From NCBI GenBank assembly GCA_000091205.1, contig AP006497.2: a stretch of 64,000 nucleotides of DNA. One strand, written 5' to 3'. The notes beneath the pieces were generated by a model. The model ran no database searches and had not been told where the DNA came from. It saw only the letters and a program-made list of their open reading frames with translations. The position numbers were made by a program, and so were the translations under genes. The number at the start of each line of letters is the position of its first letter. Within the stretch, counting starts at the first letter, position 1. This DNA comes from Cyanidioschyzon merolae (lineage: Eukaryota). Positions 1 to 64,000 of this stretch are shown here, piece by piece.

Positions 1-772
1 ACAGCATCACGAAGATCGCGTCGATCCACATCTCCGAGAATGTTGGCGTCTCTGTGCGATACCCGTATGCACAGTCTGTTTCGTGCGGTACGCCTGGGGC
101 GTACCCAGCATACGCTGCTGACACCACCAGCTACGGATGTCGTGTGCATGCATCGAACAGTGCGTGTTCGGAGATTGCAGGACAAGTTGTAGCTGCCGGA
201 GCCGGGTCCATAAGCGCTGGATCGGGACAACTCGGGGAATGCACCGAGTTGGGAGCCATCATAAGCGGTGCACACGTTGGATAGATTTGTCGCTGTCGCG
301 CGTTTCACGAAGCGAATCTCGACAGCTAATCACCTGGACGGGTCGTGTGCACGTGAAGATCGCGGAGTCAGCGTGTGTGTCGACGCGCAGAATTCGTTGG
401 GTTCTGGCGTCGACAGATGCCCTCGACTGTGCAGCGCGCCGTGCTTGTTCACCATGGTGCCGGTCCAACAGACCCAAAGTTTGAAACTTGCCTGCCGTGT
501 TAGGTGTCAGGGGTCCATCGCGAGCTTCCAAAAAATATTTCGGAAAGCGTTCTATTCTTGCGCTGCAGCGGTGCCAGCGGCCTTGCCATGCGTCTGGTGC
601 TTGCCGAACCGCACGCGAGTCGTCATGATCAGACACAATGCATATCGTACTCGCTTGCGCTGTCGCAGAGCGAGCGCAATCCTTGTAGCACGCTGGTGTC
701 GTTGCTCTCTCGGACAGACGGCACGCGGAGAATGCACTGATGCAGACGAGCCACCGCAGGCATGGCGTTCGC

Positions 773-3169
773 CTACTGCGCTTGGCCCACGGCCGGTGAA
801 TCCCGCGCTGGACTTTTGGCATCACATCGGCTATCACAAGCTGATCCCGCCTGCGCTCGAGGTCGTATACTGAACAAATATCCGTCGGCATGTGCCGTAC
901 GCTTTGGTGAGCTCGGAAATACATGGCGCTCGGGCGCAGGGATCGGTTCGATGATGAAGCCACGAGCAAGCATTTCGTTCTCCGCCGTAATTCGCTGGCG
1001 GCGCAGCGCCTCATCAGCACTGAGATCGTCATCTGGATACAGTTTCTCAGCGGCACACACGTGCCAATCTATGGGTGCTCGTAGCACGTCTGGATCGCCT
1101 TCGCGATTGAAGGTTCCCACAGTCTTAACATCTTGTGGTAACCGACCACGTTTGGGTATCCATAAGAAATGACTGCCTTCATAATAGCAGCACTCCAGGG
1201 CGCGCTGAAAATCGATCGTTTCAAAAGTCAGGTGGGGATACTTGGCCTCGTCCATACACATGACCGATTCATGAGCATCCTGTGCATCCTCGAAAAAAGC
1301 GATCGCCGGTCCGAACGGAGTATCGACCGCGATCAATTCGTATATGGGAAACTCCTCATCAGACCGGATATACGATAGCACGGAAACTTCCTCGACATCC
1401 GTGAACGAGACGCGGACAGGATCACTTACCGGTTCGTGGACACCCTTTGCATTGCCGATTCCGTCGTCAGGAGTCCATCGCTCCTCGTCCACAGGCGGCC
1501 GGCTGGACGTGCGCTCATCCAAATCTCGAGGTAGCAAAGCGAGTGGCGAGCGCTCTGCCCCATGCTCTGCAGGTACGAGGTGTCTCGGCTCCGGTGCTAC
1601 GACTGGAAACGATGACGCTGTGGCGCTTCCAGTCGATCGAGCTCGGCCAGCATCCCCTGATCCCGTACTGCTCGGTTCCGCGGATGTGTCGCTGTCAGCA
1701 GTCGCACGACAGCCACCTGTACCGCGTTCCACTGACGCGGGTACAGAGCCGGCCTGCGAGCGCAGCGGATCGCACGATCTATGACAAGGCGTCATCGGGC
1801 CACTGGTGCCACCGAGAAAGGAACTGGAGCGGGATCCTACCCCTGGCGTCGCCCCCGATGTCCAGTTCCTCGTCATTTTGGTCTCATTGAGCCAAAAAGG
1901 ATTCCACTCAGCTAACTCGCGTTCCCATGCAGCAACAGCTGACCGTTTCACAGCGTCAAGAACAAAAGTGGGCGGTGATTCAAAAGTGGGTAGGCCGACT
2001 TGCTCCCAAATGAAATCCCAGAGGCGCTCGAGCCACCGCAGAGGACTTCCACGACCACTGATCCCGATGTCACGGTCCATTGGTGGCCCTGGAAGGCAGT
2101 CCGCTGACAACGACGGTGCTCCGGATGTCGCATCATACTCTGACACGACGGACTGCTGGCTGTCGTCCGCCCAGGGCCCAAAGCCAAGAAGCCCCCAGAG
2201 ACCACCGCCCCCGCCTAACCCTCGTTTTCGGCGCCAGCGTTGGAGCATTATCTTGTTGATCTCGTTCAGACGCAACCGGAAATCGTCTTCCGAGCTTGAA
2301 AAACTCGCTGGAAGAACCGCGGGGCTCGGGGGCCGCCGCCCTCCAATCGCCACCGTCGACCCGCCTAGCACAGGCTGCTTCGACAGGCTCTCGTTCAATT
2401 TCACCAGTTCTCCAAAAAGCTCCCGCCAACGCAAGCGCTCTGCCTCCTCCGTTTCCACCGCATTCTCTGAGGCGCCAGTCCCGACCGCTAGCGCAGCTCG
2501 CGGCAAGCAGCGAACGCGAGGTATCCCCGGTCGCTCACGCACCAACAACGTAGACGGTGTCACAACACGTCCATTCGAGCAGCCCGCGCTCAGCGTTGTT
2601 GAACTCGGCGATACATAGCCAACACTGAGGCCAGAATCAACCGAGCTCGACTCATGAGAACGCCACCACTGGCTCCGACCTGGAGGCGGCGAAGGCGTTT
2701 CCGTAACAGCTGTAGTGCGCTGCGGTGGACGCTTCCACGCATACGGCCAAACAGACGCCTGTAGTGCGCGCTGCCGCCCGGGCTGTGTTGCGGCAAGTGC
2801 GTTCGTTGCCTCCGATCGAGCCTGTGCGGGCTTCAGCCAAAACATATGCGTCGTGTTAGAAGGAGCCGTGCCCAGGCCTATAGTCCAATGAAAGACGACG
2901 AGTAGCGCGCACTGTTCAAGCGCGTGCGCGCCATCGACGTATCGAGCGCGCCCGGCGGGATTTGGAAATGGGTGCGCAGCGCGCCGAGACGTTGAGATCG
3001 CGCCTTCGGCATCATGGACGCGCACGTCGGTTGCTCGCCGCAAATTGCCACGCACGCGATGGGGTCTAGAAGAAACTGTAATAATTTGTAGATTTATGGA
3101 TGGTATGGATAAGAGGGGACACAGTGCTTGGACGCGCGATCGCCGCAGCTGGGACACGAATGGACACAA
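773..3169 (-). CDS. Hypothetical protein with a conserved-looking C-terminal domain. The true start is probably internal, for example near 2845 or downstream.
   Basis: 798-aa ORF. The N-terminal ~250 aa is S/R/P/G-rich low complexity typical of GC-rich spurious ORF or disordered sequence. The region from about aa 240 to the end has balanced, W/F/Y/E/K-rich composition (RWLERLWDFIWEQVGLPTF...EEFPIYELIAVDTPFGPAIAFFEDAQD...CCYYEGSHFLWIPKRG). The ORF start at 3169 lies only 44 bp from the stop of the next same-strand gene, so the annotated Met is unlikely. No family recognised. Confidence 0.4.
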   Translation of the reverse strand: MCPFVSQLRRSRVQALCPLLSIPSINLQIITVSSRPHRVRGNLRRATDVRVHDAEGAISTSRRAAHPFPNPAGRARYVDGAHALEQCALLVVFHWTIGLGTAPSNTTHMFWLKPAQARSEATNALAATQPGRQRALQASVWPYAWKRPPQRTTAVTETPSPPPGRSQWWRSHESSSVDSGLSVGYVSPSSTTLSAGCSNGRVVTPSTLLVRERPGIPRVRCLPRAALAVGTGASENAVETEEAERLRWRELFGELVKLNESLSKQPVLGGSTVAIGGRRPPSPAVLPASFSSSEDDFRLRLNEINKIMLQRWRRKRGLGGGGGLWGLLGFGPWADDSQQSVVSEYDATSGAPSLSADCLPGPPMDRDIGISGRGSPLRWLERLWDFIWEQVGLPTFESPPTFVLDAVKRSAVAAWERELAEWNPFWLNETKMTRNWTSGATPGVGSRSSSFLGGTSGPMTPCHRSCDPLRSQAGSVPASVERGTGGCRATADSDTSAEPSSTGSGDAGRARSTGSATASSFPVVAPEPRHLVPAEHGAERSPLALLPRDLDERTSSRPPVDEERWTPDDGIGNAKGVHEPVSDPVRVSFTDVEEVSVLSYIRSDEEFPIYELIAVDTPFGPAIAFFEDAQDAHESVMCMDEAKYPHLTFETIDFQRALECCYYEGSHFLWIPKRGRLPQDVKTVGTFNREGDPDVLRAPIDWHVCAAEKLYPDDDLSADEALRRQRITAENEMLARGFIIEPIPAPERHVFPSSPKRTAHADGYLFSIRPRAQAGSACDSRCDAKSPARDSPAVGQAQ

Positions 3170-3212
3170 GCAGGGCGCTGATGCTCGGTGCTCCCGGAGC
3201 GCGCTGCACGCA

Positions 3213-3782
3213 TCACAGAGGCTTCATTCGTTCTCCTGTGTGTGATGTCTTCTCGTCGACGAATCCGTTCTCATCTTCATGCTGGCGATCGTTGTTCGAG
3301 CCATGGATGATGGCACATCTCGCCTTGCGAGAGCCGCCCGGGTACAGCGCAAAGATGGAGGGTATCATGAAACGTTCGGGGTTCATGTTCATATGGTTGT
3401 TCGGGTTCGCGAGGTACTTGATTGCGCCGTATTCGTAAACAACCGAGTCGCCCCTGAATAAAATAACGTTGAAGCGGTATTCAGCATAATTTTCATGGAG
3501 GGCATGCACTCGCTCGTTTCTCCTCGACGTTTCCCCCGTGCCAAGCATTAGGCGTCTGTTGCAGGTAACGTTGAAAAGCTCCTCCGGAACCTCGACCGTT
3601 TTCAATTCCATAACGTAATCGTACATCTCTTTCAATAAATGGATTATTCCTGAAGAAGCCTTGCAAACACTCAAGGAGCTGGACGCGACACGGTTTCTGA
3701 TAGCCTCTGGCAGCTTTTCCTCATAGGGATCCTTGATATTCCATAGAAGAAAGGCTTTCACCTCTATCTCGTCGATCTGCAA
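3213..3782 (-). CDS. Small cupin-like protein, possibly thiol-dioxygenase or ARD-like. Assignment is weak.
   Basis: 189-aa ORF in a locally lower-GC segment with balanced amino-acid composition. A His-rich motif HALHENYAEYRFNVILFRGDSVVYEYG resembles the cupin metal-binding pattern H-x-H-x3-E ... G. No strong family signature. Confidence 0.35.
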   Translation of the reverse strand: MQIDEIEVKAFLLWNIKDPYEEKLPEAIRNRVASSSLSVCKASSGIIHLLKEMYDYVMELKTVEVPEELFNVTCNRRLMLGTGETSRRNERVHALHENYAEYRFNVILFRGDSVVYEYGAIKYLANPNNHMNMNPERFMIPSIFALYPGGSRKARCAIIHGSNNDRQHEDENGFVDEKTSHTGERMKPL

Positions 3783-4856
3783 TCTTTCGGCTAGCTTCTG
3801 ACGTCGGACCTCCGGCTTTCGCTTCTTTTCTTCTCCTGTTCCTTTTTACTCGGTTGTGAATTTCGTGTTGTTCTGGCAGCCGGTGATACCGGCCCAGCAA
3901 GATCCTCGACTTCCTTCTGCATAATGCTATGTTTTTGGAAGAAACACACTTTGAACGCATCTGCTATAAACCGTGAAAAATCTCTTGAATCCACTTACTT
4001 GACGCTTGAAGCACAACTGAAATGAAAGACTGTATTTTGTCACAACTTTAACCGAAATATATCTTGTACGGTAGAACGAAACGCTATTCGTTAGAAGCGC
4101 GTTCCTCCTCAACGGCGAGATGCGCGTCGTTGCTCTCGGCTGCGGAATATGGAGGTGCGCGACCCGACCCCAATATATAGAACAAAGAGCAGAAACTAAC
4201 CACTAACTTGCAACGACGTTACGATTTCTTTCCCTCTCTATGATAAACATGAAAAGAGGGTAGGGCTTTTCGTGCTGTCGAACGTTCGCCTTCTAGGCCG
4301 AGGTTCCCGCGGGCCGGACGAGTCTGCCGTGCAATCGCTCCGTATTCCTCTGCAGTGGCAGGTGCTGTGGTGAGATCTGAGCAACTCTTCTGCAGCGCAG
4401 GTAATTCTGGGACTCGGAGCGGGTAGCATGCGTCTGGGCGTTGCGCTTGTCCTAGTGGACATCTAGTGTGTCGCTTCGCGCTGTCGCAGGTAGTACGTTT
4501 GTCTGTGCAGATCGCAGGCTCCCAGCATGATAACTAGCCCTGATTCCGTGTCAGATGGAGCATCCCTCGATCCGACGCCCTATGCGGTTTGGCAAAGCCG
4601 TTCCAGCGTGGTGCTGCATCCCTACCAACGATATAGGCGCTTTGGCTGGAACTCAAAGCAGGCACTCGGCATAAGATAGAGCCTAGGAAAACGCCAGCAC
4701 ATCCGAGAGGAAGTAAAACGAACGGAGCCTGGAAACAGAGCGTGGAATCATGGATACGTCAACGCGCGCTATTCTCAAGGGCATCGGTCACGGAACGCTG
4801 GCCTCTGTGTCAACGACTCGCTCGAAACCGAATTCCGTTACGTCTCGCCTCTTCGT

Positions 4857-6266
4857 ATGCGTGCGCTTTGGCAGAGACTCGCACGAGCGCCGAGAGAGTT
4901 GTGGCTCATCTACTTGTTGAAACTACTCTCTTCCTATGCATACTTCAGTCTCTCGTTAGCGCTCGTCCTCTACCTGTCAGAGACGCTCGGCTACGATGAC
5001 GAAACTGCAGGTCTACTGTACGGGCTCTACGGGGTCGTTGCCAGCGCGTACGGCCTTGCGAGTGGCTGGCTCATCGATCGTCTGGGAGCACGTCGATCGT
5101 TGCTTTTCGGTGCAGCGCTGGGCACGCTTGGGCGCACTGCTTTGGCGGTGCTTTCGCAACGCCTCGTGGTGACAACGCTGCTGGTCACGGTGCTTCCGTT
5201 CGCCGAGTGTCTTGGGGTGCCTGTGCTAACAATATGCATCAAGCGGTATACGAGTGGCAAAGACGGTACTCGCACAGTGGCGTACTCGTTGTTCTACACG
5301 GTCATGAACGTTGCAGCGCTCTTGGCCGGGCCTGCCGTGGACCTCTGCCACCGATTCTGGGACTTGCGCGCCCTCTTCTGGACCTGTGCGCTCGCCAGCG
5401 CGGCCATGTTCGGTATCATCCTCCTGGGCGTCCGTGAAATCGAAGTCGACGCAGAAGGCCGAACTCGTGATTTTGTTTCACCGTTTGCGGGAGAGACGGT
5501 TTTGGAATCCCTGCGGCGCCTGGCCGTGGACCAGCGCTTCTGGCGCCTGCTCGTTTTCACGACGCTCATTGTGGGTGTTCGACTCATTTTCCGGCACCTG
5601 GACGCAACATTACCCAAGTATATGACTCGAGTGTTCGGTGAAAGTGCCCCATTCGGACTATTCTATGCAATTAATCCATTCATGATCATCACTCTGGTGC
5701 CGGTTCTTGGCGTTTACACCAGTCATATCGATCATTTCCAGATGATCCTATACGGATCATTTCTTTCGGGATTCTCGGTGTTTTGGATGATGCTCGGTGA
5801 TCGGTACTGGACGGTGGCTTTGTTCATCATGACGCTGTCTCTGGGCGAAGCGGTGTACTCGCCGCGGGTGTACGATTACACAATGGCAATCGCTGCGCGT
5901 GGTAGCGAGGGCACCTACACCTCGTTGGCGAGCCTGCCACTATTCGGCGTACAGTTTTTCACTGGCTGGATGAGCGGCACCTTGCTGCAGCGATATTGTC
6001 CTGCGAGCCCGGCCAGCGCTCGGCAGCCTCGAAAAATGTGGTTCATTATCGCGTTGGCAACCGCTTGGTCCCCACTAGGAATGTGGTTTGCTCGCAACTG
6101 GCTACGAACGGACGTTGCGTCGCGAAAGGCGACCGCATCCGCGGACGCATCACCGGCGAATGCCAATGTCGAGTACGCAACGACAGTTGAGGCCCCGGAT
6201 GCCGAACAAATGACGAAGCGAGCTGTACCCGAAGACAGCATTAGCCAAAGCGTATCAATTGAATAA
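4857..6266 (+). CDS. Major facilitator superfamily (MFS) transporter
   Basis: 469-aa ORF with about 12 hydrophobic helices. The N-terminal half (LIYLLKLLSSYAYFSLSLALVLYLSETLGY...GLYGVVASAYGLASGWLIDRLGARRSLLFGAALG) shows the MFS TM1-loop-TM2 architecture with a D-R-x-G-R-R-like motif. A hydrophilic C-terminal tail follows. Confidence 0.7.
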   Translation: MRALWQRLARAPRELWLIYLLKLLSSYAYFSLSLALVLYLSETLGYDDETAGLLYGLYGVVASAYGLASGWLIDRLGARRSLLFGAALGTLGRTALAVLSQRLVVTTLLVTVLPFAECLGVPVLTICIKRYTSGKDGTRTVAYSLFYTVMNVAALLAGPAVDLCHRFWDLRALFWTCALASAAMFGIILLGVREIEVDAEGRTRDFVSPFAGETVLESLRRLAVDQRFWRLLVFTTLIVGVRLIFRHLDATLPKYMTRVFGESAPFGLFYAINPFMIITLVPVLGVYTSHIDHFQMILYGSFLSGFSVFWMMLGDRYWTVALFIMTLSLGEAVYSPRVYDYTMAIAARGSEGTYTSLASLPLFGVQFFTGWMSGTLLQRYCPASPASARQPRKMWFIIALATAWSPLGMWFARNWLRTDVASRKATASADASPANANVEYATTVEAPDAEQMTKRAVPEDSISQSVSIE

Positions 6267-7768
6267 TCTTGTCAAGGCGGACGGCCCCGATCGTTGATCA
6301 GGTAGTACATACAAAACGATACCGAGCGGATGTTATCGCCACGATGGATGATCGCTAGCAGCCGCCAAGTCACAGGAAAAAGGCTCCAAATGCTTCGTAC
6401 GCGTCGTCATGCACGGCATACGACGCGACTCCAGTCTCGATATCGCGTTGGTTCGCTCTTGATGCGGCTCCGTCGAGTCACGTTTCCGAATACGGCACGC
6501 TCACCATGACTCGGTCTGAAGCCTTCGGTCATACCAAACAACATAGCAGCAGCGTAGCGGCTGTACCCGAACAATGAGATTCGTTGTGAGTTATCGTGTG
6601 GCATTCATGGCGAGGTCGCAACGCTAGCACTCCCTGAACCAGGCTTGTTACCCGAGCACAGTGGATAGACCAGGAGCTGCAGGACGTCTGCAACCCTCAT
6701 GGAGCGCGCTCAGTCGAACACACTACAATACAAGGGCCCGCTCTTCAGCTGTGATGATTCGTCACCACATGTATCCGAGCTAATCGGGGCACGCCTCTGA
6801 ATCATCACGCTCTGGGGCACCGATGTCGTTGCCGGTACCCCGCTGCGTTCGAATCATGAACGCCCAAGCCGTGTTACTCGTTTCGCGAAAGCAATGATAT
6901 TGCTGCCGATTCCGCGTGAATCGTAGGGATTTCTTTACGAACAAGCGGTGATTGCGCAAACCTGCTCCCGACCTTGCAGGCCGCTGTGCTCCATCGACGC
7001 TCGTTCACCCGGCAAATACGAGACTTTATGGGTAAGGGTATGCATGGGCTCGATGGCAAGCGACCGAGCGCGACTCCAAGGAACGGCACGCATCATCCTT
7101 CGACAGGCAAGATACAATATCAACGCTCATGGTCAGCGCGTTTCCCCCCTAAGATATCCTGAGCGCATCGTTCCGGTACAATCGCTCGTTACCATCAGAT
7201 ATCGAGTGCGTTGCGTACTGCCAAACTCGATACGATGCGAGATATGTTTTTTCCCCAGAGATGACAATAGCTACCAGGCAAGCGTTGCGAGGGACTTTTC
7301 GTCGGTTGCAGAGCCCCATGCAGGCATCGCGTGCAGTTGTTGCGGCAGATATGGCAACACCGATGATCAGCTCGTTCGCATCTGCCCGTGACATGCACGA
7401 ATACATCATGATATACGGTACCCGCGATGCATCGTAATTGCAGCGCTTGGCCAGACGACGACACCCGTCGGCATTGCGCTCCATTCCCGCACACAATCCA
7501 CAAAGATAGCATCCTATGGAGTATGGTTTCCGCGCTATGAAGGCAGCGCTCGGTCACGGGGTTGCGTATGTCACCGAAACTTGCACTGTCGTTGCGCCTT
7601 GGTCGTACCCTGGTAGACGTCACCCGATTCGGCCCATGCCTGGCGATTGTTGTTGCACTCGCTTACAGTACAATGCAGTTCAGCGTTGAAGCGCTTCTAG
7701 CGCAAGCGCTGAACTGCCCCTCAACGCCTACACAGATGCAGGAACCCAGCAGGAACCTAAATTGCAGA

Positions 7769-8929
7769 TCAACGAGACCAGCGCAAAAGTCCGCGATGTA
7801 GTTGCACTTCGAGGAGCTCGGCTCCAACCTCTCGTACAAGGCGATTCAGAATGGAGAGCTGCTGCCCCGATTGCGATATCAGGTTCACAACGCAGCCGCG
7901 GCGGTGAAAACGCCCAGTCCGGCCTGCACGATGTGCGTAGTGAATGGGGTCGGTCGGCAAGCCCGCTGCGTTGATGACAAGCCCCACATCCGGGAAATCG
8001 AGACCGCGAGCTGTCAGTTCCGTTGTAACCAGCACTCGAATGATGCCGTTCCGAAAGTAGTCCATGACTTGTGCCCGTTGAAACTTGCTTTTTCGGGGAC
8101 CGCTGCCCTCTATGCGGCCGGATAAGGCTGCCGCAATGACGCCTCGTGCATCGAGTCTCTCTGCGTAAATATCTGCCGTGCGTTGATCAGGCACGAACAC
8201 CAGAGTCTGTATCACAGCTTCGTTGGTGAGTTCAAGATTCTCGGTGCGGAGATGATCGGGATCGTCCCAGGATTGCTTCAGTGGATCCACGGGAGACACC
8301 AGCAATCGGGTGACGGCATAGGTGAGCCTCCGAATGGTGTCCATTCGCAGATGGTCCGGCACCTTGAGGTAAAAATGACGGATGGATTTCGGTAGCAGTG
8401 CCTGGCTGGTGTCGGCACCATGCCCGGTGCGCAGTAGGAATGGTTGCTTACGCGTGCACTGTAGCGCCGTTCGCAAAACGTGCGGCTGATCGCTAGTTGC
8501 CGAAACAAAAACAAACTGGCGCTCCTTTCCAGACGACGTCGGCGAGCGAAAATGGCGCAACAAGCGCTCTGTTTCCTCTAAGTGAACACCTTCGAGCAGG
8601 CGGTCTGCCTCATCGAGCACCACGGTTTCGAACGAGGCCGCGGGAAGCCTACGACCTCTGCGATCGATCATCACCTCGATCAGGCGTCCCGGGGTACCCA
8701 CAATGACCTGCGGTGGCAACTTGCGGAGGCGCTCGAGCTGTCTCTCCACACTGGTCAGGCCGATCAGGCCCTGCGCTCGAATGCTCAAGGATGCAAAACG
8801 CTCACATTCGCGGACGACCTGAACGACTAGTTCCTGACTCGGAACCATGACGAGTAAGGTAGGCGCGCTTCGTGCCGAGCCCCGCTCAATCTCCTCGCAA
8901 AGAGTATCGATCGTTGGTAGCAGATATGC
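7769..8929 (-). CDS. DEAD-box ATP-dependent RNA helicase, exon 2 (motifs Ia through VI)
   Basis: Translation from 8929 reads AYLLPTIDTLCEEIERGSARSAPTLLVMVPSQELVVQ (motif Ia PTRELA-like). Later motifs are TPGRL (Ib), VLDEADRLL (II, DEAD), SAT (III), TTELTARGLDFP (V) and HRAGRTGR (VI). The reading frame stays open upstream of the Met reported in the ORF track, back to an AG acceptor at 8930-8931. Confidence 0.8.
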   Translation of the reverse strand, partial: AYLLPTIDTLCEEIERGSARSAPTLLVMVPSQELVVQVVRECERFASLSIRAQGLIGLTSVERQLERLRKLPPQVIVGTPGRLIEVMIDRRGRRLPAASFETVVLDEADRLLEGVHLEETERLLRHFRSPTSSGKERQFVFVSATSDQPHVLRTALQCTRKQPFLLRTGHGADTSQALLPKSIRHFYLKVPDHLRMDTIRRLTYAVTRLLVSPVDPLKQSWDDPDHLRTENLELTNEAVIQTLVFVPDQRTADIYAERLDARGVIAAALSGRIEGSGPRKSKFQRAQVMDYFRNGIIRVLVTTELTARGLDFPDVGLVINAAGLPTDPIHYAHRAGRTGRFHRRGCVVNLISQSGQQLSILNRLVREVGAELLEVQLHRGLLRWSR

Positions 8930-9230
8930 CTAAACTCGATGCCAGCTCACTTCAATGGTTAGTTTTCTTGTTCGCTTTCAGCAGGAGCACTGAGGCTCGC
9001 GCTTCCGTTGCCCGGCCTGGAGCGGCAGGGCATGACGACTCGAGCGAGTCTCGGTCTCCCGAAGCAACCCTCGCGTCGTTCAACCGACGGAAAGTCTCTT
9101 TGCTCTCGGCCGCATTCCATCGATAGGACGCTAAGCGCTCAGCAACGCGACTGGCGCTCGCCGCCGCGTCGTCCGATCGTCAAACTTCGGCCTAGTTCCT
9201 CAAAGCCGCAGCGCATAATCCATAACTTAC
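8930..9230 (-). other. Spliceosomal intron (301 nt, phase 0) of the DEAD-box helicase gene
   Basis: On the minus strand the donor GTAAGT begins at 9230 and the acceptor TTTAG ends at 8930. Splicing joins ...GSGKTW to AYLLPTIDTL..., restoring the canonical DEAD-box spacing between motif I and motif Ia. Without splicing, the frame hits a stop 12 codons into the intron. Confidence 0.8.
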
Positions 9231-9992
9231 CCATGTCTTCCCGGAGCCTGTAGGCGCCTTAATCACGCCGCTCTGACCTGTTCTCAAAAGAGGAATCGCA
9301 CGACGCTGCACCAAGGTCGGTGCGTTGATGCCGTTTGCAGCCAGTATCGCCCGCACTTTTGCATTCGCGACCAGAGCGGAAAAGTCAGCGTCAGCATTCG
9401 CTATCTCCGCTTCGCTGTCACCGGGTATGAGATACGAGTCTATCAGGGAAGCCGACGCTGCTTCCACCTGCTCAGCTGGGCTCTTTTCGACCGCCGGAGA
9501 CGGCGGCAGCTTCGCAGATGAACCCGAACGTTGCCGTCGCTTTTCACCTGGGGGTGAAGCCAAGGCTTCTTGCCCGTTGCCGTTCCGTTTCTGTGCAAAG
9601 CTAGCTGGTTTACCATAGCCGTTTTTAGGGCCGTCACGAGCACTCGGTGGACCGGAAGCATCCCGACGTCGCGGGCGCTCGCGAGCCATGCACCACCAGC
9701 GATGCCGGCTGTAGCAACGTTCGCTGCTCCTCTCCAAAGCAGTGGAATTGTGCTTTCTCGCTGAGGGCACACTTGGGCTCAACGCAATCCAAGACGGTAT
9801 TTCCGTAATCGCCATCGAAAGAAAACCTCTTGAAGCACGCTCAGCGAAGAGGCCGTCGAGTCCAGCGGTGCCAGGACGCTGTGCACGTCGCCGCGGGGCA
9901 CTGGAATGACCCTCGCCCTCCTGCAACCCGCGCTGCACCTTGTTGTGCTGAACGAGTTGATCGTCGTAGAGGTAATCACGCGGTTTCCGCAT
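9231..9992 (-). CDS. DEAD-box RNA helicase, exon 1 (N-terminal extension, Q motif and Walker A). The start Met is uncertain.
   Basis: Encodes ...GINAPTLVQRRAIPLL (Q motif) and APTGSGKTW (motif I). The codon TGG at 9231-9233 is followed on the minus strand by GTAAGT. The ORF track runs through this into the intron and hits a stop at 9192. The N-terminal ~180 aa is an R/S/G-rich extension. The Met at 9992 overlaps the divergent EVE ORF start, so the real start may be a downstream Met. Confidence 0.7.
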
Positions 9993-10050
9993 GCTTGGAA
10001 CGATATTCGGGACCGGGTTATTGTTCTTGGTCCCAGTAACGCCAACTCTG

Positions 10051-10698
10051 ATGAAACTGCGGAAACGATCACTACCTGGTACTTGTGCTGCGAGCAGTCG
10101 CCGCGCTGGTGCTGTGCGAGCCCAGGTCGAGCGCTCTTCCCCAGAAGCAGAAGCGGTTCAGTTACCCGATCGTTCGGCGGAAAAGATCCAGAAACATCGC
10201 CTTGGAGCGAAGAAGCATGCCGTTGCGTATTATTTGGTAAAAAGCGAGGGTTCAGGGCCGCGCAAGTTCACCGTTGATGACCTTGCGGCGAGTCCTCTGC
10301 GTTGCACCAGCTGGGACGGCGTGCGTAACTTCCAGGCCCGCAACGTGCTACTATCCATGCAACTTGGAGACTTTGCCCTCTTCTATCACTCAAACTGTAA
10401 GCAAGCGGGGATAGTGGGCATTGTCGAGATCGTCCGGGAAGCCTACGTCGACCAGACCCAATTCGATAGCACGGACTCCGAGGCGTACGACCCCCGTGCG
10501 ACTCCCGACAAACCACGCTGGTATGCGGTGGACGTGAAACTTCAGTTGAAGCTACCGCGACCGATTCCGTTCGAGGAGTTGAAACAGTATGCAACGCCGG
10601 GCGGTCCACTGGACGGTATGCTGCTGTTCTCGCAGGCGCGCTTGAGCGTGCAACCGGTGCGCCCGGAGCATTTTCGATTTATTCTCGGCCTTTTTTGA
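10051..10698 (+). CDS. EVE (PUA-like) domain protein, thymocyte nuclear protein 1 (Thy28)-like
   Basis: The ORF is open from 9991. The conserved EVE core reads HAVAYYLVKSEGSGPRKFTVDDL...WDGVRNFQARNVLLSMQLGDFALFYHSNCKQAGIVGIVEIVREAYVDQTQFD...RWYAVDV, preceded by a basic region (MKLRKRS). The start at 10051 is chosen because the Met at 9991 overlaps the head-to-head helicase ORF. Confidence 0.75.
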   Translation: MKLRKRSLPGTCAASSRRAGAVRAQVERSSPEAEAVQLPDRSAEKIQKHRLGAKKHAVAYYLVKSEGSGPRKFTVDDLAASPLRCTSWDGVRNFQARNVLLSMQLGDFALFYHSNCKQAGIVGIVEIVREAYVDQTQFDSTDSEAYDPRATPDKPRWYAVDVKLQLKLPRPIPFEELKQYATPGGPLDGMLLFSQARLSVQPVRPEHFRFILGLF

Positions 10699-10924
10699 CT
10701 CTAGTCAACGAATCGCCTCGAACATAGGAATACAGCGAGGAAGCGCTGTCAAGGAAGTGCGCAGCAGCCCTGGGGAGCGTCTCGGGCGCCGGTTTGCACC
10801 AAACGAGCTTCGCTTGCGCGCTTGCCCGCCGTCGGGTATGCCCACGGAACGTGCGACCTGTTGGGTGTAACCACGAGCACATGCTGCCGATGACAGACGC
10901 TTTCTGCTATTCTAGAGTTGCTTG

Positions 10925-11200
10925 CTACGAGGCAAGAATATCCAGCTGTGCGTTTTACGACCATATGGGAGTGGCGGCTTTGCAGCAACTGCGGGGAGAC
11001 GTTCCCTTTTTTCCTCCAGTTACTGTGTGACGCAAGCATACCATGCCGTGCTTGCTAAGATCATGCGGGAGCGGCGGCTTTTCCAGCAACTGCCCCTAGA
11101 TGCTTTCCTTTTTCCGAAGTTGCTAGGACGCAAGCACATCATGCCGCTTTTTCTATGATCATGAGTGAGCAGTGGCTTTTTGTAGAGCACGGTATGCACT
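10925..11200. repeat. Degenerate tandem repeat, unit about 100 bp, about 2.5 copies, in a convergent 3' intergenic region
   Basis: Segments gggagtggcggctttgcagcaactgcgggga...gacgcaagcataccatgccgtgcttgctaagatcatgc and gggagcggcggcttttccagcaactgcccct...gacgcaagcacatcatgccgctttttctatgatcatgag are aligned in tandem. A third partial unit, tgagcagtggctttttgtagagcacggtatgcac, follows. Confidence 0.5.
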
Positions 11201-11555
11201 CCAGAACCGCATCAAGACAACCTGTGTCGATGTGATCGCCTCGATGACGCACTCTTGACGCATGGACGCACAATTCAGAGGGTATCCCTGAGAGACACCA
11301 GTGTCAGCTGCTCAAGTCGACGAGCATAGCATGGTGCTCGTCGTTTGCTGTCGCACACGTCACCGCATCAACAAGATTGGTGCAATCCTGCAACCCGGCG
11401 ATGCTGTGTTTAAACAATAGCCGACCGAAGCACCTCCAGGCCGCGAGGTGAACGCATCCATTTGCTCAGCAGACGCGAATCTCGATTCACCATCATCACG
11501 CGCTGGTGAACCGCGCGACCGCATGATCAGGCATTCACGAAAGAAGCTTTAACGA

Positions 11556-12815
11556 TCAGGCGGCCTTTTTCTTGGCTGCGTCTATTTTCTTCTGATCCAT
11601 ATGCTTCGCATACGAATAGATGAGGGTACCACCGACGGCGAGCGCCACACCGAGCCAATTAAGCGGGCGCATGATCGTACCAAATGCGATAACACTGGAT
11701 AATATGATAGCTAAACGCTTCACGACGTTACCAATCGAGAATGTCAATGGCGAAACATCCTCCAGTACGCCATACGATGCTTCGTTGTACAAGTGATAGA
11801 GCAGACTCGCCACTGCGATGTAGCCGAACACAGTGCCAGCGCCGATTCCCGGAATGCGGGACGCGACTTTCGGTAAACCTTCAAAGAGCAACGCCATGGG
11901 CAGCTCCAAGAAGAAGCTTATGATTGTGATCAGACCGTAGGTGTTGAAGGCGGTCAAGCTGGCGTCCTTCTTGGTGTCGCCGAGACTCACCTTGGAGGTT
12001 ACGTTTCGAGCGACAAACGCAAAGTTGCTCGCCATCGCGTTCAGGAAACCAGCCATCGTAAACGTTAACTCGCTGATGGATGAGAGTGCAACCCCAACGA
12101 TAATGGGAATCATGGCAAAGTACACCATGGGCGAGTAGTACTCGTGGAGAAAGAGCGCGGAACCCAGTGCACCGACCACTGGTTCCGCCGACTTCACCGT
12201 GTGCGTGAAGGAAATCGCTACCGACGAGAAAGATAAACAACTTGTCGCATGGCCTATGGTGTGGAAGAGAGACGGCAGAATTAGAGAGCGAATGAGCTTT
12301 CCGTTCACCTGCGGACGCCGGCGCAATCCCAGCAGCCACAGCACACTCACGTAGAGCGCTCCGACGCCAAGTTGTATCGTCGATAGAACCCAAGGATACG
12401 ACCACATATTCAACGTCTTCTTGTTCACGATATTAAAAACGACATTATACAGGTACCACATGAAGAACCAAAAACCGACTTTCAAGCGCTTTCGGCTAAG
12501 GCCAAGAAACACGGGTTTCGTCTGCGCGTCACCCGCGCTTGCCGGCATCGGTGACGACGGCGATGATGCGCTCTCCACCGCACAGCACAGCGCGCGACGT
12601 GAAACACCCACAGAGTGCACTGGAGCGGAGACGGCAGCACCGACTCGGGCCGGTCTCTTGGGGAGCACAACACCCCCGCAGCGAAACGCCGGCGAACCTT
12701 GAGACGCTAACCCAGACGCAGCGTGATGCACACGACTGCGCTGCAGCGTCCCCGTACCTCCGGGATGGACAAAGCTCAAACGCGTAGTGATGCACGCCGC
12801 ACGCATGGCTAGCAC
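11556..12815 (-). CDS. Triose-phosphate/phosphate translocator family (plastidic phosphate translocator-like, DMT superfamily) with an N-terminal extension
   Basis: The TPT core is strong: FWFFMWYLYNVVFNIVNKKTLN...SFTHTVKSAEPVV...LYHLYNEASYGVLEDVSPLTFSIGNVVKRL, with two halves of about 5 TM helices each and a C-terminal KKKAA tail. About 100 aa N-terminal to the first TM segment is S/A/R-rich with few acidic residues, which looks like a presequence. An alternative start is the Met at MPASAGD. Confidence 0.85.
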   Translation of the reverse strand: MLAMRAACITTRLSFVHPGGTGTLQRSRVHHAASGLASQGSPAFRCGGVVLPKRPARVGAAVSAPVHSVGVSRRALCCAVESASSPSSPMPASAGDAQTKPVFLGLSRKRLKVGFWFFMWYLYNVVFNIVNKKTLNMWSYPWVLSTIQLGVGALYVSVLWLLGLRRRPQVNGKLIRSLILPSLFHTIGHATSCLSFSSVAISFTHTVKSAEPVVGALGSALFLHEYYSPMVYFAMIPIIVGVALSSISELTFTMAGFLNAMASNFAFVARNVTSKVSLGDTKKDASLTAFNTYGLITIISFFLELPMALLFEGLPKVASRIPGIGAGTVFGYIAVASLLYHLYNEASYGVLEDVSPLTFSIGNVVKRLAIILSSVIAFGTIMRPLNWLGVALAVGGTLIYSYAKHMDQKKIDAAKKKAA

Positions 12816-14141
12816 TGCTTCAGAAACGTACGAACAGACCAGGAGAGATACCCAGGAACAGCAACTTCAGTTTCAAGTACGATCGTTTGCACGGCGTGCG
12901 CAACGACAGGTGCGGCGTCGATGATCGCGCCCTGGGGCGTCTGTGGCGGGCGGGGCGCCTCGCACTGCGCCAGCGCACATCGCGATGCCGCACCTGCACG
13001 CATGGGCCGTACAACATAGTATAAATATGGAAGTATGTAGACGCGTGATGTGTCGCTGGGCGGCGGGTACGCCACAGCCCAGCGCAGCACACAACATATC
13101 TGGTCAGTGCGGCGACACGGGTGCGCGTACGCATTACTCGAAGCGCTCGCGGTGTCGGTATGTTCGATATTCACGAGCGGACGCTGCTCCCGGGAGAGTC
13201 GAGATCTGGGTCGGCCGGGGCGTATCGAGTGCGCCAAAGCCGCCACTGGATGCTCGAGTACGACCACCAGAGGTATCGTATGTGCCGCAGCTTGTACATT
13301 GGCGCACCACCAGAAATTGCAATCCGTACCAGAACCCTGACAAATCCTTGTTGAGTCTACCAGCGGCTATTTCTTATCCGCTCTTTCCCTATAGATACCA
13401 GGCATAGTATCCCGTACGTCTCCATCTCATCTTTCCCTATAGATACCAAGCACAGCATCTTGTATATGTCCATCTCATCCTTCCCTATAGATACCAAGCA
13501 TAGTATCCCGAATATGTCCATCTCATCCTTCCCTATAGATACCAGGCATAGTATCCCGTACGTCTCCATCTCATCTTTCCCTATAGATACCAAGCACAGC
13601 ATCATGTATATGTCCATCTCATCCTTCCCTATAGATACCAAGCATAGTATCCCGAATATCTCCATCTCATCCTTCCCTATAGATACCAAGCACAGCATCT
13701 TGTATATGTCCATCCCATCCTTCCCTATAGATACCAAGCACAGCATCATGTATATGTCCATCTCATCCTTCCCTATAGATACCAAGCACAGCATCTTGTA
13801 TATGCCCATCTCATCCTTCCCTATAGATACCAAGCACAGCATCTTGTATATGCCCATCTCATCCTTCCCTATAGATACCAAGCACAGCATCTTGTATATG
13901 TCCATCCCATCCTTCCCTATAGATACCAAGCACAGCATCTTGTATATGCCCATCTCATCCTTCCCTATAGATACCAAGCATAGTATCCCGAATATCTCCA
14001 TCATCGACATAGCAGCGTCAGCGCTATGGACACCGTGCCTCCGCTGCGTCGATGGAAACGCGCGGCCGACGGCGCATCGGCCGGAGTACGCACCTCAGAC
14101 GCGTCAACTGAACAGCTCGCTGCTGGCTGCGGTATGCGTTT
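12816..14141. promoter_or_regulatory. Divergent (head-to-head) intergenic region between the TPT and family-A DNA polymerase genes. It contains the 48-bp minisatellite.
   Basis: The region is flanked by the start codons of two oppositely oriented genes at 12815 (minus) and 14142 (plus). No coding signature apart from the repeat-maintained ORFs. Confidence 0.4.
13378..14005. repeat. Minisatellite: 48-bp unit, about 13 tandem copies, in two alternating variants
   Basis: The unit tccatctcatccttccctatagataccaagcacagcatcttgtatatg is repeated head to tail. It alternates with a variant ending ...caagcatagtatcccgaatat(g/c)tc and a caggcatagtatcccgtacgtc form. The period is divisible by 3, so ORFs persist through it on both strands. 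Confidence 0.9.
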
Positions 14142-16988
14142 ATGCGCTGCGCTGCGTCGTTTCAGAGACCCGCAGAGAGCTACCATGATCTGCAGCCTAC
14201 GCTGACATTGCGAACGGAGTGCAACCAACGCAGTTCCCCGGTGAAGCGTCTTGAAACGCGTCCAGTTATCATGCGGTTAGGCGTAGGGTCTTGCCGGTTG
14301 TGGCTGGGCGCATTCGTGTACGCACTGCGTCCCGCTCTGCGAAGAGACGGAAACGTTTGGCAGCAGTGGCGCCGGGCACATGCCCTCGTGCCTGCTGTGC
14401 CTCGACGACGCTGGCTGTGTGCGAACGCCCGCCGTTCGGCTGCTAGTACCTGGGACGAGGAAACGGACGTGGTTGGTGACGAGTTCAGCTCCGTGAACCT
14501 GGTACAGGCGAGCGCGGCAAAGATAACCGAAGGCGACGAGTTCACCGCCCAGCGACTGCAGTTGCTGAACGCGCCTGAGCGCGAGAGCGCTGCCGCCACG
14601 CTCGAAAGGTCACCGCCGCCTGGTGTAACCGTCGTGCGCAACCGCGCAAGTGCGTTGCGCGTGATTGATCGGCTTTGGCAACTTCAGAAAGAGTCGGAGC
14701 TTCTTTACGGACGTCGGGCTGCTTCGGTGCCGAGGCGATGGCGTCTCATAACGGAGGGTTGTACCCACTCGAATGGCAACGGTGTGCTCCACGAGGACAA
14801 CACGCTCCAGTGCAAGCGTCTGTATCCACCGACCGCAGCGGACTGGATGGAGCACTCGCAGTGTTATCACGCTTGGGATACGGAAACCATTGGCATTGAT
14901 CCGACAGAGGACTCCCCTGTTGGGAAAGGTCAGGTGATCTGTCTCTCGGCGTTCTGTGGGCCGCGTGTAGACTTTGGGAATGGACCCCGCCTTTGGATCG
15001 ACAATTTTGGCGACGCACAAGGTACGCTGGACTATTTCAAGTCTTATTTCGAAAATGAGGAAATTCCCAAAGTTTGGCATAACTACAGCTTCGACCGAGC
15101 GGTCCTTTATAACCACGGCATCGACTGTCGAGGATTCGGCGGCGATACCATGCACATGAGCCGACTATTGGACGCAGCGAGACTGCGTTACTCTCTGGAG
15201 GCGCTCACGGAAGACTTTCTGCTGCGGAAGAAACGCAGCATGCGGGAGCTGTTCGGTCGGCCTCGTATTTTGAAAAATGGAAAACCAGGCAAGGAGATTA
15301 TCGTACCGTCCACCAGCGAACTCCAGATGGACCCTGAGACCATGTACCACTGGGTGCAGTATAGCACCTATGATGCCGAGGCAACCTGGTATCTGCGCGA
15401 TAAATTTGAGCGTCTGCTTCGTGAACAGGAGATCCTCGGCTCGGAGCGAACCATGTATGACCTTTATACGGAATGTTTCGTTCCTTTTGGTGCGGTCTTA
15501 ACCGATATGGAACGCATCGGCTTCAAGATTGATATTGCGCGACTCCAAGATGCGCAACGTGTAGCCGAAGCCGACCGCCAACGTTACACTGCAATGTTTC
15601 GAGAATGGGCAGCGCGCTACTGTGCTGATGCAATCCACATGAATGCCGAGTCGGAGAATCAAAAGCGCCAATTCTTTTTCGCCCCGGTCCGGAACAAGAA
15701 AACCGATGAATTGTTGCCAGCAGAGCGCACTTTCGAGGTCGAGAACACGGAACAGGTCGTGGAGTCCGCGGGGAAGAAGCCCCGCAAGAAGCGAACCATA
15801 CAAATATCCGGTCTCGGGCTGCCGCCCGTGGCGTTCACTGCAAGCGGTTGGCCGGCTTGCACGGCGGTGGTGCTGCGGAAACTGGCGGGCACGCCGAGCG
15901 CGAGTCCCGCCCAGGGCGGGCTCCTGTATGACTTTCTCACCAAAGAGCGACGGGAGAGCGCGGAGGATGCGCTTGCGGCGTGCAAAGCCGTTGAGGCGCT
16001 ACTTGAGGCTGGTGCAGTCGGCACCCTGCTCGACAGTTTCATCGATCCGCTGCAGAAGATGGTGGATAAGAACCATCGCATTCATGCGTCGCTCAACTTG
16101 AACACGGAAACAGGTCGGTTGTCGTCGCGGCGGCCGAATCTGCAAAATCAACCCGCTCTAGAGAAAGATCGCTATCGTGTTCGGGATGCTTTCACTTGCG
16201 AGGAGGGCAATACGCTGATTGTAGCGGACTATGGCCAACTCGAGCTGCGATTACTTGCGCATATCGCCAACTGCCGCAGCATGATTGAGGCGTTTAAGGC
16301 TGGTGGCGACTTTCATTCGCGCACGGCGAGCAGCATGTACCCGTACATCGCAGAATCCGTTGCCCGCGGCGACGTGCTTCTTGAACCCGAGCCCAATGCC
16401 AACGGACAGGCCACTTCGTCGAAGCCGCTGCTCAAGGATGTATACGCAGGGGAGCGACGTCGGGCCAAAACACTCAATTTTTCAATCGCATACGGGAAAA
16501 CGCCAGCTGGGCTGGCGCGAGACTGGGGCACCAGCCTGAAAGAAGCTCGCGAGACCGTAGATGCTTGGTACCGGGATCGACCCGAGGTTCGTGCCTGGCA
16601 GGAGCGCGCTATTAAGTTCGCGCAAACCCATGGATTCGTGAAAACGCTGCTGGGTCGACGGCGGCCTCTGCCGGAGATCAACTCCCCGAATACGAATGCG
16701 GCTCGCCATGCGGAACGTGCAGCGATTAACACCCCTCTCCAAGGTAGCGCAGCCGATGTTGTTATGAAAGCCATGCTGCTCATTCATAGCAACGCACGTT
16801 TGGCTGAACTTGGCTGGCGAATGATCCTCCAGGTCCACGATGAGATCATCCTCGAGGGGCCCGAAGAAACAGTCGAAGAAGCGGAAGCAATTGTCGTTCG
16901 GCTTATGCGTCAACCGTTCCGTGAACCGCTGCGCGTTGACCTCGCTGTTTCGGTCGCTCACGCGAAGACGTGGTTTCGTGCAAAGTAA
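14142..16988 (+). CDS. Organellar-type family-A DNA polymerase (Pol I-like, POP-like) with a 3'-5' exonuclease domain and an N-terminal targeting-like extension
   Basis: Exo motifs: YHAWDTETIGIDP (Exo I, DxE) and YSTYDAEATWYL (Exo II). Polymerase motifs: DYGQLELRLLAHIA (motif A), RRRAKTLNFSIAYGKT (motif B) and QVHDEIILEGPEE (motif C). The N-terminal ~100 aa is R-rich and acid-poor (MRLGVGSCRLWLGAFVYALRPALRR...), consistent with an organelle presequence. Confidence 0.85.
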   Translation: MRCAASFQRPAESYHDLQPTLTLRTECNQRSSPVKRLETRPVIMRLGVGSCRLWLGAFVYALRPALRRDGNVWQQWRRAHALVPAVPRRRWLCANARRSAASTWDEETDVVGDEFSSVNLVQASAAKITEGDEFTAQRLQLLNAPERESAAATLERSPPPGVTVVRNRASALRVIDRLWQLQKESELLYGRRAASVPRRWRLITEGCTHSNGNGVLHEDNTLQCKRLYPPTAADWMEHSQCYHAWDTETIGIDPTEDSPVGKGQVICLSAFCGPRVDFGNGPRLWIDNFGDAQGTLDYFKSYFENEEIPKVWHNYSFDRAVLYNHGIDCRGFGGDTMHMSRLLDAARLRYSLEALTEDFLLRKKRSMRELFGRPRILKNGKPGKEIIVPSTSELQMDPETMYHWVQYSTYDAEATWYLRDKFERLLREQEILGSERTMYDLYTECFVPFGAVLTDMERIGFKIDIARLQDAQRVAEADRQRYTAMFREWAARYCADAIHMNAESENQKRQFFFAPVRNKKTDELLPAERTFEVENTEQVVESAGKKPRKKRTIQISGLGLPPVAFTASGWPACTAVVLRKLAGTPSASPAQGGLLYDFLTKERRESAEDALAACKAVEALLEAGAVGTLLDSFIDPLQKMVDKNHRIHASLNLNTETGRLSSRRPNLQNQPALEKDRYRVRDAFTCEEGNTLIVADYGQLELRLLAHIANCRSMIEAFKAGGDFHSRTASSMYPYIAESVARGDVLLEPEPNANGQATSSKPLLKDVYAGERRRAKTLNFSIAYGKTPAGLARDWGTSLKEARETVDAWYRDRPEVRAWQERAIKFAQTHGFVKTLLGRRRPLPEINSPNTNAARHAERAAINTPLQGSAADVVMKAMLLIHSNARLAELGWRMILQVHDEIILEGPEETVEEAEAIVVRLMRQPFREPLRVDLAVSVAHAKTWFRAK

Positions 16989-17391
16989 GGGCGAGATTCG
17001 ATGTCAGCGGCATCGGAGAAACGGGCTCATGTGCCGGCTCTGCGAAGCGTCTGCAATCGGGCGAGACTCGGCTAGAGTGCTGCAAGATATCGCAGATACG
17101 GTGCTTCGGGCAAGCCATAGATTGTGTTGCAAGCATTCGAGAAAAAACGGGCTACTTGAACGCAGTCCTTCATCGTTCGGATGTTTGTCGCATCGTGGCT
17201 GGTCTAGGATGATGCTTCACGAGGGACTGCGGTTGAGGTCGCGGACGCTGAGCCCGGTTCCTCAGGTCGATGATCTGCACGCGGTGCGACGATTGCAGTT
17301 ACAACAGCGGTGGTACTGTGCACCATCAAAGAATGGCTCACTGAGCTTTCCGGAGGATCATAAAGGCCAAAAACCCGAAATCTTCCCAAAT

Positions 17392-18762
17392 CTACGAGGA
17401 AGATTTTCTCACAAAGGGATGCTCTAAAAGAGCCGAGGCTGGTAGACGTCGGCGGCAATTGAGTTCGAGCATCTTGCTGAGGAGGTCAAAGGCCTCGTCT
17501 GGAACTTCCGTCTCGGAGGCTGTGTTCGGCCGCCTGCCCACCCGCAGCTGGAGACACAGTTGGCGCAGGTCCACTCCAGGAAAATTGTTCGCGGGAACAA
17601 AAGGGCGTCGACAGGCTTTTGCTGCGGACGCTAGTTTCTGGGTCCCGAATATCTGCTCGAGTTCCAGGAGGGCTTCTTCGTCGCTGCTCGCGCGAAAGAA
17701 CGGATATTGACATGATAGCATGGATAAAAAGATGACGCCCGCGCTCCAGACATCGATGCAGGAATCTTGATCACGATATCGCAGAAGAATTTCGGGTGCA
17801 CGAAATCCGCGAGTTCCCGCCCGCGGTGCCTCTGCCGATTCCATGGTTACTGCCCTACGTCGAGTCCGATCCTCTGTTAAACGAGAGACTTTCCATGCGG
17901 GCGCTCTAGCTGGCGTCGGTGTGAAAACGGGCGCCGTCATCGCAAGTCGCCAGTCATCCAAGCGATCGCGGTCACTGGATACCGTGTCCACTGCATTAGC
18001 TCCTGAGGAAAGTTGCCGGCAAGCGGTTTGCGCCCTGGGATCCCGCCACAAGTTTTGCCCGGAATCGCAGTCGCGGTTTCGCGTTTGCTCGGATTTCTGG
18101 GCGAGGCCAAAGTCAACAAGCACCGCGGCGTCTGGATGCTTGCGATGAAAGAGAAAATTTCCCGGTTTCACATCCCTGTGGATGATCTGATGCCGCTCCA
18201 GAACACTGAGCACGTCCAGAAGCGCGCGCATGTACACGCGCATATCGTCGATGCCCATATCCGCGATCAGGAGACGGAACGGCTCATTAGGGTAGAGCGG
18301 CATCACCATCCAGACTTCATCGTCCCGGCGAAAGATACCCTCAAGGCGCGGAATACCTTTCTCCCCTTGGAGCCCACACAGAAAGCGCACTTCCTGCTGT
18401 ATTCGTCGCGGCTCGTTCGTTTTGTAGAAGCGTTTCACGGCATATGCACGATTTTGAGCGCACGCTTGGTCCAGCACGGCCCTGTACACAGTGCTAAACG
18501 TTCCTGCACCGACGCGTTCGTGCAAAACCAGTGGCGGCCACAAGCTACCGCCTCCACCAACATTTGAAGTATCCGTATATTGGGTCTCGTCAAGGCTTTC
18601 CTGGACGTCTTTCGGAATCGCGCGGGCTGATAATTGGTTTGACGATGTGCGCGCCAACACTTTCCACCTGGCGGAAAGCGCAGCTGCACTCCAGCACAGT
18701 TCCTGATGAGCCAACCCAGATATATACGCTCGTGGTATCGCCGCTGCAGACGTAATATCCAT
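17392..18762 (-). CDS. CDC7: Ser/Thr protein kinase, Cdc7 (DDK)-like
   Basis: Kinase motifs: GAGTFSTVYRAV (G-loop), AVKRF (VAIK), HRDVKPGNFLF (catalytic loop), DFGLAQ (DFG) and AGTRGFRAPEILL. The last is the Cdc7-type activation segment. A long kinase insert lies between DFG and APE, as in Cdc7. Confidence 0.75.
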   Translation of the reverse strand: MDITSAAAIPRAYISGLAHQELCWSAAALSARWKVLARTSSNQLSARAIPKDVQESLDETQYTDTSNVGGGGSLWPPLVLHERVGAGTFSTVYRAVLDQACAQNRAYAVKRFYKTNEPRRIQQEVRFLCGLQGEKGIPRLEGIFRRDDEVWMVMPLYPNEPFRLLIADMGIDDMRVYMRALLDVLSVLERHQIIHRDVKPGNFLFHRKHPDAAVLVDFGLAQKSEQTRNRDCDSGQNLWRDPRAQTACRQLSSGANAVDTVSSDRDRLDDWRLAMTAPVFTPTPARAPAWKVSRLTEDRTRRRAVTMESAEAPRAGTRGFRAPEILLRYRDQDSCIDVWSAGVIFLSMLSCQYPFFRASSDEEALLELEQIFGTQKLASAAKACRRPFVPANNFPGVDLRQLCLQLRVGRRPNTASETEVPDEAFDLLSKMLELNCRRRLPASALLEHPFVRKSSS

Positions 18763-21303
18763 ACGAGACTACCAACTTGGCCCAGGAAAGGTTCCCAGTT
18801 GCGGATCGCTTCAGTCAGTCCAGAATAAAAGAAAAGTTCAGCACGAGAGAAACGTGCATCCGGGGTGTTACACGGCGGACAATTTTTTGAAAGCACGCAC
18901 GCACGCACGCATCGCCCGTAAGGAACGTCGCCGCGCATTGCGATCATGCAGCGCGATGCAGCGTTCGCGCCATCACGCGTTGCCGGGCAATAGGGTGCAC
19001 GATTTGCCTGTCGCGCTCGAGGTGTTTGCTTTGTACTGGATTGTACAGGAGTCCAGTGGCGCGGCTGCCATGGCGCTGCGCTCGACGCGCTCTTCGCTAC
19101 CACGACGTGCACGCGTATCGTTGCATTGAACTGCATGGCGCAGGAAAGTAGCCCGGAGAAGAGGGTATTGATACACCGGTTTGGGTTCTTCAAAATGAAG
19201 CGAACTGATCGCTGGCGCGAGCGGTATGCAGTGCGGAGGAGAGAAGTTTGTCGGTTTCGCGACGATCGCGTATTATTTGCGAGCATGGACATGTCCATCC
19301 ATGCGCAGACTCCGACCATAGAGGATTTTTGCCTGCTGGTGGGAAGTGTTCTTTCTTCTGCGCTTATTTGCAAGGAATTGCGGCTTCGACTTCGATGCGA
19401 ACGTACGCCAAAGGGTATGTTTCGGAACCAGGGTTGGTGTTTGGGTCAGTACGCCCAGAAATAGTTCACATCGTCCAGTTCGAGGCATGTCGGCTGATAC
19501 GAGCGTAGAGCAACCATGGAGAGCCTCACCAATGAACAGCATCAATTCTGAAGCACCGCAGGACTTGAGGCAGTCGCTTGGACGTAGCCTCGAGGCCGCA
19601 TGCGGCCAGGTTTCACGGGGTCCATATCGCACTTCCCGTTGGTTCGCAGAGCAGCTGGCCCGCGACCTACATAAAAGAACTCGTAAGCGATACAGCTCTC
19701 TTTATGATTCTGTTTCGGACACTCTGCTGTGGACAGAGCAATCCATCTCTGAAATGTGACGTTGATTCGTCCAGCGTTTGCACTTTGTCTTGCTGCGCGA
19801 GCTCCTTGATCACAGCCACCGCCCGGCAATGACAGATGCGATTCGATCACCGGATCGCTTGGCTTTCAATATGCCCGTCAGGGCCGGCATTGACGCCCCG
19901 TCGGCTGCACCGGATACCACGGGGAGCGCAGCGTCACAACACAGCGGCTCAGTGCATGGCATGGATGCAGCGAGTTTCCTTTCAGTCACATCACGGGCAT
20001 TGCGTCGCAAATGAGCAAGAAGCGGCGGTCACGCACCCTGTAAGGTTTGGTTACCAGCATGTCTCAGGTGGCGAGCAGTGCCAGTTCCATGTGTTCAGAC
20101 GCTCTGCTGATGGCTTGAGATGCTCTCGTGAAGGCGATCAGAAACCGAACTCGCACTGCTGGACAAGAATTTCCCTGTGACGCATGGTCGTTTCCCGTTT
20201 GAAACACATTTAAACCAAATTTGGTCCCGTGATGAACATGATAGCGTTCTTGGCGACCTGGGAGAGCCAAAGCAAGTATTTGCCTCGGTCGGCTGCCACG
20301 AGCAGCATGCTGCTTCAGAGCCGCACGGAGAGGCATGTCCCGTGGGTCACTGTACAGCCGGCAACACGACTGGGTGCACTATGTCGCTGTATTGCTTCAG
20401 TAGCCGACTCCTTAGAAGGCGTGGCGAAACAGCACGATTCCCGTCCAACGCGTGCAGTGTATAGAGTGCAACCAAAGCGCCTAAGCCTCGATTCCAATCG
20501 AGAAGCGCATGGCTACACGGGGGCAACGAGCAGTGGCCGCCCTGACGCTTGTCCGCGAGGACCTCTGCACCCCCATGCTGATGATGTCGGTGTACTGAAC
20601 GCTTCCCGGTACGGCATCGGTGTCACCAGCGGAACTCGTGTACACGTTTGACGACGCGAAAATCACGTGCAACGCTCGCAGATACAGCCGCTGAAAGCGT
20701 ACAATACACGAAACAGGCCGTGGAATTAGAGTTTCTCCGAGCGGCTCCAGACTCGGAACTCGACCGCCTGCGCAAGCATCGCGCTTCGGCGTTCCATACA
20801 AAGCGTTCTGGGTAGAGAGAGCGTTCTAACCGGACGCCATTTCCATCCCAATCTCCAATCGTTACCTTTAGGCGAGGAATAGTTCGACGCGTATCCAGGA
20901 AACGGACGGTCTAAACGGCTGCTCAACTGGAGAAGCTTCAGGAGGCACCTGCGTATTCAGGTCCAAACACCAAATCCTCGGGTATCCCGCACGGCGCTCG
21001 TTATCGGAAACGCGCGAGTTCACAGAACCTCTAACAGCACTTGGCCCCACAGGAAGCGATCGCCATCACCGGAATGCGACCCAGACGGTATCGATCGACA
21101 CCATGACCTGCAGCAGTGATCGAGCGTTGCGGGTCGCGTCGCCAGTTCCTTGCCAAACCTGGCAGGAGAGCTCCAGCCTAAGTCTAACCACGTATAGAAA
21201 TGTAAAATATTGCGTTCACCGCTCCAGATTGCACGAGTGATCACCATTTCCGTAACACCAATACGTATAATCATCAAAAAACACGACACTTGCGACTGTA
21301 GCT

Positions 21304-23457
21304 TCACGAGCCCAGGAGTCTTCTGATTTCATTGACGACACATCGGGCGAGTGAGCTTGCATCCGCTTCGGTGTGCGCTTCTGCATAAACGCGCACAACA
21401 TCTTCCGTGCCGCTGGGGCGCACGACGATGCGCGCCCCAGCAACTGCTGACTCGTTTGCGGAAACGCTCTCACGAGCACTACGATAACTCGCCACGATGC
21501 GATCTATGCTTCGTTGGAGTTCGGGCGGCTCAACGACACGCTGATCGTAATCCGATGTTACAATCTGGTGACGGTCTGATACCCGCTCAACCAGATAAAC
21601 GCTCGCAAGCGGTGTATAGTAGGCAGTTGCCCAGTCTACCAACGACCAGCGTTTCCACTGTAGTATCGTGGCGATCAGGAGCAGATTCGCGATGCCGTCG
21701 CCAACACCTTGATTGGCGACTCGCGCGCAGCACCGTAAGGGAAGCGGCAATGTCGAAGCATGCGACTTCAACAGCGCATCGCTGAACAGAATCGTGCCGT
21801 GGCCATTGGGTTCAAAGTATAGGCCAATATCAAACCGTCTGGCTTCCTTCTCCAAATGCACGACTCCAGTCCAGGTGCAAATGATCTGTAGCTCAATGAC
21901 GCAGGCGTGATGCGCTCGCTGGGATTCCAGTTCGCGTTGCCGCTTGCGCCAGTACGCCACTGCGGCACCATTGGCGTACACGGTATGGACGAGCGCTACA
22001 CGCCAGGATTTCCGCGCTGCACCCGCTGCGGCCTCAGCGCATGTATTTTGGCTCAAGTACGCATGTTCGGGATGCAGAAACCCCAGCACAAAGTCCAGGA
22101 AGAGTGTTGCCGTCTGATCCCCGTCTAGCAACATGGCTACGCCCTGCGCATCCGCTAGGAAGCACACGAGGCGATCGGCATCGCCATCGAGACTCGCACC
22201 CTGACGTTCGGGTTTGCCAGCTGGGGTCTGTGGCCAACGCTGGGGCAGCCGGTTTCCTTTCTGGACCCAATCTGCTCCGCATTGCACGTTCAATAATTCC
22301 GTTTGGGCTGTCTCCTGGTTACAGCATACAATCTGGATACCGCACTGTGTGCGGAGCGCAGACGCCAGCTCGCACAGGAGCGGCGCACCGACCCCGTTCG
22401 CGCAGTCTACAACCCAGTGATCCATAAGCGCCCGGTGCTCCACGTCTGCCAAATGGAGTGCTTCCGAGAGCGCCCTCGTGGCCTCCACCAAGGTCGATTT
22501 GTAGCGGTTGAGCAGAAACAAGGGCCGTCGCTCGAATGCGTCCCGGAAGTTTGACAAGTCCGATTCGCGCATGTCGACAGGGCTTTCGTTCCACGCTCGG
22601 ACGACTGCGTGCATGGCCGGTGTCGTTGTCATGCCCAGAAGGAGCGCGTCCGCAAACGCCAACGTCTCGCCACCGGAGCATCTCGTCGCGCGCAGATAGT
22701 GTGAAAGCACGACACGTGCGCCTTCCTGCGCATTACTAGCGAGGTGCGGGCTCGAGCTTCTGCTATCATACCCCAAGAGAACGACCGGTATGCAGAGGGC
22801 GTCACGTATGGCCCGGGCCTCCGATATTTTTTCACGATGCACTTGTTCCAGAACGGTGGCGAGCGAGTCGGGCCCCGCTGATGCCCGGACCAGCCGAACA
22901 GCGAGGTGGATCCAAGTTGGGTCCGCCATGCCTCCGTTGGTATCGATAAACTTCACGCCATTCTCGTGCGGTGGGTTATGTGACGCAGTGATCATCAGTC
23001 CTACAGCTACAGTTCTGAACACTGAAGCCGACAAACCCGGAGCTCCCAGATCATCATGGTGTCCGACTTTGTTGGCAGGAAGAGTGCTTCGGGCCTCGGT
23101 TGTCGATGCCCTTTTGGAACCGTCGAGGGCGTGCCTCAGAGCTAGGAAACCTGCTGCGAGCCCGCAACAGAATGCAGCTTTATCGAACGCGTGATCTCGT
23201 GCTGAACCCCGAAGACCTGCCGCGCCGCACTGAAGGTCTTCTGGAACTGTGTCCGACCACGAAGGTAAATAGCGCGCAAGCTGGTGTGCCTCCCAGTCCA
23301 TATATGGCGTTGTCGCCCCACGAGAGCACCAGAGAACACTGCGCTCTGCGGGCACGACGAAGGAGAGTCGCAAATCGTTGAAGTACGGAAGCTTTCTCGC
23401 AGCGCTTGAACAGTCTCTCAAGAAGCTGGTGTCAGACAAAGAAAGGTGCCTGAACAA
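21304..23457 (-). CDS. AGM1: Phosphoacetylglucosamine mutase (AGM1/PGM3 family, UDP-GlcNAc biosynthesis)
   Basis: GAAGLRG (cf. GTAGFR), GLMITASHNPPHENGVKF (active-site Ser loop), LDGDADRLV (metal-binding loop), FEPNGHGT (sugar-binding) and VVRPSGTEDVVRVYAEA (phosphate-binding loop) all match this family. The start is the Met at 23457 or the internal Met at 23301. Confidence 0.85.
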   Translation of the reverse strand: MFRHLSLSDTSFLRDCSSAARKLPYFNDLRLSFVVPAERSVLWCSRGATTPYMDWEAHQLARYLPSWSDTVPEDLQCGAAGLRGSARDHAFDKAAFCCGLAAGFLALRHALDGSKRASTTEARSTLPANKVGHHDDLGAPGLSASVFRTVAVGLMITASHNPPHENGVKFIDTNGGMADPTWIHLAVRLVRASAGPDSLATVLEQVHREKISEARAIRDALCIPVVLLGYDSRSSSPHLASNAQEGARVVLSHYLRATRCSGGETLAFADALLLGMTTTPAMHAVVRAWNESPVDMRESDLSNFRDAFERRPLFLLNRYKSTLVEATRALSEALHLADVEHRALMDHWVVDCANGVGAPLLCELASALRTQCGIQIVCCNQETAQTELLNVQCGADWVQKGNRLPQRWPQTPAGKPERQGASLDGDADRLVCFLADAQGVAMLLDGDQTATLFLDFVLGFLHPEHAYLSQNTCAEAAAGAARKSWRVALVHTVYANGAAVAYWRKRQRELESQRAHHACVIELQIICTWTGVVHLEKEARRFDIGLYFEPNGHGTILFSDALLKSHASTLPLPLRCCARVANQGVGDGIANLLLIATILQWKRWSLVDWATAYYTPLASVYLVERVSDRHQIVTSDYDQRVVEPPELQRSIDRIVASYRSARESVSANESAVAGARIVVRPSGTEDVVRVYAEAHTEADASSLARCVVNEIRRLLGS

Positions 23458-25099
23458 CTCACTCTGCTACTGCGTTTCGATTTCGTTCGAGGATTTCTCT
23501 AGGTTGACAGCCTCATTCATGGAAAAGCCGGACTCAAGGTTCATGGTTTCATACGCCGGTGAAAGGATGCTGGGTCGCCCATGTATTGGCCTGACTCCAT
23601 CCCTTCTCTGTCGCTGGATCTCGTTACGTCATTCGAATCAAGACGATTCGCCACATACCCGTAATATTATTCGCAAAATAACCGCATTCCTTCTCACATT
23701 CACACGTACGAGCCTCCGGTCTTCTCACTTCCTCACGTGAAACATGGCTCAAAGCGGGCAAGCGTCAAGTTTTCGATGTTTCTATTTTAAACGAATCATG
23801 GGCAGTGCAGCTCGCTTCGCTCGATTGACAAGGAACGAAACTCCACGCGATCCCGTGACGGCCAGTTGAAATGCTCTTGCCGAAATCTCACTGGACTTGA
23901 CACGTCAATTCCGGTGGAAAGACTAATTGTCGGTTCTTTATAAATATAGATGACGTGAATTTCGACACGAGCCTGATACTCGCCCCAAGATGTACACCGA
24001 GAGGCTCGCGTCTCTTGTGTTTGCCTGATAGAGAGTCTTGGGTTCGGGCTTGAGGCACTGCAGCGATCGCTTCTATTCGAGATTGCGCCAGAAGGTTGCA
24101 CGAAGGACAAGCAGACAGATCCAAATTTTTCAACTTGGTCTCCAGCCCGAAGATTCGTTCCTACGCTTGGTTCACATGGAAGGCATCGGGTTCCACTAAT
24201 TCTCAACCGCACGGGATCGCATGCGCTTGCCTCTGCAGTGCATAGGTTATGCGCCCGAGGTGATCGTCCCGATCAAGCGCACGGTCGTAGAGTACGCCAT
24301 CGGACGCGGAAACGGGGCAGGGCATTGAGAGTGGCCTGCTTGGCCCGTCAAGAGCATGGACCAAGCGCTGAGGCAAGCGTGCGTTTGTCACAGGGCGGCG
24401 TTCGGAACCAGCGCATGTGCAGTGGCCATACGGGAACACCGGATCACAACCAAGTGTCGCCGCTGCACAGCGCACACCGAGGCTGCAAACAAACAAGATG
24501 AACATGCCAAGTGAAACTCCGATCGCAGCCGCCGCCTGTGCATCAAATGCTCCTAAATCGCCCGAAGCAGTGACATCGGACATCGAACGCTACCATCAAC
24601 ATCATTCAACTGCTGTCAACAAAGCTGCACGGACAAGAGAGATCCGCGCGCGCAACACCAGTGCTTCGAGCGCGGAAACGGAAGCAATCACAGAAACCCC
24701 CCGCAAACACCAATCTAGACGACACATGAAACTCACCCAAAGGTTAACGCATCCGATCGATCCAGAACATGCACTCCGCTTTATGTCGACTCGGACCACA
24801 TCGTGATTCGGTGCATCACCAGCTGCTTCGGCGAGCTGTTCGTGAGCTGCATGCGTTGCCGGCAGGCTGCAGGCGACGCAGCGGTCGCGTGCATGAGCGT
24901 GGCGCAGCGGGCGTCGCGGACACGCACCGTAAACACGCATACGCATGCATGCACGCACGCAGACGCACTGAGATGCGATCGCGCGCGGGCGCATGTCGCG
25001 GCACCATCGACGCTGCTGCCGCCGTAGAAGGCGCCTGGCGATGCATCGCGAACGGATGGCGACGCAGCGCGCGCCGTGGACACGTGGCGCGCATGATGC

Positions 25100-26899
25100 G
25101 TGCATTTTCCCTTGAACACGCAGGTATCGCCGGAAGTACACAGAGGGCACGCTGCCCCAGTACATATGCAGAGGCTTGCTCCTCATATGTCGGGAGCGGA
25201 TAGCTGCCGCAACTTTGATGGGCTTGAACCCTTCCGTGACCAGCGGGAACCACGGCCGTCTGGCAGCGGCGCGAGGAGCGGCGACGCAGTGCACGCTGCG
25301 GCTGGTCCGGTCAACGACTGGGGCGGCGGCGGCGGCGGCAGCGGCAACGCCGTGCGGGATCCTGCAGACACCAGAAACCTAAGGGATGCTGGGCAACACT
25401 TTCCACAAAAGAAAAGGCGCTTGAGTGAGGGCGAGTCAGAAGCGTTGATGCGTTTTCGAGAGCTTCGCTGTGAGCGACTTGACCTGAGCGAGTTGCCCCC
25501 GTTGATGCCGGCGAACGATATGCTATCCCCGGCAGCCGCACTCACACCGTCAGGTGCTATATCGGCCACGATTTCTGAAACAGAACTGCGACTGGTGCAG
25601 ACAATCGCAGAGTTTGGACAAAATACGAATACCCCGCGAATTCTAGCGGCGATCCAGGAACATCATCAAAAGGACCTACTGGGCATGCCCGCTGGGACTA
25701 CGCTCGGGCCCAGCAACATGCCCAGTACGCTCAAGCCATCGGATTCATTGCTCTCTAATGCAGCGCCAGCGGGACTTTCTGGGACACTGGACGCGATGTC
25801 GTCGCCAGCGCTCTCTCGGGACAGCGTTCCGAACGTTCCAGACTCGGGATCGATAACGCCGCCCATGGACAGTAACGTTGAGCCGCTCATGCCCGGTTCA
25901 ACGCTGGAATGGTGTCGCCAATACGCCCGTCAGATAAGCTGCCAATATGTTGACGAGCTGCGACGAAGGATGCGGGGCTCCTGTCGACAGTGCGCGGCGC
26001 CCTACGGCTCGTGCAGTCACCGGCCAGTCGACCGCGACGCTGCGCTGGGCGAATGGAGTGCGCTGTCGCCGTCACGCCGTCGAATTGCGAAGAACAGGGA
26101 AACGGCAGCTGTCTCACGCTTCCGCAAAAAGGTGTACATGGAGAGCCTCGAGCGAGCGATTATGAACCTGGAACGAAAATATATGGAAACGAGAAATGAA
26201 CTTGCACAACTTCGCAAACTCTTTGACATGAGCGTCACACCCGTGACACCGATGCATGGACGCGCGGCGCCAGCGACGCAGCCTGAGCGCAGGGCTGAGG
26301 CGGACAGTGCCGCGCGCCCGCCCTTGGCAACAGCTGCGAGTGACGCGACAGGCGCCCTGCAACTCATGGGTGCCGTCACCGCATCCGACGCCCTAGGCAT
26401 GCTCGATGCCGACCGCAGCCCGCCAAATGTGCAGCAGAGAGCACCTGGGCCGGTCGCACTGGCTGCTGAGCCCGCGGAACCGTCACCGCGACTGCTGGAG
26501 GGTTTCCTGCGTCCGCTCCTGGCCAGTGTGGGCATCGAAGGCGAGAACGCCGCAAACGCAATCTCCGGGGCGATGACGACGGCACTCCAGGATGCACAAT
26601 CGCGCTACGCCCTGCTGCATGCGCTGCGTATGTGCGCAGGCACCGTCGCCGGCACCCATGAATCCGAAGAAAACGTGGATGCAGCCACGGACTTGACTGG
26701 GCTGGCGACCAGCCCGTGTCTTCGTCCGTCAGCAGCACGCGCTCGAGCGAATTCCTGTTCCAAGTCGCCGGTCGAGGATCTGGCTGGCGACGCTTCGCCG
26801 CTCGCCCTGGGTCGCATGCACTCGTCTCCGATGGTGTCGGCACGGGCGTCGCGCGCCTCCGGCTCCAGACCTCCGGATTCGGCATCCTCAGGGGCCTAG
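25100..26899 (+). CDS. bZIP transcription factor with long low-complexity flanks
   Basis: Basic region plus leucine zipper: RRRIAKNRETAAVSRFRKKVYMESLERAIMNLERKYMETRNELAQLRKL (N-x7-R and R-x-RKK pattern). The rest is S/P/A-rich and includes a GGC-encoded Gly run. The N-terminal boundary is uncertain. Confidence 0.55.
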   Translation: MHFPLNTQVSPEVHRGHAAPVHMQRLAPHMSGADSCRNFDGLEPFRDQREPRPSGSGARSGDAVHAAAGPVNDWGGGGGGSGNAVRDPADTRNLRDAGQHFPQKKRRLSEGESEALMRFRELRCERLDLSELPPLMPANDMLSPAAALTPSGAISATISETELRLVQTIAEFGQNTNTPRILAAIQEHHQKDLLGMPAGTTLGPSNMPSTLKPSDSLLSNAAPAGLSGTLDAMSSPALSRDSVPNVPDSGSITPPMDSNVEPLMPGSTLEWCRQYARQISCQYVDELRRRMRGSCRQCAAPYGSCSHRPVDRDAALGEWSALSPSRRRIAKNRETAAVSRFRKKVYMESLERAIMNLERKYMETRNELAQLRKLFDMSVTPVTPMHGRAAPATQPERRAEADSAARPPLATAASDATGALQLMGAVTASDALGMLDADRSPPNVQQRAPGPVALAAEPAEPSPRLLEGFLRPLLASVGIEGENAANAISGAMTTALQDAQSRYALLHALRMCAGTVAGTHESEENVDAATDLTGLATSPCLRPSAARARANSCSKSPVEDLAGDASPLALGRMHSSPMVSARASRASGSRPPDSASSGA

Positions 26900-27116
26900 A
26901 CGTTTGCTTGCAGGCCACCACGGGAGCCGCTCTCCTTGTGCATGTGCATCCATTGAGCGTTGCGGTTGTGGTTGCTGGTGTCCTCATCTGTGAGAATGAG
27001 GAGCAATGGTGATGGCGCGCTAGCAAGCCTGAAACCAATCTGCCTTTTGCCTGGCATGTTTGGCTCGCGCACGCGTACGCAGGCATCGCTTCCGTCTGTG
27101 TGCGTCTCGCGTGGCT

Positions 27117-27456
27117 CGCAGCAGCAGCAGCAGCAGCAGTAGAACACAGGCGCGAACGGCGCGAGCAGTGCCCGTCGCGGTCGGATCTCGACTCCATGCA
27201 GTCGCAGTGCGTGGTCGGGCACCAATTCCACCGGCTGCCTGGCCTTGATCGGGCGTCAGGTATGTGGTTACGGGCGAGTGCATTACGAGATTCCGCCTTG
27301 GTGCATTTTTTAGGACAGTAAGAAACCCGCTGCGAGCGATTCATTGGATACCAAAAGCAGGTCAGGAAATGCAGCTTCATGAGATACGACAGCGTCCGCC
27401 GGGTGCTGTGAAGGATTCACTCCGAACCGGAAGCGATTTCCGGAATCAGTGCACTG

Positions 27457-27495
<39 letters not shown>

Positions 27496-27595
27496 GCGGT
27501 GCGTTGATCATTTCATTGGATGCTGAAAGCGATGCAGGGAATCCGTGCAGTTAGACACAGCAGTGTCTGTGTCTGTCTGTGTGTGTGTGTGTGTC
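27117..27595. repeat. Microsatellite cluster: (CAG)6 at about 27117-27138, (CAG)15 at about 27447-27493, (GT)n at about 27565-27595
   Basis: Direct reading: cagcagcagcagcagcag, a longer CAG run, and gtctgtgtctgtctgtgtgtgtgtgtgtgtc. They lie in the convergent region between the bZIP and V-ATPase d genes. Confidence 0.9.
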
Positions 27596-27834
27596 GAGCC
27601 TCCCTGCTGCGATCACAAACGCAACATCGAGCCGATCGCAAATCCTGGGAACCACAACAACCTGGGCGCTCCTTTCGACTGCGTTTTACTCAACTGCCGG
27701 GAGCGATATGATAGCTAGCTTGTCTATCGTACCAGCAAAGGCCTGTGCACCGACTTTTGCGAATGCCTCTGCGTATCGAGACTATTTGCCCTGTAGGCAT
27801 GCACAGGATGCCAGATACAGGTGCGTCTGTCGCT

Positions 27835-28884
27835 TCAGAGAATCGGGACCACGCGACTGGCATGTGCAAATTGCTTCTGCGTAATGCATTCAGCGATCCA
27901 GGTAAGGTTCCGGATTTCCTGTTCCAGCATCCGGAAGTAAGCATAGAAGACCCCGTAGTGGAACTGGGCATCGAAAGACTCGCGCAGAAGCTTCATCTCG
28001 AATTCTAAAAACTGATCCTCCAAGCTATATTCTCCCCGTTCAGCCGCTCGCTGGAAGAGCGCTCGGTATGTACTGCTGAGGTCCAGAGCCATGGCAACCG
28101 CTTGCAAGTCGTCCGCCCTCCCTAGTCGTTGGATGATCTCGTCGTCGAGTCCACCGGGCACCCGCGGAAAGAGCATCATTCGTTCATCCTTCCGTAATGA
28201 TGTTTCCAGTGAATTCAAAGTGATGTTGATGACTCGACGATCAGCCTCGAAAGCGATGAGCGTTGCCATGATTGACCCCGTCATGCCACCGATTCGCTCC
28301 ACACAGAGCTGATAGAAATCAGTAAGGTAAGCCTTGTACAGTAGGTTGCGGATGATTTCCACATTCATCTCCGTCAGGTCATGGACATTGACGCATTCCG
28401 CAAAATAGGGCGCCAACGGCGTATCGACCAGAATCTCTCTATAGAGTTCCTCTGGCGAGTGGATTGCTGTTAACGTTGCAATACCCTCGAATAGGCCCAG
28501 TGGGTGACACTTGTCCAGCAGCTCGCTGAGGTCGCGATTCCGGAGCACACCCATGAGCAGCAGAACTAAATTGTCGATCATGTACGGATACGTCACATAG
28601 TCCAGAAAGGTGGAGAGCGGTGCGTAGGATTGCCCGCGAATGCTCCGAAAGTCGTAAACGAGGCGGTTCATGAGGCAGTCGTACAGGGCCTGGGTCTGCA
28701 GGGGGGCTGGTTCATTCTGCAGCCATAAACCGTAATCCGAACTGTTCAGAATCGTGCGCATATCTTCTGGAGACTCGCACTGAGCCAAATTCGTGTAGTC
28801 TTGGCGACGGAGTAATGAAGCCTTGAGTCCTCTCACGACAGCCTCGAGGTAGCCGTTGTCGGCGTTAAACGTAAGCATATCCAT
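27835..28884 (-). CDS. VMA6: V-type H+-ATPase V0 subunit d
   Basis: The 349-aa ORF matches subunit d end to end in length. The canonical N-terminus is MDMLTFNADNGYLEAVVRGLKASLL (cf. MLFFNVDNGYLEGLVRGFK). Downstream come YDCLMNRLVYDF, FLDYVTYPYMIDNLVLL and a conserved C-terminal half. Complete and intronless. Confidence 0.9.
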   Translation of the reverse strand: MDMLTFNADNGYLEAVVRGLKASLLRRQDYTNLAQCESPEDMRTILNSSDYGLWLQNEPAPLQTQALYDCLMNRLVYDFRSIRGQSYAPLSTFLDYVTYPYMIDNLVLLLMGVLRNRDLSELLDKCHPLGLFEGIATLTAIHSPEELYREILVDTPLAPYFAECVNVHDLTEMNVEIIRNLLYKAYLTDFYQLCVERIGGMTGSIMATLIAFEADRRVINITLNSLETSLRKDERMMLFPRVPGGLDDEIIQRLGRADDLQAVAMALDLSSTYRALFQRAAERGEYSLEDQFLEFEMKLLRESFDAQFHYGVFYAYFRMLEQEIRNLTWIAECITQKQFAHASRVVPIL

Positions 28885-30373
28885 GGTGAACGCGCGAATC
28901 AGCCGTGCTGAACGGAGTCAGCACTTGCGGCTCGCTAGCAAACGCGCAACTGCTGAGTCAGCGATCACGAAATAAACACCAAGCACACGTCCGGACGTCA
29001 ATACCAGAAAAACTCGCTAGACTCGCTGAAGCGTCCCTGGAGAGCCACACCAGAAGAGTCGGCGATGGACGCGACACGGACTCAACTGTGCAAAGTCTTG
29101 CACACGTCGGTGCAAGCCGGTGCAAACCTGCGTCAAGCGTTCCTCAGCTTTTGATACGGCTCCGGCAGATCGTTTCAGATGTTGCTCGTGGTCAGCGAGC
29201 GGCGACGATGTCTGGCGCTCGAAACAGCGTCCACCGCAGTCGCGACTTGGGTTTAAGTTTGTTAACGCTGCTACGGTTGCTGCGGTGTGTGTCCACAGAA
29301 ACAATACGAGGGATCGTTGCGTATAGACCTCGGTTCTGCAGCGATGAGCAGGAAACCTCCAATCCAGACGCCGGTGCCGAATAAGGTTCTGACCTCGAAA
29401 TCGGGTACCCCGGGTGCCTCCTATGCCAGTTTCGAACGTTTGGACGATGTCGGCGCTCACCGCCTGCTAGCCAAAAACGTTTCAGCAGTCAAGCGTGGAC
29501 ACTTTTTAATCTGGTTCACAGAAGCGCTTACCACTATTTACAAGCACTCCGAGTCTTGAGCAGCCGAGCTCTTTTGAACGCTACGCTTTCGCCTGGCCAC
29601 CGCTCAGGCACCCCGATTGTCAGAGACGCTTTCAGCGTTCTGCAACACGAGCGAGCCCCTGGTGCTGTGCGCCCCAAATCCTCAGCGGTACCATACTGGA
29701 CTGGACTGGAATGGAAAGGAATAGAATGGACAGGCTGAGCACCGTTTCCGCTTGCCGAGGCGCTTTTCGCAGGTATCTTCCGAAATGCATTATCCTGTGT
29801 CGATACCATTTCTAGTCTTTGGGGCATCATATCTAGCAGCTTGCTTCGGAAACGCCTCGCCGAACACTGGTGACGACTCTGGTCGACGGGCATTCGTATC
29901 TAGCATCTATCTTCCGGGAAGCGTCACCAAAGGCAGGTAGCATTTCTAGTCTAAGGTCCATCGTTGCTAGCAGCTCCATTCTGAAAGAGACATGGAACCC
30001 TGGTAAAAGTACTAGACTGCTGGGAATCTGTTCTAGCATCTGTCTTCTAAGAAGCGCCACTGAACGATGGCAGCCTTCCTAGTCAACGGGACTTGGTTCG
30101 GAGCACCGGCACAGCGTCGATGTGCAGACTCGCCACTATCTCAATGTTGGTGCGTTCTCGGCACGACGCGGACGGCTCGTGACGAGCTTCGGCAGTGAAG
30201 CTAGGTTTTGGTGACTGCTTCCCACGAACTTACTCTCCTAGGAATATTAACAGGGATTGAGATAAGAACGCTAGAGCTTATAACGCAGCGGTCTAATCTG
30301 AGCAGTTACGACGAGCACTCGTTCGTGTTCTTCGTGTTTAACGTGAGCACAGCTTGCGTTTTACACCCCTGCT
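28885..30373. promoter_or_regulatory. Divergent intergenic region (V-ATPase d / deaminase) containing degenerate tandem repeats
   Basis: Flanked by start codons at 28884 (minus) and 30374 (plus). It contains the ctggactggactggaatggaaaggaatagaatgg tract and the ~100-bp repeated units listed separately. Confidence 0.35.
29690..30080. repeat. Degenerate tandem repeats (units of about 50-110 bp sharing a tctagcatct(a/g)tcttc...gaagcg(t/c)cac core), plus a short GGACT/GGAAT-type tract
   Basis: catttctagtctttggggcatcatatctagcagcttgcttcggaaacgcctcgccgaacactggtgacg is related to catttctagtctaaggtccatcgttgctagcagctccattctgaaagagacatgg. cgtatctagcatctatcttccgggaagcgtcaccaaaggcag is related to ctgttctagcatctgtcttctaagaagcgccactgaacgatggcag. 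Confidence 0.45.
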
Positions 30374-30970
30374 TTGTGTATGAGCAGCAGTACGAATAGC
30401 CATTCCGGAGATGAGAAAGCTTGCACTATTGCTCCAGGTCAAGTTTTGGAAGCTTCACAGGCAACCACGGAGCAGCTGCTACGCCACGCCGTAGAACTCG
30501 CGCGTCAAGGCGTTCGCAAGCGCGCTGGCGGTCCTTTCGGTGCAGTTATAGTCCGTAAACTGCCCGCGTCTGAGCATAGTGGTAAGCAGTTCGTTGAAAT
30601 ACTCGCTTCTGGTCATAACTGCGTTTTGAAAACGCAAGATCCTACGGCGCACGCGGAGATGGTTGTGCTTCGAGAAGCTGCACAGCGACTGAAGCGTCGG
30701 AACCTCTCGGACTGCGAGCTTTATACATCTTGCTTTCCGTGCGCGATGTGCTACGGGGCCATATGGTGGGCCAAAATACCCCGTTTCTGGTATGCTTCGA
30801 GGAGTGAGGATGCCGCCGGAGCGGGTTTTGATGACGCTCGCATCTATGAATGCTTGAGAGGAACGGGTCACGCAGACTTGCGAGGTGAGCATGTAACGAT
30901 TGCGGAACACCACGAGCCCTTCGAAGAATACCTGGACGCTCTCAAACATGGTCTATCAGAACTCTATTAA
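30374..30970 (+). CDS. CMP/dCMP-type zinc deaminase (nucleoside/guanine deaminase-like or tRNA adenosine deaminase-like)
   Basis: Zinc-binding signature: HAEMVVLREAA (H-A-E) and SCFPCAMCYGAIWWAKIP (P-C-x-x-C). The ORF is 198 aa. Confidence 0.8.
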   Translation: MCMSSSTNSHSGDEKACTIAPGQVLEASQATTEQLLRHAVELARQGVRKRAGGPFGAVIVRKLPASEHSGKQFVEILASGHNCVLKTQDPTAHAEMVVLREAAQRLKRRNLSDCELYTSCFPCAMCYGAIWWAKIPRFWYASRSEDAAGAGFDDARIYECLRGTGHADLRGEHVTIAEHHEPFEEYLDALKHGLSELY

Positions 30971-31866
30971 AAATGGAATCGGATCAAAATGTGCTGGCGG
31001 ACGCTGTGATGATGCGCTAGATCGATGCTCGCGCTAGAACACGGTTTATCAGAAGTTTTGGCAGAAAGGGAATAGGATCAAGATGCAGCGGGGATTCTGT
31101 GATGATGCTCCCGCCTCTCGGTCTCCATTATCGACGCTGCATGATTGTTTGGGTATGCGACTCGTTATTGAGCGCATATGTGCGCTCAAAGCTAGCTATC
31201 AGGCGGATCACGGAACACGAGTGTCATCGGGTCGTTCGCCTCCTCAAAAAGAGGTTTGGAGGCAGTCGCCTGAGGACTTCATGGGGTGCACGCTCCGGAG
31301 CGTGCACGGAGCCGAGCGTGCCGCTCCAGGACACCGGTTGTGGACACTGGCTGAGCAGCTCTACGATTCGCGCAGTCGCATCCACCGAGTTGCAGGAAGA
31401 TTCATTGATCGTACACCATACAAAACGACGTTCGAGCTCCTTTTTGCGTCATACGGGGTGCACGAACCACCGGATTTCTGTGGTATCGCTAACGCGCTGA
31501 CGTTTGCTTACCGCACAAGTGAGATCGAGCACGAGACGCACGCCTCGACGAGAAACTGCCTCGCTTTTCGTGCTCGTGAAGACCAGGGTAGCCAAGCTCC
31601 CGCAGATCGCGATGGACGGTGCTCTCTGTGCTTTCGCAGCCACAGGAATAAAATTAGATCATACGCTCTCACCATCGCTACCTTTGGCAGAATTCATTCT
31701 TTACGTCTGAGGCGCCAACAAACGGGTTTCAGCTGCCTTCGCTACGCGTCGCTATTGAGCAGGGTTCGTCCGCGTTGGTACGTCGCCGTTTTCGCGCACA
31801 GGCGGCAACGACATTGCCGCCTCGCAGACAAGACCCGAGGCTTCGGGTGACCGATGACAGGATACG

Positions 31867-33135
31867 CTATGCAGGACGTGTTCGTCGGAAATACCACCAG
31901 CACACGGATGCACCAGTGTACGCACAGGACGCGAGAACCCCCAGCAGACCCGTGAAATAAACAATCCGCTCGGTATGCTCCATCAGAATCGCGCGCGTCT
32001 CATACCAGCGTCGGGGATGTTTGAGCGCTCCTGCCGTAGCGCTTGTGGGTGGAAAAGTGTCGCTCGCCATGCGCGCTGCAACGACGTGTGCACCACGCAG
32101 GCCGAGGTCCTCGGCGAGCACCACTTTCACGGGAATGCGCCGCAAGATCGTGCTCACACGTCCTTTTTCCCGGAAACGCTTCAGAAAATCCGACTTGCCT
32201 TCCTGGAGCCATTCGAGGTTTTTAGGAGCTATTCCGCCCGCAATATAGAGACCACTAAACGGTAGGTATTTGAGCGCTGCGTTCCCGCACTCGGTACCGT
32301 AGATATCCATCATCATACGCATCGCCTGCGCGCAAAGGCCACACTCGTACACGTAGCGAGCGATGGTTGCAGCGCCATCATTCGATTCTAGGATGGATTT
32401 ATCGATACTTGGTTGCACTTTTTCGGGGTACTTTTCCCGCAGGAATTCATAAATGTTGACGAGTCCTCGTCCGCTGACGACGCGTTCCACAGAGACCCTA
32501 TGGCCGCTGTCACCGAACTTGTTTCGCAAGTACTGCAGAAGCTCCAACTCTAGTTCCGTTATTGGCGCAAAATCTACATGACCTCCCTCGGTCGCGTGTG
32601 CCTCATAGTGCCACACGGTGGATCCCTGACCCGACACATCCGGCTGGGCGCACGCAGTGAGGTAGCACTCCCCGAGACCAGTGCCGGCTCCGACACAAGC
32701 TTTTGGCTCACCAGCACTCGGCTCGCCACGCTGCAAGACATAACACTCGTCTGGCTCCCTCAACGTGAGCAGTCCGTACCCGTTCGAAACAAAATCGTTC
32801 AAGAAACGGACGCGATCAATATGGAACGCGTCTCGCAACTCATTCGCATCCAGAATCCACTGCTGTCGGTTCGTGAACGAGACCCGGTCGGCGACGACAG
32901 GTCCCGCTACCGCAAGGCACATAGCAGCGATATAGAAGGAGGCATCGTTGAGGTGTGCACGCGCTTCCTGCACGAAAGTGTCCAGTACATCGTGGAAGCG
33001 GGAAAACTGCTCGTTCCTATACGATGTTCTGTGGACGCACGGCTGAGCGCAGACATCATCCGAGTCTGTCGCATCGAATATCGCTAGGCGAGCATTCGTG
33101 CCCCCTATATCACCTGTCACAATTAACTTGCGCAT
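31867..33135 (-). CDS. glk: Bacterial-type glucokinase (Glk / ROK-unrelated family) with a C-terminal hydrophobic tail. The ORF is open further upstream, to 33684.
   Basis: MRKLIVTGDIGGTNARLAIFD (cf. bacterial Glk LVGDVGGTNARFAL) is followed by a glucokinase-fold body: GAGTGLGECYL and the LYIAGGIAPKN region. The C-terminus carries about 25 hydrophobic residues, IVYFTGLLGVLASCAYTGASVCWWYF, followed by RRTRPA. The 183 codons upstream of this Met are open and may be an N-terminal extension or the 5'UTR. Confidence 0.8.
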   Translation of the reverse strand: MRKLIVTGDIGGTNARLAIFDATDSDDVCAQPCVHRTSYRNEQFSRFHDVLDTFVQEARAHLNDASFYIAAMCLAVAGPVVADRVSFTNRQQWILDANELRDAFHIDRVRFLNDFVSNGYGLLTLREPDECYVLQRGEPSAGEPKACVGAGTGLGECYLTACAQPDVSGQGSTVWHYEAHATEGGHVDFAPITELELELLQYLRNKFGDSGHRVSVERVVSGRGLVNIYEFLREKYPEKVQPSIDKSILESNDGAATIARYVYECGLCAQAMRMMMDIYGTECGNAALKYLPFSGLYIAGGIAPKNLEWLQEGKSDFLKRFREKGRVSTILRRIPVKVVLAEDLGLRGAHVVAARMASDTFPPTSATAGALKHPRRWYETRAILMEHTERIVYFTGLLGVLASCAYTGASVCWWYFRRTRPA

Positions 33136-36100
33136 TCCTAAAGCATGAGCCGGTAGGTTTGCAGGCACGAGCGCTCTTGCCGCAGCCGCAAAGCGATAGC
33201 GGTATTCGCAATCGCGTACAAGGTTCGTGTGGTGACGCCAGACCGGCGTCGCTTGTCGTTGCCGCACATCCCTGCTGCAACGACAAGTCCGTACAATGAC
33301 GCAGATATTTTGGTTTGAAAGAATGTTTATATGGACTATGGATATCCAGATTGCGGGGCGGGTATTGGCTTCTGGGCAAGCGTCCATTAAACTGGACCCT
33401 ACCTCCAAGTTCCATAACTTGTACTTTCTTTCGGATGCACTGATCGGTTCGAACGTTCTATCAGACGCCGAGTACCCGCATTGAGCTCCTGTCTTTGCGC
33501 TTCTACCGTTGGAGTCGATGCATCCCGAAGACAGAGCGACTTTACCATACCACTGAAGGGCGTCGGCTCGAGATGTCGTGTACCCGACGCCAGGTCGTAT
33601 CTCGTTGTATGTTCGTGCTTGGAGAGACTGTGCAACAGGCCTGCTTTCGCGGCCTTTCGCGTTAGCGCAACCTAGCTCATACAAAGAATTCTGAATACCG
33701 AGTCACCGACTCGCAGTATTGTGTCGAATACGTCGTCGGTTCGTGTAGCGGGCCTGTGCTCGGCAAACACCGGTAATGAGTGCACGAATCGACGAACCCG
33801 CGCGCTCATCTGGTTTGCCGGACCCCCGTCCTGATATGTAGAAGGAGAGTTTCGTATCCACTAGTGAGTGATGTCGTTCGTATAAAGCGATGTCAGGTGC
33901 CAGGGCTGCACGCGATGTGAACGAGCGCCCTTATCAACTACATGTACATGTAGAGGATGCAGTCACGCACGGAGATCGCTTCGTTCCTGCTGCCAGCTTG
34001 GACAGCGTAAGCATAAACCTGTCAGAATGACGGCAGTTGCGTTCCAGCAGCAGGTTCACTGTGGTCCCCAGTGAATATCTAGTGTTTCGACACGGTATAG
34101 AGCCGAGGCTAACCACATCCCACGGATCCGCTCTTTGGTGCACGAATGAGTCCCTCTGGTACGAGCCGCGGACTTGAGCCTGCAGGCATGCTCACAAATT
34201 TTGAGACATTCATGTCATTCCACTTTCTTCTCAATGCTCGTATCAGCATAGAATTCTCGTCATATACGAGACCCCGGATACTGTAATCTTTATTTCGCAT
34301 TAGGGCGTTTGTGTTCCGGGATGAAACTGAAGGTTTGTTGTCTCTGCGCTATGATTTGCATTTTCTGTCGCGCGATGAAACGGTGCAAGTCGTTGACTTC
34401 TTCTGACTCTGGTCTTCGACAGCTCCGGAATGTTGCGGCACTCGTTGTCGTGATTGTTCCATGTGGTGCCTCATCTGGGAGCGTCTTCCCGGCATCCTCC
34501 ACGCTCTCAGTGCAGCACGCTGTCGATCGGAGAAGTATATGACCTTCTTTCAGTTTCGTTCGTTTCTTCATTGGTGATGGCCCTCGTCGTTATCACTTTC
34601 AAGTTCGTATGTCGACTTGCGCAACGAGTACACGCTTTCGACGTCCGGCATTCGCAGATGTCCACCACACGCACATGCAGTATTTCTGTAAACTTCTGTG
34701 TGGTCGCTTTCTATGCGCTGCATTTACGACGGGATATCGGACGCATGGCTACTGCACCCCAGTTTACGAACCAGATGACCGTCTTTTCGCCACTCGGCAT
34801 CAGAGGAGAATGCAGATCGCCTAGATTGCATTCTGGTCAAACGAGTGACGCAGAGCACCTCAGCTGCTGGTCTCCAGAACGAGCTCTGTGTTTCAGTTAT
34901 TCAGGGAGAACGCTCAAATTCGCTCGCATATGAGTATTGTCGCCTGAAATCGTCTTTTCGCAAATGGTGAGACGAGCAGTACCATCCTCTGTCTGTTGCC
35001 TCTCTTTTTGTGTTTTCTTCGCGCTGTAAACGAACCTCGCCTGGTGGTCCTCTCTTCTGCTGCTGGAATGACGCGTCTCTGACTCCGGACTAGAGTCTGA
35101 AAAGGTAAATTCGACGTCTGAAAAACCCGGGTCCACGCGTACGAATCTTTGGTTATCTTCCAGAATGCGGAAGACTTTCGTTGTCTCCGTTCTCGCCTAG
35201 AGATATTCGGCGATGCTCGAGGTTGAACCCTGACATCGTACCCGTGCGAGAGAAAACGGAAACAGAATTGACTGTCTATGGCTTCAGCAGCTTTGATATT
35301 GGAGTTTTTCTGGTAAACCTTCCTGTTCGTTGACTTACTCCATTTCATTTCGTTCTTTTCCTACTCATGATTTCATGGTGAGGTGGAGTTCCCATGACAC
35401 CCGAGAAACTGAAAGAAACGTAACCAATTGTGAAGCCAAGCATCCTCGGGCGGGAGAGCGAACGTCTTGGACGGCGTGTACCTCTTCTGCCTTATGAATC
35501 CCGTTCTCGCCAGGTATTCGCAGTGTTGACACCCTCTTCCAACGATTTCGTAGTACAGAGAAAATGCGAAACGTGTCGGAGACGAATGCTTCAGTCAGAG
35601 AGAATCCTTCGAGGGAATTCGTCTCCTCAAGTCTGCCGCGAGCTCGACAGCCAATTTCATCTTCGGTTTTCATTGGCGATCACTTCCGGTGAAATAGGAC
35701 GTCGAACTTTCGAACGATCCGGCGGGTGCCGCACAGACAAGCTCTCTCTCTCTCTCTCGAAACGCCCTCGATTTAGTTACCATGCATCAGCTTGACTTAA
35801 TGAACGACACGAAACCCGATATTCATCAGGACGTGATTCGTTTCTGCCGTCGCCATCGTGATGGGAAGCTCCACGTGCATCTGCGTCATTCCAAAGAGAT
35901 ACGCCTTCATTGACGCTCACTGTTCGTGCCCTTCGGTTTCTTCTTCATTTCGTCCGGGTTACAAAGCACCGAATTCATCAACGCTTAACCTGAGACTCGA
36001 GCTGATACTTTTCCTGCAGTTGTTTCGGTGCCTCTTGAAACAAGCGATGACACAAGCGTAAGAAAGTTCTCATTCAGGGAAGGCAGCACGTTTTTGGGAG

Positions 36101-36764
36101 CGTTGCTCGCCCATGCTCTCGCTTTCTCGCGTGAGCGTCCTCTAGGCGTCTGTCACAAGGGAAACAAACGAGCGTGTGCCTGGCGTCAAAGGTCGCGAAA
36201 GAGAATTCTCAAAAAGTAGCAGTTCGTCAGAGCGTCTGGCTCGCTTTCCACTCCTTTGACGAGGATAGCTTCATAAGGAAGACGGAGGCTTTATCCGTTG
36301 AGGATGACGTTCCTCGAGGAAACAGCTCAGCTTCAAACTTCAGATGCGAAATTTTCCTTGCGTTACTGCTTCCCGTTCTCTCCCCGCGGTTAACTCGGAC
36401 GCTGCATCTCTCCTGCGCACCAGAGGATGCCGTACCCTTATCCAAACAGAATCATTTCGGTGTTCTCGTTGAAAAGCACCTTCGACCGCTGATTCAATAG
36501 AAACCCCCTGAAAGATCCGAAGCACCTCTGTCTTGCACCAGAAGAGACGTCCCTGTTTCAGCGCAGCGCTACGCGATGCACGGGTTGCATCCATCGCGCT
36601 CCGGCGCATGCGCGATCGATAGCGCCCAGTACTCGTGAAGCGTTCAACGCAACGTTCGTTATCCGGCAAGGCAAGGCAAGGCAAGGCCGGTACACTCCAG
36701 AGCACGATACGTGAGTTTTCAATAGAACATACTCCACATCCTTCAGATAGAGGTCAAGAGAAGC

Positions 36765-37955
36765 ATGGCGCTTGTTGCTGCGGGTTTTCGTACAGTGGTG
36801 CAGCGACGCTTTGGTAGCGCGCAAGCTGCAGCCGCTGCTGCAACAGAGTTCTTTTACGAACGAAACGGACCAGTCGACACAGTTCTAAAACGAAGATCCA
36901 TCGAAGACTCATCGTCGGGGAAGGCCCTGCCGCGGAACGCAGCTCGCGTCGAACTGCTCGCTTTTCCGCTGACGCCCTTTGATGTCGCAGCGATCGAGCG
37001 CGGCTATCGAAGCACGGGAGTGGCGGGTGTTCAAGGCATCGCCCGTGTTACAGCCGCGGCACCAGAGACCCCGTTCCAAGTGGGTGACCTGGTGTTGGCG
37101 TTGCCAGCGATGCCTGGCACCTGGCGTGATCACGCAACGGTGCCGAACGCGAGCGAAGCGTTCGTCGCTGTTCCCGCAACCTTGCGTCGTGCAATCGAGG
37201 ACAAAGTTCCCGGTATGCTTGAAAGAGCGGCAACTTTACTAGGGGCACCTGCAATGGCTTATAGGCTTCTGGAGGAGCATGGCATCCAACCCGGTGAAAC
37301 CATCCTGCTGAACGATGCCGATGGTGCGGTGGGGCTCGCCCTGGTGCAGCTCGCCAACATGCGCGGTATCAAGACGGTTTCCCTTGTCGATGATGAGATT
37401 CCCGAGGATGAATTACCACCTGAAGGCCATGTCGAATCCTATGCGGTGGTCGCTGAGCGTATTAAAGCACTCGGCAGCGATGTTGTGGTCAGCAGCTCAT
37501 TTGCCCGTCAGACGGCCACTTTTCGTGAATTAGTTTCTGAGCTTGCTGGTAATCGTGGTATGCCGCGTGTCGCTTTTAACGGATCAGGTGGTGCTTCGGC
37601 AAGGCAATTGATATCCTGTCTGCGACCGCATGGAACCCTGGTGACGTACAGTGGTCGCCGCGCTACCCAGCCCTTGGTCATTCCAACAAGCGCATTCACT
37701 GAATTTCAGCTGAATCTGAAGGGATTCAACCTCATGCTCTGGCTCGAGAATGCACCTCGAGACCAAGTCCAGGCTATGGTTGATGCGCTCGGGCAAGCGA
37801 TGACTCGCGGTGCGCTGACCGGCTGGCTCGAGCGAAAAAGCTTCGCATCCCTCCAGATCACCGACATTGCCACGATCCGATCAGGGACCAGACCTCGCCA
37901 GTTGGTCGCTATCACCGCAGCCGGGCAATCACTGGTCCAGTTAGCTGGGCCCTGA
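36765..37955 (+). CDS. MECR: Mitochondrial trans-2-enoyl-CoA/ACP reductase (MECR/Etr1-like, MDR superfamily), type II fatty-acid synthesis
   Basis: GVAGVQGIARVTAAAP...FQVGDLVLALPAMPGTWRDHATVPNASEAFVAVP matches the MECR substrate-binding region (PGTWR). A Rossmann segment GETILLNDADGAVGLALVQLANMRGIKTV follows. The N-terminus MALVAAGFRTVVQRRFGS is presequence-like. Confidence 0.8.
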   Translation: MALVAAGFRTVVQRRFGSAQAAAAAATEFFYERNGPVDTVLKRRSIEDSSSGKALPRNAARVELLAFPLTPFDVAAIERGYRSTGVAGVQGIARVTAAAPETPFQVGDLVLALPAMPGTWRDHATVPNASEAFVAVPATLRRAIEDKVPGMLERAATLLGAPAMAYRLLEEHGIQPGETILLNDADGAVGLALVQLANMRGIKTVSLVDDEIPEDELPPEGHVESYAVVAERIKALGSDVVVSSSFARQTATFRELVSELAGNRGMPRVAFNGSGGASARQLISCLRPHGTLVTYSGRRATQPLVIPTSAFTEFQLNLKGFNLMLWLENAPRDQVQAMVDALGQAMTRGALTGWLERKSFASLQITDIATIRSGTRPRQLVAITAAGQSLVQLAGP

Positions 37956-39748
37956 ACTTTGGCGATTGGAAGCAGACCCCGGAACTTACCGATGAAGGCT
38001 GTGCGCCTTCGACGGCGCCTTCGTACCGGAGCGCTGCCGTCGCGGAGCGCACCGCAGGTATCAGCAGGTACTGGATGCGTCGTGCATCGAGCGCCCGTCA
38101 CAATGAACGCACAGGTCGAATGAAGGACTCGTAGGAGGCGGCAGCGGCACTGGTGAAGAGCAGCGATCTTCAACGCGGACGCTGTCATCGGCTGGTGGCG
38201 CCCATCGTCTGCCCAAGTTGTGAGCGCGCGCACCGCGACCAGTAGTGCTATACTGATGACACTTTCCCCGCTTTACTCCTTTTCGTACGTGACTGGTGCA
38301 AGCGCGCATGCTCTGGACACGTGCAAGCCGAAATGCCGTAGCCCCCAGCGCACCGCGGAGCTTCGGATCTGGCGTGGCTCTTGAATACGAACGCATCTGG
38401 CATAGCGTCCCATTCTGGGTATTGCCGCGGCTTTATTGCCGCATTGCACATCGTAAGCTGTTCAAACCAGGTAGAGAGGAACCACCTCCGCTTCCAGGAT
38501 GTGTCGAAGGTCGCTGTCTAAAGTGCGTCCCGCTACACTTGGTATGGATACCCGAGTCGTTCGGAATCGTTCGCAGGCAGCAGCCGAGTCTACGCCACCG
38601 TGGAATCCCCCAGCGGGCTAGCGTCCTCAAGTCTACTGATTCATTTCATTTGTGCAAAATTCATGACCGGGTTCGTCCGTGTTGTGAAGATCGTGTATTG
38701 TGAGTCGAACACCGGGTGCGCAGTGTAAAGCGAACGTACCGCGTCAGTCTTACACGGTACCGGGTCGGGGCTAGCCCCTGAAGCGCTGTTTCGCTACGAA
38801 TGACGTTGATCCAGATCCCTCGTCGTTCATCGCAAACAAATACCGCGAATACGACTAGATCGCTGGTAGCGACCAAGGTCAACTTCGCACGCCCGGAAAC
38901 AGCGACCGCACCAGTGACCAGCTGCGACGTTTGGACACGGCTACGGTGCTGCAGCGGTTCCGCGAGTGCCCGCTGTCACCGTTCGAACACCCGAGCGACA
39001 CTTTGAAGACTGCCAGCCGGTTAGCGACACGTCCTGGCAGGAGTGTTCGACGAGCAGCGTTTCACGAGAAGTGAGCTGTCCAATGCTCGGTTTGCTCTAG
39101 TGTTCAGCGCTGCGTGCCGCGGGAAGCGAATGAGGAGCGCGACATCCAGTTTCCCCTGGAATCATTTGAGGCGTCTATGCTTTCCTGTGGAACGAGACTT
39201 CTCCAGTAGGGCGCTCTAGAACTGAAAGAATATACTGAGGTTTTCGTCGTCGCCAGCCTGCATATTCTTGGTGCTCCGGAGCGTAACGGAACGTCAGCAC
39301 CTCCGTCCATGCAGCTGCCTCGCCTCGGGGACGGGCAATCACCAGACAACCCATCGACATGGTCTAATAGTCGGCGTGGCAGTCAGCATACATGCTAAAT
39401 GGCCATGAACTCGAGGTTTTACAGGCACCACGATTCGCAAGTAGGTAGGCTCCGACATCGATACGGTCAACGGCAGTGAACGCTGCATGCTCATATGTGC
39501 CCCGCAGGTTGCACGTTGCAAAACCAGCAGAACCGCAGATACCAGCACGCGTGTATCGAACGACTCCTCATTGGAGTTGAATAAGAACGTAGTATCCGGG
39601 GAGCATTCGTTCCATTACCAACCGCGGATGCTTCCGTGTACGGGCGGTTACCGAACGTGGCCTCTATCGATGCAGCGCAATCGGCACCGTGCCAGGCTGG
39701 ACGCTGGTCGTCCAGTACTCCAGCGGGCGCTGCTCCAGACGGTCTACT

Positions 39749-41467
39749 TCAAACGCACTCTTGGCCGAAATCACGCGTAAAGCGCTCGTATGCTCCTAAA
39801 TCTGCTTTGCTGACAGTCGGCTTGGTATGGAGCAGTACTTCTTCGAAATCACTGTAACGGACATCGGGTACGAGCAGCTTGTCGGCTGGGACGTCGTACA
39901 GGTTCATTTCCACTGCTCCTGGTGCCGCCGGAGAGCACGGCGTCCAGAGTAGCTCTGCAGATGCAGTGTTCGTGAACCGAACACCGCGCGCCGCATTGTT
40001 GTTCGAGGATGTATCTTCGGCACCGCCGTCTCTCTGCAGGGTTCGATGGTGTGGACGCGGCGATACTTGTCGGAAATGCGTCGCCATTTGCAGGCGCCGA
40101 ATCGGCTGCATGATTGCATCACGGACAACGATTTCGATATCCGCACCGCTGTAGCCTTCAGTTACATGGGCAAGGCGCTCGAAATCGCAAGCGCTGAGAC
40201 TATGTGGTGTATCTCCGATGTGAATTTCGAACATTCTCCGACGCGAGCGTTCATCTGGAAGTGGAATGTATATCCGGCGCTCGAACCGCCGTCGAATAGC
40301 CGGATCCAGCTGCCATGGCAAATTGGTGGCGCCCAGTACCAAGACGTGCTTTCCCTCCTTACGAGTCTCATCACCAGTTGAAAGGCCTTCTTGCATCTGC
40401 ACCAAGAATTCTGTTTTGATTCTTCGAGTTGAATCAGAGTCAGATTCGGATCTGCTCGAACAGAGCGCATCCACTTCATCAATAAAGATAATAGAGGGTG
40501 CAGACTCGCGCGCCATTCGAAAGAGTTGTCGAATGAGCTTTTCTGATTCACCCTGCCATTTGCTGACCAGATCTGCAGACGACACGCTGAAAAACGATGC
40601 CGCACTTTCTGTGGCAACAGCCTTTGCAAGGTACGACTTACCGGTGCCCGGTGGGCCGTACAGCAGAATACCACGCCACGGTTCTCTCTTACCGGTAAAA
40701 AGCAACGGTAAGCGCATCGGGAGCACAACCGCTTCCTTCAGTGCCTCTTTCGCGCCGTCTAGACCAGCTACATCATTCCAGCGAACCTGGGGGCGTTCGC
40801 GAACGATCACGGACGCCAGTTGCTGGCGCAGGCGCTCGGTCTCGTCTTTGGTTGGAGCCGAGGCGGCGGTACCCGCTTTCTCAGCACCAGCGCCAGAACC
40901 GCCGCTTCCATCAGCAGGCCCTCTACCGCGGCGTCGCTCTCGAGCTGCTGCTGCTGCTGCTGCTGCTGCTGCCCCGTTCGACTCACCCGAGCCGGTGTGC
41001 GGGCTCAGGGTAGCCGCCGCCGTCGCACCTCCGTTTGTGTACGACTCGCTCTCGAAGGGCAACCCGTCCGCACCGTCGTCGCTCCCCGAGGCCTGTTCAT
41101 AGGCGCCACGCTTCAGCAGCTCCTTAATAGATTCAGCACGTGATATGTACTCACGCACACGAGTCTGTAAGAGCACCCGGGTTCTCTCGGACTTTTCCCA
41201 GCGAATCGCGGTCATCAGGTACTCGATAGCACGAAGATAGTAGTGATACGCCGCCTCAAACGTCTCATGGTCCCGTGTTCTCCGCGCCTCTCGATCAGTT
41301 TGAGTCGCTTTATTCGCGAACTCTATTCCTTTGTCCACAAACGAAGTCATTACGCTTGTAACGCGGAAAGCGTCCCCCAGGCTGCAAGCCCAGGCTTTGG
41401 CAGACAAAAACGCACTGTTTTGCCTGGACAGCACCGCGCGCGCACGCAACGCGCACCCGCTGGCCAT
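39749..41467 (-). CDS. VPS4: Vps4-type AAA ATPase (MIT domain plus AAA plus Vps4 C-terminal domain), ESCRT-III disassembly
   Basis: The MIT domain reads [77 protein letters not shown]. Walker A is [21 protein letters not shown]. Walker B is [10 protein letters not shown], then the SRC/arginine-finger region, and the Vps4 C-terminus ...[11 protein letters not shown]. The linker holds an Ala run from (GCT)n. The probable start is the Met at 41353 (MTSFVDKG). Confidence 0.85.
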
Positions 41468-41974
41468 TGCGATGCGCTGCTGCGCGCGATCATCCGAACG
41501 GGGGTGTGTGTGCGTTTCGCCGGTGTCCAGTGAATATGGGATGCTGTGCTGTTCGTATTGTCCCTATATGTTCAGATATTTGTGGGCGAGTGTTCGTTGT
41601 ACTGTCTCGATTGTACAGGTTCAGAGAAATGGGGCTTGTGGATGCTATAGACGTTTTAGGATGCATGATCGTGTTTGTTTGTTTGTGTTTTGGAGTGATT
41701 TCTCTTCGATGCTTTGTCGCTGACATTCGGAAAGACAGCGGCGTGAAGACGATTCGCGATAAGCTCGAGCTAGGGATCGTGTCATACTGGATATGATGAT
41801 GATGGTGATGCAGGTGCTGCGTACGAGGCTGCACGCTTCTCCATGTGCACGGACGGCGAGCGCTAGTCATGCATATTTCAGGTTTCGGATCTTGCCGATC
41901 CAAGGCAAGTCGTGTGCGCAGCACACGGTGCAGTTGTTGATGGACAAGGTCGAATAGTCATCGATGTGGTTTCT

Positions 41975-42680
41975 TGGCGATTTGCTCATCAGCTTGGTCC
42001 GGATATTCACTGAAGGTGTCGCGTGAAATGATCGATTCCGTTCGGAAGATAAATCTTCCTCTCTTTGTGGCCTTGAATGAAACGATTTTCGACGCTAGTG
42101 TGATATCTTTTATGGGATGCAATCGTGGAGGCTCCGATCTTTACTGTTTGCATGAAAAAGGGTCTTGAACTCGGGCTTGCGTCATTGGAGCGATAGGTTA
42201 CAGTGAAGTGCGCGTCGCAGCGTGTAACGAAGCGAACACAGGCGGATGGAGATTGTCGTATTCCCTTCCAGCTTGGATTCTTCTTTCAGTGTTTGTTTTA
42301 TCATGGACAACAGTGCATGGAAACCATCGATCGATTGGAGCAGCTTGTAAAGCGGCATGTGACGAAGCGAGCACTGGCGAATGGACTTTGGTCGTATTCC
42401 TCTTCAGCTTGGATTCTTCTTTCAGTGTTTGTTTTATCATGGACAACGATTCATGCAAACCATTCATCGAATGGAGTGTCGAGCGCTCATATGGCCGGTA
42501 GCCAGCGCACTCGCCGAAGGGGTCGCCCGGAACAATGCCGTATTCGTACGATACGGCACTGGGTGCATAGACGGTGTAGAGCATCTAGAAGAGCCCTATG
42601 GAGGCCTCAAGAGCATGTACCAAGCTATGAAGCAAGCGCTCACGAGCGACGGGGCGGCTCCTGGAGAAAGAGTTGTGGTG
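41975..42680. repeat. Dispersed repeat, copy A, internally repetitive (137-bp tandem duplication plus an inverted internal motif)
   Basis: The two copies are about 75% identical by eye: 42001-42180 matches the reverse complement of 54780-54960 (catgaaaaagggtcttgaactcgggcttgc against catgaaacagggtcttggagtcggatttgg). Within copy A, cgtattcccttccagcttggattcttctttcagtgtttgttttatcatggacaac is repeated in tandem about 137 bp later. Its reverse complement (atgaagcaagcgctc) recurs at about 42610. Confidence 0.6.
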
Positions 42681-44941
42681 GACCTACCGACGCATCTGAT
42701 CGCAGGCAAGAGCCGCCCCTGTGAAGAATCTGACGAGGTTGTCTACAACGAAGATGAAACAGGCAGTGGAATAGTGGAGAGCTATTTTCGCCTGTGGATG
42801 ACATGCGTCGCCAACATTTGGAAGCTTCGAAATCGGCACCTTGACGATGCCATCGACATCCTTCGACTGCTGACAACGGAGCTAGAGGTACAAGAGAGAC
42901 AGTCACATCGAAAGACGTCGAGAATATGGAGCAAAAATGAAGCAGTCGGAGAACAAGGCGGCGGAGACTGGTGCTGATCACAGTAAAACGGGTTGCAAAC
43001 TTTATCGTGTATGCGCGAGTTAGAGGACCCTCTCTATGCCATTCCGGCTCGGGCGTAGACTCAAACACCAACAGACATCTTGATCCGCGAGGCGTGTCTC
43101 GGCATGCTTTCGATGCTAGTAACGACAATTGATCTGCTTTCTGGCTAGTTTTTCTTTTTCGCAGGGTGCAGAATCGTTTACACAAAGCAGGTATCTCCGA
43201 TTGCGCAGTATTGTCAGCAGCCGGGAGAGCATCCATCTTTCCTCATCATACGCCCAGACGCTACCAGCTGCCGGCTACTGGAGACGCTCGTTTCGACAGC
43301 CGCTTCGTCAGCGTTCATGGTCGCTGAGGTGCATCAATCTCACCCGGTGCACGCCTGCTGCTGGCTCTCAGAAACGACTGCTTCGTCCCTGCACAGAGAC
43401 ACCCATGTTACGCCAATCGCAGACAGGTCGTCCGTTATGGAATACGTTCGCGACCTATCGACTGATATTCTGGGTAAAATGCAGGTTGGGAGCGCTGCTC
43501 GGCGAAAGGACGTCTTCACCAGACCCGCGAAGGCGTCACCTCGTAGACAAACGGATCGGGTCGGTGCATCCAATGTATCAGGCGGAAAGCTCTCTTCAAC
43601 CCAACCACCTCTGGAGACGAGGCTCTGTTGTCCATCTTCTGACAAGTCCGGTTTATCCTTTGTAGCAACGTGTGCCCTTGATATGCAGACATACTGCGAC
43701 AGTCCCCGAAGCTGTACTCTAGAAAATGTCTCTCGTCATGCGACGTTGAAGAGAGTCTGGCTATCACGATTAGGCTTTGCGGCAACCGGTTGCAGAGCTC
43801 ACAACGCCCCGCAGGCCTCTACAGAACGCGAACGAAAAAATATGATCAAAAGTACCAGGATTCATGGGCACTTATGGTGATCATGGAAGCGGCCGCAGTT
43901 TGTCGAGACAATGCCTTCGATGAGTCGCTCATGCATCCTCGATGAAACATAACAACATGTGCATCGTTCACGGGACATGCTTCAGCCATGGTTTTCGTAC
44001 GATCTACGATCGGCGCACCCGCCTAGATACTTTACAGGCTTTGTCTTTCGTGGAACAGGTAATTCAGTAGGATGTTTGCATACCAGAAGGCAACGGATCG
44101 CTCGCTGGCACTAGGCATGCACCAAGAAGACGTTCAGCAACGGAACGTGAGTTCCCCTGCTAAAGACGTCGAGCAGCTCCAATTTGGATATCGACGGACG
44201 ATGTTCCTCAGCAGCTCTTTCAAGCTCGTTCTCCTCTGCATTGCTTGAATGGTCAGTGACCTCGCGTCCACAGCAGCAAGCCCAAGACGTATATGAACGA
44301 GCTGCCGCTGACATAGCTGAGTGATAAGCGGCTAGTTGCCATCCGTACGCCAACATCAGAAAGCATCAGCATCGCTACCTTGTATACTTCCATCGTCGAG
44401 GTCGAGCGACCAGCGCAGATATCCTTGCGAACATCTGCAACAGAATTCGGTAAAACCGGTATCAACAAGTTGCTGATCTCCTAAACAAGGAAAACCATCA
44501 TGCTAAGCTACTGCTCTGGAGAGCAGCGCATGCTCCAAGCTCGCTGCGTTCAGCCATTCAGCATGAGCATAGCGCCACCGTGCTTGCTGCAGATATAAGA
44601 ATCCCGCCTATCTCGATAAAAGTGGCTGCTATGGGTGTACGCTGCCATCCGGGTCGCCGCACAGCAAGCGCACCACCAGCAACAGACGATGGAGCGTTAC
44701 TGCACCTGCGAAACAACGTTGCACATGCGCTGTGTTCAGGTTGTGGTGACGTCGCAGCACTAAAGCCGCGCCACGAAAGGAAGCAGCAACGAAGGCTATA
44801 GGCTCTGGACACTAGCACTGAGGATAACGTTAGATTAGAGTTGCACCCCTGAGACGAAGTTCTGCACGGTGAACGCTGTACGGAGCGAGCGGCGCCAGCT
44901 GCTGGGCGCAGCGGCCAGCGTTCCACTTCCAGTCACAGCGC

Positions 44942-47698
44942 ATGGGTCGGGCTCGGGAGCCCGCGTATCGTAAGAGGGGTTTTCAACGGACCTGGATCAG
45001 CAAAGTTTATCTGGCAAACTTAGGCGAGTCATCGGCGGTGGATGAAACGCAGTCCCCAAACCTCGGTCTAACGTGCTGGGCACCGTCGATATGTCCTGCT
45101 AGCCAGCACGGACGTGCTGGCGCTTTCCTCCCGCTGGCTTCTGGACCAATTGTTGGCCTCCTGAGGCACCGCCCGGACCGCAGAGAGCGCCTCCAGACGA
45201 GCTTGAACGCTCGGAGCGCCACCGCGGAAGCGAAACGCTTCTTTCTCCAGCGGCGTCGATGCCACCATGCACCGCAAGCCTTTTCTAGGGCGCTTCATAC
45301 ACCGCCGAGAGGCCAGCGCACGCTGCATGACTCCCAGTTTTTGGGAAGAGCAAGTGAGTTTCACCGACCTTGTCTGCTACGGCGACAAGCACGTGCACCA
45401 TGGTCCTTGTGCATGGAGCAAGGCGACCGCGCTTCCGCTTCGGAGCGTACAACTCCTCCGCGTACCGCAAATGACGTTCAGCAAGGCATCCAAGAGGCAA
45501 GTCAGCGAAAAGCCGGTGCACGAAGACACCCGGGGCGGCGTTTTGCTGCGTTTACGCAGATGCTGGCCCGTCGTTCGACCTACCGCGATGGCCTCGTGCT
45601 GCTCCTGCTCGTACTGCTGGCATATGCCATGGCGGGAACCACGAGTTATGCCATAACGCAGCGCTATGATCCAAGTGCGGTACGAATATCGTGCGACCCG
45701 CGCGTGCTACCGGCGTACGGTTTCCAGTCGCTCATGAGACTGGTACTGGCCTACGGATTCTCACTGGTATTCTCGTTAATCTACGCGTACATTGCGTACA
45801 GGGCCTCGTTTGCTGCGCAAGTGCTGCTTCTCATTATTGACGTTTTGCAATCCGTCCCTATTCTCGCTTTTGTCCCAGCAGCAGTGCTGGGCCTGATCGC
45901 CATGTTTCCAGGGCAACGCATTGGGGTCGAGCTGGCAGCGATGCTGTTGCTCTTCACCTCGATGGCGTGGAATATGCTTCTTGGCTTTTACCAGTCCCTA
46001 ATATCCATACCGCCGGACCTGATGGAGGCAGCCAGAATACTGCGACTCTCAGCGTGGCGGCGTTTTTGGTTGCTGGAAGCGCCTTCGGGCGTGTGCTCCC
46101 TCGTCTGGAACTCCATTATCTCCGTGTCCAGCGGGTGGTTCTTTCTGATAAGCATCGAGAGCTTCTCACTGGGGCCCGGCAGAGAATATCGTCTGCCGGG
46201 CTTGGGAAGTTTCCTTGCTGAGGCTGCGGATCGAGGCAATATGCGCGCGATCTTCTGGGGTCTGTTCACTGTAGTGTCGCTTATTATCTGCATCGATATG
46301 TTGATCTGGCGTCCGCTGATCGTCTGGAGTGAGCGCTTCAAGTTCTCGACGAACGCCAGTTCCGGCATCGGGGCGATCAGTTCGCTGCAGAGGAAGGCAT
46401 CGCGCTCGCCTTCGTCGTCGTCGTCTGGGCTGCGTTCGTCACTGGGGTCGGACGCTAATTTCGCGGATGAAGACGACGACCGCGAGAACGATAACTACGA
46501 CGACGACGACGACGATGATGATGAGAATGACGCGTCTTCTTTCGCGTGGGCTGGTGCACCACGTCGGCAGTTCCGTGTTCTGGAGCTTGTCCAGATACCG
46601 GATGCAACCGCGAGTGCCACAAGCAGCGCGCCCGGACTCGCGATCATGCACAGCATCGAAGGTGAGTCTGCTCCCGGAGCCGAGCAGGTTGTCATCCAAC
46701 AACGCGAACTGGACGCACCACGAAGCATCGTGTTTGCATATTTCCAGCGCTCTCCATTGATGCGTGCCGTTCACCGGCGATTCTTTCTGCCTCTCTGGCA
46801 GAAATTCATTGATGCAGACGTGATCTGGGAGCGTGCAACGGAAACAACTTCCCAGACGCTGGCACTAGCCTGGAAGCGCGTGCATCAGCCGCATCTGTTG
46901 CTGCGGCTCTGGGGCTTTATGGTTCGTTTGCTTACATGGAGCAGTGTGCTGGGCATCGCCTGGTTGGCGTTTCTGGCGTTTCGCGTTGCCCACCACGCGC
47001 TACGGATTCTGCAGACGATTTCGTGGCGCTCGTGGATCACCATTCTGAGCTGTGCTGGACTGACCTTTGGTCGTGTGCTGACGGCTTTAGCGCTCTCGTT
47101 ATTATGGACAGTTCCACTGGGGGTTGCTGTCGGGTGCTCACCGGCACTGGCTCGCGTCCTCCAGCCGCTAGTCCAGATCGCTGCTTCCGTGCCAGCGACG
47201 GCAGTATTCCCGTTTCTGCTCCTGGGGTTAGCGAATTTCGGCGGGCTTGGCTTGCAGATTGGCTCGATCCTCTTGATGATGTTCGGCACGATGTGGTACA
47301 TTCTGTTCAACGTCATTGCAGGTGCTGCAGCGATTCCCGCGGAGCTCTGGGAAGTTGACGCGGTTTACAACAAGGCCACAGACTCGTGGCTTGCTCGCCA
47401 GTGGAGACGATGGCGCTTTCTCATCCTGCCCGGTATCTTCCCATACCTCATCACTGGTATTGTTACGGCTGTTGGAGGCGCGTGGAATGCGAGCATCGTT
47501 AGTGAGTACGTCCAGTTCCAGGGCCAGATTTTATCGACCAAAGGTCTGGGGGCGCTCATATCGAACGCAGCGGCTCGTGGTGATTTACCGTTGCTGTTAG
47601 CGGGGACCCTGGTCATGTCTAGTTTGGTGCTGCTCACGAATCGTTTTGTCTGGGCGCCACTCTACAAGTTAGCGCGTGAACGCTACACGCTCAACTAG
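44942..47698 (+). CDS. Bacterial-type ABC importer permease: two fused BPD_transp_1 (binding-protein-dependent transport inner-membrane) domains, NitT/TauT- or FbpB-like, joined by an acidic linker
   Basis: EAA motifs occur in both halves: MEAARILRLSAWRRFWLLEAPSGV in the first, and ELWEVDAVYNKATDSWLARQWRRWRFLILPGIFPYLITGIVTAVGGAWNASIVSEY...GLGALI in the second. There are about 6 TM helices per half. A poly-Asp/Asn linker (DEDDDRENDNYDDDDDDDDEND, encoded by (GAC)n) separates them. The N-terminal 206 aa are R/A/P-rich low complexity, so the real start may be the Met at 45560 (MLARRSTYRDGLVLLLLVLL). No ABC ATPase or solute-binding protein ORF is present in the window. Confidence 0.8.
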   Translation: MGRAREPAYRKRGFQRTWISKVYLANLGESSAVDETQSPNLGLTCWAPSICPASQHGRAGAFLPLASGPIVGLLRHRPDRRERLQTSLNARSATAEAKRFFLQRRRCHHAPQAFSRALHTPPRGQRTLHDSQFLGRASEFHRPCLLRRQARAPWSLCMEQGDRASASERTTPPRTANDVQQGIQEASQRKAGARRHPGRRFAAFTQMLARRSTYRDGLVLLLLVLLAYAMAGTTSYAITQRYDPSAVRISCDPRVLPAYGFQSLMRLVLAYGFSLVFSLIYAYIAYRASFAAQVLLLIIDVLQSVPILAFVPAAVLGLIAMFPGQRIGVELAAMLLLFTSMAWNMLLGFYQSLISIPPDLMEAARILRLSAWRRFWLLEAPSGVCSLVWNSIISVSSGWFFLISIESFSLGPGREYRLPGLGSFLAEAADRGNMRAIFWGLFTVVSLIICIDMLIWRPLIVWSERFKFSTNASSGIGAISSLQRKASRSPSSSSSGLRSSLGSDANFADEDDDRENDNYDDDDDDDDENDASSFAWAGAPRRQFRVLELVQIPDATASATSSAPGLAIMHSIEGESAPGAEQVVIQQRELDAPRSIVFAYFQRSPLMRAVHRRFFLPLWQKFIDADVIWERATETTSQTLALAWKRVHQPHLLLRLWGFMVRLLTWSSVLGIAWLAFLAFRVAHHALRILQTISWRSWITILSCAGLTFGRVLTALALSLLWTVPLGVAVGCSPALARVLQPLVQIAASVPATAVFPFLLLGLANFGGLGLQIGSILLMMFGTMWYILFNVIAGAAAIPAELWEVDAVYNKATDSWLARQWRRWRFLILPGIFPYLITGIVTAVGGAWNASIVSEYVQFQGQILSTKGLGALISNAAARGDLPLLLAGTLVMSSLVLLTNRFVWAPLYKLARERYTLN

Positions 47699-48209
47699 GA
47701 GCAGCGCAGTGACGCCGATCCAGGTTGTTTCACTGCTAGGATTGGAGGCTCTTTGTGATGATAGATCCCCTGGTATCTGTGTTCGATACCTGTAGTGGTG
47801 CAACTTGCAAGACTAGACCCTAACTTTAAATCAGTTCTGTGTTTAGTACATGGCTCATGAATGACTAGTGCGTTCTTCGGGATTAGACGGTAAAATGCAG
47901 CACTTTGGTTACTCCGGGCGCTAGGCTTGCCCAGTGACAGTCTTCCCGATGACAGGTGCTTCAATACAACAAAGCGCATCCAGAGAGCGATGCAAGGCCT
48001 ACCTTCTCAGCATGATCGGTGTCGGGAAACGCCCTGCATGACAACGTGTCGTCAACCGTTATACCGGGGGCGGTACGGGAACGCTCCGTACGCGAAGCCA
48101 TCGTCATGCTGCGCGTTTGCTCTGCTTCTGCAGGTCCGAATCATCCATGCAACATATACAATCAATAACTTTTAGCATATGCGTCTCCGGATGCAAACAC
48201 AATGCATCA

Positions 48210-49088
48210 CTAGCGACTTTTTTGCTGGTGTGAAGACGCACCCCGTCGCTGCGGCGCCCTCGCCCGGACAGCTGCAGATTTCAATGGGTTCGGGAAGAAC
48301 GCGTTTCGGTTCAGTGACTTGTACTCGGCAAAGTTCTCCAAATACCACTGATGGTTGCTCCGTGCCCTGGGGTATAAGTTCGAAAACGTCCAAAGCGCGA
48401 ATGAGAACGCTGCCCACGTCTGTGCGGCGATCGCAAAACCCGTCCATTCCACAAACTCAGAGAAGTAGTTCGGCGCGCTGACGTAGCGATACAGACCACC
48501 ATATGGAATAGCGTAACGTTTCTCTTTGATCTCTTCAGGGTTTCGCCGCAACGCTCTCGTGATCGCGTCGCTATGCCAGTTGCCAATCAAGCCACACACC
48601 CAAAGCAATAAGCCGCTGCAGAATGCCCAGTCCAAGGACCGACGCGAGCGAATGACCAATTCGTAAACGAACAGTGCTTTCGCATTTAAATAGGTGTTAA
48701 TGACGCAGAACAGGATAGCTGTCGAAACAACAGTGAAGGTGGTAGGCTTCGAGCCTCCACGCATCCGCAGAGGGAACACAAAGGCGCGGTTCGCATAGTG
48801 AACAAGCCAACAGAACGCCAACGTAACAGTCATCCACTCCCGTTCATCAAACCCGAGCTTCAAGAGTTTGTCGGTACGCTGACGAAGCCAACGAGTCAGG
48901 TACACGGCCATAATCAGGAACGAGGGGCTCTCTTGTATGATCCAGCCCAGGTCGCTGCGCAGCGTAGGGCCCCAGCCGGTACGCAAATGCCGCCCGTATG
49001 GTGCTGATACGAGGAAAAGCACTGGAAACACAAGTACGGCGAGAGCAATCCAGCTCCATAATAGTGCATCATCCGAAAGAAGGTTCAT
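48210..49088 (-). CDS. Steroid 5-alpha-reductase family (3-oxo-5-alpha-steroid 4-dehydrogenase, DET2-like) membrane protein
   Basis: N-terminal ...SAPYGRHLRTGWG (cf. DET2 APYGRH) and the C-terminal family signature YVSAPNYFSEFVEWTGFAIAAQTWAAFSFALWTFSNLYPRARSNHQWYLENF. The ORF is 292 aa and multi-TM. Confidence 0.85.
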   Translation of the reverse strand: MNLLSDDALLWSWIALAVLVFPVLFLVSAPYGRHLRTGWGPTLRSDLGWIIQESPSFLIMAVYLTRWLRQRTDKLLKLGFDEREWMTVTLAFCWLVHYANRAFVFPLRMRGGSKPTTFTVVSTAILFCVINTYLNAKALFVYELVIRSRRSLDWAFCSGLLLWVCGLIGNWHSDAITRALRRNPEEIKEKRYAIPYGGLYRYVSAPNYFSEFVEWTGFAIAAQTWAAFSFALWTFSNLYPRARSNHQWYLENFAEYKSLNRNAFFPNPLKSAAVRARAPQRRGASSHQQKSR

Positions 49089-49483
49089 TATGAAAGGGGG
49101 CGATACCGCTTCACGTTCAAAACACCACGATCCAATTCTGTATCATAGCCGTATGTGAAGCGCGAGGTGATATGCGGTGCGGCGCATCATCAGAGACGCC
49201 ATCCCTGCACGAGATCGATGCGCCTGAACGGTTTCAATCTGTATATTTCTTGACATGATGGAAGGGAATGGACATGGCATGAACGGATCCAACACAGCCA
49301 TGAACGCCCATGATATAAATTAGAACATCAATGTATCTGTTAGTACAAGGAAGACAGTCGGTTGACGGATGCACCCCTGGCGGACGCACTGCGTACCCGC
49401 TGCAGCGACTGTGCAGAACGTTGCCTGCACCTCCGGCAGCTGGTCTCTTTGGTTACCGTGGTTCGCTCTTCACAGAGTCAGCG
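49089..49483. promoter_or_regulatory. Putative bidirectional promoter between the steroid-5-alpha-reductase and TUG/UBX genes
   Basis: Head-to-head arrangement with about 400 bp between start codons, using the TUG start at 49484. Positional inference only. Confidence 0.3.
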
Positions 49484-51586
49484 ATGGTGTTCTTGATTGT
49501 GGATTTTAGCGAAGTAAGCCGGGGTGGCGTGAAAGCGCGGGTCCAGGTTACACCGAACAGCCTGCTGTCGGAAGTTCTGCGACAAGCCTGGGAACAGGTG
49601 CAGACAAGGTGCGGGAGCGCTGTTGGCGACGCTGCCGAGCCTCGGCTCGCATCTTTACCGGCAAACTGGGGACTTCGGCATGGGAAACGCTGGCTAGACT
49701 TGTCGCTACCTTTTCGGCTGTCGGGTTTATCGGCTCAGGCCCGGATAGTTGTTGACGAGCGCAGTGTCAGTGAAACGGCGAAGACGAGCGTTACTGGAAA
49801 ACCTGGACAGACAGCAGACCTCGCTCAGGGCGTCACACCTGCGCATTCGCTGACTGTGGCTGTGCAGTACGAGAGCGACCCCCCAGAGCGCTACATCGCA
49901 CCTGCAGTATTGGAGGATACGCTCTGGAGCGTGCTCGAGCGGGCGAATCCGGAGCGTCTGTGGTGGTGCCGCCCCTACTTGCTAGTCGCACGGTACCTGG
50001 AGACTGCGCACTATGGAGTCAGCCATTTTCGAAGCCTCCGCTTACGAGATCTGGGCCTAAGTCCGGGCACGCGTCTCCTGATTCGAATACAGTGCCTCAC
50101 CACGGATGACGACTCCGGTGGCTGGGAGGAGGTGGAAGCGTCGGCAGGGGCGGCTCGATCGCCGGTCGCTTCCAACAGGCACGATCACGCGGATGCAACA
50201 GGCGGTTCTGATATCGCATCTGTGGACAAGGTGAGCAGCGGTCAGGCGGCGACGCGAGAATCACAGGCAACTGCCGATTTGCATCTGCAGCATGTCGAGC
50301 AGCAAAGTACGCACCTGGTTTTGGGAAATCCAGGAGCGAAGTCCGCTTTCGTGGATGCCCCAGCACGCGTGCTCGACACTGTCTCCCGAACGATCGAGGA
50401 GCCAGCAGCATCATCTCCGCAAGGAGAGCGCGTGCCGGTTACTGGCTCCAGTGATCCCTCGACTGCCAATGGTGATCGGCAAAGAGACACGCGAGCCGAC
50501 GCGAGCACGAACCCACGGACACCGTCGCCTTCAAGTCGAGGCGCGAGGCCGTCCACTTACGCTCTTGTCGAGATGCACGAAGTGGACACCTCTGTCCCGA
50601 AAGTCGATGGAGTCGTAGCTGAGCCAGCGGATGCACGAAACTCGGCCTCGTCGGTGAACACGGAATCAGGTACAACCCAGATACCTATACAGGGAGCGGA
50701 GTCAACCTCGGAGCTGCTGATTCCAGGTCGCACTGCATCTGACGCCCCTGTTTTAGAGACGAACGGAAATGCAGGAGCACCTGCAGGTCAGGTGCCTGAG
50801 CGGTATGTCCGTTTCTACCTGCCGACGACGATCCGCTTTGATGCGCAGCTCCTCGACCTACCCGATACTTTTTACGATCTAACACCGGGGGAACTGCGAC
50901 GGATCCTTCATGCACAGCAGCGACAACAGGAAGAAGCAACCGTTCTCCGAACCCGCAGGCATACAACTGCTTCACGAGCAGGCGCAACGCAGCCGGAGCA
51001 GTGTGTGGTACGTGTCCGGCTTCCCGATCAGACGGTCATTGAGGGTCGTTTCTGGTGCAACGAAAGCCTAGACGACCTGTACGCTTTCGTGCGGCGCTTT
51101 GTAACGAGCACGAACGGGGCCTTGGACGCATTCAAGCTCTATCAAACGCCACCGAAACGGGTGCTGCATGCCGGGCCAACAACGCTGCACCAAGTGCAAC
51201 TCTGCCCAGCTTCTGTGCTAGTCCTGGTTCCGTCAACATCGAATACGTATGTTACTCTGGGCTTGCGCCCAGAATTTCGTTCTCGCTTGGAGAAGTCCCC
51301 GCTGGAGGCTGCATTTGCGAAGGAGGTTGCACAGGCAGAGGCGCTGCGTCGCGAGTATGCTGGTGTCATTTCGTCACCACATACCACGCCACCGGAGGCT
51401 GCCGCGGCGACCGCAGACGGCACGGCAGCCAACGCCGGCAAGCAGATTCGTTCGGAAGATGCAGGTACCGGAGATCGCGAGCCGGATGCTTTCTCGAAGG
51501 CGGATAGAGCTCGCAACGACGCTGAGCAGCAGTTGAAGCAGCGGTTGCCCAAGTGGTGGCGGCGTCCTCCAGGTGGGCGTTCGTGA
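49331..51586 (+). CDS. TUG/ASPL (ASPSCR1/UBXD9)-like UBX-domain protein, a p97/Cdc48 cofactor. Probable start at the Met at 49484.
   Basis: The N-terminal TUG-UBL1-like segment reads MVFLIVDFSEVSRGGVKARVQVTPNSLLSEVLRQAWEQV (cf. ASPL NGRRHTVKVTPSTVLLQVLED). The C-terminal UBX domain reads CVVRVRLPDQTVIEGRFWCNESLDDLYAFVRRFV...FKLYQTPPKRVL (cf. RIQIRFPDGHVLQAQF...LYAFVRE...LFTAFPRR). The middle is long and disordered. Confidence 0.65.
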   Translation: MYLLVQGRQSVDGCTPGGRTAYPLQRLCRTLPAPPAAGLFGYRGSLFTESAMVFLIVDFSEVSRGGVKARVQVTPNSLLSEVLRQAWEQVQTRCGSAVGDAAEPRLASLPANWGLRHGKRWLDLSLPFRLSGLSAQARIVVDERSVSETAKTSVTGKPGQTADLAQGVTPAHSLTVAVQYESDPPERYIAPAVLEDTLWSVLERANPERLWWCRPYLLVARYLETAHYGVSHFRSLRLRDLGLSPGTRLLIRIQCLTTDDDSGGWEEVEASAGAARSPVASNRHDHADATGGSDIASVDKVSSGQAATRESQATADLHLQHVEQQSTHLVLGNPGAKSAFVDAPARVLDTVSRTIEEPAASSPQGERVPVTGSSDPSTANGDRQRDTRADASTNPRTPSPSSRGARPSTYALVEMHEVDTSVPKVDGVVAEPADARNSASSVNTESGTTQIPIQGAESTSELLIPGRTASDAPVLETNGNAGAPAGQVPERYVRFYLPTTIRFDAQLLDLPDTFYDLTPGELRRILHAQQRQQEEATVLRTRRHTTASRAGATQPEQCVVRVRLPDQTVIEGRFWCNESLDDLYAFVRRFVTSTNGALDAFKLYQTPPKRVLHAGPTTLHQVQLCPASVLVLVPSTSNTYVTLGLRPEFRSRLEKSPLEAAFAKEVAQAEALRREYAGVISSPHTTPPEAAAATADGTAANAGKQIRSEDAGTGDREPDAFSKADRARNDAEQQLKQRLPKWWRRPPGGRS

Positions 51587-52991
51587 ATCCTTCTGTTCGG
51601 GTCAGGAAATCCACAGCTTTGCAGCTTCTGACTCGTGTTGCGTGCAGCGAGGGCAACTCAGCCGGCATGGACGCCCTCACAAACACGCCCATGCACACAC
51701 GCAAACGCACGTCTACGCCCCGGACTAGAGACAGAGCACTCGGTTGCCGGTACGGAGTCATCACGTCTACACATGCGGTTTGCGCCCAGTGCGCGTCTGC
51801 ACATATCCACGCAGGCGAAACAGATGCCGAATTTGAGACGCTCTGATCAGTCACCAGAGCGCTCTGTCGCCGGTAAACTTTCGTTGCGAGAGTCGCTACT
51901 TTTGCAGCAACTACCGCAGACATGAGTATAGTTTCTTTTACCCCGCAATTGCCTGCGTTTCCGCTACGCAGCATGGAACGCTCCCGTTGCATAATCCAGG
52001 CTCAGCTGCGCGGTGTCGTCCAGTTCGAGCCTCTGTCGCTGTCTTAGATTCTAAACCGGCAATGTATCGCTTGTTTAAACATCGCCGAAGCCTACAATAC
52101 AACAACCGCTCGGCAACAGTGGCGACACGTACAGCGTCTCTTGCTCGACGCCCATTCCAGGAGACGTCTCCGCACGATGTCTCACTATCTCATGATGCGG
52201 ACGAAGCGTCCTCATTCGGTCAGACGTTCTCAGGTGGCGGTTATGGCGCTGCTGGACCCCGAGCATTCTCGCATTCGCGTACGCACTGAGTGCCAGCATA
52301 CGATCCTGGGACGCGCTTGGCGCCTAATCCGCAAGCTTCTTTCATGGAGTCGGATTTATGCATCAGACCAGGATTCCCCGAGAAGGCATTTTCAGCTGTT
52401 AAGCAAGAAAAAAAGAGCTAAGCTCTCCGGATCCATCAGCATTCTACGTACCCCAGAGTGGTTTCCAAGTCTGGAAAGAAAGATAGACCAGGCTGGTGCG
52501 ATCGGTGTTCTGGGTGCAGCGTCTTGTGCTGACGCCTCCGGTAACGCGGAATGCGCCGGTTCCGCCACGGTTTTCGCACGGCGACGTCACGGCTTGGGCG
52601 AATGCCTCGTACGGTTTCTTTCATGACCTAGGACCGTTGTTTCTGACCAAGGATCCCCTAGTGACTGTCACCTATCGATATCGAAGGAAATGTCGTGAAC
52701 GGGTGAAGACGCGCAGTCTCAGCTCCGGGGCATCGATGCACGGAGCAGCAGCATAGAAGCTGGACGTATCTGGTCAATGATGATCCTATCCGTTCTCATG
52801 CGTGACAATGGTAGATAAGATCCTAAACATTCATAAAATTACAAATAAGTATAATATAATACATATTCATAAAGGAGCATGGGCGCCGTCGCAGCGCGCA
52901 CGTCGTCAGCGCATCGCAATCTCTGCCTCAGTGCACCGCTATTAGTTTGGACGCTAACGTCAAGTTTTCGTGTTGGTTAGTGTGACTGCGC

Positions 52992-53468
52992 ATGACCGAG
53001 GTGCAGACAGAGCGTGCGTTCCAGAAGCAGGAGGCGGTGTCGTTGAATGGGCCGGCAGTGAGATTCCATGGTGCCCGGAAGCGCTGGTACAAGTCTATCG
53101 GGCTCGGGATCAAGATCCCGCGCGAAGCCATCGAAGGCACGTATATCGACAAAAAGTGCCCCTTCACGAGCAACGTGAGCATCCGTGGCCGTATTCTTCG
53201 TGGCGTAGTTGTGAGTACTAAAATGACGCGCACAGTCATTGTGCGACGGGACTATTTACACTGGGTGGCCAAGTACCGGCGGTACGAGCGCCGGCACCGC
53301 AACATTCCGTGCCATGCCGCGCCCTGCTTTCGGTTACAAGAGGGAGACATTGTTACCATTGGCCAGTGTCGACCTCTGAGTAAAACTGTGCGCTTTAACG
53401 TTATCCGAGTTGATCGATCTGCTGGCGGAAAAGACAGGACTGGCAAGAAGATGTTCACGGGTCTATAA
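52992..53468 (+). CDS. RPS11: Cytosolic ribosomal protein S11 (uS17)
   Basis: Near-colinear with eukaryotic RPS11: [13 protein letters not shown]...[69 protein letters not shown]...[23 protein letters not shown]. 158 aa, intronless. Confidence 0.9.
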
Positions 53469-54559
53469 GTGTTGCACATAGTGCGCAGGCGTGGCGAACG
53501 CGTTCCACGTAACCGGCGTCGCGAACATACACACACACTAGGAACCGTTAAGGCACGAGGGCGCCTAGATCGGAACAGGTTTCTGGAACTGATATGGGTA
53601 CGTCGGCAGTTCGTGCGGATAGGTTTGGGACAATCTTGAAGCGGTATGCGCGAGTCTGGTCGAGAGGCGTAGCTACCAGTTCACGGGCGCAAGCGCGTCC
53701 GACGAGACCTCTCACTGCCACGCCCAGAGGATGCCTCTCGTGCGGGCGTGAAGGATCACACATGTTCGTGTGTTGGGACCTACTTTTCTGCGTCTGTGAA
53801 GGTATGGCGAACGCTGTGGTGTGGGCGTTGTGCCCGATATAGGAGATGCATCGCGCGGTATCTGTTTGATGCTGGTTCAAACGTCTCTTTTTTCCAGCGG
53901 CGGAAGTATCCGATTCTATGTTGTTTTCCTCGATGGTGCAGTAATTGATCTGCCGACGCTCCAGAACCGCCCAGAGACACTGCGGTTACGCGCATCGCTC
54001 ACACTACATCCAACATGAGAGTTTAGAGTGCAATAAAAATCGCAGCACCGCACACATACACCTAGTGCAGAATAAAATAGGACGGGCCTAGTCACCTAAA
54101 ACGAGTGTACCCTCTGAAGCTTGCATTCCTTTGCATTGTCATGAACATAAGCGTTTACGGTTTGTAGGCGACAATTTCCTTTGCTTCCTACTCATCTGCG
54201 ATTTGAAACGCGCAGGTCCCTCACGTCCGTCCAGTTCCGTGTTCAGCAACCAGGAGATGTTGATGGTAGCTGTACGATCCCGACGTCGCTGATTTCGAAT
54301 GTTGCCCGTGTACTTCATGCGCAGGCGGTAGTTGCCATCTATACTGCAGTCGATATCTGCATTTGCGTTTTATACACGCTTGGAACGTGGTTCGCGGCGT
54401 TGACACTTGACTTTGGTTAGGTGTTCCCTCTGTGTCCACCGATTCTCCATGTCCTTCGATGGCCGGTCTGTGACTCGTCAGGGCTTCCTGCATCGCTCGA
54501 CACATGCCCTGCATGGATACCGGAGGCTCCCTCGATGCTCTCCTCCGACTCCCGGTCAG

Positions 54560-54990
54560 GTGCCGCACCCCACGATTACGCGCTTGTTCGATGCGAGCGC
54601 CTCGATGATACCTGCCTGCTGCATGCACAAGCGCATGATGTTCCACCCGATAATTGATTTGTGGAACGCGATGTCGTCCATGATGAAACAAGCACTGGAA
54701 GGAGAAGCCAGGCTGGACAATACCCCGAGAAATTTCGATCCATCGACGCTCGCTTCACTTGAAGCGATGGCTCCGATGACCCAAATCCGACTCCAAGACC
54801 CTGTTTCATGCAAGCAGAAGTGACGACAGCCTCCGGGAGCGCATCTCATGAAAGGTATCATGCCGCTGTCGAAAGCCGTTTCGTCGATGACTCCATAGCC
54901 AGAGGGACTTGTCGTTCGAATGGAATCGATCACGCGACGCGGGTTGTTCAACAAGCTTTCAGCATGATTGTGTACTGAACTCCTCAAGGG
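54560..54990. repeat. Dispersed repeat, copy B (inverted relative to copy A at about 41975-42680)
   Basis: The reverse complement of 54600-54960 aligns with 41990-42380 at about 75% identity (gtgatcgattccattcgaacgac against gaaatgatcgattccgttcggaag; ...catcatggacgacatcgcg against ...tatcatggacaacagtgcatgg). Short ORFs on either strand translate to related peptides in the two copies: FMGCNRGGSDLYCLHEKGS and FMRCAPGGCRHFCLHETGS; PAWILLSVFVLSWTT and PAWLLLPVLVSSWTT. Confidence 0.6.
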
Positions 54991-55285
54991 ACGACTTCGG
55001 GTTTGTTCCTTCGTCCATCAAGCGGCGTGAATCGTTGCGCCCATGAGTTGCCAACGAACGGAAAGATCAACAACTTGAAGCATGCGTGATTCGAGCATGC
55101 TTTTCATACGGAAATGAAAAGCTCAGACGCTTGAAAATGTACCTTGGATCATGGTCTTGGTCATGTTACGAACGTCTGTTCGACGCTTACGCGAATCACT
55201 CTGATTCCGATGACGTCATGAATTCCAGGGGCAAGGCATCGAAGACGTCACTCTGGACATACGACCGAGAATCCTAGAACTACAC

Positions 55286-58200
55286 ATGAATCCTCAACGC
55301 ATATTTCTGCACTTTGCAAGTCGAGACTTTTGCTCTAACCCATTCGGAAACAAAAGTCACAAAGCAGGAAGCGAGCATCCGGTACACTGCCCTATTCCAG
55401 TCTGGCACACAGACCGATGCAGCAGCGCCCCGATTCGGCAGCGGAACAGAAGCGCCGCTCCTGGACACACTGCTCCGTTTGTTTTTGAGCGCTCGCCGAG
55501 CTCCGGGGAATGCGTTCCGGGAACGATCATGACATCCCAGCGAGAACTCCTTCGTTACGTGGAGAGTGATTTGCGGTCTCTGGTAGCGAAGCTGGGGAAA
55601 CGAAAAGTTGAACGAGCGTTTGTCGAAGATCTCCCGTTTCTTACGGAGCGTTTCTCGAGCTGGAAGAGTGCCGTGGAACGCGTACTGACGCAGTTGCGTG
55701 AGGATGATACGCAAGCTCGTCTTTCGTTCTCACTTTCGATCGACCTGGTGGGTCACGTGCTCATCCACAACGTACAGTCAGTGGAGAACTGGCGTAAAAG
55801 TGAAGCAAGTACGCTTCTTGCACTGGGGCTTCTGCACCGTCTCGCAAGCCAGGCAGCGTTGCCAAGCCACCGCGTCGCAGACGTCGTCGCCTTGCTGAGC
55901 TATTTCGTTCTCAGTGTTCAGAAACTGGTCCTTCGAAGCGAGTTTTCGAAGCGTCGTTGGTTGATTTATGGCGAGCGCAACGGTGCCCAGGTTCCGGGAA
56001 CGAACTCGGATCAATCGGACGCAACGGACTCGTTTTCACGTCGATCCTCGCCCGGAACAGTATCTTTGGTGGAAGAGGCCCTCGAGCAAGCCACCTGCGA
56101 GCAAACAGCTGCGGTCGGACAACGTGCCACCGAAACCCAAGTGCTGCCGGGAAACGACCTAGTCTTGGTCGAGCGGCAACTGCTACGAGTCCTCCAGGTC
56201 CTTTTCGAAATACCATCTGTGCAACACAGGGCCGGTGCAGCTCAGGAATACGATGTAGACGCTTCGAAATCAGACTCAGCGGCTAGTGTCTCCAAAATGT
56301 GCCAAGCATCCCTACCACAGCGACTATTTACGCTCCTGACGCTGATTGAGCAGCTTCCCGGAGTGACTGCAGTGGTTGCTCGCACTGCAGCAGCTGCGTT
56401 AGAGCGATACTGCACAGCATTATTCGAGGATCGTCTCTGGAGAGAGCAAGTCGCGATAGCTTTCGTGGAGGATCTCTGTTTGCTGACGCTGGAACGGCCG
56501 CCTGTTCACGGCTTTGGGACGCTCTTGTCCCTGCAGGTCCAGACGAACACGAGCAGTCCAGTCGAGTTGCCGGGTGCTTCGGCCTCTGCCGCAGAGCGCA
56601 CGTCATCATCGCTGCAGCAAGAGCGACGAGCACAGGCGTCGCCCGAGGCCGAGGACCTTGACGAAGCCCGAGAGGGCCATCCAGAATCGCTATCCGCCGC
56701 TCAAGTGACGTCCACTGGTGCGATGCAACAGAAGGAAACGTATTGCCTGGAAGTGATCACCCCAAGCCCTGATGTTATGACGTCGCTGCTGGCGGAAGCG
56801 CTGGGCAGGGCGATGCGTGGTGGTCTCGCTCCCCAGGCTTGCCTGCTCAAGCGTCTTTTTCCTTTCGTCGAAGCACAGCTGAATGAGGCCGAGCTCTCCT
56901 GGTCAATATGCAGTCTCGCAGCCGCGTTAATCCAGGCACCGGTGGCCTCGTTTGGCGCCCTGCTCGCGTCACTTGCTGGAAGGATGCTGGAGCAATTAAG
57001 GGTCTCGATGGATCCGAGCTATTCATCATCTGACACGAATCCTAATCAAGTTCTGTTGATGCATCATCGCGCACTCTTGTTGATCGAGACTTTTCGCGAT
57101 GCATTGCTTACCGGAGCGTCCACTGCAGAGGACCGTGCTTTTATCAGCAACAGCAGCAGCAGCAGCAGCTCCTGGTCACCACAAGCGCTACTCCGATACC
57201 TGGAGCGCGAATCAGATAGGACGTTCGCGTCACAAAACGCTGCTGCTGGAGCAGGCGATACGACCTCAGCGCTGGGTACGGAACAAAAATCGTTGCCTTC
57301 AGTCGATGAGCGACGTCGTCTTCGGGAGGACGTTGTTACGTCCCGAGAAACAAGCGCGGAGGCCTTTTCAAAATTGCCTGCGTCGGAGACCGGGGGTATA
57401 CTCACTCAGTGGGTGGCGATGCTGCAGCTGTGTGTCACCACCGGCACATCGATGGTGACGGAGCTGCAAATGCTGCCCACAGGTCCGTTGCGGCATCAGC
57501 GCCCGCTACTTCGCCAACTCGGGCAACTTATCGAGGAGCCCAAGCATAGAAACCTGGACGGCGAACTCTGGGGGCAGCTTACGAGCGCGGCGCTGGGTCT
57601 GCTTTTCGTCTTGTTGGAAGCCACCGATCCCGTGGCGGATGTGGACTTTCTGCGACGCACCTGGCCGGACTTTTTGACGGCGTTTGGAGCTTTGCTCGCA
57701 CGTGCACAGCAGGTTCCGGCGGTGGTGCTTCAGCCGCTCATCGAACGGGGCATGGATTCTTTGCTCCAGCGTCTGGCAGTTGTACGGAGCTCTGTGGACG
57801 CGCCCTCGATCATGAATGACTCCAGCACCGACGCATCTGGGCTTCTTGGTGGCTCTGCTGGGCAGCCACCTGCGATGCATGGCTCGACGTCGGCACTGGA
57901 ACCCTTTGAGACGGTGTTCATCTGCCTGTGTCGTACCCTGCGGCTGGTGCGAAGTACACGATCCGCCTCTGCTTCTGCTTCCGACAGCGAGGCTGTGCAT
58001 GTGTTGACCTGCCTTGGGCGCGTTTTACAGAGCAACTTGCAGCGCGCGCTTTCGACAATGCACGAATCGGAGTACAACACGAACACACCGCAAGCTGTGG
58101 TCGAACGCAGGCCGCTTTGTAGTTCCTGGAGTCCCAATACTTGGCTTGCTCTCGTGGAGAGCATTCTAATCGCAGGAGACGACGATCGTGATGCTGCCTC

Positions 58201-61200
58201 GGGTGAGCCGATGCTTGATCCCGTGATCGACAGCAGCTTCGAGCACTGGGACAAGTACCTATTGCAGCAGCAGCAGCAGCAGCAGCAGCAGCGCGCAGTA
58301 GGCTGCGTTCCCGCAGTGGCGTTGCTACGAGCGCTTTTCACTGTTGCTCACGCGGCCCAGGAAGACACCTCCACGCGGAACCGTGCCTTTTTACATGCCG
58401 TCTTCGTCGTCAAAGCATACTTGAACGCTGTCCAGCGGCAAGCAAGGGCAGCAATTGTTGCCTCAAACGGAGATGGACCCTATACTGGAAATGCCTGGAC
58501 AATACCAACATCAAATGCTACGAATGCTGCTGTTGTTACAGCAACCGGTCCCTCTGAATGGCCTGATGGTACAGGCACCGAGCAGGCATCCACGGAAACA
58601 GGCGAGCAAGTCGCTAGCGGCGCTATGTCGTATGCGAGCACCACTGGAACTCAACCGCCTTTCCTGTTTTGGCAGACACCAGTAGCGGCTCAAGTTTGGG
58701 ACTTGTTTGCGCAGTTCGTTCCCATGATGGCCTCTACAGATCACGTCCAAGTCTTGAATGGATGGCGCGGACTCTTCCAACAACTCTTCCTCGCACAGAG
58801 CATAGACGATAAGACCGCGGCGGCGCCAGATGCGGTACAACACGCGTTTCGACCGACACCGCAGGCACCGCTGTTCGCTCCGCTGCTGCAGCTTATCGAA
58901 CAGAGGCGAGATAACGCTCAGTCGGATCGAGTGGACGGGGCTGTGATCTCCAATGCGATATCGCCACTGCGTCTTTTCCGAGAGATTCTGCAGCTCGTCA
59001 TGACGCTGGTTCAGGACTATGGCGAGCTTTTCGTTGCTGACGGCTGGTACGCCGTGCTCACGCTGTGCAAGGAGGCAGTGCTTGCGGGTCACGACCCGCT
59101 GACATTCACATCCGAAACAGATCGCAAGGGTATTCATGATGCCGGTTTTGCCTTGCTGCAACTCTTGGCTAAGGAGTATGCGTCCAGTTTTTTGCACCAA
59201 CCGGCTGCATCAGAAGTTCGAACGCTGTGGCTAGAAACCTTGACATCATGGGCGCTGCATGCCGCTGATGTGAACATGGCGCTCAGCAGCATTGGGATGC
59301 TGTGGAGTCTCTGCGACCTCCTGCAACCGAGCGAATCAACAGATGCCGCGTTATGGTGCCGAGTGCTCTCTACCTTGGCGCGTCTCTGTATAACGGAGCG
59401 CGTCGATGTCCGAAACAGTGCACTGAAGACGTTTCTCGGAACGCTGTTGGCTCATGGCCAAAACCTAGTGGAGCACGACCGCTGGCGAGGGATCTGGGAA
59501 GAGGCGCTCTTGCCGCTCATCGAAGGGCTCTTGGTGCGCTCACCGGCACCCTCGTCGCTGGCTGGTGAAGGTACCGCGCTAGAAGCGCCAGTAGAGGCAA
59601 CATCAACAACCACCGATGCCTCTGCAGAGGCGACAGCGAAGCATGCGCCGGCACGCGCGCTCACCAGCGCTACTACCAACGATGATGGCAATGATAGAAC
59701 CATCGTCAAAGGTGATGCTGTTGTTGGGATGCATCCAGCAAGTGCAAAAGATGCAATCAAGCACTGGAACGCGAGTCGACTGCTTCTCATAGAGGGCCTC
59801 GTGCGACTTATCCAACAATACCTGGTTAGTCGCTGGTTAGCTCTGGAAGCATTTCCGCGCCACTGGGAATCGCTGCTAGACTATTGGGAGCAAACCAGCT
59901 GCCTCTATGACGTCCACAAGAGCCCGCCGTCGAACCAGGAAGCGCTTTTGATCGCACTGGTTGCGTTGTGGCAGACCTCGCTGGAAACGCTGAGCCAGGT
60001 CGTTTGCTGTGAGCCGGCATTGCCCGGCTCCCGATCGTCCAACCAAAGCGCTCGGCAACTCTGGTTGCAGACCTGGCAACGCGCCCAGCGACGGGCTTTT
60101 CTCGCCAACTGCTGGCCGCGTTTCTCTGTGAGCGTCGTCGAGAGCATCGTGCAGGCGTTGTTGTCGCTGTGCGGACGCGTTCAACAGCAGACACCAGATG
60201 TGGATATTCTCGATATCGTGCAGAGCCTGGGATACCAGTGTCTCGAGGCGCTTATCGAGGACACCATAGACCCCAAAGTCGCCAAGGCATCCTCCGCCAC
60301 ACTAGGGATGCAACGGGGCAAACCGGTGCAACGATCCGCACTCGTACGCGACGTTTTCGACGTGCTCGCGCGTTGGCCCGGTGACTCGGTAGGTGTTCAC
60401 CGATGTGCGCATCTGAATGCCCTGCTATCCTTCCTGGAACGTATATGCGGGAGCATTATACGAGCCACGACGGGATCAGCGGCTGGTGTGACCTCCAGCG
60501 ACGAACATTCTGTGATGCTCTGCATTGTCCAGGGCACGCTGGAGCGACTCGTACGCGGAATGCCTCCGAGTGCCACTTGTGCGGCAGAGCAGGAGCAGTT
60601 GGTGCTTCGTTTTCTGGAGCTGCTTGCGAGCATCCTGGTACCGAGGCGTACCTGGAACGGGAGTCTAGTAGCTGCTGTCGTCGACGGGTCGTCCACAGCA
60701 CCAACCGATGCACCAGCAGCATCTGCACAGCAACAGCCGAGCAGCCTGGTGAGCACCAAACATGTCAGCGGTGCGAACGCGTTTGTCGAGAGTGCCGTGT
60801 TCTCGCTTGCTGCCCTGGTTGACAAGCTTGAAGACAACGAGGAGACCAGGGCGCTGCTGACGGATGCGGTGCTTGCACGTATTGCTGCGCTGTGTGAGCG
60901 CTTTCTCTTCGAGCACGACATCCCCCTGCCTGAATCCTTTGACGGTGGCACGCTCCATATGATTCACACTGGTCAACTGGATGAAGAGAAATGCAGCATC
61001 GTGATGTTACAGCTGGGTGCGCGCCTCGGTCTGGTGGACTTGCTCGAGCGTGCACTGGGCCTCGCCCCGGATATCTCGGTGGACGAACACTGGTTTTTAC
61101 TCGTTACGAGCGCCTATCGCTTCAATCTGCGTCTTGCTGCTATAGAGGCTCTGTTTCACGTCGCTGCTGGACTGGATTCTGGGGCGGCACCTGCTTCGCC

Positions 61201-61456
61201 ATTTGCGCTGAGCCGCCTGGCGAGCGCCGCGTCTACGGTGGCCGCAGCACGTGTGGCAGTTCAGCGTTTGATGCAACGAGTCGAGCGGTGCGCTGCTGCG
61301 TATCGACGTCAGTCGGGGTGCTGTCCACTGCCGTACCTCATGCGAATGTTCGAGGCCTATGTGCGATTTCAGGCGGACGCGCTTACGAAGCGTGGTGTTC
61401 ACTTGTCCTCTGCAGCAGACGTTGGGACTCAGAGAGCAGCAAACGGCACAGCGTGA
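55286..61456 (+). CDS. MON2: Mon2-like large ARM/HEAT scaffold protein (BIG/GBF-related but no Sec7 catalytic motif seen). Probable start at the Met at 55529.
   Basis: The 2056-aa uninterrupted ORF has a helical-repeat composition throughout. The N-terminus MTSQRELLRYVESDLRSLVAKLGKRK resembles the Mon2 N-terminus (LE.DLR.LS.E.KKK). The C-terminal region ...VDVRNSALKTFLGTLLAHGQNLVEHDRWRGIWEEALLPLIEGLL matches the conserved Mon2/BIG C-terminal EVR..A..TLF...HG motif. No FRLPGE Sec7 motif is present. Poly-Q and poly-S tracts come from (CAG)n. Confidence 0.7.
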   Translation: MNPQRIFLHFASRDFCSNPFGNKSHKAGSEHPVHCPIPVWHTDRCSSAPIRQRNRSAAPGHTAPFVFERSPSSGECVPGTIMTSQRELLRYVESDLRSLVAKLGKRKVERAFVEDLPFLTERFSSWKSAVERVLTQLREDDTQARLSFSLSIDLVGHVLIHNVQSVENWRKSEASTLLALGLLHRLASQAALPSHRVADVVALLSYFVLSVQKLVLRSEFSKRRWLIYGERNGAQVPGTNSDQSDATDSFSRRSSPGTVSLVEEALEQATCEQTAAVGQRATETQVLPGNDLVLVERQLLRVLQVLFEIPSVQHRAGAAQEYDVDASKSDSAASVSKMCQASLPQRLFTLLTLIEQLPGVTAVVARTAAAALERYCTALFEDRLWREQVAIAFVEDLCLLTLERPPVHGFGTLLSLQVQTNTSSPVELPGASASAAERTSSSLQQERRAQASPEAEDLDEAREGHPESLSAAQVTSTGAMQQKETYCLEVITPSPDVMTSLLAEALGRAMRGGLAPQACLLKRLFPFVEAQLNEAELSWSICSLAAALIQAPVASFGALLASLAGRMLEQLRVSMDPSYSSSDTNPNQVLLMHHRALLLIETFRDALLTGASTAEDRAFISNSSSSSSSWSPQALLRYLERESDRTFASQNAAAGAGDTTSALGTEQKSLPSVDERRRLREDVVTSRETSAEAFSKLPASETGGILTQWVAMLQLCVTTGTSMVTELQMLPTGPLRHQRPLLRQLGQLIEEPKHRNLDGELWGQLTSAALGLLFVLLEATDPVADVDFLRRTWPDFLTAFGALLARAQQVPAVVLQPLIERGMDSLLQRLAVVRSSVDAPSIMNDSSTDASGLLGGSAGQPPAMHGSTSALEPFETVFICLCRTLRLVRSTRSASASASDSEAVHVLTCLGRVLQSNLQRALSTMHESEYNTNTPQAVVERRPLCSSWSPNTWLALVESILIAGDDDRDAASGEPMLDPVIDSSFEHWDKYLLQQQQQQQQQRAVGCVPAVALLRALFTVAHAAQEDTSTRNRAFLHAVFVVKAYLNAVQRQARAAIVASNGDGPYTGNAWTIPTSNATNAAVVTATGPSEWPDGTGTEQASTETGEQVASGAMSYASTTGTQPPFLFWQTPVAAQVWDLFAQFVPMMASTDHVQVLNGWRGLFQQLFLAQSIDDKTAAAPDAVQHAFRPTPQAPLFAPLLQLIEQRRDNAQSDRVDGAVISNAISPLRLFREILQLVMTLVQDYGELFVADGWYAVLTLCKEAVLAGHDPLTFTSETDRKGIHDAGFALLQLLAKEYASSFLHQPAASEVRTLWLETLTSWALHAADVNMALSSIGMLWSLCDLLQPSESTDAALWCRVLSTLARLCITERVDVRNSALKTFLGTLLAHGQNLVEHDRWRGIWEEALLPLIEGLLVRSPAPSSLAGEGTALEAPVEATSTTTDASAEATAKHAPARALTSATTNDDGNDRTIVKGDAVVGMHPASAKDAIKHWNASRLLLIEGLVRLIQQYLVSRWLALEAFPRHWESLLDYWEQTSCLYDVHKSPPSNQEALLIALVALWQTSLETLSQVVCCEPALPGSRSSNQSARQLWLQTWQRAQRRAFLANCWPRFSVSVVESIVQALLSLCGRVQQQTPDVDILDIVQSLGYQCLEALIEDTIDPKVAKASSATLGMQRGKPVQRSALVRDVFDVLARWPGDSVGVHRCAHLNALLSFLERICGSIIRATTGSAAGVTSSDEHSVMLCIVQGTLERLVRGMPPSATCAAEQEQLVLRFLELLASILVPRRTWNGSLVAAVVDGSSTAPTDAPAASAQQQPSSLVSTKHVSGANAFVESAVFSLAALVDKLEDNEETRALLTDAVLARIAALCERFLFEHDIPLPESFDGGTLHMIHTGQLDEEKCSIVMLQLGARLGLVDLLERALGLAPDISVDEHWFLLVTSAYRFNLRLAAIEALFHVAAGLDSGAAPASPFALSRLASAASTVAAARVAVQRLMQRVERCAAAYRRQSGCCPLPYLMRMFEAYVRFQADALTKRGVHLSSAADVGTQRAANGTA

Positions 61457-62327
61457 CTTGAGCGCCCTTGAGCTAGGCGGAAAACGGGCTATGGACAACG
61501 TCGAAGCCGTACCGAGGTTTCCAGGGTCCGGTTGAAGCGCAGGCACGATTCTTGTTTGCACCCGTATCAGGCTTTGTGGCGACTCGAGCGGAACGCAGCA
61601 GCCACGAACGCAATAGGGGTTGCACGTCTACCCGTTTCGCCACCTGAGGAGAGAACTGGATGGATTCGCTGCGCTTCAAAGTACGACGCTGATGTTGCGT
61701 GCGAGATGTTCAACCGCACGCCGCTTCCTGATAAACGGGATCGGGTCAGCTCGATACTTTGCTCTTTACGATCGATGTTGTGGAAGCAGTTGCATATCGA
61801 TGCACAGCGAGAAACCTTTCTCACGGCCTGTGCGGATATCATGAGCATCGTGTGCACGGTATTTTGCTTTCTGCACCCGATTTTGTTGTGGGAGTAGTTG
61901 GTTGCTGAAGCAGAGCGAGACAATTCATTCGCGCCTGGTGAGCGTCTCGCTGGCATCCGCTTTCGTTCGCAGAGCCGTGCGCAGCAACATAATATAGGGC
62001 GCAGGTTCCCGCGTAGGAGCCTAGGGAACTCGCGCAGCGTCCTCCTGCAACAGCGCATCGCGGTTTCCGAAGTATCCTTGTGAGGCTCTTTACCCGCAAA
62101 ACCAGTAGCTGTTCTCAATAGCGTGAATGAAAAGGGCGGCATCTGCTCCAGAAGCCGTTATCGGGTGTAGCGGCGGCGACACTTACCTCAACGCAGTTCA
62201 TTGCGACAAGCGCAACCATCGTATGCACGGACGAGCCCCCGCTGATACCCATACGACTCACCAGGTAAACAACGAACACATACACGACATCAGTGTACAG
62301 GAAATGCTGCCGATGCAAAGTCCATCC

Positions 62328-63407
62328 CTACGGTGCAGGTCGATCGAGCAGTGCTGGATCCAGCTTGCAGTGCAGTTCCTGCTGCGCTTCGAATAGGCGA
62401 AGGAACGCCTCAACGGCGGCACGTGTATCCGCTCGCCAGCAGAGTGTCGCCCTCAGCTTATCGATAGATGATCTCTCCGCTGCACTATCGTTGTGCGCTG
62501 ACGCTGTATCCAGCGGAAGATAGCAGCGTTGCCGTAGGGTAGACTCTGGCCACTGGCCTCCTTCCGCCGGTACCAGCTCGAGAACGCGCCCCAGGAACCA
62601 GAACGTCACCGCCGGTCGACGAAGCGTGCCTTTCCCGTCCAAAGAGTCAGTACACGGGACCGCTTCACAGAGACTGCAGTGCCGAACCAGCGGTCGAAGT
62701 AGTTGCACACGGGCACCGGCCTCCTCGAAGGCCTCGCGACAGGCCGCAGCAGCGGGTGTTTCACCGACCTCGACACCGCCGGCCGGTAAGATGTAACGGG
62801 CTGGCTGTTGCCCCGCTTGTCGCTGATTAGCGCCGTCGCTGGTTTGATGTCGAGACGTCACAGCTAGGATGAAGCGCTCATCCGGTGACAGGGCCAACAC
62901 ACCGGCTCGCACGCGAGCATCCAAGGCGCTCCGGTCGGCGGAAAGCCTCTGGGCACAGCGGCACGGCTCGAAGCCAGTCACAGTTTGCCATCCGAGCTCC
63001 GAGACTGAAGCTGGTGTATCGTCCGACATTATAGGGCGGCTCAGACCCCACCGCGCTACTGGTCTGGGGGTCGCATTCCCGCAGACCTTGTGCTTTGGTA
63101 CCCGCGAGCAACGCAGAAGCCGGTCAACGTCGCTGTTGCGCACTGTTCGAAACGAAGCGCTGTACGCGCAGGGTAACGTTTGTGTGAATCGAAACGCTTC
63201 TCTGCGGCTGTGTTCGCTGCTCGGGCGCCTTCGGGGACGCATGGCTACCTTAAGCTTCCTTTTCGGTACGTCTTCTGCCAGGTTCACTTCAGGACACGAT
63301 GCATGGTCGCGGGCGGGTGTCCGAGCGTCGTGGAACGTGGCGCCAGCCCAGCGTTTGCCCCGAGCGAAGGTCGGACTGCGGACCCTGGTGGCGCGCACCA
63401 AGAGCAC
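62328..63407 (-). CDS. NUDIX hydrolase. The likely true start is the Met at 63029, since the upstream ORF extension overlaps the SmpB gene.
   Basis: Nudix box GGVEVGETPAAAACREAFEEAGARV (G-x5-E-x7-REUxEExGU). The C-terminus is unique. The ORF upstream of the Met at 63029 is R/S/P-rich and overlaps the opposite-strand SmpB ORF. Confidence 0.7.
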   Translation of the reverse strand: MLLVRATRVRSPTFARGKRWAGATFHDARTPARDHASCPEVNLAEDVPKRKLKVAMRPRRRPSSEHSRREAFRFTQTLPCAYSASFRTVRNSDVDRLLRCSRVPKHKVCGNATPRPVARWGLSRPIMSDDTPASVSELGWQTVTGFEPCRCAQRLSADRSALDARVRAGVLALSPDERFILAVTSRHQTSDGANQRQAGQQPARYILPAGGVEVGETPAAAACREAFEEAGARVQLLRPLVRHCSLCEAVPCTDSLDGKGTLRRPAVTFWFLGRVLELVPAEGGQWPESTLRQRCYLPLDTASAHNDSAAERSSIDKLRATLCWRADTRAAVEAFLRLFEAQQELHCKLDPALLDRPAP

Positions 63408-63876
63408 CTCGAGTCCTAGCGTCGAAAACCGTCGAATAAACTTTCAGTATGAGGTTCTTTGGACCTTGGAATGTGGAATAGAGCTCAAAGGAACGGAGAT
63501 TAAGTCGGTGCGGGCGGGGAAGATGAACATCCGAGACGCGTTTGCGCGGGCGAAGCGAGGAACCAACGACCTCTGGCTCTATAACTGCCATATTGCGCCA
63601 CATGACCGAACAGCGACGTTCTTCAACCACCAACCGACACGACCTCGCCGTCTCTTAGCGCATAAACAGGAAATTCGGCGGTTGCTGCAGGCTCAAGAGG
63701 AAAAGGGACTTACGCTGGTACCGCAGCGGTGTTACTTCGACCAGCGCCAGCGGCTGAAAGTGCTGCTCGCAGTCGCCCGTGGTAAGAAACTTCACGACAA
63801 ACGCGAGAGTATTCGGGAACGTGACGAGGCACGTTCCATGAAACGATTCGCCAAATACGACCTGAGAGACTTGTAG
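63241..63876 (+). CDS. smpB: SmpB (tmRNA-binding trans-translation protein) with an N-terminal organellar presequence-like extension. The ORF is open from 62869.
   Basis: The core is colinear with bacterial SmpB: NFQYEVLWTLECGIELKGTEIKSVRAGKMNIRDAFARAKRGTNDLWLYNCHIAPHD...RRLLAHKQEIRRLLQAQEEKGLTLVPQRCYFDQRQRLKVLLAVARGKKLHDKRESIRERDEARSMKRFAK (cf. E. coli GKKQHDKR). It is preceded by about 65 aa of S/T/A/R-rich, acid-poor sequence starting at MATLSFLFGTSSARF. Confidence 0.85.
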   Translation: MATLSFLFGTSSARFTSGHDAWSRAGVRASWNVAPAQRLPRAKVGLRTLVARTKSTSSPSVENRRINFQYEVLWTLECGIELKGTEIKSVRAGKMNIRDAFARAKRGTNDLWLYNCHIAPHDRTATFFNHQPTRPRRLLAHKQEIRRLLQAQEEKGLTLVPQRCYFDQRQRLKVLLAVARGKKLHDKRESIRERDEARSMKRFAKYDLRDL

Positions 63877-64000
63877 AGGGCCATGCCCACCAGCGTTGTG
63901 GCTGCATGCCTTGTGTCGTCCGCGATGCTGCTTCGAGGTCGTTTGAGCAACCGCGGTAGCCGCTGGGGCCCAGTTCCTTGGCTTGCATGAATAGGCACAT

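Follow-up and report, generated by a model that had tools for sequence, protein, structure and literature searches.

A positionally conserved intron in a DEAD-box helicase gene of Cyanidioschyzon merolae carries a conserved, covarying element with H/ACA-like features

Gene content of the window and the split helicase gene

The window, by which we mean the whole stretch of DNA analysed (64,000 nt of C. merolae contig AP006497.2), carries genes on both strands. Among their products are V-ATPase d, Vps4, a bZIP protein, a UBX/TUG protein, a protein kinase, phosphoacetylglucosamine mutase, an organellar-type family-A DNA polymerase, a plastid-type phosphate translocator and an SmpB with an N-terminal extension. 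V-ATPase d is 85 % identical to its counterpart in Cyanidiococcus yangmingshanensis, 57–58 % to those of other red algae and 53 % to that of Galdieria. Next to the helicase gene lies the translocator gene (TPT), whose product matches the ‘probable glucose 6 phosphate/phosphate translocator’ of C. merolae 10D with 100 % identity. An earlier sequence-only reading had taken the stretch for eukaryotic nuclear DNA, and the eukaryotic gene content (V-ATPase d, Vps4, bZIP, UBX, TPT) agrees with this. Sequence of the helicase locus also occurs in hot-spring metagenomes.

The gene for a DEAD-box helicase lies on the minus strand in two exons (Table 1). Exon 1 ends with AAG ACA TGG (K-T-W), the TGG occupying 9233–9231, and its open frame reaches further upstream than the annotated start, to an ATG at 9992. 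Exon 2 begins at 8929 with GCA TAT CTG CTA CCA (AYLLPTIDTL...PSQELVVQ); the translation from this position reads AYLLPTIDTLCEEIERGSARSAPTLLVMVPSQELVVQ... and runs to the stop at 7769. Unspliced read-through from exon 1 meets a stop 12 codons on (after GKTWVSYGLCAAALRN), and the 301 nt between the exons are not a multiple of three (301 mod 3 = 1). For these two reasons the list of open reading frames splits the gene into 9192–9992 and 7769–8848, and the description of two separate frames, one of which enters the intron and stops, was correct.

Table 1. Features of the helicase gene, its intron and the element inside the intron (positions in the window)
Feature	Position	Strand	Remarks
Helicase CDS, exon 1	9231..9815	minus	annotated start MAITEIPS; Q motif and Walker A (APTGSGKTW)
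Helicase CDS, exon 2	7769..8929	minus	motifs Ia to VI and stop; ORF 7769-8848 plus 27 codons upstream
Spliceosomal intron	9230..8930	minus	301 nt, phase 0, GT-AG, ends TTTAG
5′ splice site GTAAGT	9225..9230	minus	invariant in 4 of 4 orthologous introns
Branch site ACTAAC	8958..8963	minus	within AACTAAC, yeast-like; CTAAC at 8962-8958, present in all lineages
3′ splice site TAG	8930..8932	minus	first YAG past the branch site
Putative H/ACA-like RNA	8966..9192	minus	about 227 nt, HP1 base to ACA+3; ends predicted from conservation and folds
HP1	9108..9192	minus	5-bp basal stem GGCCG/CGGCC, 8+8-nt internal loop, covarying upper stem
5′ loop strand AAGUUUGA	9180..9187	minus	GUUUGA invariant
3′ loop strand AUGGAAUG	9113..9120	minus	invariant; first nucleotide 14 nt upstream of AGAGCA
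AGAGCA, H-box-like ANANNA in hinge	9101..9106	minus	invariant in all lineages; 1 nt past basal stem
HP2, short hairpin between H-like box and HP3	9066..9096	minus	MFE folds in each lineage
HP3, long 3′ hairpin	8974..9065	minus	closed by GCUUC/GAAAGC; sequence poorly conserved
ACA box candidate	8969..8971	minus	2 nt past HP3 in each lineage; 6 nt before CTAAC

The spliced product gave a single continuous match to the Pfam DEAD profile (PF00270, profile positions 2–161, 118.5 bits, E = 3.3e-34) and a match to Helicase_C (PF00271, E = 5.8e-18). The two unspliced frames taken separately scored 21.7 bits (profile 2–30) and 69.8 bits (profile 51–161) against the DEAD profile. The protein has the Q motif, GSGKT, motif Ia, DEAD, SAT, motif VI and two RecA-like domains, as expected for a DEAD-box helicase of superfamily 2. 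In the alignment with CshA (B. subtilis-type), matched in PDB with 1.9e-35, the splice junction is free of gaps, and the same is true of alignments with bacterial DEAD-box proteins whose genes have no introns; a gap or insertion at the junction would have spoken against splicing. Because of the uninterrupted DEAD match after splicing and the gap-free junction, the proposed intron in this gene can be regarded as confirmed. The suggestion that splicing restores the normal spacing between motifs I and Ia holds as far as the continuity is concerned, but AYLLP was mislabelled, as it directly follows motif I and motif Ia is PSQELVVQ.

The best matches outside the cyanidiophytes are bacterial-type helicases (CshA, DeaD, RhlE), with 30–35 % identity and the full set of DEAD-box motifs in common. 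Compared with these, the algal protein adds an R/S/P-rich N-terminal extension of about 180 residues and a 45-residue insertion between its RecA domains. The extension is possibly an organelle-targeting sequence.

The intron and its reference annotation

All elements of the intron were found where the sequence-only reading had placed them, i.e. GTAAGT directly after the TGG codon on the minus strand, 301 nt, TTTAG and then AYLLP, and the exon boundaries show that the phase is indeed 0. The segment has GT...AG termini, the extended 5′ splice-site consensus and a branch motif, and its removal restores both the frame and the domain, as expected of a U2-type intron. We are practically certain that this nuclear C. 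merolae gene, which codes for a bacterial-type DEAD-box RNA helicase, is interrupted at 9230–8930 by a canonical spliceosomal intron of the GT-AG kind. The branch A lies 29 nt from the 3′ end of the intron in C. merolae and 41 nt in L006, a more distant cyanidiophyte, and three AG dinucleotides (AAG, GAG and GAG) are skipped upstream of the YAG that is used. The polypyrimidine signal described at the acceptor is not present in C. merolae: the last 29 nt (CTAACCATTGAAGTGAGCTGGCATCGAGTTTAG) are purine-rich, with TTT alone before the AG. Yeast-like introns do not require a polypyrimidine tract. Trypanosomatids are famous for cis-splicing in a gene for a DEAD-box helicase, but a kinetoplastid origin of the window was rejected because its genes lie on both strands and its taxonomic matches point to red algae.

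The intron was known before. The 90 % cluster of the exon-2 frame includes a curated protein of C. merolae 10D, BAM81608.1 / XP_005537644.1 (P0284; UniRef100_M1VJR7; 581 aa, ‘similar to ATP-dependent RNA helicase’), which starts at M60 of the long frame (9815) and agrees with the spliced translation in every residue after that point. It reads ...GSGKTWAYLLPTIDTL... with the same GSGKTW/AYLLP junction, so that the reference annotation uses exactly the 9231/8929 junction, and the intron finding itself adds nothing new. The annotated intron and ours are the same in every respect, but the annotation, in the form consulted here, is silent on any RNA inside it. What we add is the positional conservation of the intron across cyanidiophytes and the conserved, covarying RNA element in its interior.

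The original annotation of the C. merolae genome listed 27 introns (PMC4829280), and the latest count, reported in a recent preprint, is 39 (bioRxiv 10.1101/2025.12.01.691491). Searching both strands of the 64-kb window for GTAAGT...CTAAC...AG, we found no further introns. The helicase intron is a valid sign of the eukaryotic nuclear origin of the window. It had also been proposed as a calibration for finding more interrupted genes in unassigned gaps, and in this respect it was of little use: the scan returned only three other candidates (37989–37932, 3998–2831 and 1429–492), rejected on inspection with none joining coding sequence, and the gaps are ordinary intergenic spacers. To our knowledge, C. 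merolae is without U1 snRNA, and because only a few dozen introns are left in addition, each surviving one is a test of why introns persist. Strains from which introns have been deleted are already being constructed in this alga.

Conservation of the intron across cyanidiophytes

The orthologous gene of Cyanidiococcus (L012, GCA_013995675.1; L005 is near-identical) encodes a protein with about 75 % identity to that of C. merolae and is interrupted by a 297-nt intron after GSGKTW. In L006, where protein identity drops to 52 %, a 304-nt intron follows GSGKTF. Both introns sit at the same codon boundary as in C. merolae, so the position is common to two other cyanidiophyte lineages, and GTAAGT, CTAAC and YAG are present in all of them. 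In each of the three lineages, translation through the intron would run into a stop or out of frame. The NCBI annotation of Cyanidiococcus evidently misses the intron, since only a 273-aa fragment of the helicase was called.

When the approximately 9.5-kb locus was compared between C. merolae and Cyanidiococcus by blastn, the sole alignable non-coding segment was a block of the intron (9131–9101), and all intergenic spacers of this pair had diverged past detection. Several blocks are invariant even in L006, namely GUUUGACG, CGAUGGAAUG.GGCC.AGAGCA and the ACA near the branch site; invariant blocks are 8–22 nt long despite 52 % protein identity between C. merolae and L006. By this pattern of conservation, selection acts on the interior sequence of the intron. 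A metagenome scan with the conserved block yielded no new copies and recovered the same organism only (L008, L009 and L011). Two further hits, L007 and L010, are chance matches within bacterial coding DNA.

A structured element inside the intron

The conserved interior can be folded into a 5′ hairpin (HP1), a hinge, a 3′ hairpin (HP3) and a tail in all lineages, with an extra hairpin (HP2) within the hinge and a poor alignment in HP3. The distance from GGCC at the base of HP1 to AGAGCA is exactly 92 nt in all three lineages, while the apical sequence has diverged. In L006 the basal stem reads GGCCC/GGGCC, and in the upper stem the sequence differs among lineages with pairing kept. In the gap-free alignment of HP1, 90 % of the cells are paired, against 20–47 % when the partner strand is slid. 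Compensatory double changes occur in 5 of 15 pairs and the observed values were reached by none of 500 shuffles, a covariation signal that comes from three independent lineages only. The internal loop is made of two 8-nt strands, NNGUUUGA and AUGGAAUG. RNAalifold recovered HP1 independently and also HP2 (pairs 106–113/120–127, with compensatory changes).

The closing stem of HP3 is reversed in L006 (GAAGU/ACUUC). The 6-nt distance between the ACA candidate and CTAAC is common to C. merolae and Cyanidiococcus, and GCGAACAAGA is identical in both; in L006 the corresponding position reads stem-GC-ACA-CAG. The fold of the whole intron is not exceptional when compared with shuffled sequences (z = -1.35), so the case for a hosted RNA rests on covariation and motifs and not on folding energy.

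Which class of RNA the element may belong to

Several features are those of H/ACA RNAs. An ANANNA box follows the 5′ hairpin, and in all lineages the top of the internal loop lies 14 nt upstream of this H-like box, within the range of 14–16 nt. The loop strands are conserved while the flanking stems covary with the double changes given above. An ACA candidate follows HP3 at the same short distance in each lineage, and its position gives the predicted 3′ end (ACA+3). From these features we lean towards the view that the conserved interior is an unannotated, putative intron-hosted snoRNA of the box H/ACA class, some 227 nt long (9192–8966). We infer that such an RNA would accumulate, bind the H/ACA proteins and act on the target proposed below. 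Points against the assignment are the extra HP2, the lack of a conserved pocket in HP3, the ability of the HP1 loop strands to pair with each other and the comparison of three lineages only.

Searches with known families did not return a homologue. None of the curated Rfam H/ACA families was matched with E<=10 by the sequence of C. merolae, of L005 or of L006, a result that bears on homology to described families and not on the class of the RNA. Rfam at gathering score found nothing in the whole 64-kb window, which also has no tRNAs, and permissive Rfam scans of the intron and of two orthologous loci returned sub-threshold noise only. A box C/D snoRNA was considered and rejected: the sR44 family scored 13.8 bits against a gathering score of 45 bits (E = 1.1), and no D box is conserved. 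The readings as a scaRNA with a CAB box or as RNase MRP RNA were discarded as well, the motifs being absent or not conserved. A guide function for HP3 was also rejected, with loop sequences differing between C. merolae and Cyanidiococcus, and because these are not conserved we propose no target for the 3′ hairpin. The hexamer UGACGA is conserved in the orthologous introns, without a conserved D box.

Predicted rRNA target of the 5′ hairpin

The internal loop of HP1 predicts a target of the form 5′-CAUUCCAU-U-N-UCAAAC-3′. Sites were ranked in reconstructed yeast rRNA sequences (1800, 3396 and 158 nt, the lengths being right), and in these the best contiguous site was U1042 of 25S rRNA (...CCUAU-U-C-UCAAACUU...), which forms 12 pairs; the runner-up forms 9. 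All 8 pairs of the 3′ arm are Watson-Crick, and the 5′ arm contributes 4 in a row. Over its full 8 nt, the 5′ loop strand is complementary without a mismatch to LSU UCAAACUU, which lies 2 nt 3′ of the position of yeast Ψ1042. The invariant part of this strand, GUUUGA, lies opposite UCAAAC, which is universally conserved, and its first two nucleotides, which vary among lineages (AA, AC, UG), are at the outer edge of the predicted duplex. The 3′ loop strand forms 4 contiguous pairs with the CUAU found in the yeast and consensus LSU, and so short an arm does not explain why AUGGAAUG is invariant over its remaining length.

The Rfam eukaryotic LSU consensus at this site reads ...CCuaUUgUCAAACUU.... 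The same context is found in a eukaryotic LSU fragment from an IMG/VR scan (L108; RF02543, 104 bits; consensus gaCCuaUUgUCAAACUUUAAAU), which is unrelated to the alga and served solely to confirm the consensus of the site. At least 12 contiguous pairs were reached by 214 of 2000 shuffled loops (~11 %), so the pairing length alone is unremarkable. The best site fell on any of the 44 known yeast pseudouridines for 34 of 1957 shuffled loops (1.7 %). An alternative site is U894 of yeast 18S rRNA, with 12 of 14 positions paired non-contiguously in a variable helix. When prokaryotic genomes were scanned for a helix-38 arm with full complementarity, the 11 matches were all due to chance.

In yeast, Ψ1042 of 25S rRNA is located in helix 38 (the A-site finger), is guided by snR33 and is conserved as Ψ1769 of human 28S rRNA (PMC2794176 Table 1; PMC5699541). 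The helicase-intron element resembles snR33 and the human Ψ1769 guide in its predicted target uridine, in the complementarity of its 5′ loop strand to the UCAAAC(UU) segment and in the H/ACA box layout. It differs from them in the extra hinge hairpin, and no sequence or Rfam-level homology to them was detected. A further difference is that yeast snR33 is an independent gene and the helicase RNA is intronic. With the target taken from yeast and consensus rRNA, we put the chances at about even that the intron hosts an H/ACA snoRNA guiding pseudouridylation of helix 38 of 25S rRNA.

Proposed role and alternative explanations

If the element is an H/ACA RNA, the following pathway can be proposed. 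The intron would be spliced out and debranched, and exonucleases would then trim it to an RNP-protected core (HP1 base to ACA+3) ending just 5′ of the branch site. The 5′ hairpin would offer a pseudouridylation pocket of 8+8 nt, its top 14 nt upstream of AGAGCA, and both pocket strands would base-pair with 25S rRNA, flanking the uridine that corresponds to yeast Ψ1042 and human Ψ1769. Cbf5 would isomerise this helix-38 uridine, and the 3′ hairpin with the ACA box would form the second half of the RNP, without a conserved guide. The intron would then have been kept in a near-intronless genome as the host of a functional small RNA, and its survival is probably due to the guide RNA for rRNA modification that it appears to carry.

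In the text of Geertz et al. (bioRxiv 10.1101/2025.12.01.691491), the RNAs hosted by C. merolae introns are 11 box C/D snoRNAs, the RNase MRP RNA and 11 unclassified ‘sieRNAs’ (23 in all); no H/ACA RNA is reported there and the helicase host gene is not named. Our literature search likewise retrieved no description of C. merolae H/ACA snoRNAs and no host-gene list by which the helicase intron could be matched with a sieRNA or snoRNA already named. The main alternative to the H/ACA assignment is that the intron is genuine and its interior is an unclassified stable intronic RNA (a sieRNA) with some other trans function, or a cis structure controlling the splicing or expression of the helicase, e.g. 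an autoregulatory binding site. In position and conservation the element fits the sieRNAs as that text describes them, whereas its boxes and geometry are H/ACA-like and no H/ACA RNA is reported there. According to the same text, the 11 unclassified sieRNAs are highly structured and three-helix junctions occur in some of them; HP1, HP2 and HP3 could be arranged in such a way. The missing match to any Rfam snoRNA family and HP2, which is atypical of H/ACA RNAs, also fit this alternative. So does the weak pairing of the HP1 loop strands with each other (G.U, U-A, U-A, U.G, A-U), owing to which HP1 could be one long irregular helix. A cis role has a precedent in the yeast DEAD-box gene DBP2, which is autoregulated via a conserved intron. 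It would be surprising, however, for an autoregulatory helix to have all of these together: an ANANNA box exactly 14 nt past an 8+8-nt loop, an ACA directly past the last hairpin, invariant loop strands amid covarying stems, and its best rRNA complement on a conserved pseudouridine site. We consider a sieRNA or a cis structure plausible, though less likely than an H/ACA snoRNA.

It is improbable that the interior of a genuine intron is conserved without any function of its own, through slow divergence or a constraint on splicing efficiency alone. The small number of lineages compared (three) and the unexceptional fold of the intron (z = -1.35) are compatible with this view. Against it, the intergenic spacers of the same pair of species are wholly unalignable, invariant blocks of 8–22 nt persist at 52 % protein identity between C. 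merolae and L006, and the hairpin keeps its length to the nucleotide in stems with compensatory changes. The idea that the segment is no intron at all, and that the locus represents two genes, a pseudogene or assembly frameshift, a group I or II intron, a mobile element or, between two frames, a C/D snoRNA gene, has in its favour that prokaryote-style gene callers report frames of 266 and 359 aa on metagenome contigs. It is effectively refuted, because the helicase core is complete in neither frame (one has Walker A, the other motifs Ia–VI), the split and the GT...CTAAC...YAG signals recur in independent assemblies and in three lineages, a group II intron would be far longer than 301 nt and no Rfam family, group I/II included, was matched, the C and D boxes are not conserved in the alignment of orthologues, and the curated reference protein is spliced at this very junction.

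An H/ACA guide in the helicase intron, if real, would have several implications. It would offer a simple functional reason for the retention of the intron, and, going by the literature searched, Cyanidioschyzon would have its first recognised H/ACA guide, only intronic C/D snoRNAs having been reported so far. At least some of the sieRNAs of unknown class would then be highly diverged H/ACA snoRNAs, a reclassification that can be tested, and guides for rRNA modification, not a new class of RNA, would explain the survival of such introns. The proposed release of the guide from a spliced and debranched host, and a host gene related to RNA metabolism, are shared with intron-encoded snoRNAs of other eukaryotes, whether poor or rich in introns. 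In contrast to these, the predicted 3′ end (ACA+3) is only 3 nt before CTAAC, and the usual spacing to the branch site in animal intronic snoRNAs is much wider.

3′ splice-site choice in the helicase intron

In the C. merolae helicase intron, we found three AG dinucleotides that are not YAG (AAG, GAG and GAG; window 8950-8930) downstream of the branch site and ahead of the acceptor that is used. As these are skipped, the intron could be a natural model for studying how a spliceosome without U1 and many other factors selects its 3′ splice site. The orthologous intron of the more distant cyanidiophyte L006 carries two in-frame YAG acceptors, CAACAG and CACAG, located 18 nt apart (L006:5876-5919), and alternative 3′ splice-site use is therefore possible on the basis of its sequence. 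Use of the proximal acceptor would insert RAPSTQ directly after Walker A.

Regarding splice signals in the whole window (1-64000), the two strands together contain just 10 copies of GTAAGT. Complete GTAAGT...CTAAC...AG candidates number 4, against approximately 27 in mononucleotide shuffles. The shortfall may mean that cryptic splice signals are depleted, but dinucleotide bias may equally explain it, given that the shuffles were mononucleotide.

Hairpins of the putative intron-hosted RNA

The apical region of HP1, the 5′ hairpin of the putative H/ACA-like RNA, has diverged across C. merolae, Cyanidiococcus and L006 apart from GCGGC, which is invariant in all three lineages (window 9163-9167; alignment A2 columns 26-30). 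In L006, the 5′ strand of the 3′ hairpin HP3 contains AAGUUUGAG (L006:5790-5800), a second complement, 9 nt long, of the LSU rRNA segment (CUCAAACUU) to which the HP1 loop is complementary. This complementarity hints at a duplication of the guide hairpin, or may be a coincidence.

Gene context and the Cyanidiococcus locus

The helicase gene and the EVE-domain gene are divergently oriented and separated by at most ~200 nt (window 9815-10021), so that any bidirectional promoter region they share must be very compact. The SmpB homologue and the NUDIX-domain ORF, both with significant Pfam matches, lie on opposite strands and overlap by ~540 nt (window 62328-63876). The nuclear-encoded SmpB homologue probably supports plastid trans-translation, and the BPD_transp_1 ORF probably encodes a transporter that derives from bacteria and is targeted to an organelle.

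Coordinates of the neighbouring genes and of the Cyanidiococcus helicase locus
Feature	Coordinates	Strand	Remarks
Helicase gene, annotated start	9815	-	divergent from EVE-domain gene
EVE-domain gene (ORF)	9991-10698	+	divergent from helicase gene
Nuclear ORF, 918 aa	44942-47698		bacterial binding-protein-dependent ABC permease domain (BPD_transp_1) in two stretches
NUDIX-domain ORF	62328-63407	-	
SmpB homologue	62869-63876	+	~180-residue N-terminal extension
Cyanidiococcus yangmingshanensis helicase locus	L012:14219-15700 (VWRR01000004.1)		GCA_013995675.1

At the Cyanidiococcus locus, the public annotation is limited to a DEAD fragment of 273 aa (14555-15376), so that both exon 1 and the intron are absent from it. 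We noticed an apparent stop or frameshift in exon 2 (...KFQRD*) and approximately three tandem copies of a ~50-codon unit upstream of the Q motif.

Follow-up and report, generated by a model that had tools for sequence, protein, structure and literature searches.

A chloroplast-type phosphate translocator gene of Cyanidioschyzon merolae and the probable transit peptide of its product

In a 64,000-nucleotide stretch of DNA from Cyanidioschyzon merolae (contig AP006497.2; the window), a photosynthetic red alga with one chloroplast, an open reading frame for a plastidic-type phosphate translocator begins with about 100 residues that lie ahead of the first transmembrane helix (TM1). The question raised by this locus is whether these residues are translated and direct the protein to the chloroplast, or whether they are 5' sequence in front of an internal start at Met87, the Met of MPASAGD (codon 12548-12546, minus strand). 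A further question is whether the database name of the protein gives the right substrate.

The reading frame at 11556..12815 on the minus strand was present as earlier described, according to the listing of open reading frames of the window. Its GTG start at 12815, which gives 419 amino acids, is an artefact of the bacterial start rule in the ORF tool, and the initial residues that the preliminary description gave as MLAM are in fact V-L-A-M. The first ATG is at 12806-12804, from which a 416-aa protein beginning MRAACITTRLSF is read. The complete coding sequence of this plastidic phosphate translocator precursor is a single exon (11556..12806, minus strand) of 416 codons followed by the stop codon TGA (11556-11558). 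An in-frame TGA is located upstream of the ATG at 12869-12867, and inspection of the 64 nt upstream of 12806 found no ATG. These 64 nt (12807..12870, minus strand), with the in-frame TGA at their 5' end, are a putative 5' UTR. On a public short-read contig (L017, from SRR29605877), an Illumina adapter is joined exactly at window position 12870, as would be expected if a cDNA ended at this point. This single-gene contig was set aside as a transcript, since its ends fall beside SNP sites (11117; 12873/12874) and its library type is not given, and the junction was kept as a weak hint.

The protein was 100% identical, over 100% of its length, to a protein of C. merolae 10D (BAM81610.1 / XP_005537646.1 / UniRef100_M1V611), which is named "probable glucose 6 phosphate/phosphate translocator" in the first two of these records. 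The gene is already annotated in the C. merolae 10D genome, and finding it is ordinary and already known. It had been proposed that the extension could bear on a relict plastid, or on whether the organism has a plastid at all; this is moot because the protein is identical to that of a photosynthetic red alga. The locus tag is presumably CMO269C, as the number of the neighbouring gene suggests. This neighbour, which is divergent and upstream (14142-16988, plus strand), encodes a family-A DNA polymerase with a 3'-5' exonuclease domain and is POP (CMO270C), which places the translocator gene on chromosome 15. Literature searches for CMO269C, CMN328C and CMK114C gave no matches, and no experimental localisation, processing or transport data on the C. 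merolae translocator were found in the searchable literature.

The assignment to the plastidic phosphate translocators held when profile, sequence and structure searches were added to this database identity. The Pfam TPT profile (PF03151) was matched over its full length (1-291/291) by residues 111-401 in the 419-aa numbering, with E=5.4e-88 and 295.6 bits against a cut-off of 30. In a phmmer search, residues 107-402 aligned with residues 17-312 of 5y78_A (E=1e-114), and 5Y78/5Y79 was the only solved relative by sequence. The AF2 model had a core pLDDT of 82-98 and helices throughout residues 100-415. Its top structural match in Foldseek was 5y78_A (target TM-score 0.96, rmsd 1.4 Å, 303 columns, 59% identity), and the next matches were nucleotide-sugar transporters with 15-20% identity. 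The membrane core containing the TPT domain (residues 107-402; 11601..12488, minus strand), delimited by Pfam, phmmer, residue mapping, AF2 and Foldseek, is predicted to have the DMT-superfamily fold with ten transmembrane helices, as in 5Y78. It is followed in the translation by a Lys-rich C-terminal tail (residues 403-416, MDQKKIDAAKKKAA; 11559..11600, minus strand), which is conserved in Cyanidiococcus.

The preliminary description had suggested a phylogeny within the plastidic phosphate translocator (pPT) clades, and this gave a clear placement. In a neighbour-joining tree of 292 columns with 100 bootstraps counted as bipartitions, a distance method with limited taxon sampling, the query and the Galdieria sulphuraria protein GsTPT2 fell in a red-algal clade (100%), which was joined with the green GPT/XPT group in 98% of the bootstraps and with green TPT in 1%. 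By descent, as far as this tree can be followed, the C. merolae translocator belongs to the GPT/XPT branch, in its red-algal clade. The name "glucose 6 phosphate/phosphate translocator" can be explained by this descent.

Galdieria GsGPT/GsTPT2 (Gasu_21660; PDB 5Y78, 5Y79) is an orthologue, with a core 57-59% identical to that of the C. merolae protein, and has been characterised biochemically and as a crystal structure, whereas the C. merolae protein is known here from its sequence and a predicted model. The protein in 5Y78 was formerly called GsGPT and was renamed GsTPT2 (bioRxiv 10.1101/169169). In addition to sharing the clade and the predicted fold, the two proteins have 105 (GsTPT2) and 106 residues before TM1. 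The land-plant GPT1/GPT2 and XPT proteins, as the sister group, share the domain and all four residues that bind phosphate with the C. merolae protein, and their cleavable N-terminal transit peptide is about as long. The land-plant and green-algal TPTs are a different subfamily by descent, but they have the same contacts (H, F, K, F, Y, K, R) as the C. merolae protein except at position 189, and the same inferred mechanism of C3-phosphate/Pi antiport.

In GsTPT2, the phosphate is contacted by Lys204, Lys362, Arg363 and Tyr339, and the carbon moiety by His185, Thr188, Phe192 and Phe263 (bioRxiv 10.1101/169169). When these positions were mapped onto the C. merolae protein, they corresponded to His186, Ser189, Phe193, Lys205, Phe264, Tyr340, Lys363 and Arg364. 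Seven of the eight contact residues are identical, the exception being Thr188, which is replaced by Ser189, and the four phosphate-binding residues are all present (Lys205, Tyr340, Lys363 and Arg364). In the alignment, the Phe193 position is the one pocket position that sets the plant GPTs apart, being Met in these and Phe in the C. merolae protein, GsTPT2, TPT and XPT. Two plant PPTs have Asn at the positions of His186 and Phe264.

The plant GPTs, with Met at this position, transport Glc6P, and the red-algal orthologue does not. With a GsTPT2 construct of residues 91-410, from which its authors left out the transit peptide, exchange was seen for Pi, triose-P and 3-PGA and not for C6 phosphates (Lee et al. 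2017; bioRxiv 10.1101/169169). Linka et al. 2008, in the account given in a review, reported that the Galdieria orthologue used both 3-PGA and Glc6P poorly. The two published characterisations differ on 3-PGA, and neither finds Glc6P to be a good substrate. Because the binding site and the characterised Galdieria orthologue both point there, the function of the C. merolae protein is likely, by analogy, to be a strict antiport of Pi, triose phosphate and 3-PGA, not glucose-6-phosphate transport. The exact substrate spectrum, taken alone, is somewhat more probable than its opposite.

The extension itself was as presequence-like and nearly acid-free as had been described from its composition. TM1 is preceded by 106 residues, with 2 acidic residues in all of residues 1-106. 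Residues 1-75 contain 0 D/E and 10 K/R (net charge +10), with 16% S+T, 14.7% A, 12% G and 6.7% P, and the first acidic residue of the protein is Glu78. In thirteen other ORFs of the window D+E makes up 10.6%, at which frequency the chance of zero acidic residues in 75 is, by arithmetic, about 2e-4. Residues 1-98 had a pLDDT below 50 in the AF2 model and are predicted to be disordered. No signal-peptide-like hydrophobic segment was found within residues 1-100, where the 15-residue Kyte-Doolittle mean had a maximum of 1.23 (at residue 55), compared with up to 2.45 in the membrane core. An ER signal peptide, or the bipartite leader of secondary plastids, was ruled out by this lack of an N-terminal hydrophobic h-region.

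An acid-poor extension before TM1 was present in all of the family homologues examined (40/40), with a median length of 97 aa and a range of 65-164; some of the red-algal homologues with extensions stem from transcriptomes. Nine red-algal orthologues start with M-x(3-5)-F-[VIL], for example MIEAAFV, MDGVCFV, MKGCAFV and MAALGFV. A Phe near the N-terminus has been described as a typical trait of transit peptides in rhodophytes and glaucophytes (PMC2222254; PMC9407449), while green-lineage transit peptides are independent of it (PMC2222254). In a MAFFT alignment, Phe12 of the C. merolae protein (in LSFVHP) fell opposite the early Phe of seven red-algal orthologues, although theirs is found at positions 5-6 (position 6 in GsTPT2). 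The later position in C. merolae is a point against a typical red-algal signal, and Cyanidiococcus has Tyr/Trp at the position aligned to Phe12. Chloroplast transit peptides of rhodophytes, such as those of C. merolae ApcC (CMO250C) and PHD1 (CMO263C), are likewise acid-poor, basic and unstructured and have an aromatic residue close to their start; they carry Phe within the first few residues, whereas the translocator has it at position 12. PHD1, whose gene shares its chromosome with the translocator gene and which GFP places in the plastid, has MFVALA as its first residues, as read from a primer (PMC6325583), and the sequence of this primer was absent from the window. For several C. merolae proteins, TargetP, PSORT and Predotar have disagreed with GFP localisation (PMC3914683, Table 1).

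A cleavage site may be proposed near Cys75/Ala76. Residues 1-75 end in ...RRALCC and are followed by Ala76, and the sequence before the conserved block is LCC↓AVE in C. merolae, MRA↓AAD in Cyanidiococcus and IRA↓AVD in Galdieria (the arrow marks the proposed cut). The proposal rests on the likeness of this shared [ILM]-x-[AC]↓A pattern to (V/I)-x-(A/C)↓A, the consensus of the plant stromal peptidase. The motifs of C. merolae and GsTPT2 are similar, and their extensions are otherwise unalignable. Residues 1-75 (12582..12806, minus strand) would then be the cleavable chloroplast transit peptide, as suggested by their composition, their low pLDDT and the Phe12 alignment. Residues 76-106 (AVESASSPSSPMPASAGDAQTKPVFLGLSRK; 12489..12581, minus strand), which include Met87 and are conserved in Cyanidiococcus, would be the N-terminal tail of the mature protein. 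Taken with its counterparts, the extension is most plausibly a chloroplast transit peptide of the kind common to the whole family, which is translated and later cleaved off.

Whether the extension is translated was judged by the retention of the reading frame across species, which was used in place of its openness in one genome. Openness is weak evidence here, given the high G+C content of the region and a second frame that runs for 88 codons without a stop. A codon-usage log-odds score, trained on the 13 Pfam-supported ORFs of the window, was -0.02 per codon for the extension, which is the best of the six frames, yet below 98% of true-gene windows. As genes scored 0.19±0.09 and off-frame windows -0.32±0.17, the extension falls between them and the score does not discriminate. 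Natural variants carry 8-9 substitutions across the gene, and the 4 in the extension are all nonsynonymous, which are too few for dN/dS; they fit a weakly constrained peptide and would also fit non-coding DNA. The flanking non-coding DNA was no more variable, with 1 substitution in 653 nt upstream and 4 in 857 nt downstream.

The other cyanidiophytes give a different picture from this single genome. The orthologue of Cyanidiococcus yangmingshanensis is 87% identical, has 415 aa and has an ATG start at the equivalent place; its first 60 residues are unalignable with the C. merolae protein. For a third cyanidiophyte lineage (L005), the protein in the database is cut short and starts at a non-ATG codon, but the frame runs upstream to MRPAHLAFVSGLP..., with an equivalent first ATG (MRPAHLAFVSG...). 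An ATG-initiated ORF of 105-125 codons before TM1 has thus been kept in three cyanidiophyte lineages, and no indels or stops were found in the extension on any compared contig. The codon of Met87 is CTG (Leu) in Cyanidiococcus, where no Met stands at this site or among the residues that immediately follow. Residues 76-106 gave a local alignment score of 103 with Cyanidiococcus, compared with 29.8±5.3 for shuffles. Similarity also reaches upstream of Met87, as residues 65-86 scored 51 against 27.4±5.3 for shuffles, a score reached by 1/1000 of them. In this stretch 11 of 22 residues are identical, 6 of these 11 through synonymous codon changes, including CGT→AGG (Arg), and such changes have the appearance of selection acting on the protein. 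The evidence for translation is therefore weak from the C. merolae genome alone and much stronger from the comparison, and on balance a translated transit peptide for the plastid is better supported than 5' sequence before an internal start. Of the two options left by the preliminary description, the transit peptide is the one preferred, and the start at Met87 is the one that fared poorly.

We consider it very probable that this nuclear locus encodes the precursor of the C. merolae chloroplast inner-envelope phosphate translocator, the orthologue of GsGPT/GsTPT2, made with a transit peptide. Its import into the chloroplast, cleavage site, membrane location and substrates are as we infer them in the following scheme. 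Translation would start from the first AUG (12806), and the first ~75 residues would form an unstructured, basic, acid-free and Phe-bearing transit peptide of the red-algal type. This peptide could take the cytosolically made precursor through the import machinery of the envelope, and would then be removed, probably near Cys75/Ala76. The mature membrane protein could act as a strict 1:1 antiporter of Pi against phosphorylated C3 compounds (triose phosphate and 3-phosphoglycerate), with Lys205, Lys363, Arg364 and Tyr340 binding the phosphate and His186, Ser189, Phe193 and Phe264 shaping the pocket for the carbon moiety. Such an antiport would export fixed carbon to the cytosol, the site of red-algal storage glucan synthesis.

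Several other readings have to be weighed against this one, two of which concern the start codon. The extension could be untranslated, with initiation at Met87 and codons 1-86 being 5' UTR that is open by chance. The near-zero codon-usage score of these codons, which is like that of one frame of upstream intergenic DNA, the other open frame in a G+C-rich region and the 4 nonsynonymous against 0 synonymous variants would all agree with this. Against it stand the Leu codon at Met87 in Cyanidiococcus, the protein-level conservation upstream of it, the ATG-started ORF in three lineages and the comparable extension in every homologue examined. Met87 has been picked by automatic gene callers on four public contigs, giving 330-aa database proteins; these entries were rejected as evidence of a short isoform, as they are automatic choices and the upstream ORF is intact on all four contigs. 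With a start at Met87, moreover, a nuclear-encoded envelope transporter would lack any import signal, having ~20 residues left ahead of TM1, and the absence of any ATG from the 64 nt upstream of 12806 also speaks for the first ATG. Initiation at Met87 as the true start is thus highly improbable. Met87 could instead be a second, minor initiation site, used by leaky scanning or from an internal transcription start, so that an isoform lacking the transit peptide is placed in a non-plastid membrane and one gene serves two compartments; or, in a milder form, the displaced Phe (at position 12, the ancestral Phe position being occupied by Cys) could reflect a variant route of import in the lineage of Cyanidioschyzon and Cyanidiococcus. 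We regard these as the least probable of all the readings, with hardly any chance of being correct.

The other two readings accept a translated extension and concern the destination and the cargo. Basic, acid-free and Ser/Ala/Arg-rich N-termini are common to mitochondrial and plastid presequences, so that a mitochondrial signal, a dual signal for mitochondrion and plastid or another endomembrane signal could be envisaged, with a transporter that is not exclusive to the chloroplast. The adjoining POP is targeted to both plastid and mitochondrion in C. merolae, as seen with GFP (PMC3914683), the Phe usually found early in the peptide comes as late as position 12, and the translocator family descends from endomembrane nucleotide-sugar transporters. 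The placement inside the plastidic GPT/XPT clade and in the red-algal clade nevertheless makes this very unlikely, as does the Galdieria member of the latter clade, which has been regarded as a transit-peptide-bearing chloroplast protein. Phe12 still aligns with the red-algal transit-peptide Phe, a length of 75-106 residues is typical of pPT transit peptides, and a hydrophobic segment like that of a signal peptide is absent. A true glucose-6-phosphate/phosphate translocator, carrying hexose phosphate through the envelope, as the database name says and as the sister relationship to the green GPT/XPT group rather than to TPT could suggest, is unlikely. The orthologue GsGPT/GsTPT2 did not accept C6 phosphates, and the pocket has the Phe193 of GsTPT2, TPT and XPT in place of the Met of plant GPTs. 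Red algae, according to a review, make their storage glucan (floridean starch) in the cytosol, so plastid import of Glc6P for starch synthesis would not be needed, and an exchange of triose-P, 3-PGA and Pi would fit this location. The product name "probable glucose 6 phosphate/phosphate translocator" therefore probably misstates the substrate and should not be read as a function.

For a chloroplast precursor of this kind, the choice of start codon has some practical consequence. On several public metagenome contigs, prokaryote-style gene callers start the gene at Met87 or at a non-ATG codon, by which the transit peptide is lost, and such truncated gene calls could mislead automated inference of localisation. 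Beyond good annotation, the locus has little importance, as the Galdieria orthologue has already been biochemically characterised and crystallised.

The search for other organelle-directed genes suggested by the preliminary description found POP (CMO270C) and SmpB in the same window. The other organellar-type products encoded there are this nuclear SmpB, which has an N-terminal extension, an ABC-permease-domain protein and a bacterial-type glucokinase. The TPT-EVE gene pair is adjacent in C. merolae and also in Cyanidiococcus.

The orthologues of the phosphate translocator deposited as the database proteins P0003, P0079 and P0080 lack a transit peptide because public gene calls truncate them. 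For P0003, encoded on the contig of a third cyanidiophyte lineage (L005; ENA ERZ1300892, 2740-3000), the called start is a non-ATG codon approximately 85 codons 3' of the probable ATG. For P0079 and P0080, from contigs L018-L021, translation was called from Met87, the internal methionine of the translocator, even though the reading frame remains intact further upstream.

A minisatellite at 13385-14002, with 12.9 copies of a 48-bp unit (90% match), lies in the 1335 bp of intergenic DNA that separate the translocator gene from its divergently transcribed neighbour POP (CMO270C), which encodes a family-A DNA polymerase. The copy number is polymorphic, as a metagenome contig from the same species (L006, 3141-3425) carries 5.9 copies compared with 12.9 in the window, and its intergenic region is shorter by 336 bp (7x48). 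A number of contigs assembled from short reads are broken at the repeat. The long reading frames listed across it (13357-14010, minus strand; 13460-14188, plus strand) are artefacts of the repeat rather than genes.

In the 3' flank of the translocator gene, all five non-reference contigs compared there differed from the window at two positions, with G instead of C at 11397 and A instead of G at 11358. Either these variants may be found only in the reference strain, or the reference may be in error.

An EVE-domain protein is encoded at 9991-10698 (plus strand) by the adjacent gene convergent with that of the translocator, and the two are neighbours in Cyanidiococcus as well. Approximately 78 residues, beginning MLGTIFGTGLLF..., lie N-terminal to the domain, and the first 48 or so are basic, without acidic residues. 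Judged by its sequence, this stretch looks like a targeting peptide.

At the far end of the window, an SmpB-domain ORF (62869-63876, plus strand) and a NUDIX ORF (62328-63407, minus strand) overlap head-to-head by approximately 540 nt in their longest-ORF forms. The real starts are likely to be Met125 at 63241 (MATLSFLFGT...) for SmpB and Met127 at 63029 for NUDIX, therefore approximately 210 bp would separate both genes. From Met125, the N-terminus of SmpB is Phe-rich, like a red-algal transit peptide. An SmpB encoded in the nucleus implies that trans-translation operates in the plastid.

Two other ORFs were likewise taken in their longest forms. The ORF with a bacterial-type glucokinase domain (PF02685; 31867-33684, minus strand) has approximately 190 residues of N-terminal sequence ahead of the domain, and the ABC-permease domain (BPD_transp_1) is internal to an ORF of 918 aa (44942-47698, plus strand).

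What the first reader, a model, noticed from the sequence alone, without database searches (positions are those of the whole stretch)
13378..14005. 48-bp minisatellite (about 13 copies, two alternating variants) inside the TPT/DNA-polymerase divergent promoter. ORFs are maintained on both strands.
A perfect-period 48-bp array fills half of the 1.3-kb space between two divergently transcribed organelle-related genes. The period is a multiple of 3, so both strands carry long ORFs: 217 aa on the minus strand (...LCLVSIGKDEM...) and 242 aa on the plus strand (...SISSFPIDTKHSI...). The plus-strand ORF continues 60 codons into unique sequence. It could be an inert minisatellite, a repeat-number-variable regulatory element shared by the two promoters, or, less likely, a repeat protein with a 16-residue period.
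Basis: seen in the sequence. Interest (0 to 1): 0.5.

Follow-up and report, generated by a model that had tools for sequence, protein, structure and literature searches.

The report
Hypervariable 48-bp minisatellite between two genes

Summary
Window 13385-14002 is a gap-free 48-bp array of 12.9 units (TRF score 942). The window is Cyanidioschyzon merolae 10D chromosome 15. The array fills 46% of the 1,335-bp spacer between the divergent genes for a plastid phosphate translocator (BAM81610) and the organellar DNA polymerase POP (CMO270C).

There are three unit types, not two. Their order is ABC ABC BBBBBB C.

The array occurs only at this locus. In hot-spring metagenome contigs whose POP gene is 99.7-99.9% identical, unit order, unit variants and apparent copy number all differ. 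Most short-read contigs break inside the array. It is therefore a hypervariable minisatellite (VNTR).

The ORFs on both strands are expected by chance: 58% of shuffled units give an open frame on each strand. Neither ORF is in the reference proteome, and neither has a real family match or a conserved frame.

Two hints keep a regulatory reading open. First, a 16-nt core is invariant in all 86 full units. Second, a sister lineage has an unrelated 72-bp array at the same position upstream of POP. Three other relatives have none.

Verdict: a neutral promoter-region minisatellite (about 0.68), possibly a regulatory VNTR (about 0.2). Interest is low to moderate.

The parts
13385..14002 (.). 48-bp minisatellite array, 12.9 units, no indels
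   Evidence: TRF score 942. 13 in-register copies. It is the lowest-GC 600 bp of the window (42.8%) and has a strong C over G skew on the plus strand.
13385..13672 (.). Higher-order part: units A1 B1 C1 A1 B2 C2 (two 144-bp ABC triplets)
   Evidence: Unit typing. The same A-B-C-A-B start is seen in metagenome contigs L002, L003 and L008.
13673..13960 (.). Run of six B-type units (B3 B2 B4 B4 B3 B4)
   Evidence: This interior is the part that differs most between populations.
13961..14002 (.). Terminal truncated C-type unit (42 nt) joining unique sequence on the POP side
   Evidence: The same terminal unit is present in every contig that reaches the right flank.
13385..13400 (+). First instance of the 16-nt core TTCCCTATAGATACCA, which recurs every 48 bp. 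It contains the palindrome CTATAG and TATA-like strings.
   Evidence: Invariant in all 86 full units of 15 distinct types. All 13 variable positions lie at unit positions 17-48. Permutation p = 0.036. No other copy in the window.
12807..13384 (.). Unique spacer on the TPT side (578 bp, GC about 60%)
   Evidence: Only 2-3 differences in 578 bp between the window and the spanning contigs.
14003..14141 (.). Unique 139 bp between the array and the POP start codon. This is probably where the POP core promoter and 5' UTR lie (inference).
   Evidence: 0 differences in 139 bp in the spanning contigs. The array carries 11 ATGs on the plus strand and 40 on the minus strand, so it is unlikely to be part of either 5' UTR (inference).
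11556..12806 (-). Flanking gene: plastid phosphate translocator (TPT family), BAM81610, 'probable glucose 6 phosphate/phosphate translocator'
   Evidence: Exact match in the protein collection. Pfam PF03151.
14142..16988 (+). Flanking gene: plant/protist organellar DNA polymerase POP, BAM81611 = CMO270C
   Evidence: Exact match. PF01612 + PF00476. Gene identifier and dual plastid/mitochondrion targeting from PMC3914683.
13357..14010 (-). 217-aa repeat ORF, judged a by-product of the 48-bp period
13460..14188 (+). 242-aa repeat ORF, judged a by-product. It overlaps the POP start in another frame.

Best explanation
This is a locus-specific, non-coding, hypervariable minisatellite (VNTR) in the shared 5' spacer between two divergently oriented nuclear genes of Cyanidioschyzon merolae chromosome 15: the plastid phosphate translocator and POP/CMO270C.

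A 48-bp unit was amplified and is continually reshuffled by replication slippage, unequal sister-chromatid or homologue exchange, and gene conversion (inferred mechanism). This produced three unit types, a 144-bp higher-order ABC block and a homogenised B run.

Because 48 is a multiple of 3, any unit frame without a stop codon becomes a long ORF. The two ORFs are therefore artefacts. The array most likely lies upstream of both transcription start sites and has no required function. Any effect on POP or translocator expression would be incidental.
For: Shown:
- The array is real and gap-free.
- The window is C. merolae 10D. The two flanking proteins have consecutive accessions (BAM81610, BAM81611), and neither repeat ORF is in a collection that holds the reference proteome.
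- The array is locus-specific. There is no other core copy in 64 kb. In a scan of 241 million metagenome records, 5 of 6 hits are this same locus and 1 is a lone chance match. No flanking inverted repeats.
- The array is hypervariable. Contigs whose POP gene differs by 2-9 nt in 2,847 and whose spacer flanks differ by 0-3 nt carry different unit orders and unit variants absent from 10D (B5-B10, A2, C3). Spanning contigs show 6, 6 and 3 units, and partial arrays show at least 10-11. One sample yields 6 left-end plus 10 right-end units. About 20 contigs end inside the array.
- ORFs are as chance predicts. The consensus unit has 3 of 6 frames open, against a shuffle mean of 2.2, and 58% of shuffles have an open frame on each strand.
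- There is no convincing purifying selection: 9-14 of 16 unit differences are non-synonymous, including S>P and L>P. Pfam hits have no significant individual stretch.
- No Rfam match and no single-strand structure (z = 0.3-0.4).
- The array is absent upstream of POP in three other cyanidiophyte relatives.

Inferred: the mutational mechanism, and the position of the array relative to the transcription start sites.
Against: - A 16-nt core is invariant in all units of all populations, while 13 of the other 32 positions vary (p = 0.036). This could reflect constraint rather than recent homogenisation.
- A sister lineage (L051, POP 73% identical, same gene order) has a different 72-bp x 3.1 array ending 3-20 bp before the POP ORF. 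This is unlikely by chance given about one such array per 64 kb here (rough p of 0.01-0.05).
- The two units share GATACC(A/C)AGCA in the same orientation.
- The unit shows a three-base GC periodicity (3/6/11 of 16, p = 0.019) and a mild synonymous excess in plus frame 0 (7 of 16 against 20% expected, uncorrected p = 0.028).
- Copy numbers from short-read contigs are lower bounds, because 144-bp loops can collapse in assembly.
Confidence: 0.68

Rival explanations
1. Regulatory promoter VNTR. Each unit carries a binding site (the invariant core TTCCCTATAGATACCA, possibly the sub-motif GATACC(A/C)AGCA) for a transcription factor, or it excludes nucleosomes. Unit number would then tune expression of POP and/or the translocator, and selection would keep an array at this position.
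For: - Position in a divergent 5' spacer, ending 139 bp before the POP ATG.
- Invariant core against a variable remainder.
- An independent 72-bp array at the equivalent place in lineage L051, with a shared 11-mer in the same orientation.
- Lowest-GC 600 bp of the window, with TATA-like strings in every unit.
Against: - No array upstream of POP in L053, L054 or Cyanidium caldarium.
- Unit number appears to range from 3 to at least 15 among near-identical genomes, which argues against tight constraint.
- Unit similarity between the two arrays is not significant (shuffle p = 0.11).
- The core occurs nowhere else in 64 kb of promoters.
- No expression or binding data are available.
Confidence: 0.2
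2. Local recombination or replication hotspot. The POP promoter region would be a conserved site of double-strand breaks or fork stalling that repeatedly generates and destabilises tandem arrays. The arrays themselves are neutral, but their recurrence at this site in two lineages would be mechanistic and not chance. This refines the best explanation and is not exclusive of it.
For: - Two unrelated arrays at the same position in two lineages.
- Extreme structural turnover against almost invariant flanks.
- From general knowledge, minisatellite instability in humans and yeast is driven by adjacent meiotic hotspots, which in yeast lie in promoters. A sexual cycle has been reported for Cyanidiophyceae (PMC13353863).
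Against: - Only two lineages show arrays and three lack them.
- No recombination data exist for this locus.
- No obvious polarity is visible. Both array ends are conserved and the interior varies.
Confidence: 0.07
3. Gene for a protein with a 16-residue repeat, on either strand: ...LCLVSIGKDEM... or ...SISSFPIDTKHSI...
For: - Long ORFs of 217 and 242 aa.
- Mild synonymous excess in plus frame 0 (p = 0.028 uncorrected).
- GC3-like periodicity.
- Prokaryotic gene callers predict ORFs here in the metagenomes.
Against: - Openness is as expected by chance.
- The ORFs begin and end with the array and have no unique domain.
- Neither is in the reference proteome.
- Pfam hits are repeat-summed with 0 significant stretches.
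- Non-conservative replacements occur between units.
- GC1 of 19% and GC2 of 38% are unlike real genes here (53-64% and 47%).
- The motif shared with L051 is read in a different frame on both strands.
- No counterpart exists in three relatives.
Confidence: 0.03
4. Chromosomal element such as the chromosome-15 centromere or a replication origin, marked by the local drop in GC.
For: - The 13-14 kb bin is the lowest-GC kilobase block of the window at 48.4%.
- Published C. merolae centromeres are low-GC regions averaging 48.4%, one per chromosome, with no shared sequence (Kanesaki et al. 2015, as cited in bioRxiv 10.1101/096016).
Against: - The centromeres are described as 2-3 kb. Here only 0.6 kb is low-GC, and the surrounding 3 kb is 52.9% with 60% GC flanks.
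- Another stretch of the window (33.7-36.8 kb; ORF-poor; 49.4% GC over 34074-36073) fits that description better.
- The prior is low: one centromere in 903 kb.
- Population variants with only 3-6 units exist.
Confidence: 0.02

Closest known systems
Classical hypervariable minisatellites / VNTRs with interspersed variant repeats (e.g. human MS32, MS205, as analysed by MVR mapping)
   Same: The unit length falls within 10-100 bp and the array is head-to-tail with no indels. Several unit variants are interspersed in allele-specific orders. Array structure changes much faster than the flanking DNA. The locus is single and non-coding.
   Different: The host is a 16.5-Mb, repeat-poor, nearly intron-less red-algal genome. 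The unit is AT-richer than its surroundings, whereas the classical human units are GC-rich. True allele lengths have not been measured, since only short-read contigs were available. No polarity of variation is evident.
Promoter tandem repeats that modulate expression (yeast promoter repeats of Vinces et al. 2009; human INS and HRAS1 minisatellites, MAOA uVNTR). Cited from my own knowledge.
   Same: A variable-number tandem array sits a short distance upstream of a gene start, in a nucleosome-unfriendly, relatively AT-rich context. A conserved core lies within each unit.
   Different: No effect on expression has been shown, no binding factor is known, and the transcription start sites are unknown here.
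72-bp x 3.1 array upstream of POP in an uncultured sister cyanidiophyte (L051 5761-5980, JGI 3300051397)
   Same: Same gene order (EVE - TPT - spacer - POP - kinase - PGM). The array abuts the POP 5' end. The period is a multiple of 3, with open frames on both strands. It shares the 11-mer GATACC(A/C)AGCA in the same orientation.
   Different: The unit is otherwise unrelated (shuffle p = 0.11). There are only about 3 copies at 97% identity. The spacer is 2.3 kb and also holds a bacterial-type PF03601 ORF pair.

Membership tests
Minisatellite / VNTR | Head-to-tail tandem array with a unit of roughly 10-100 bp | tested here: met
   48 bp x 12.9, 0% indels, TRF score 942. In-register copies.
Minisatellite / VNTR | Array length and/or internal structure polymorphic among individuals of one species | tested here: met
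   Different unit orders and private unit variants occur in contigs with 99.7-99.9% identical POP. Apparent unit counts are 3, 6, at least 10, at least 11 and 13. Exact lengths are uncertain because short-read assembly can collapse the array.
Minisatellite / VNTR | Single locus, not a dispersed or transposon-borne repeat | tested here: met
   No other copy in the window. The metagenome scan returns only this locus plus one chance hit. No flanking inverted repeats. The rest of the 10D genome was not available to scan.
Expression-modulating promoter VNTR | Lies in the promoter, upstream of the transcription start site | tested here: inconclusive
   The array lies in the 5' spacer of both genes, 139 bp from the POP ATG and 578 bp from the translocator ATG. 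Start sites are unknown. The many ATGs in the array argue against a 5' UTR location (inference).
Expression-modulating promoter VNTR | Unit number changes the transcription of the neighbouring gene | not testable with these tools
   Needs reporter or edited strains, or expression data from strains with different alleles.
Expression-modulating promoter VNTR | Units carry a conserved factor-binding core | tested here: inconclusive
   The 16-nt core is invariant in 86 units (p = 0.036). An 11-mer is shared with the L051 array. No factor is known, and the motif is absent from the other promoters in the window.
Tandem-repeat protein gene | More open reading frame than chance allows, with unique start and end regions | tested here: not met
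   3 of 6 frames are open against 2.2 expected. 58% of shuffles are open on both strands. The minus ORF extends only 8 nt and 28 nt beyond the array.
Tandem-repeat protein gene | Purifying selection on the encoded repeat | tested here: inconclusive
   Synonymous/non-synonymous counts are 7/9 in plus frame 0 (p = 0.028 uncorrected, transition bias not modelled), 2/14 in plus frame 2 and 4/12 in the minus frame.
Tandem-repeat protein gene | Annotated product or homologues in relatives | tested here: not met
   Not in a collection that contains both flanking reference proteins. Only repeat-summed Pfam noise. No array in three relatives, and a different frame in L051.
C. merolae regional centromere | 2-3 kb of relatively low GC (about 48%) | tested here: not met
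   The low-GC tract is 0.6 kb. The lowest-GC 3-kb span that includes it (11005-14004) is 52.9% GC, only the fourth-lowest 3-kb span of the window.
C. merolae regional centromere | CENH3 occupancy | not testable with these tools
   The paper holding the chromosome-15 coordinates is not in the library.

The most novel reading that the evidence does not exclude
A tandem array immediately upstream of the organellar DNA polymerase gene POP is a selected, positionally conserved cis-regulatory device in the Cyanidioschyzon lineage. Multimerised binding sites built around GATACC(A/C)AGCA / TTCCCTATAGATACCA would set POP (and perhaps translocator) expression by their number. Natural copy-number variation would then tune organelle-genome replication capacity between hot-spring populations.
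Probability: 0.12. Interest if true: 0.55.

Novelty: new member of a known kind. Interest (0 to 1): 0.28.

Why it matters
- C. merolae is a model alga prized for an almost repeat-free, fully finished genome. A single-locus array that differs between genomes 99.7-99.9% identical elsewhere would make a ready PCR or long-read marker for typing strains and wild Cyanidioschyzon populations, and for following crosses now that a sexual cycle is described.
- The array explains a recurrent assembly break at this locus in hot-spring metagenomes.
- It warns that prokaryotic gene callers predict spurious repeat 'proteins' here.
- If unit number did affect POP expression, it would link a hypermutable nuclear element to the control of organelle-genome replication. 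Nothing yet shows that it does.

Tried and rejected
- **Coding repeat protein:** rejected on the frame-openness null, absence from the reference proteome, Pfam noise, the substitution pattern, and the frame mismatch with L051.
- **Dispersed or transposon-borne repeat:** rejected. A viral-contig scan with the 16-mer gave 17 single, unrelated chance hits.
- **Structured RNA or hairpin-forming DNA:** no Rfam match, and ssDNA folding is no better than shuffles.
- **Homology between the 48-bp and 72-bp units, or between the two spacers:** not significant.
- **Centromere:** poor fit on size and GC. The coordinates paper and the 2008 centromere note are not held, and the condensin paper gives only chromosome 2.
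- **Exact look-ups:** POP from either candidate start codon (948 and 905 aa) and the GTG-start (419-aa) translocator found nothing on record. The 416-aa translocator worked.
- **Literature:** searches for a described minisatellite, tandem repeat or transcription start data at this locus found nothing relevant. The 10D resequencing note does not mention this array.
- **Not run:** a homology search with the repeat ORFs, judged not worth the cost because it would return mainly the same locus's mechanical ORF calls.

Full report
**1. Observation**

Tandem Repeats Finder reports one strong array in the window: 13385-14002, period 48, 12.9 copies, 90% matches, no indels, score 942. Printing the sequence in register shows 13 units at exact 48-bp spacing. 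The last unit is truncated after 42 nt. A 20-mer from the unit occurs 13 times, against 0.00 expected in dinucleotide-preserving shuffles.

The array is the lowest-GC 600 bp of the 64-kb window (42.8% against about 56%). It is strongly C-rich on the plus strand, with GC skew near -0.5.

One part of the description needs correcting. There are three unit types, not two:
- A: ...AGGCATAGTATCCCGTACGTCTCC...
- B: ...AAGCACAGCATCTTGTATATGTCC...
- C: ...AAGCATAGTATCCCGAATATSTCC...

They are ordered A B C A B C B B B B B B C. This is a 144-bp higher-order doublet followed by a homogenised B run.

**2. Where it is**

Exact look-up identifies the flanking proteins as BAM81610 and BAM81611 of Cyanidioschyzon merolae 10D:
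- BAM81610 is a 'probable glucose 6 phosphate/phosphate translocator' of the TPT family (11556-12806, minus strand).
- BAM81611 is the 'plant organellar DNA polymerase' (14142-16988, plus strand).

Both lie on a 902,900-bp record. I take this to be chromosome 15. The POP identifier carries the same CMO prefix as CMO228C, which a resequencing note places on chromosome 15. [quoted passage not shown]

The two accessions are consecutive. Neither repeat ORF is present in a protein collection that does contain both neighbours. The reference annotation therefore places no gene in the 1,335-bp spacer. The array fills 46% of that spacer. It begins 578 bp from the translocator ATG and ends 139 bp before the POP ATG.

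**3. Is it one locus or a family?**

It is one locus:
- No further copy of the core exists in the window, even with two or three mismatches allowed.
- A scan of the metagenome collection for TTCCCTATAGATACCARGCA returned six stretches. Five are this same locus and one is an unrelated single match.
- A viral-contig scan gave only isolated chance hits.
- No inverted repeats flank the array.

It is therefore not a dispersed or transposon-borne repeat, as far as the available data reach.

**4. Population evidence**

Look-ups of the translocator and of POP variants fetched about 25 hot-spring metagenome contigs of the same species. Their POP genes differ from the window by 2-9 nt in 2,847. The unique spacer flanks differ by 0-3 nt in 717. 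The arrays, by contrast, differ a great deal:

| Contig(s) | Coverage of array | Unit order |
|---|---|---|
| L001 | spanning | A1 B5 C2 B6 B4 Cz |
| L011 | spanning | A2 B7 C3 B6 B4 Cz |
| L012 | spanning | A1 B5 Cz |
| L014 | partial, POP side (11 units) | ends ...B6 B1 C2 B6 B4 Cz |
| L015, L024, L032 | partial, POP side (L015 has 10 units) | end ...B6 B4 B8 B9 B10 B1 Cz |
| 10D (the window) | complete | ends ...B4 B4 B3 B4 Cz |

- Nine of the fifteen distinct units are absent from 10D.
- One sample gives 6 units from the left end (L002) and 10 from the right end (L015). This implies up to about 16 units if the two do not overlap.
- Most contigs simply stop inside the array, which is the usual signature of an unresolved repeat.

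Caveat: de Bruijn assemblies with k of at most 141 can skip 144-bp loops. Counts from spanning contigs are therefore lower bounds. L008 shows A1 B5 C2 followed by another A, so L001 may be collapsed. The private unit variants and the different neighbour orders cannot be produced by collapse. The conclusion of rapid structural turnover therefore stands.

**5. Coding test**

- *Frame openness.* The consensus unit has 3 of 6 frames free of stops. Shuffled units of the same composition average 2.2 open frames, and 58% have at least one open frame on each strand. Because the period is divisible by 3, every open unit frame automatically becomes a long ORF.
- *ORF boundaries.* The minus ORF starts 8 nt outside the array and stops 28 nt past it. 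The plus ORF runs on only because the adjoining sequence is GC-rich.
- *Family matches.* Pfam gives only repeat-summed scores with no significant individual stretch.
- *Substitution pattern.* Of 16 unit differences, 9 are non-synonymous in plus frame 0, 14 in plus frame 2 and 12 in the minus frame. They include S>P and L>P.

Two oddities remain:
- Plus frame 0 has more synonymous differences than a uniform model predicts (7 of 16 against 20%, uncorrected p = 0.028, transition bias not modelled).
- The unit shows a three-base GC periodicity of 3, 6 and 11 of 16 (p = 0.019).

However, GC1 of 19% and GC2 of 38% are unlike real genes here (53-64% and about 47%). The statistics rest on a single 48-nt unit. 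I put the coding reading at about 3%.

**6. Other functional signals**

There is no Rfam match at permissive thresholds and no tRNA. Three units folded as single-stranded DNA are no more stable than shuffles on either strand.

The array holds 11 ATGs on the plus strand and 40 on the minus strand. Inclusion in either 5' UTR would create many upstream ORFs. I infer that both transcription start sites lie outside it.

**7. Hints of constraint**

All 13 variable unit positions fall at positions 17-48. The 16-nt core TTCCCTATAGATACCA is identical in all 86 full units of 15 types. The spacing is always 48, so no divergent core was missed. Placing 13 variable sites at random gives an invariant run this long in 3.6% of trials. 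This is suggestive, but it is also what recent homogenisation could leave.

**8. Relatives**

A search with POP gave four more distant cyanidiophyte homologues whose contigs could be read:

| Locus | POP identity | Gene order | Array upstream of POP |
|---|---|---|---|
| L051 (JGI 3300051397) | 73% | EVE - TPT - spacer - POP - kinase - PGM, as here | 72-bp x 3.1 array, 97% identical, at 5761-5980 |
| L053 | 72% | partial contig; kinase downstream | none |
| L054 | 66% | partial contig; kinase downstream | none |
| L052 (Cyanidium caldarium) | 63% | kinase and PGM downstream; translocator not adjacent | none |

In L051, the array ends 3-20 bp before the first ATGs of the POP ORF. It would end about 150 bp before the start if the start equivalent to that of 10D is used. 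That unit and that spacer show no significant similarity to the C. merolae ones (shuffle p = 0.11).

The best local match is GATACCAAGCA against GATACCCAGCA. It overlaps the invariant core and has the same orientation relative to POP. It is read in different frames in the two lineages' ORFs on both strands, which again argues against a conserved protein.

With about one array of at least 3 copies per 64 kb in this window, a second array right at the POP 5' end is unexpected (rough p of 0.01-0.05). But only one of four relatives shows it. Independent origin at a recombination-prone promoter, shared ancestry with complete sequence turnover, and selection for an array all remain open.

**9. Centromere idea**

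C. merolae centromeres are described as 2-3 kb of relatively low GC, averaging 48.4%, with no common sequence. The 13-14 kb bin happens to be 48.4% GC. But the low-GC tract is only 0.6 kb, and the best 3-kb span that includes it is 52.9%. A different stretch fits better: 33.7-36.8 kb is ORF-poor, and 34074-36073 is 49.4% GC. I consider this reading unlikely, at about 2%.

**10. Verdict**

This is a genuine, locus-specific, non-coding and hypervariable minisatellite in a divergent promoter spacer. It is most likely neutral, generated and reshuffled by slippage and unequal exchange (mechanism inferred). A regulatory VNTR remains possible at about 0.2.

It is a new member of a well-known kind. 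I found no description of it in the searchable literature. Its practical value is as a strain and population marker, and as an explanation for assembly breaks and spurious ORF calls at this locus.

Noticed in passing
window 33685-36764: A 3.1-kb stretch with no ORF of 160 aa or more. It holds the lowest-GC 2-3 kb of the window (49.4% over 34074-36073) and has no tRNA or Rfam hit. It fits the published description of C. merolae centromeres (2-3 kb, about 48% GC) better than the minisatellite does, but it may simply be a long spacer or hold an unrecognised gene.
   Followed up: partly
window 42227-42476: A 136-bp x 1.8 tandem duplication (87% matches, 2% indels) in another relatively low-GC intergenic stretch (41.5-43.5 kb, 50.8% GC).
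   Followed up: no
L051 5761-5980: A sister cyanidiophyte lineage (POP 73% identical, same gene order) has an unrelated 72-bp x 3.1 array abutting the POP ORF. It also has open frames on both strands, and it shares GATACC(A/C)AGCA with the C. merolae unit in the same orientation.
   Followed up: yes
L051 4387-5192 (minus strand): Two adjacent ORFs (161 and 91 aa), the first matching PF03601 (a bacterial-type conserved membrane protein family), lie inside the TPT-POP spacer of the sister lineage. This may be a horizontally acquired gene or its split remnant. It is absent from the C. merolae spacer.
   Followed up: no
window 27458-27494, 40944-40972, 58264-58292: Perfect trinucleotide microsatellites: (GCA)12, (GCT)9.7 and (GCA)9.7. 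All three coincide with long ORFs.
   Followed up: no
window 12809-13267 (minus strand); L001 9508-9987: A 152-159-aa ORF ending at the translocator start codon is called as a gene in nearly every metagenome contig. It is not in the reference annotation and has no family match. It is probably a GC-rich chance ORF picked up by a prokaryotic gene caller.
   Followed up: partly
window 13385-14002 (unit phase): The 48-bp unit has a three-base GC periodicity (3, 6 and 11 GC of 16 by phase; permutation p = 0.019). Plus frame 0 and the open minus frame share the same third positions. The pattern does not resemble local genes and remains unexplained. The unit may have arisen from a fragment of old coding sequence.
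   Followed up: partly
L001-L027 (contig ends): About 20 independent metagenome contigs from JGI, ENA and Logan terminate inside this array, from either side. It is a systematic assembly breakpoint for Cyanidioschyzon in hot-spring metagenomes.
   Followed up: yes

Follow-up and report, generated by a model that had tools for sequence, protein, structure and literature searches.

Gene content and genomic setting

The window, a 64,000-nucleotide stretch of contig AP006497.2 of Cyanidioschyzon merolae, carried in its list of open reading frames (ORFs) a gene on the plus strand that runs from ATG through stop and encodes 948 aa (Table 1). The translated ORF was identical over its entire length (948/948 aa) to BAM81611.1 / XP_005537647.1 of C. 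merolae 10D, which is named 'plant organellar DNA polymerase' in GenBank and RefSeq; at protein level it showed no difference from the known CmPOP, whose gene id CMO270C is given in Table 1 of PMC3914683. It is almost certain that this gene is nuclear CMO270C, from C. merolae or a strain nearly identical to it, and that its product is CmPOP, the sole plant/protist organellar DNA polymerase (POP) in C. merolae; no finding spoke against this. The match also marks the window as nuclear DNA of C. merolae, which is of use in reading its other genes. The identification is right, and it is not new, since CmPOP has already been named, annotated, purified, assayed and localised. Six nucleotide differences were found between the CDS and that of an environmental strain, and all six are synonymous because the encoded proteins of both strains are identical. 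The gene neighbourhood was also found again in related environmental contigs, with 99.3-99.6% nucleotide identity.

Among the context genes named in the earlier note, TPT (11556-12815, minus strand; PF03151, 5e-88) and SmpB (62869-63876, plus strand; PF01668, 1.6e-50) were supported by Pfam, while 'MECR' (36765-37955) was a candidate with ADH_zinc_N (9e-10) as its sole Pfam match. The same note described the window as rich in genes servicing an organelle, which was an over-reading: about 3-4 of the ~20 ORFs with a Pfam match were organelle-related, and the others belonged to ordinary nuclear housekeeping (V-ATPase subunit d, Vps4, UBX, bZIP, protein kinase, glucokinase and PAGM). One gene neighbouring CmPOP contains a spliceosomal intron.

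A 48-bp minisatellite at 13385-14002, possibly variable in copy number or else collapsed in short-read assemblies, lies 140 bp upstream of the CmPOP CDS, and it might influence the transcript start or level of the gene. A scan for bacterial sigma-70 promoters and terminators upstream of CmPOP, a type of scan unsuited to a eukaryotic gene, gave no match.

Table 1. Features of the CmPOP gene, with positions in the window
Feature	Position	Strand	Basis or remark
Full annotated CDS of CmPOP (CMO270C)	14142..16988	+	948 codons, stop at 16986-16988
N-terminal extension, aa 1-43, status uncertain	14142..14270	+	Unconserved, acidic residues, low pLDDT, outside GFP construct
Arg-rich presequence, aa 44-100	14271..14441	+	Primer mapping, published GFP result, composition
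3'-5' proofreading exonuclease domain, aa ~160-430	14619..15431	+	PF01612, Klenow alignment, model
Lineage-specific exonuclease-domain loop before Exo I, aa ~190-240	14709..14861	+	Alignments, low pLDDT
Family-A polymerase domain (thumb, palm, fingers)	15432..16985	+	PF00476, Klenow/Bst matches, alignment
POP insertion 1, thumb tip, aa ~515-556, K/R-rich (GKKPRKKR)	15684..15809	+	Missing from E. coli Pol I, in all POPs aligned
POP insertion 2, thumb, aa ~583-616	15888..15989	+	Alignment to Klenow and plant POPs
POP insertion 3, fingers, aa 742-768, holds K765	16365..16445	+	27-aa gap in E. coli Pol I

Domain organization and predicted structure

Two families, DNA_pol_A (PF00476; 6e-86, 289 bits) and DNA_pol_A_exo1 (PF01612; 2.4e-12, aa 242-426), were identified in CmPOP by Pfam, and the search returned no further families, with neither a 5'-3' exonuclease domain (PF02739, PF01367) nor an SF2 helicase. 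In the alignment with E. coli Pol I, Exo I (D246/E248), Exo II (N314/D318) and Exo III (Y407/D411) corresponded to D355/E357, N420/D424 and Y497/D501, while motif A (D696/E701), motif B (R772/K776/F780/Y784) and motif C (H899-D900-E901) corresponded to D705/E710, R754/K758/F762/Y766 and H881-D882-E883. All these catalytic residues were invariant across a 67-sequence POP alignment. Both active sites of CmPOP are intact in their catalytic residues, in line with what the earlier note had read for Exo I/II and polymerase motifs A, B and C; the exonuclease DxE motif, the absence of which would have spoken against that reading, was present when checked by alignment.

The AlphaFold model of CmPOP had a pLDDT of 82.9 and a pTM of 0.80. 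Its best structural matches in the PDB were bacterial Pol I, with Foldseek TM values (normalised by target length) of 0.86-0.88 against the Bst and Klenow large fragments, the Bst Pol I large fragment giving 0.88. The exonuclease domain starts in the model with a strand (162-165) and a helix (168-189), both at pLDDT >90, and aa 1-132 were predicted to be disordered. In PREX an N-terminal primase-helicase (Twinkle-like) is fused to exonuclease and polymerase (PMC6523293); identity with PREX was rejected for CmPOP, as the primase-helicase domain was not found by Pfam and the N-terminal 132 residues were predicted disordered.

Similarity and phylogeny

The best named matches of CmPOP were POPs (660-850 bits), and the plant proteins named 'DNA polymerase I A/B, chloroplastic/mitochondrial' showed 46-47% identity to it (E ~1e-193 to 1e-198). 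Identity was 54-65% to POPs of other phyla versus 34-40% to bacterial Pol I, and the two NCBIfam Pol I equivalogs scored 366 and 304 bits, well under their cut-offs of 720 and 600. When the PDB was searched with the CmPOP sequence, Klenow was matched with 207 bits, Pol theta with 91 and Pol nu with 90, and no Pol gamma chain was among the 60 matches listed, of 73.

A second family-A polymerase does exist in C. merolae (PMC4166229), and the gene might in principle encode this enzyme (CmPolI / rgPolA, an organellar polymerase of red algae that is bacterial Pol I-like and plastid-only) or a contaminant bacterial Pol I, for which the Klenow-like fold, closest to bacterial Pol I in the PDB, could be quoted. 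CmPolI combines a 5'-3' exonuclease domain with a lack of 3'-5' exonuclease activity (PMC4166229), whereas the ORF shows the reverse, with PF01612 present and PF02739/PF01367 missing, and its identity to bacterial Pol I is far from that to the POPs of other phyla. Contamination is further contradicted by the eukaryotic neighbours (V-ATPase d, Vps4, UBX, bZIP), one of them with the spliceosomal intron. The chance of such an identity is negligible, and it was ruled out by the domain architecture together with the full-length identity to the POP record.

POP-specific peptide patterns were found at a single locus (L004) across 185,579 bacterial/archaeal genomes. It was rejected as a bacterial POP relative, because the POP-like gene is in pieces in alternating frames and probably reached the MAG through eukaryotic contamination.

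A distance-based neighbour-joining (NJ) tree was built from 311 columns of 28 taxa, which covered POPs, bacterial Pol I, human Pol theta and phage PolA. With bipartitions counted directly over 300 replicates, a POP clade including CmPOP was recovered in 99.7% of the bootstraps, and likewise a Cyanidiales clade in 99.7%. The POP clade held plants, red algae, stramenopiles, Dictyostelium, a ciliate and Euglena, and outside it were placed the bacterial and phage enzymes as well as human Pol theta. The bacterial polA sequences came from large replicons of a plasmid collection, while human Pol theta was represented by a 212-aa C-terminal fragment used as outgroup only (175 columns), which matched PDB 7zus over all 212 aa with 465.7 bits. 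Of the phylogeny proposed in the earlier note, the separation of POP from bacterial Pol I was thus covered; for the remaining two groups it had named, published phylogenies place Pol gamma and PREX in lineages separate from POP (PMC10201439), and POP also stands apart from Pol gamma in the trees of PMC3914683.

A nuclear repair polymerase such as Pol theta or Pol nu has the family-A palm and fingers in common with CmPOP, and PDB matches of 91 and 90 bits to the two were obtained, which are far below those of Klenow and of the POPs. Pol theta carries an SF2 helicase fused at its N-terminus, and neither enzyme has an active proofreading exonuclease. In CmPOP the SF2 helicase domain is missing and the catalytic residues of Exo I-III are all in place, the C-terminus of Pol theta falls outside the POP clade (bipartition 99.7%), and CmPOP has been localised to organelles by experiment (PMC3914683). 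A repair-type identity has next to no probability: the tree and the domain content rule it out, as does the published localisation. Grouping with Pol theta or Pol nu, which the earlier note had named as the finding that would overturn its POP assignment, was not seen, Pol theta being outside the clade and Pol nu scoring well under Klenow, and the assignment itself is upheld by the complete match to the POP record, the POP clade and the two-domain architecture.

Insertions and loops

Relative to E. coli Pol I, insertions 1-3 were common to the plant, oomycete, ciliate and red-algal POPs in the alignment, and two thumb insertions and one fingers insertion have been described as POP-specific (PMC7699545, PMC10201439). 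Insertion 1 was predicted by the AlphaFold model as a beta-hairpin with strands 528-534 and 550-556; a thumb-tip hairpin has been described for POPs (PMC10201439), and the role of the plant counterpart is treated in PMC7699545. Insertion 2 was much shorter in CmPOP than in land-plant POPs, and the N-terminal region was shorter as well. K765 in insertion 3 was invariant across 67 POPs, and alignment through the Camelina PolIB orthologue suggests that it corresponds to K866 of AtPOLIB, the insertion 3 lysine required for TLS and MMEJ (PMC7699545). By analogy with plant POPs only, the insertions may have roles in processivity and lesion bypass, as well as in MMEJ and dRP-lyase activity.

Unlike land-plant POPs, the Cyanidiales have an additional loop of ~50 aa before Exo I (aa ~190-240 in CmPOP), which was missing from other POPs and from Klenow and was modelled with pLDDT <50 at aa 199-228.

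N-terminus and start codon

The R-rich N-terminus mentioned in the earlier note was seen chiefly after the second in-frame Met, which that note had put at about 14271 and which lies exactly there (aa 44). The 61 residues of aa 44-104 contain 12 R, 0 K, 1 D and 0 E (net +11), while in aa 1-43 there are 6 R and 1 K alongside 4 acidic residues. The primers CMO270C-130F/-300R of the GFP construct of Moriyama 2014 (PMC3914683, Table S1) mapped exactly to 14271 and 14417-14441, so the published construct covers aa 44-100. The result reported for the CMO270C GFP fusion was 'pt, mt', i.e. plastid and mitochondrion (PMC3914683), and sufficiency of aa 44-100 for dual plastid and mitochondrial targeting is thereby shown experimentally in the literature. 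The experimentally tested functional presequence begins at the second Met, not at the first.

The annotated start could accordingly be wrong, with translation from M44 (14271) only, a product of 905 aa and aa 1-43 as 5'-UTR. Besides the dual-targeted construct, which begins at nt 130 (M44), this is favoured by the classical-looking presequence in aa 44-104 as against the four acidic residues in aa 1-43, by an out-of-frame upstream ATG at 14134 that overlaps M1, and by the Cyanidiales homologues: conservation with them begins from about aa 56, aa 1-43 (pLDDT ~30) were unconserved in homologues of 59-73% identity, and in one relative, P0002, a Met stands 3 residues before the M44-aligned position. 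On the other hand, M1 is annotated by both RefSeq and GenBank, and the frame is open through aa 1-43 in the strains of the 90% cluster, with one substitution. Codon-position GC was computed segment by segment (aa 1-43, aa 44-104, remaining CDS) to see whether aa 1-43 are coding; GC3 was 0.60 in aa 1-43 and averaged 0.63 ± 0.08 over the CDS, and it did not discriminate between the two N-terminal segments. A start at M44 only is given a little less than an even chance.

It is rather doubtful, but conceivable, that the two in-frame starts M1 and M44 would give long and short precursors and so bias import to plastid or mitochondrion. Isoform targeting of this two-start kind has been proposed for C. 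merolae LIG1 by the same authors and shown for an Arabidopsis POP. The sole published construct, which starts from M44, was already dual-targeted. As a practical loose end, the databases start the protein at M1, while the sole localisation experiment took M44 as its start.

Comparison with known polymerases and proposed role

The POPs of Arabidopsis (AtPOLIA/AtPOLIB) and rice resemble CmPOP in the exonuclease and polymerase architecture, the three insertions, the dual targeting and the clade. Land-plant POPs were ~42% identical to CmPOP overall and ~60% in the C-terminal polymerase region, and they differ from it in gene number, with two paralogues in plants versus one gene in C. merolae (PMC4166229). 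Bacterial Pol I (Klenow/Bst) shares with CmPOP the fold and the catalytic residues of both active sites, but CmPOP lacks the 5'-3' exonuclease domain, carries the POP insertions and belongs to a separate clade at 34-40% identity. About 92% of POPs are without the 5'-3' exonuclease domain (PMC10201439). Pol gamma of opisthokont mitochondria and PREX of the apicoplast are functional analogues, being proofreading family-A replicases of organelles that are encoded in the nucleus, while neither the primase-helicase of PREX nor the accessory subunit of animal Pol gamma is a feature of CmPOP (PMC4166229).

The original biochemical study of CmPOP dates from 2008 (FEBS J 275:2899). A processivity of ~1,300 nt, compared with <15 nt for E. 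coli Pol I, and a 3'-5' exonuclease activity have been reported for CmPOP, and POPs as a group are sensitive to phosphonoacetate with an IC50 of 1-25 uM (PMC4166229). The role in organellar DNA replication that had been proposed for the gene agrees with this literature and with the dual localisation.

CmPOP would be synthesised in the cytosol and imported into plastid and mitochondrion through its Arg-rich N-terminal presequence. Its core is a Klenow-like exonuclease and polymerase with the additional thumb and finger insertions. CmPOP is among the founding members of the POP family, and in both organelles of C. merolae it would replicate DNA as a single subunit, with high processivity and 3'-5' proofreading.

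Identity of the polymerase ORF

The six-frame ORF list gave one long ORF, from ATG to stop, encoding 948 aa at exactly 14142-16988 (+). A large protein search found one exact match and, below it, stepwise more distant homologues: first those of Cyanidiales (63-73% identity), next those of oomycetes, dictyostelids, diatoms, a haptophyte, a ciliate and Euglena, and last land-plant "DNA polymerase I A/B, chloroplastic/mitochondrial" (44-58% identity, E ~1e-193 to 1e-250). BAM81611.1/XP_005537647.1, which is encoded on a 902,900-bp contig, clusters at 90% identity with the exact match, and BLASTP aligned it to the window ORF with 948/948 identities and zero gaps. Given this match and the published gene identifier CMO270C (PMC3914683 Table 1), the window ORF is CmPOP itself, not only a homologue of the plant/protist organellar DNA polymerases (POPs), and CmPOP was among those used to define the POP family. 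The identical protein was found on two environmental contigs with 99.3-99.6% nucleotide identity to the window; one of them, L002, had 6 nucleotide differences within the CDS, all synonymous because the encoded proteins are identical.

Domains, catalytic residues and predicted fold

The Pfam domains in the 948 aa were DNA_pol_A (PF00476, 6e-86) and the 3'-5' exonuclease DNA_pol_A_exo1 (PF01612, 2.4e-12), with no further Pfam domain. NCBIfam bacterial Pol I equivalogs scored about half of their cut-off (366 vs 720 bits), matching from the exonuclease domain onward only. The top PDB sequence matches were the Klenow fragment and the Bst/Taq large fragments (~200-207 bits), while Pol theta and Pol nu reached ~90 bits each.

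Catalytic residues were mapped by MAFFT alignment with E. coli PolA from MG1655. The earlier note had read a family-A ORF with intact Exo I/II and motifs A, B and C; this was confirmed in full, as every catalytic residue could be mapped and all were invariant columns in the alignment of 67 homologues. Exo III, absent from that account, was likewise intact.

The POP-specific insertions relative to Klenow were present in the MAFFT alignment, with insertion 2 far longer in land-plant POPs than in CmPOP, and K765 of the finger insertion invariant in 67 POPs. An AlphaFold2 model based on the 67-sequence alignment (mean pLDDT 82.9, pTM 0.80) predicted residues 1-132 as disordered and a folded exonuclease domain from ~aa 160 (strand 162-165, helix 168-189). 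The following loop, seen in both homologue alignments (A1 and A2), was shared with Cyanidiales homologues and missing from other POPs and Klenow, and its aa 199-228 (pLDDT <50) were predicted to be disordered. Insertion 1 was modelled as a beta-hairpin (strands 528-534 and 550-556), matching that reported for POP thumb tips (PMC10201439). In a Foldseek search of the PDB, the model came closest to bacterial enzymes, Klenow and the large fragment of Bst Pol I (target-length-normalised TM 0.80-0.88, just 23-28% identity), and no solved POP structure appeared there.

Phylogenetic placement

A neighbour-joining tree (300 bootstrap replicates) was built for 28 taxa from 311 retained columns of the C-terminal polymerase region (query aa 607-948). 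It covered 15 POPs spanning eukaryotes, seven bacterial Pol I (two alphaproteobacteria and one each of beta-, gammaproteobacteria, Bacillota, Bacteroidota and actinomycetes), a cyanobacterial plasmid exonuclease/polymerase, three phage PolA and the human Pol theta C-terminus (sequence verified against PDB 7zus; 465.7 bits, 212 aa), without Pol gamma, Pol nu and PREX. All POPs and the window ORF were separated from the rest in 99.7% of bootstraps, and the ORF fell within the Cyanidiales clade, also at 99.7%. Over the tree columns the ORF shared 54-65% of its residues with POPs of other phyla, 34-40% with bacterial Pol I, 37% with Pol theta and 23-30% with phage enzymes. The POP bipartition and the 948/948 match bear out the POP-type assignment of the earlier note, which had named grouping with Pol theta or Pol nu, or a missing DxE exonuclease motif, as evidence against it; neither was found. 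Grouping with Pol theta, the nuclear repair enzyme included in this tree, is rejected, as it lay outside the POP bipartition. Published global phylogenies keep POP apart as a lineage whose origin is uncertain (PMC10877234; PMC10201439; PMC6523293).

When 185,579 prokaryotic genomes were scanned for peptide patterns specific to POPs, the one match was a locus in an 'uncultured Roseivirgaceae bacterium' MAG (CAYWOQ010000083.1, 20-3040). Its POP-like gene lay in nine pieces in alternating frames (30-63% identity per segment) and looked exon-like, so it is probably no bacterial POP ancestor; the contig is probably eukaryotic and mis-binned.

Start codon and upstream region

Two candidate start Mets had been proposed, the annotated M1 (14142) and one at about 14271; the latter is the second in-frame Met (M44). 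The gene-specific parts of primers CMO270C-130F and CMO270C-300R (Supplementary Table S1, Moriyama et al. 2014, PMC3914683) matched the window at 14271 and 14417-14441. They span CDS nt 130-300 (aa 44-100), so M44 was the first residue of the GFP construct that reached both organelles in C. merolae cells. The R-rich part of the N-terminus lay mainly in aa 44-104 (12 Arg, 0 Lys, 1 acidic residue), and aa 1-43 had 4 acidic residues; GC3 did not discriminate between the two segments. Cyanidiales homologues of 59-73% identity resembled the ORF only from ~aa 56 onward, and in one of these a Met lies 3 residues before the M44-aligned position. In addition, a uORF, relevant only if transcription begins upstream of it, overlaps M1. 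Arg richness, conservation and the uORF fit M44 as the functional start. That M44 is the sole start is given slightly less than an even chance, the remainder being shared between M1 alone and the use of both. The choice is an annotation detail which leaves gene identity unaffected.

A 48-bp minisatellite (13385-14002) lies 140 bp before the annotated POP start codon and generates two spurious repeat-peptide ORFs. On the metagenome contig L001 (99.3% identical) the array is shorter by 10 units, with 2.9 copies and exactly 480 bp less sequence than in the window; either the copy number is truly polymorphic or the repeat collapsed in a short-read assembly.

Gene neighbourhood

Features of the window and of CmPOP
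Feature	Position	Strand	Remarks
Large ORF	773-3169	-	798 aa
MFS transporter	4857-6266	+
DEAD-box helicase	7769-9992	-	two ORFs
Helicase intron candidate	8930-9230	-	donor at 9230 (GSGKTW, then GTAAGT); ACTAAC branch site ~8963-8958; AG acceptor 8931-8930
EVE-domain protein	9991-10698	+
TPT-family translocator	11556-12815	-
Repeat-peptide ORF	13357-14010	-	spurious
48-bp minisatellite	13385-14002		intergenic, TPT (-) to POP (+); 12.9 copies, 90% match
Repeat-peptide ORF	13460-14188	+	spurious
uORF	14134-14205	+	ATG 14134, 23 codons, +1 frame (out of frame with POP), overlaps M1 at 14142
Exonuclease loop, ~50 residues	14709-14861 (aa ~190-240)	+	helix A to Exo I strand
Exo I	D246/E248		D355/E357 in E. 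coli Pol I
Exo II	N314/D318		N420/D424
Exo III	Y407/D411		Y497/D501
Insertion 1	aa ~515-556		K/R-rich, GKKPRKKR; vs Klenow
Insertion 2 (second thumb)	aa ~583-616		vs Klenow
Motif A	D696/E701		D705/E710
Insertion 3 (finger)	aa 742-768		27 aa, contains K765
Motif B	R772/K776/F780/Y784		R754/K758/F762/Y766
Motif C	H899-D900-E901		H881-D882-E883
Protein kinase	17392-18762	-
Phosphoacetylglucosamine mutase	21304-23457	-
bZIP protein	25100-26899	+
V-ATPase subunit d	27835-28884	-
Cytidine deaminase	30374-30970	+
Glucokinase	31867-33684	-
Zinc-ADH-like, 'MECR' candidate	36765-37955	+	weak match only
Vps4	39749-41467	-
ABC permease domain protein	44942-47698	+	918 aa; BPD_transp_1, 1e-21
Steroid 5-alpha-reductase-like	48210-49088	-
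UBX protein	49331-51586	+
Large ORF	55286-61456	+	2,056 aa
NUDIX	62328-63407	-
SmpB	62869-63876	+	Pfam 1.6e-50, domain at aa 185-329

The window is an ordinary, functionally mixed part of a compact, nearly intron-free nuclear genome. It had been called rich in organelle-servicing genes, a remark without weight since such genes are a minority of the neighbours; SmpB and TPT were recovered as named, and MECR was not beyond a weak zinc-ADH-like match.

The helicase intron candidate looks like a spliceosomal intron (~301 nt); once joined, the exons encode GSGKTW-AYLLPTIDTL and the context of motif I is whole again. Introns are very few in the C. merolae genome. The nuclear SmpB has a long N-terminal extension before its domain and overlaps the NUDIX ORF on the opposite strand by ~540 nt, one of the two being probably over-extended at its 5' end. 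The bacterial ABC-transporter inner-membrane permease domain is unusual in eukaryotic nuclear genes, and its product is presumably an organelle-envelope transporter of bacterial ancestry. The two large ORFs had no significant Pfam family or only sub-threshold Mon2_C.

Function and localisation

CmPOP is an already known and experimentally characterised enzyme; the earlier observation is confirmed and its interpretation supported. Work on Arabidopsis POPs assigns lesion bypass, dRP-lyase activity and microhomology-mediated end joining to insertions 1 and 3, with a possible contribution of insertion 2 to processivity (PMC7699545); by analogy with these enzymes only, the CmPOP insertions may act likewise. 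CmPOP has 3'-5' exonuclease activity and, as a single polypeptide, a processivity of ~1,300 nt, whereas that of E. coli Pol I is <15 nt; POPs in general are sensitive to phosphonoacetate, with inhibition at 1-25 uM (PMC4166229). The separate Pol I of C. merolae, rgPolA, differs in being plastid-only and of low processivity and in carrying a 5'-3' exonuclease domain (PMC4166229; PMC10877234). CmPOP is the single POP in C. merolae (PMC4166229; PMC10877234), and is located in both plastid and mitochondrion according to immunoblots of isolated organelles and GFP fusions (PMC3914683; PMC10877234; PMC6523293).

Follow-up and report, generated by a model that had tools for sequence, protein, structure and literature searches.

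A predicted C-terminal tail anchor on the bacterial-type glucokinase of Cyanidioschyzon merolae

Is the glucokinase encoded at this locus of Cyanidioschyzon merolae a freely soluble enzyme, or is it held on the surface of an organelle by its C-terminus? In the window, the whole stretch of 64,000 nucleotides analysed here, an open frame runs on the minus strand over 31867-33684 and contains the glucokinase gene CMO276C. Its protein is 100% identical (422/422 aa) to XP_005537653.1 / BAM81617.1 of C. merolae 10D. The locus is a single-exon glucokinase gene of this species that had been annotated beforehand, and the locus name CMO276C is given in PMC6589524. A kinetoplastid glucokinase, suspected from GC content, was ruled out by homology search. 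Our overall reading, to which we give a probability of roughly 85%, is of a single-exon glucokinase with a C-terminal tail anchor and a cytosolic kinase domain, whose most likely destination is the mitochondrial outer membrane. The coding sequence and its catalytic domain lie at:

31867..33135, minus strand: glucokinase CMO276C, complete and intron-less coding sequence, 422 aa plus a stop codon at 31867-31869
32071..33117, minus strand: glucokinase domain with the bacterial Glk fold, residues 7-355 (Pfam PF02685, E 2.3e-85)

The catalytic body is that of a bacterial enzyme. The Pfam match is full-length for the family, scoring 286.9 bits against a cut-off of 22.1 and covering profile positions 2-313 of 314; the domain contains the motif GDIGGTNARLAIFD, and its closest relatives among solved structures are glucokinases of bacteria, with E. 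coli 1q18/1sz2 among them (E about 1e-36). D9, G11, G12, T13 and N14 of the ATP-binding motif (D-x-G-G-T-N) are nearly invariant in homologues. Invariant among 43 homologues are N113, D114, E183, G184, G185, H186 and E217, which align to the E. coli enzyme, where we take N99, D100, E157, H160 and E187 to be the glucose-binding and catalytic residues; these roles reportedly go back to Lunin et al. 2004. The AlphaFold2 (AF2) model of CMO276C has an overall pLDDT of 91, and of about 90-98 across residues 1-360. Homology and conserved residues thus identify residues 1-360 as a predicted, ordinary ATP-dependent bacterial-type glucokinase with its catalytic residues intact, which bears out the preliminary description's placing of such an enzyme in a eukaryote. 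Phytophthora homologues have glucose-specific ATP-dependent kinase activity, and recombinant GKIII assayed without its transmembrane domain (TMD) was active (PMC8879444).

A long N-terminal extension had also been proposed, as the frame stays open upstream of the annotated start:

33136..33684, minus strand: 183 in-frame open codons, read here as non-coding 5' flank (no Pfam match, flat codon-position GC)

A start at M99 or further upstream would add a targeting peptide, and prokaryote-style automated gene calls on near-identical metagenome contigs do yield proteins of 433, 466 and 506 aa, in keeping with the open frame. We nevertheless regard a longer N-terminus as highly improbable. Codon-position GC in the upstream 549 nt is 0.54/0.53/0.53, against 0.615/0.455/0.607 in the coding sequence, so that the region shows no codon periodicity, and a Pfam search of its 183 codons returned no match. 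In the 77%-identical orthologue (locus L001) the ATG is preceded, 3 codons upstream, by an in-frame stop; compared with that locus the upstream region has no nucleotide similarity, which begins only inside the coding sequence. The start Met is shared with this relative and with the Cyanidium orthologue, and MR(K/R)L.V.GDIGGTN opens the 422-aa RefSeq model as well as every Cyanidiophyceae orthologue whose N-terminus is complete. CMO276C begins at the first beta-strand of the kinase, where its alignment with the bacterial Glk chain sets in at chain residue 2, and opens with the same strand and GGTN motif as bacterial Glk. Because the protein starts directly at this strand and the ATP-binding motif, it is predicted to have no N-terminal targeting peptide, and we discarded the extension.

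The neighbours of the gene (V-ATPase d, a deaminase, a zinc-ADH, Vps4 and a bZIP) are unrelated housekeeping genes, on which ground an operon-like or functional linkage was rejected. A 255-aa plus-strand ORF just downstream of CMO276C (31083-31850) was treated as spurious because it has no Pfam match and is not conserved with locus L001.

Beyond the kinase fold, the end of the protein is divided as follows:

32017..32055, minus strand: linker, residues 361-373, low-confidence and sequence-variable (AF2 pLDDT about 60)
31966..32016, minus strand: juxtamembrane charged helix RRWYETRAILMEHTER, residues 374-390, the N-terminal part of the long terminal helix
31888..31965, minus strand: predicted transmembrane tail anchor IVYFTGLLGVLASCAYTGASVCWWYF, residues 391-416, 26 uncharged residues (from translation, AF2 model and homologues)
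31870..31887, minus strand: basic C-terminal tail RRTRPA, net charge +3, predicted on the organelle or lumenal side

The hydrophobic C-terminal stretch and basic end were read correctly in the preliminary description: after the 26 uncharged residues come RRTRPA and the stop codon, the uncharged run ending 6 residues before the C-terminus. The C-terminal excess of about 100 residues held only in part. In total CMO276C exceeds E. coli Glk by 101 aa, but its residues 2-349 align with residues 2-309 of a solved bacterial chain, so about 40 aa are internal insertions and the C-terminal share is only about 60 aa. Bacterial group-A (non-ROK) glucokinases such as E. coli 1q18/1sz2 share the fold of CMO276C and its catalytic and ATP-binding residues; they are soluble and 320-332 aa long, whereas the C-terminal addition of CMO276C ends in the putative anchor. 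In the AF2 model, residues 374-419 form the terminal helix after the low-confidence linker, and segment 391-416 is helical with pLDDT 91-95. For linker residues 361-373 no sequence conservation was seen beyond Cyanidiophyceae, and the juxtamembrane pattern W..(S/T)RA....HTER is kept in the two closest relatives only. A single hydrophobic segment no more than about 30-40 residues from the C-terminus, no other transmembrane segment and no N-terminal signal or transit peptide make up the sequence profile of a tail-anchored protein, and CMO276C shows all three. From sequence, model and conservation, we infer that the linker and long C-terminal helix, with its 26 uncharged residues and RRTRPA, constitute a tail anchor.

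The hydrophobicity of this segment is marginal, and the terminal helix could instead be soluble or peripheral, serving for example in oligomerisation of a cytosolic enzyme, as reviews assume. Its Kyte-Doolittle 19-residue maximum is 1.53, where the classical threshold is 1.6; a simple Hessa-scale sum gives about +2.5 kcal/mol (+2.47), and GRAVY reaches 1.33 for all 26 aa and 1.54 for the best window of 21 aa. Residues 64-82, the only other hydropathy peak, outscore the tail on the Kyte-Doolittle measure (1.65) and are modelled by AF2 as part of a buried beta-strand of the Glk fold. On the Hessa scale, segment 391-416 is the best membrane-insertion window in the whole protein, and a tail-anchor-like end arose in 99 of 20000 shuffles of the protein (0.5%). 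A 2014 survey of C. merolae carbon enzymes in Planta is said to have assigned glycolysis to the cytosol; its fusions reportedly carried the tag at the C-terminus, where it would hide a tail anchor. A cytosolic enzyme is likewise predicted by a 2025 review, which calls the rhodophyte enzyme cytosolic and states that no localisation experiment exists for algal sugar kinases (PMC12696579); in the searchable literature on CMO276C localisation we found no experiment.

Conservation among relatives argues against a soluble helix. Of the 120 closest homologues, 89 have an uncharged stretch of at least 17 residues with K or R directly after it, a few residues from the C-terminus, and a short net-positive tail, among them red algae, an oomycete, a pelagophyte and the choanoflagellate Monosiga. 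K or R directly follows the hydrophobic run in 86 of these 89; the tails have a median length of 6 aa and a net charge of +1 to +4, positive in every case. The architecture is retained while the anchor sequence drifts freely, a pattern that points to selection for a membrane-spanning segment. In addition, the helix is set apart from the Glk fold by the variable linker, and two independent papers predicted a transmembrane helix in relatives (PMC2173943, PMC8879444). We therefore consider a protein with no membrane span unlikely. Alignment of orthologues agrees with the preliminary description in that the tail, conserved and located in the same uninterrupted frame, does not fall after an earlier stop or splice site. 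As a sequence-level prediction, the C-terminal tail-anchor signature is confirmed as real and as conserved among relatives in many protists.

What the preliminary description overstated was novelty. Kroth et al. 2008 described a predicted transmembrane helix at the C-terminus of the C. merolae glucokinase and of diatom enzymes (PMC2173943), and a 2022 paper described a predicted C-terminal transmembrane domain conserved across stramenopile GKIII (PMC8879444). The tail-anchor signature is real, ordinary and already in print since 2008, and as a finding of a genome scan CMO276C adds nothing beyond existing annotation and literature. The stramenopile glucokinases had likewise been linked to the C. 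merolae enzyme (PMC2173943, PMC8879444). Like CMO276C, stramenopile GKIII (Phytophthora PPTG_18935, diatom Phatr 48774, brown algae) is a bacterial-type Glk for which a transmembrane domain is predicted at the C-terminus. It serves as the only or the ancestral hexose kinase of organisms in which hexokinase is reportedly missing; GKIII-related sequences among the CMO276C homologues show 40-50% identity. The stramenopile genes have two conserved introns (PMC8879444) whereas CMO276C has none, and their anchors are not alignable with that of CMO276C and are often more hydrophobic.

If the tail is an anchor, the question becomes which membrane receives it. From its sequence, the marginally hydrophobic tail would suit the outer membrane of an organelle better than the ER. 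Tail-anchored proteins of the yeast ER have a GRAVY above 1.75 (PMC5450235), and the anchors of C. merolae and its two closest relatives, at 1.3-1.5, fall below this cut-off, which argues against an ER target. In plants, tail-anchored proteins of the outer mitochondrial membrane such as mitochondrial cytochrome b5 (Marty et al. 2014) have a single moderately hydrophobic TMD and a dibasic R-R/K/H-X tail in which X is not E (PMC4154396). The same design is seen in CMO276C, where RRT of RRTRPA matches the motif and adjoins a moderately hydrophobic TMD, and RR(T/P/S) occurs in both closest relatives too. The motif was defined in angiosperms and is context dependent, so the match is no proof of a mitochondrial location; it is present in only 28 of the 89 tail-anchored homologues and absent from Cyanidium and Galdieria. 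Moderate hydrophobicity, a Gly/Ala/Ser/Thr-rich anchor and a dibasic tail of charge +3 together point to the mitochondrial outer membrane as the most likely destination, by targeting rules that come from yeast, mammals and angiosperms and not from red algae.

The anchor might instead direct CMO276C to the plastid outer envelope, the ER/nuclear envelope or the single peroxisome, with the catalytic domain still in the cytosol, and we hold this to be a serious alternative at somewhat under even odds. The Arg/Thr-rich tail would also suit the RK/ST class of plastid-envelope tail anchors (PMC8644595), and in mammals a high positive tail charge favours peroxisomes (PMC5450235). Many homologue anchors are more hydrophobic (median GRAVY 1.68, maximum 2.44), 37% being at or above 1.75 and thus ER-like by the yeast rule, and for the diatom enzyme Kroth et al. 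suggested attachment to vacuolar or other cytosolic membranes (PMC2173943). Against these stands the dibasic motif shared by C. merolae and both closest relatives, with which we keep the mitochondrial outer membrane as the favoured destination. Both the tethering and the choice of membrane are what we infer here. The cells of C. merolae contain a single mitochondrion, a single plastid and a single peroxisome and can be transformed, which makes the question of the target membrane directly testable.

In the tail-anchor reading, CMO276C would enter an organelle membrane after its translation, the catalytic domain facing the cytosol, where it would phosphorylate glucose, for example that released from cytosolic floridean starch. 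A position on the mitochondrial outer membrane would give it access to mitochondrial ATP. Plant type-B hexokinases and mammalian hexokinase I/II, which are bound to the mitochondrial outer membrane and have such access, offer a functional analogy, being glucose kinases on an organelle surface with a cytosolic catalytic domain (PMC12696579). They belong to a different family, unrelated at the sequence level, and use an N-terminal anchor or VDAC binding, whereas CMO276C has a predicted C-terminal tail anchor and only a putative mitochondrial location.

More tentatively, and with a probability that we put at rather less than even, the tail anchor may go far back in evolution, in a eukaryote-wide clade of bacterial-type Glk, and dock the sole glucose kinase on the mitochondrial outer membrane. 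If so, it would have persisted in red algae, in stramenopiles and even in choanoflagellates, which have no plastid, and would represent a third independent coupling of glucose phosphorylation to mitochondrial ATP, beside the plant N-terminal anchor and animal VDAC binding. It would also have been overlooked by recent reviews, which still take the enzyme as soluble and cytosolic; the anchor, predicted in print since 2008, is ignored by that of 2025 (PMC12696579). According to published reports, red algae, diatoms and oomycetes have no hexokinase and depend on bacterial-type glucokinase (PMC2173943, PMC12696579). Given this reliance, the location of the enzyme would determine where cytosolic glucose, for example from floridean starch or chrysolaminarin, enters metabolism, and could also bear on sugar sensing in these organisms.

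An open frame on the minus strand runs from 33684 down to 31867, within which an ATG at 33135 opens the 422-residue CMO276C product. This protein is identical over its whole length (100%, 422/422) to XP_005537653.1 / BAM81617.1, the RefSeq "glucokinase [Cyanidioschyzon merolae strain 10D]", and the window is C. merolae nuclear DNA. Pfam PF02685 (Glucokinase) spans residues 7-355 end to end (E 2.3e-85), and bacterial glucokinases, E. coli Glk (1q18/1sz2) among them, are its closest relatives of solved structure (E ~1e-36). In an alignment of 43 homologues the ATP-binding motif (D9, G11, G12, T13, N14) is nearly invariant, and the sugar-binding and catalytic residues N113, D114, E183, G184, G185, H186 and E217 are invariant. 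The bacterial-type body proposed in the preliminary description is thus borne out by the full-length domain match, the nearest structures and the invariant key residues. An AlphaFold2 model built on the same alignment (mean pLDDT 91, pTM 0.82) was confident for the Glk fold over residues 1-360. Although the locus id is given in PMC6589524 under the loose term hexokinase, the protein is, judging by its family match, a bacterial-type glucokinase and not a hexokinase-family protein; the same paper labels a second locus outside the window, CMS263C, in the same way.

The N-terminus forms the first strand of the Glk fold and aligns to residue 2 of the bacterial chain, and the protein has no N-terminal targeting peptide. 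A long N-terminal extension had been considered, as the frame stays open upstream. The start methionine is however common to the Cyanidium orthologue and a 77%-identical relative (MR(K/R)L.V.GDIGGTN), and the latter carries an in-frame stop three codons upstream of its ATG. Nucleotide similarity between the window and this orthologue starts 15 nt inside the CDS, with none to its locus upstream. Codon-position GC shows a periodicity in the CDS (0.615/0.455/0.607) like that of neighbouring genes. The 549 nt upstream show a flat profile (0.541/0.533/0.527), and their translated frame has no Pfam match. The supposed extension is therefore no more than non-coding sequence in which the frame happens to stay open. 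Products of 433-506 aa in the protein collection were set aside as automated metagenome-contig calls that took earlier start codons.

The genes around CMO276C encode V-ATPase subunit d, a cytidine/dCMP deaminase, a zinc-type dehydrogenase (zinc-ADH), Vps4 and a bZIP protein, all unrelated housekeeping genes. Their order recurs on hot-spring metagenome contigs (L001-L003) carrying the 77%-identical orthologue; against L001/L002, the order bZIP, V-ATPase d, cytidine/dCMP deaminase, glucokinase, zinc-ADH, Vps4 is kept over ~25100-41467. One further frame lies in this region:

31083-31850, plus strand, 255-aa ATG-initiated ORF filling the space that separates the convergent genes for glucokinase and deaminase

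This ORF is most likely spurious, since it matches no Pfam family and its nucleotide sequence is not conserved in the orthologous metagenome locus.

Compared with E. coli Glk, CMO276C is ~100 residues longer in total. The preliminary description had placed this entire excess at the C-terminus; the total stands, but only ~60 residues are C-terminal, and ~40 are internal insertions. The AlphaFold2 model divides the C-terminal end as follows:

residues 361-373, low-confidence linker (pLDDT ~60)
residues 374-419, long terminal helix
31888-31965, minus strand, 26 consecutive uncharged residues IVYFTGLLGVLASCAYTGASVCWWYF, the second part of helix 374-419

The first part of the helix is charged (RRWYETRAILMEHTER), and after the uncharged run come RRTRPA and the stop. 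On plain hydropathy this segment is marginal: its Kyte-Doolittle 19-residue maximum is 1.53, slightly below an internal strand of the Glk fold (1.65), and its GRAVY comes to 1.33 for all 26 residues, or 1.54 for the best stretch of 21. Simple summation of Hessa biological-scale values gave ~+2.5 kcal/mol, yet this was the best window of the whole protein. When the protein was shuffled 20000 times, a tail-anchor-like end arose in 99 cases. With scores this marginal, hydropathy alone would not settle a membrane span. Within the segment, small residues lie 3-4 apart (G396, G399, S403, A405/G408), and the two closest relatives share its CWW motif; purely speculatively, these could help the helices of a dimeric enzyme to pack against each other in the membrane.

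What decides in favour of the predicted tail anchor is its conservation. Defined as an ending made of 17 or more uncharged residues in a row (hydropathy peak 1.4 or above) and a short tail, the architecture was found in 89 of the 120 closest homologues. In these 89, the tail after the run has a median of 6 residues and a net charge always of +1 to +4, its first residue being K or R in 86. They include the red algae Cyanidiococcus, Cyanidium, Galdieria, Gracilariopsis, Agarophyton, Hildenbrandia, Porphyridium, Timspurckia and Erythrolobus, as well as an oomycete, a pelagophyte and the choanoflagellate Monosiga brevicollis; tail-less homologues include Mesostigma, Tetraselmis and Eutreptiella, besides apparent fragments. 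Beyond the closest relatives the tail cannot be aligned while its physicochemical pattern is retained, which argues for selection for a membrane span. Nor is an earlier stop or splice site an issue, because tail and kinase domain share one uninterrupted frame in all Cyanidiophyceae orthologues. CMO276C is a bacterial-type glucokinase whose catalytic residues are intact and whose tail-anchor architecture is conserved, and we put the probability that it is a genuine tail-anchored membrane protein at roughly 0.85. Its insertion into the membrane of an organelle would be post-translational and would leave the kinase domain in the cytosol.

Several homologues outside the window stand out. P0101, P0108, P0114 and P0118 have no tail anchor; at the C-terminus they match Pfam PF19432 instead (RME-8 N-terminal region; residues 423-485 in P0101, E 7e-8), which may be a substitute means of membrane attachment. 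The Nothophytophthora sp. homologue (P0006, 703 aa) has two tandem glucokinase domains with the tail anchor still at its end, and reflects either the fusion of genes or the merging of gene models. The tail-anchored bacterial-type enzyme of M. brevicollis (P0036), a plastid-less organism, shares 45% identity with its red-algal counterpart and conflicts with the statement that such glucokinases occur in plastid-bearing groups only (PMC12696579).

As to the target membrane, the TMDs of yeast ER tail-anchored proteins have a GRAVY >1.75 and those of mitochondrial and peroxisomal ones a lower hydrophobicity, and a positively charged tail directs such proteins away from the ER (PMC5450235). In many plant tail-anchored proteins of the outer mitochondrial membrane, a dibasic R-R/K/H-X(not E) motif follows the TMD (PMC4154396). 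With a GRAVY of 1.3-1.5 and the tail RRTRPA of net charge +3, the C. merolae anchor fits the mitochondrial class best; the two closest relatives end in RVRRP and RLRRS. We tentatively suggest the mitochondrial outer membrane, by analogy with targeting rules from other organisms, but the dibasic motif is context dependent, is carried by no more than 28 of the 89 homologues with an anchor and is absent in Cyanidium and Galdieria. The Arg/Thr-rich tail could equally find its home in the plastid-envelope RK/ST class.

No experimental localisation was found in the literature searched. A 2014 Planta survey reportedly put tags on the C-terminus of C. merolae carbon-metabolism enzymes, which would mask a tail anchor. 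According to a 2025 review, no experimental localisation exists for algal sugar kinases; it predicts a cytosolic rhodophyte enzyme, and the anchor goes unmentioned (PMC12696579). A C-terminal transmembrane helix had already been described for diatom glucokinase, and for the C. merolae enzyme itself, by Kroth et al. 2008 (PMC2173943), and a 2022 Phytophthora study found a C-terminal TMD in all GKIII-type (stramenopile) glucokinases of oomycetes, diatoms and brown algae, terming it a conserved stramenopile feature and showing that recombinant GKIII without the tail is a glucose-specific kinase (PMC8879444). The tail-anchored bacterial-type glucokinase is thus a correct and evolutionarily conserved observation, already known both as annotation and as published prediction.
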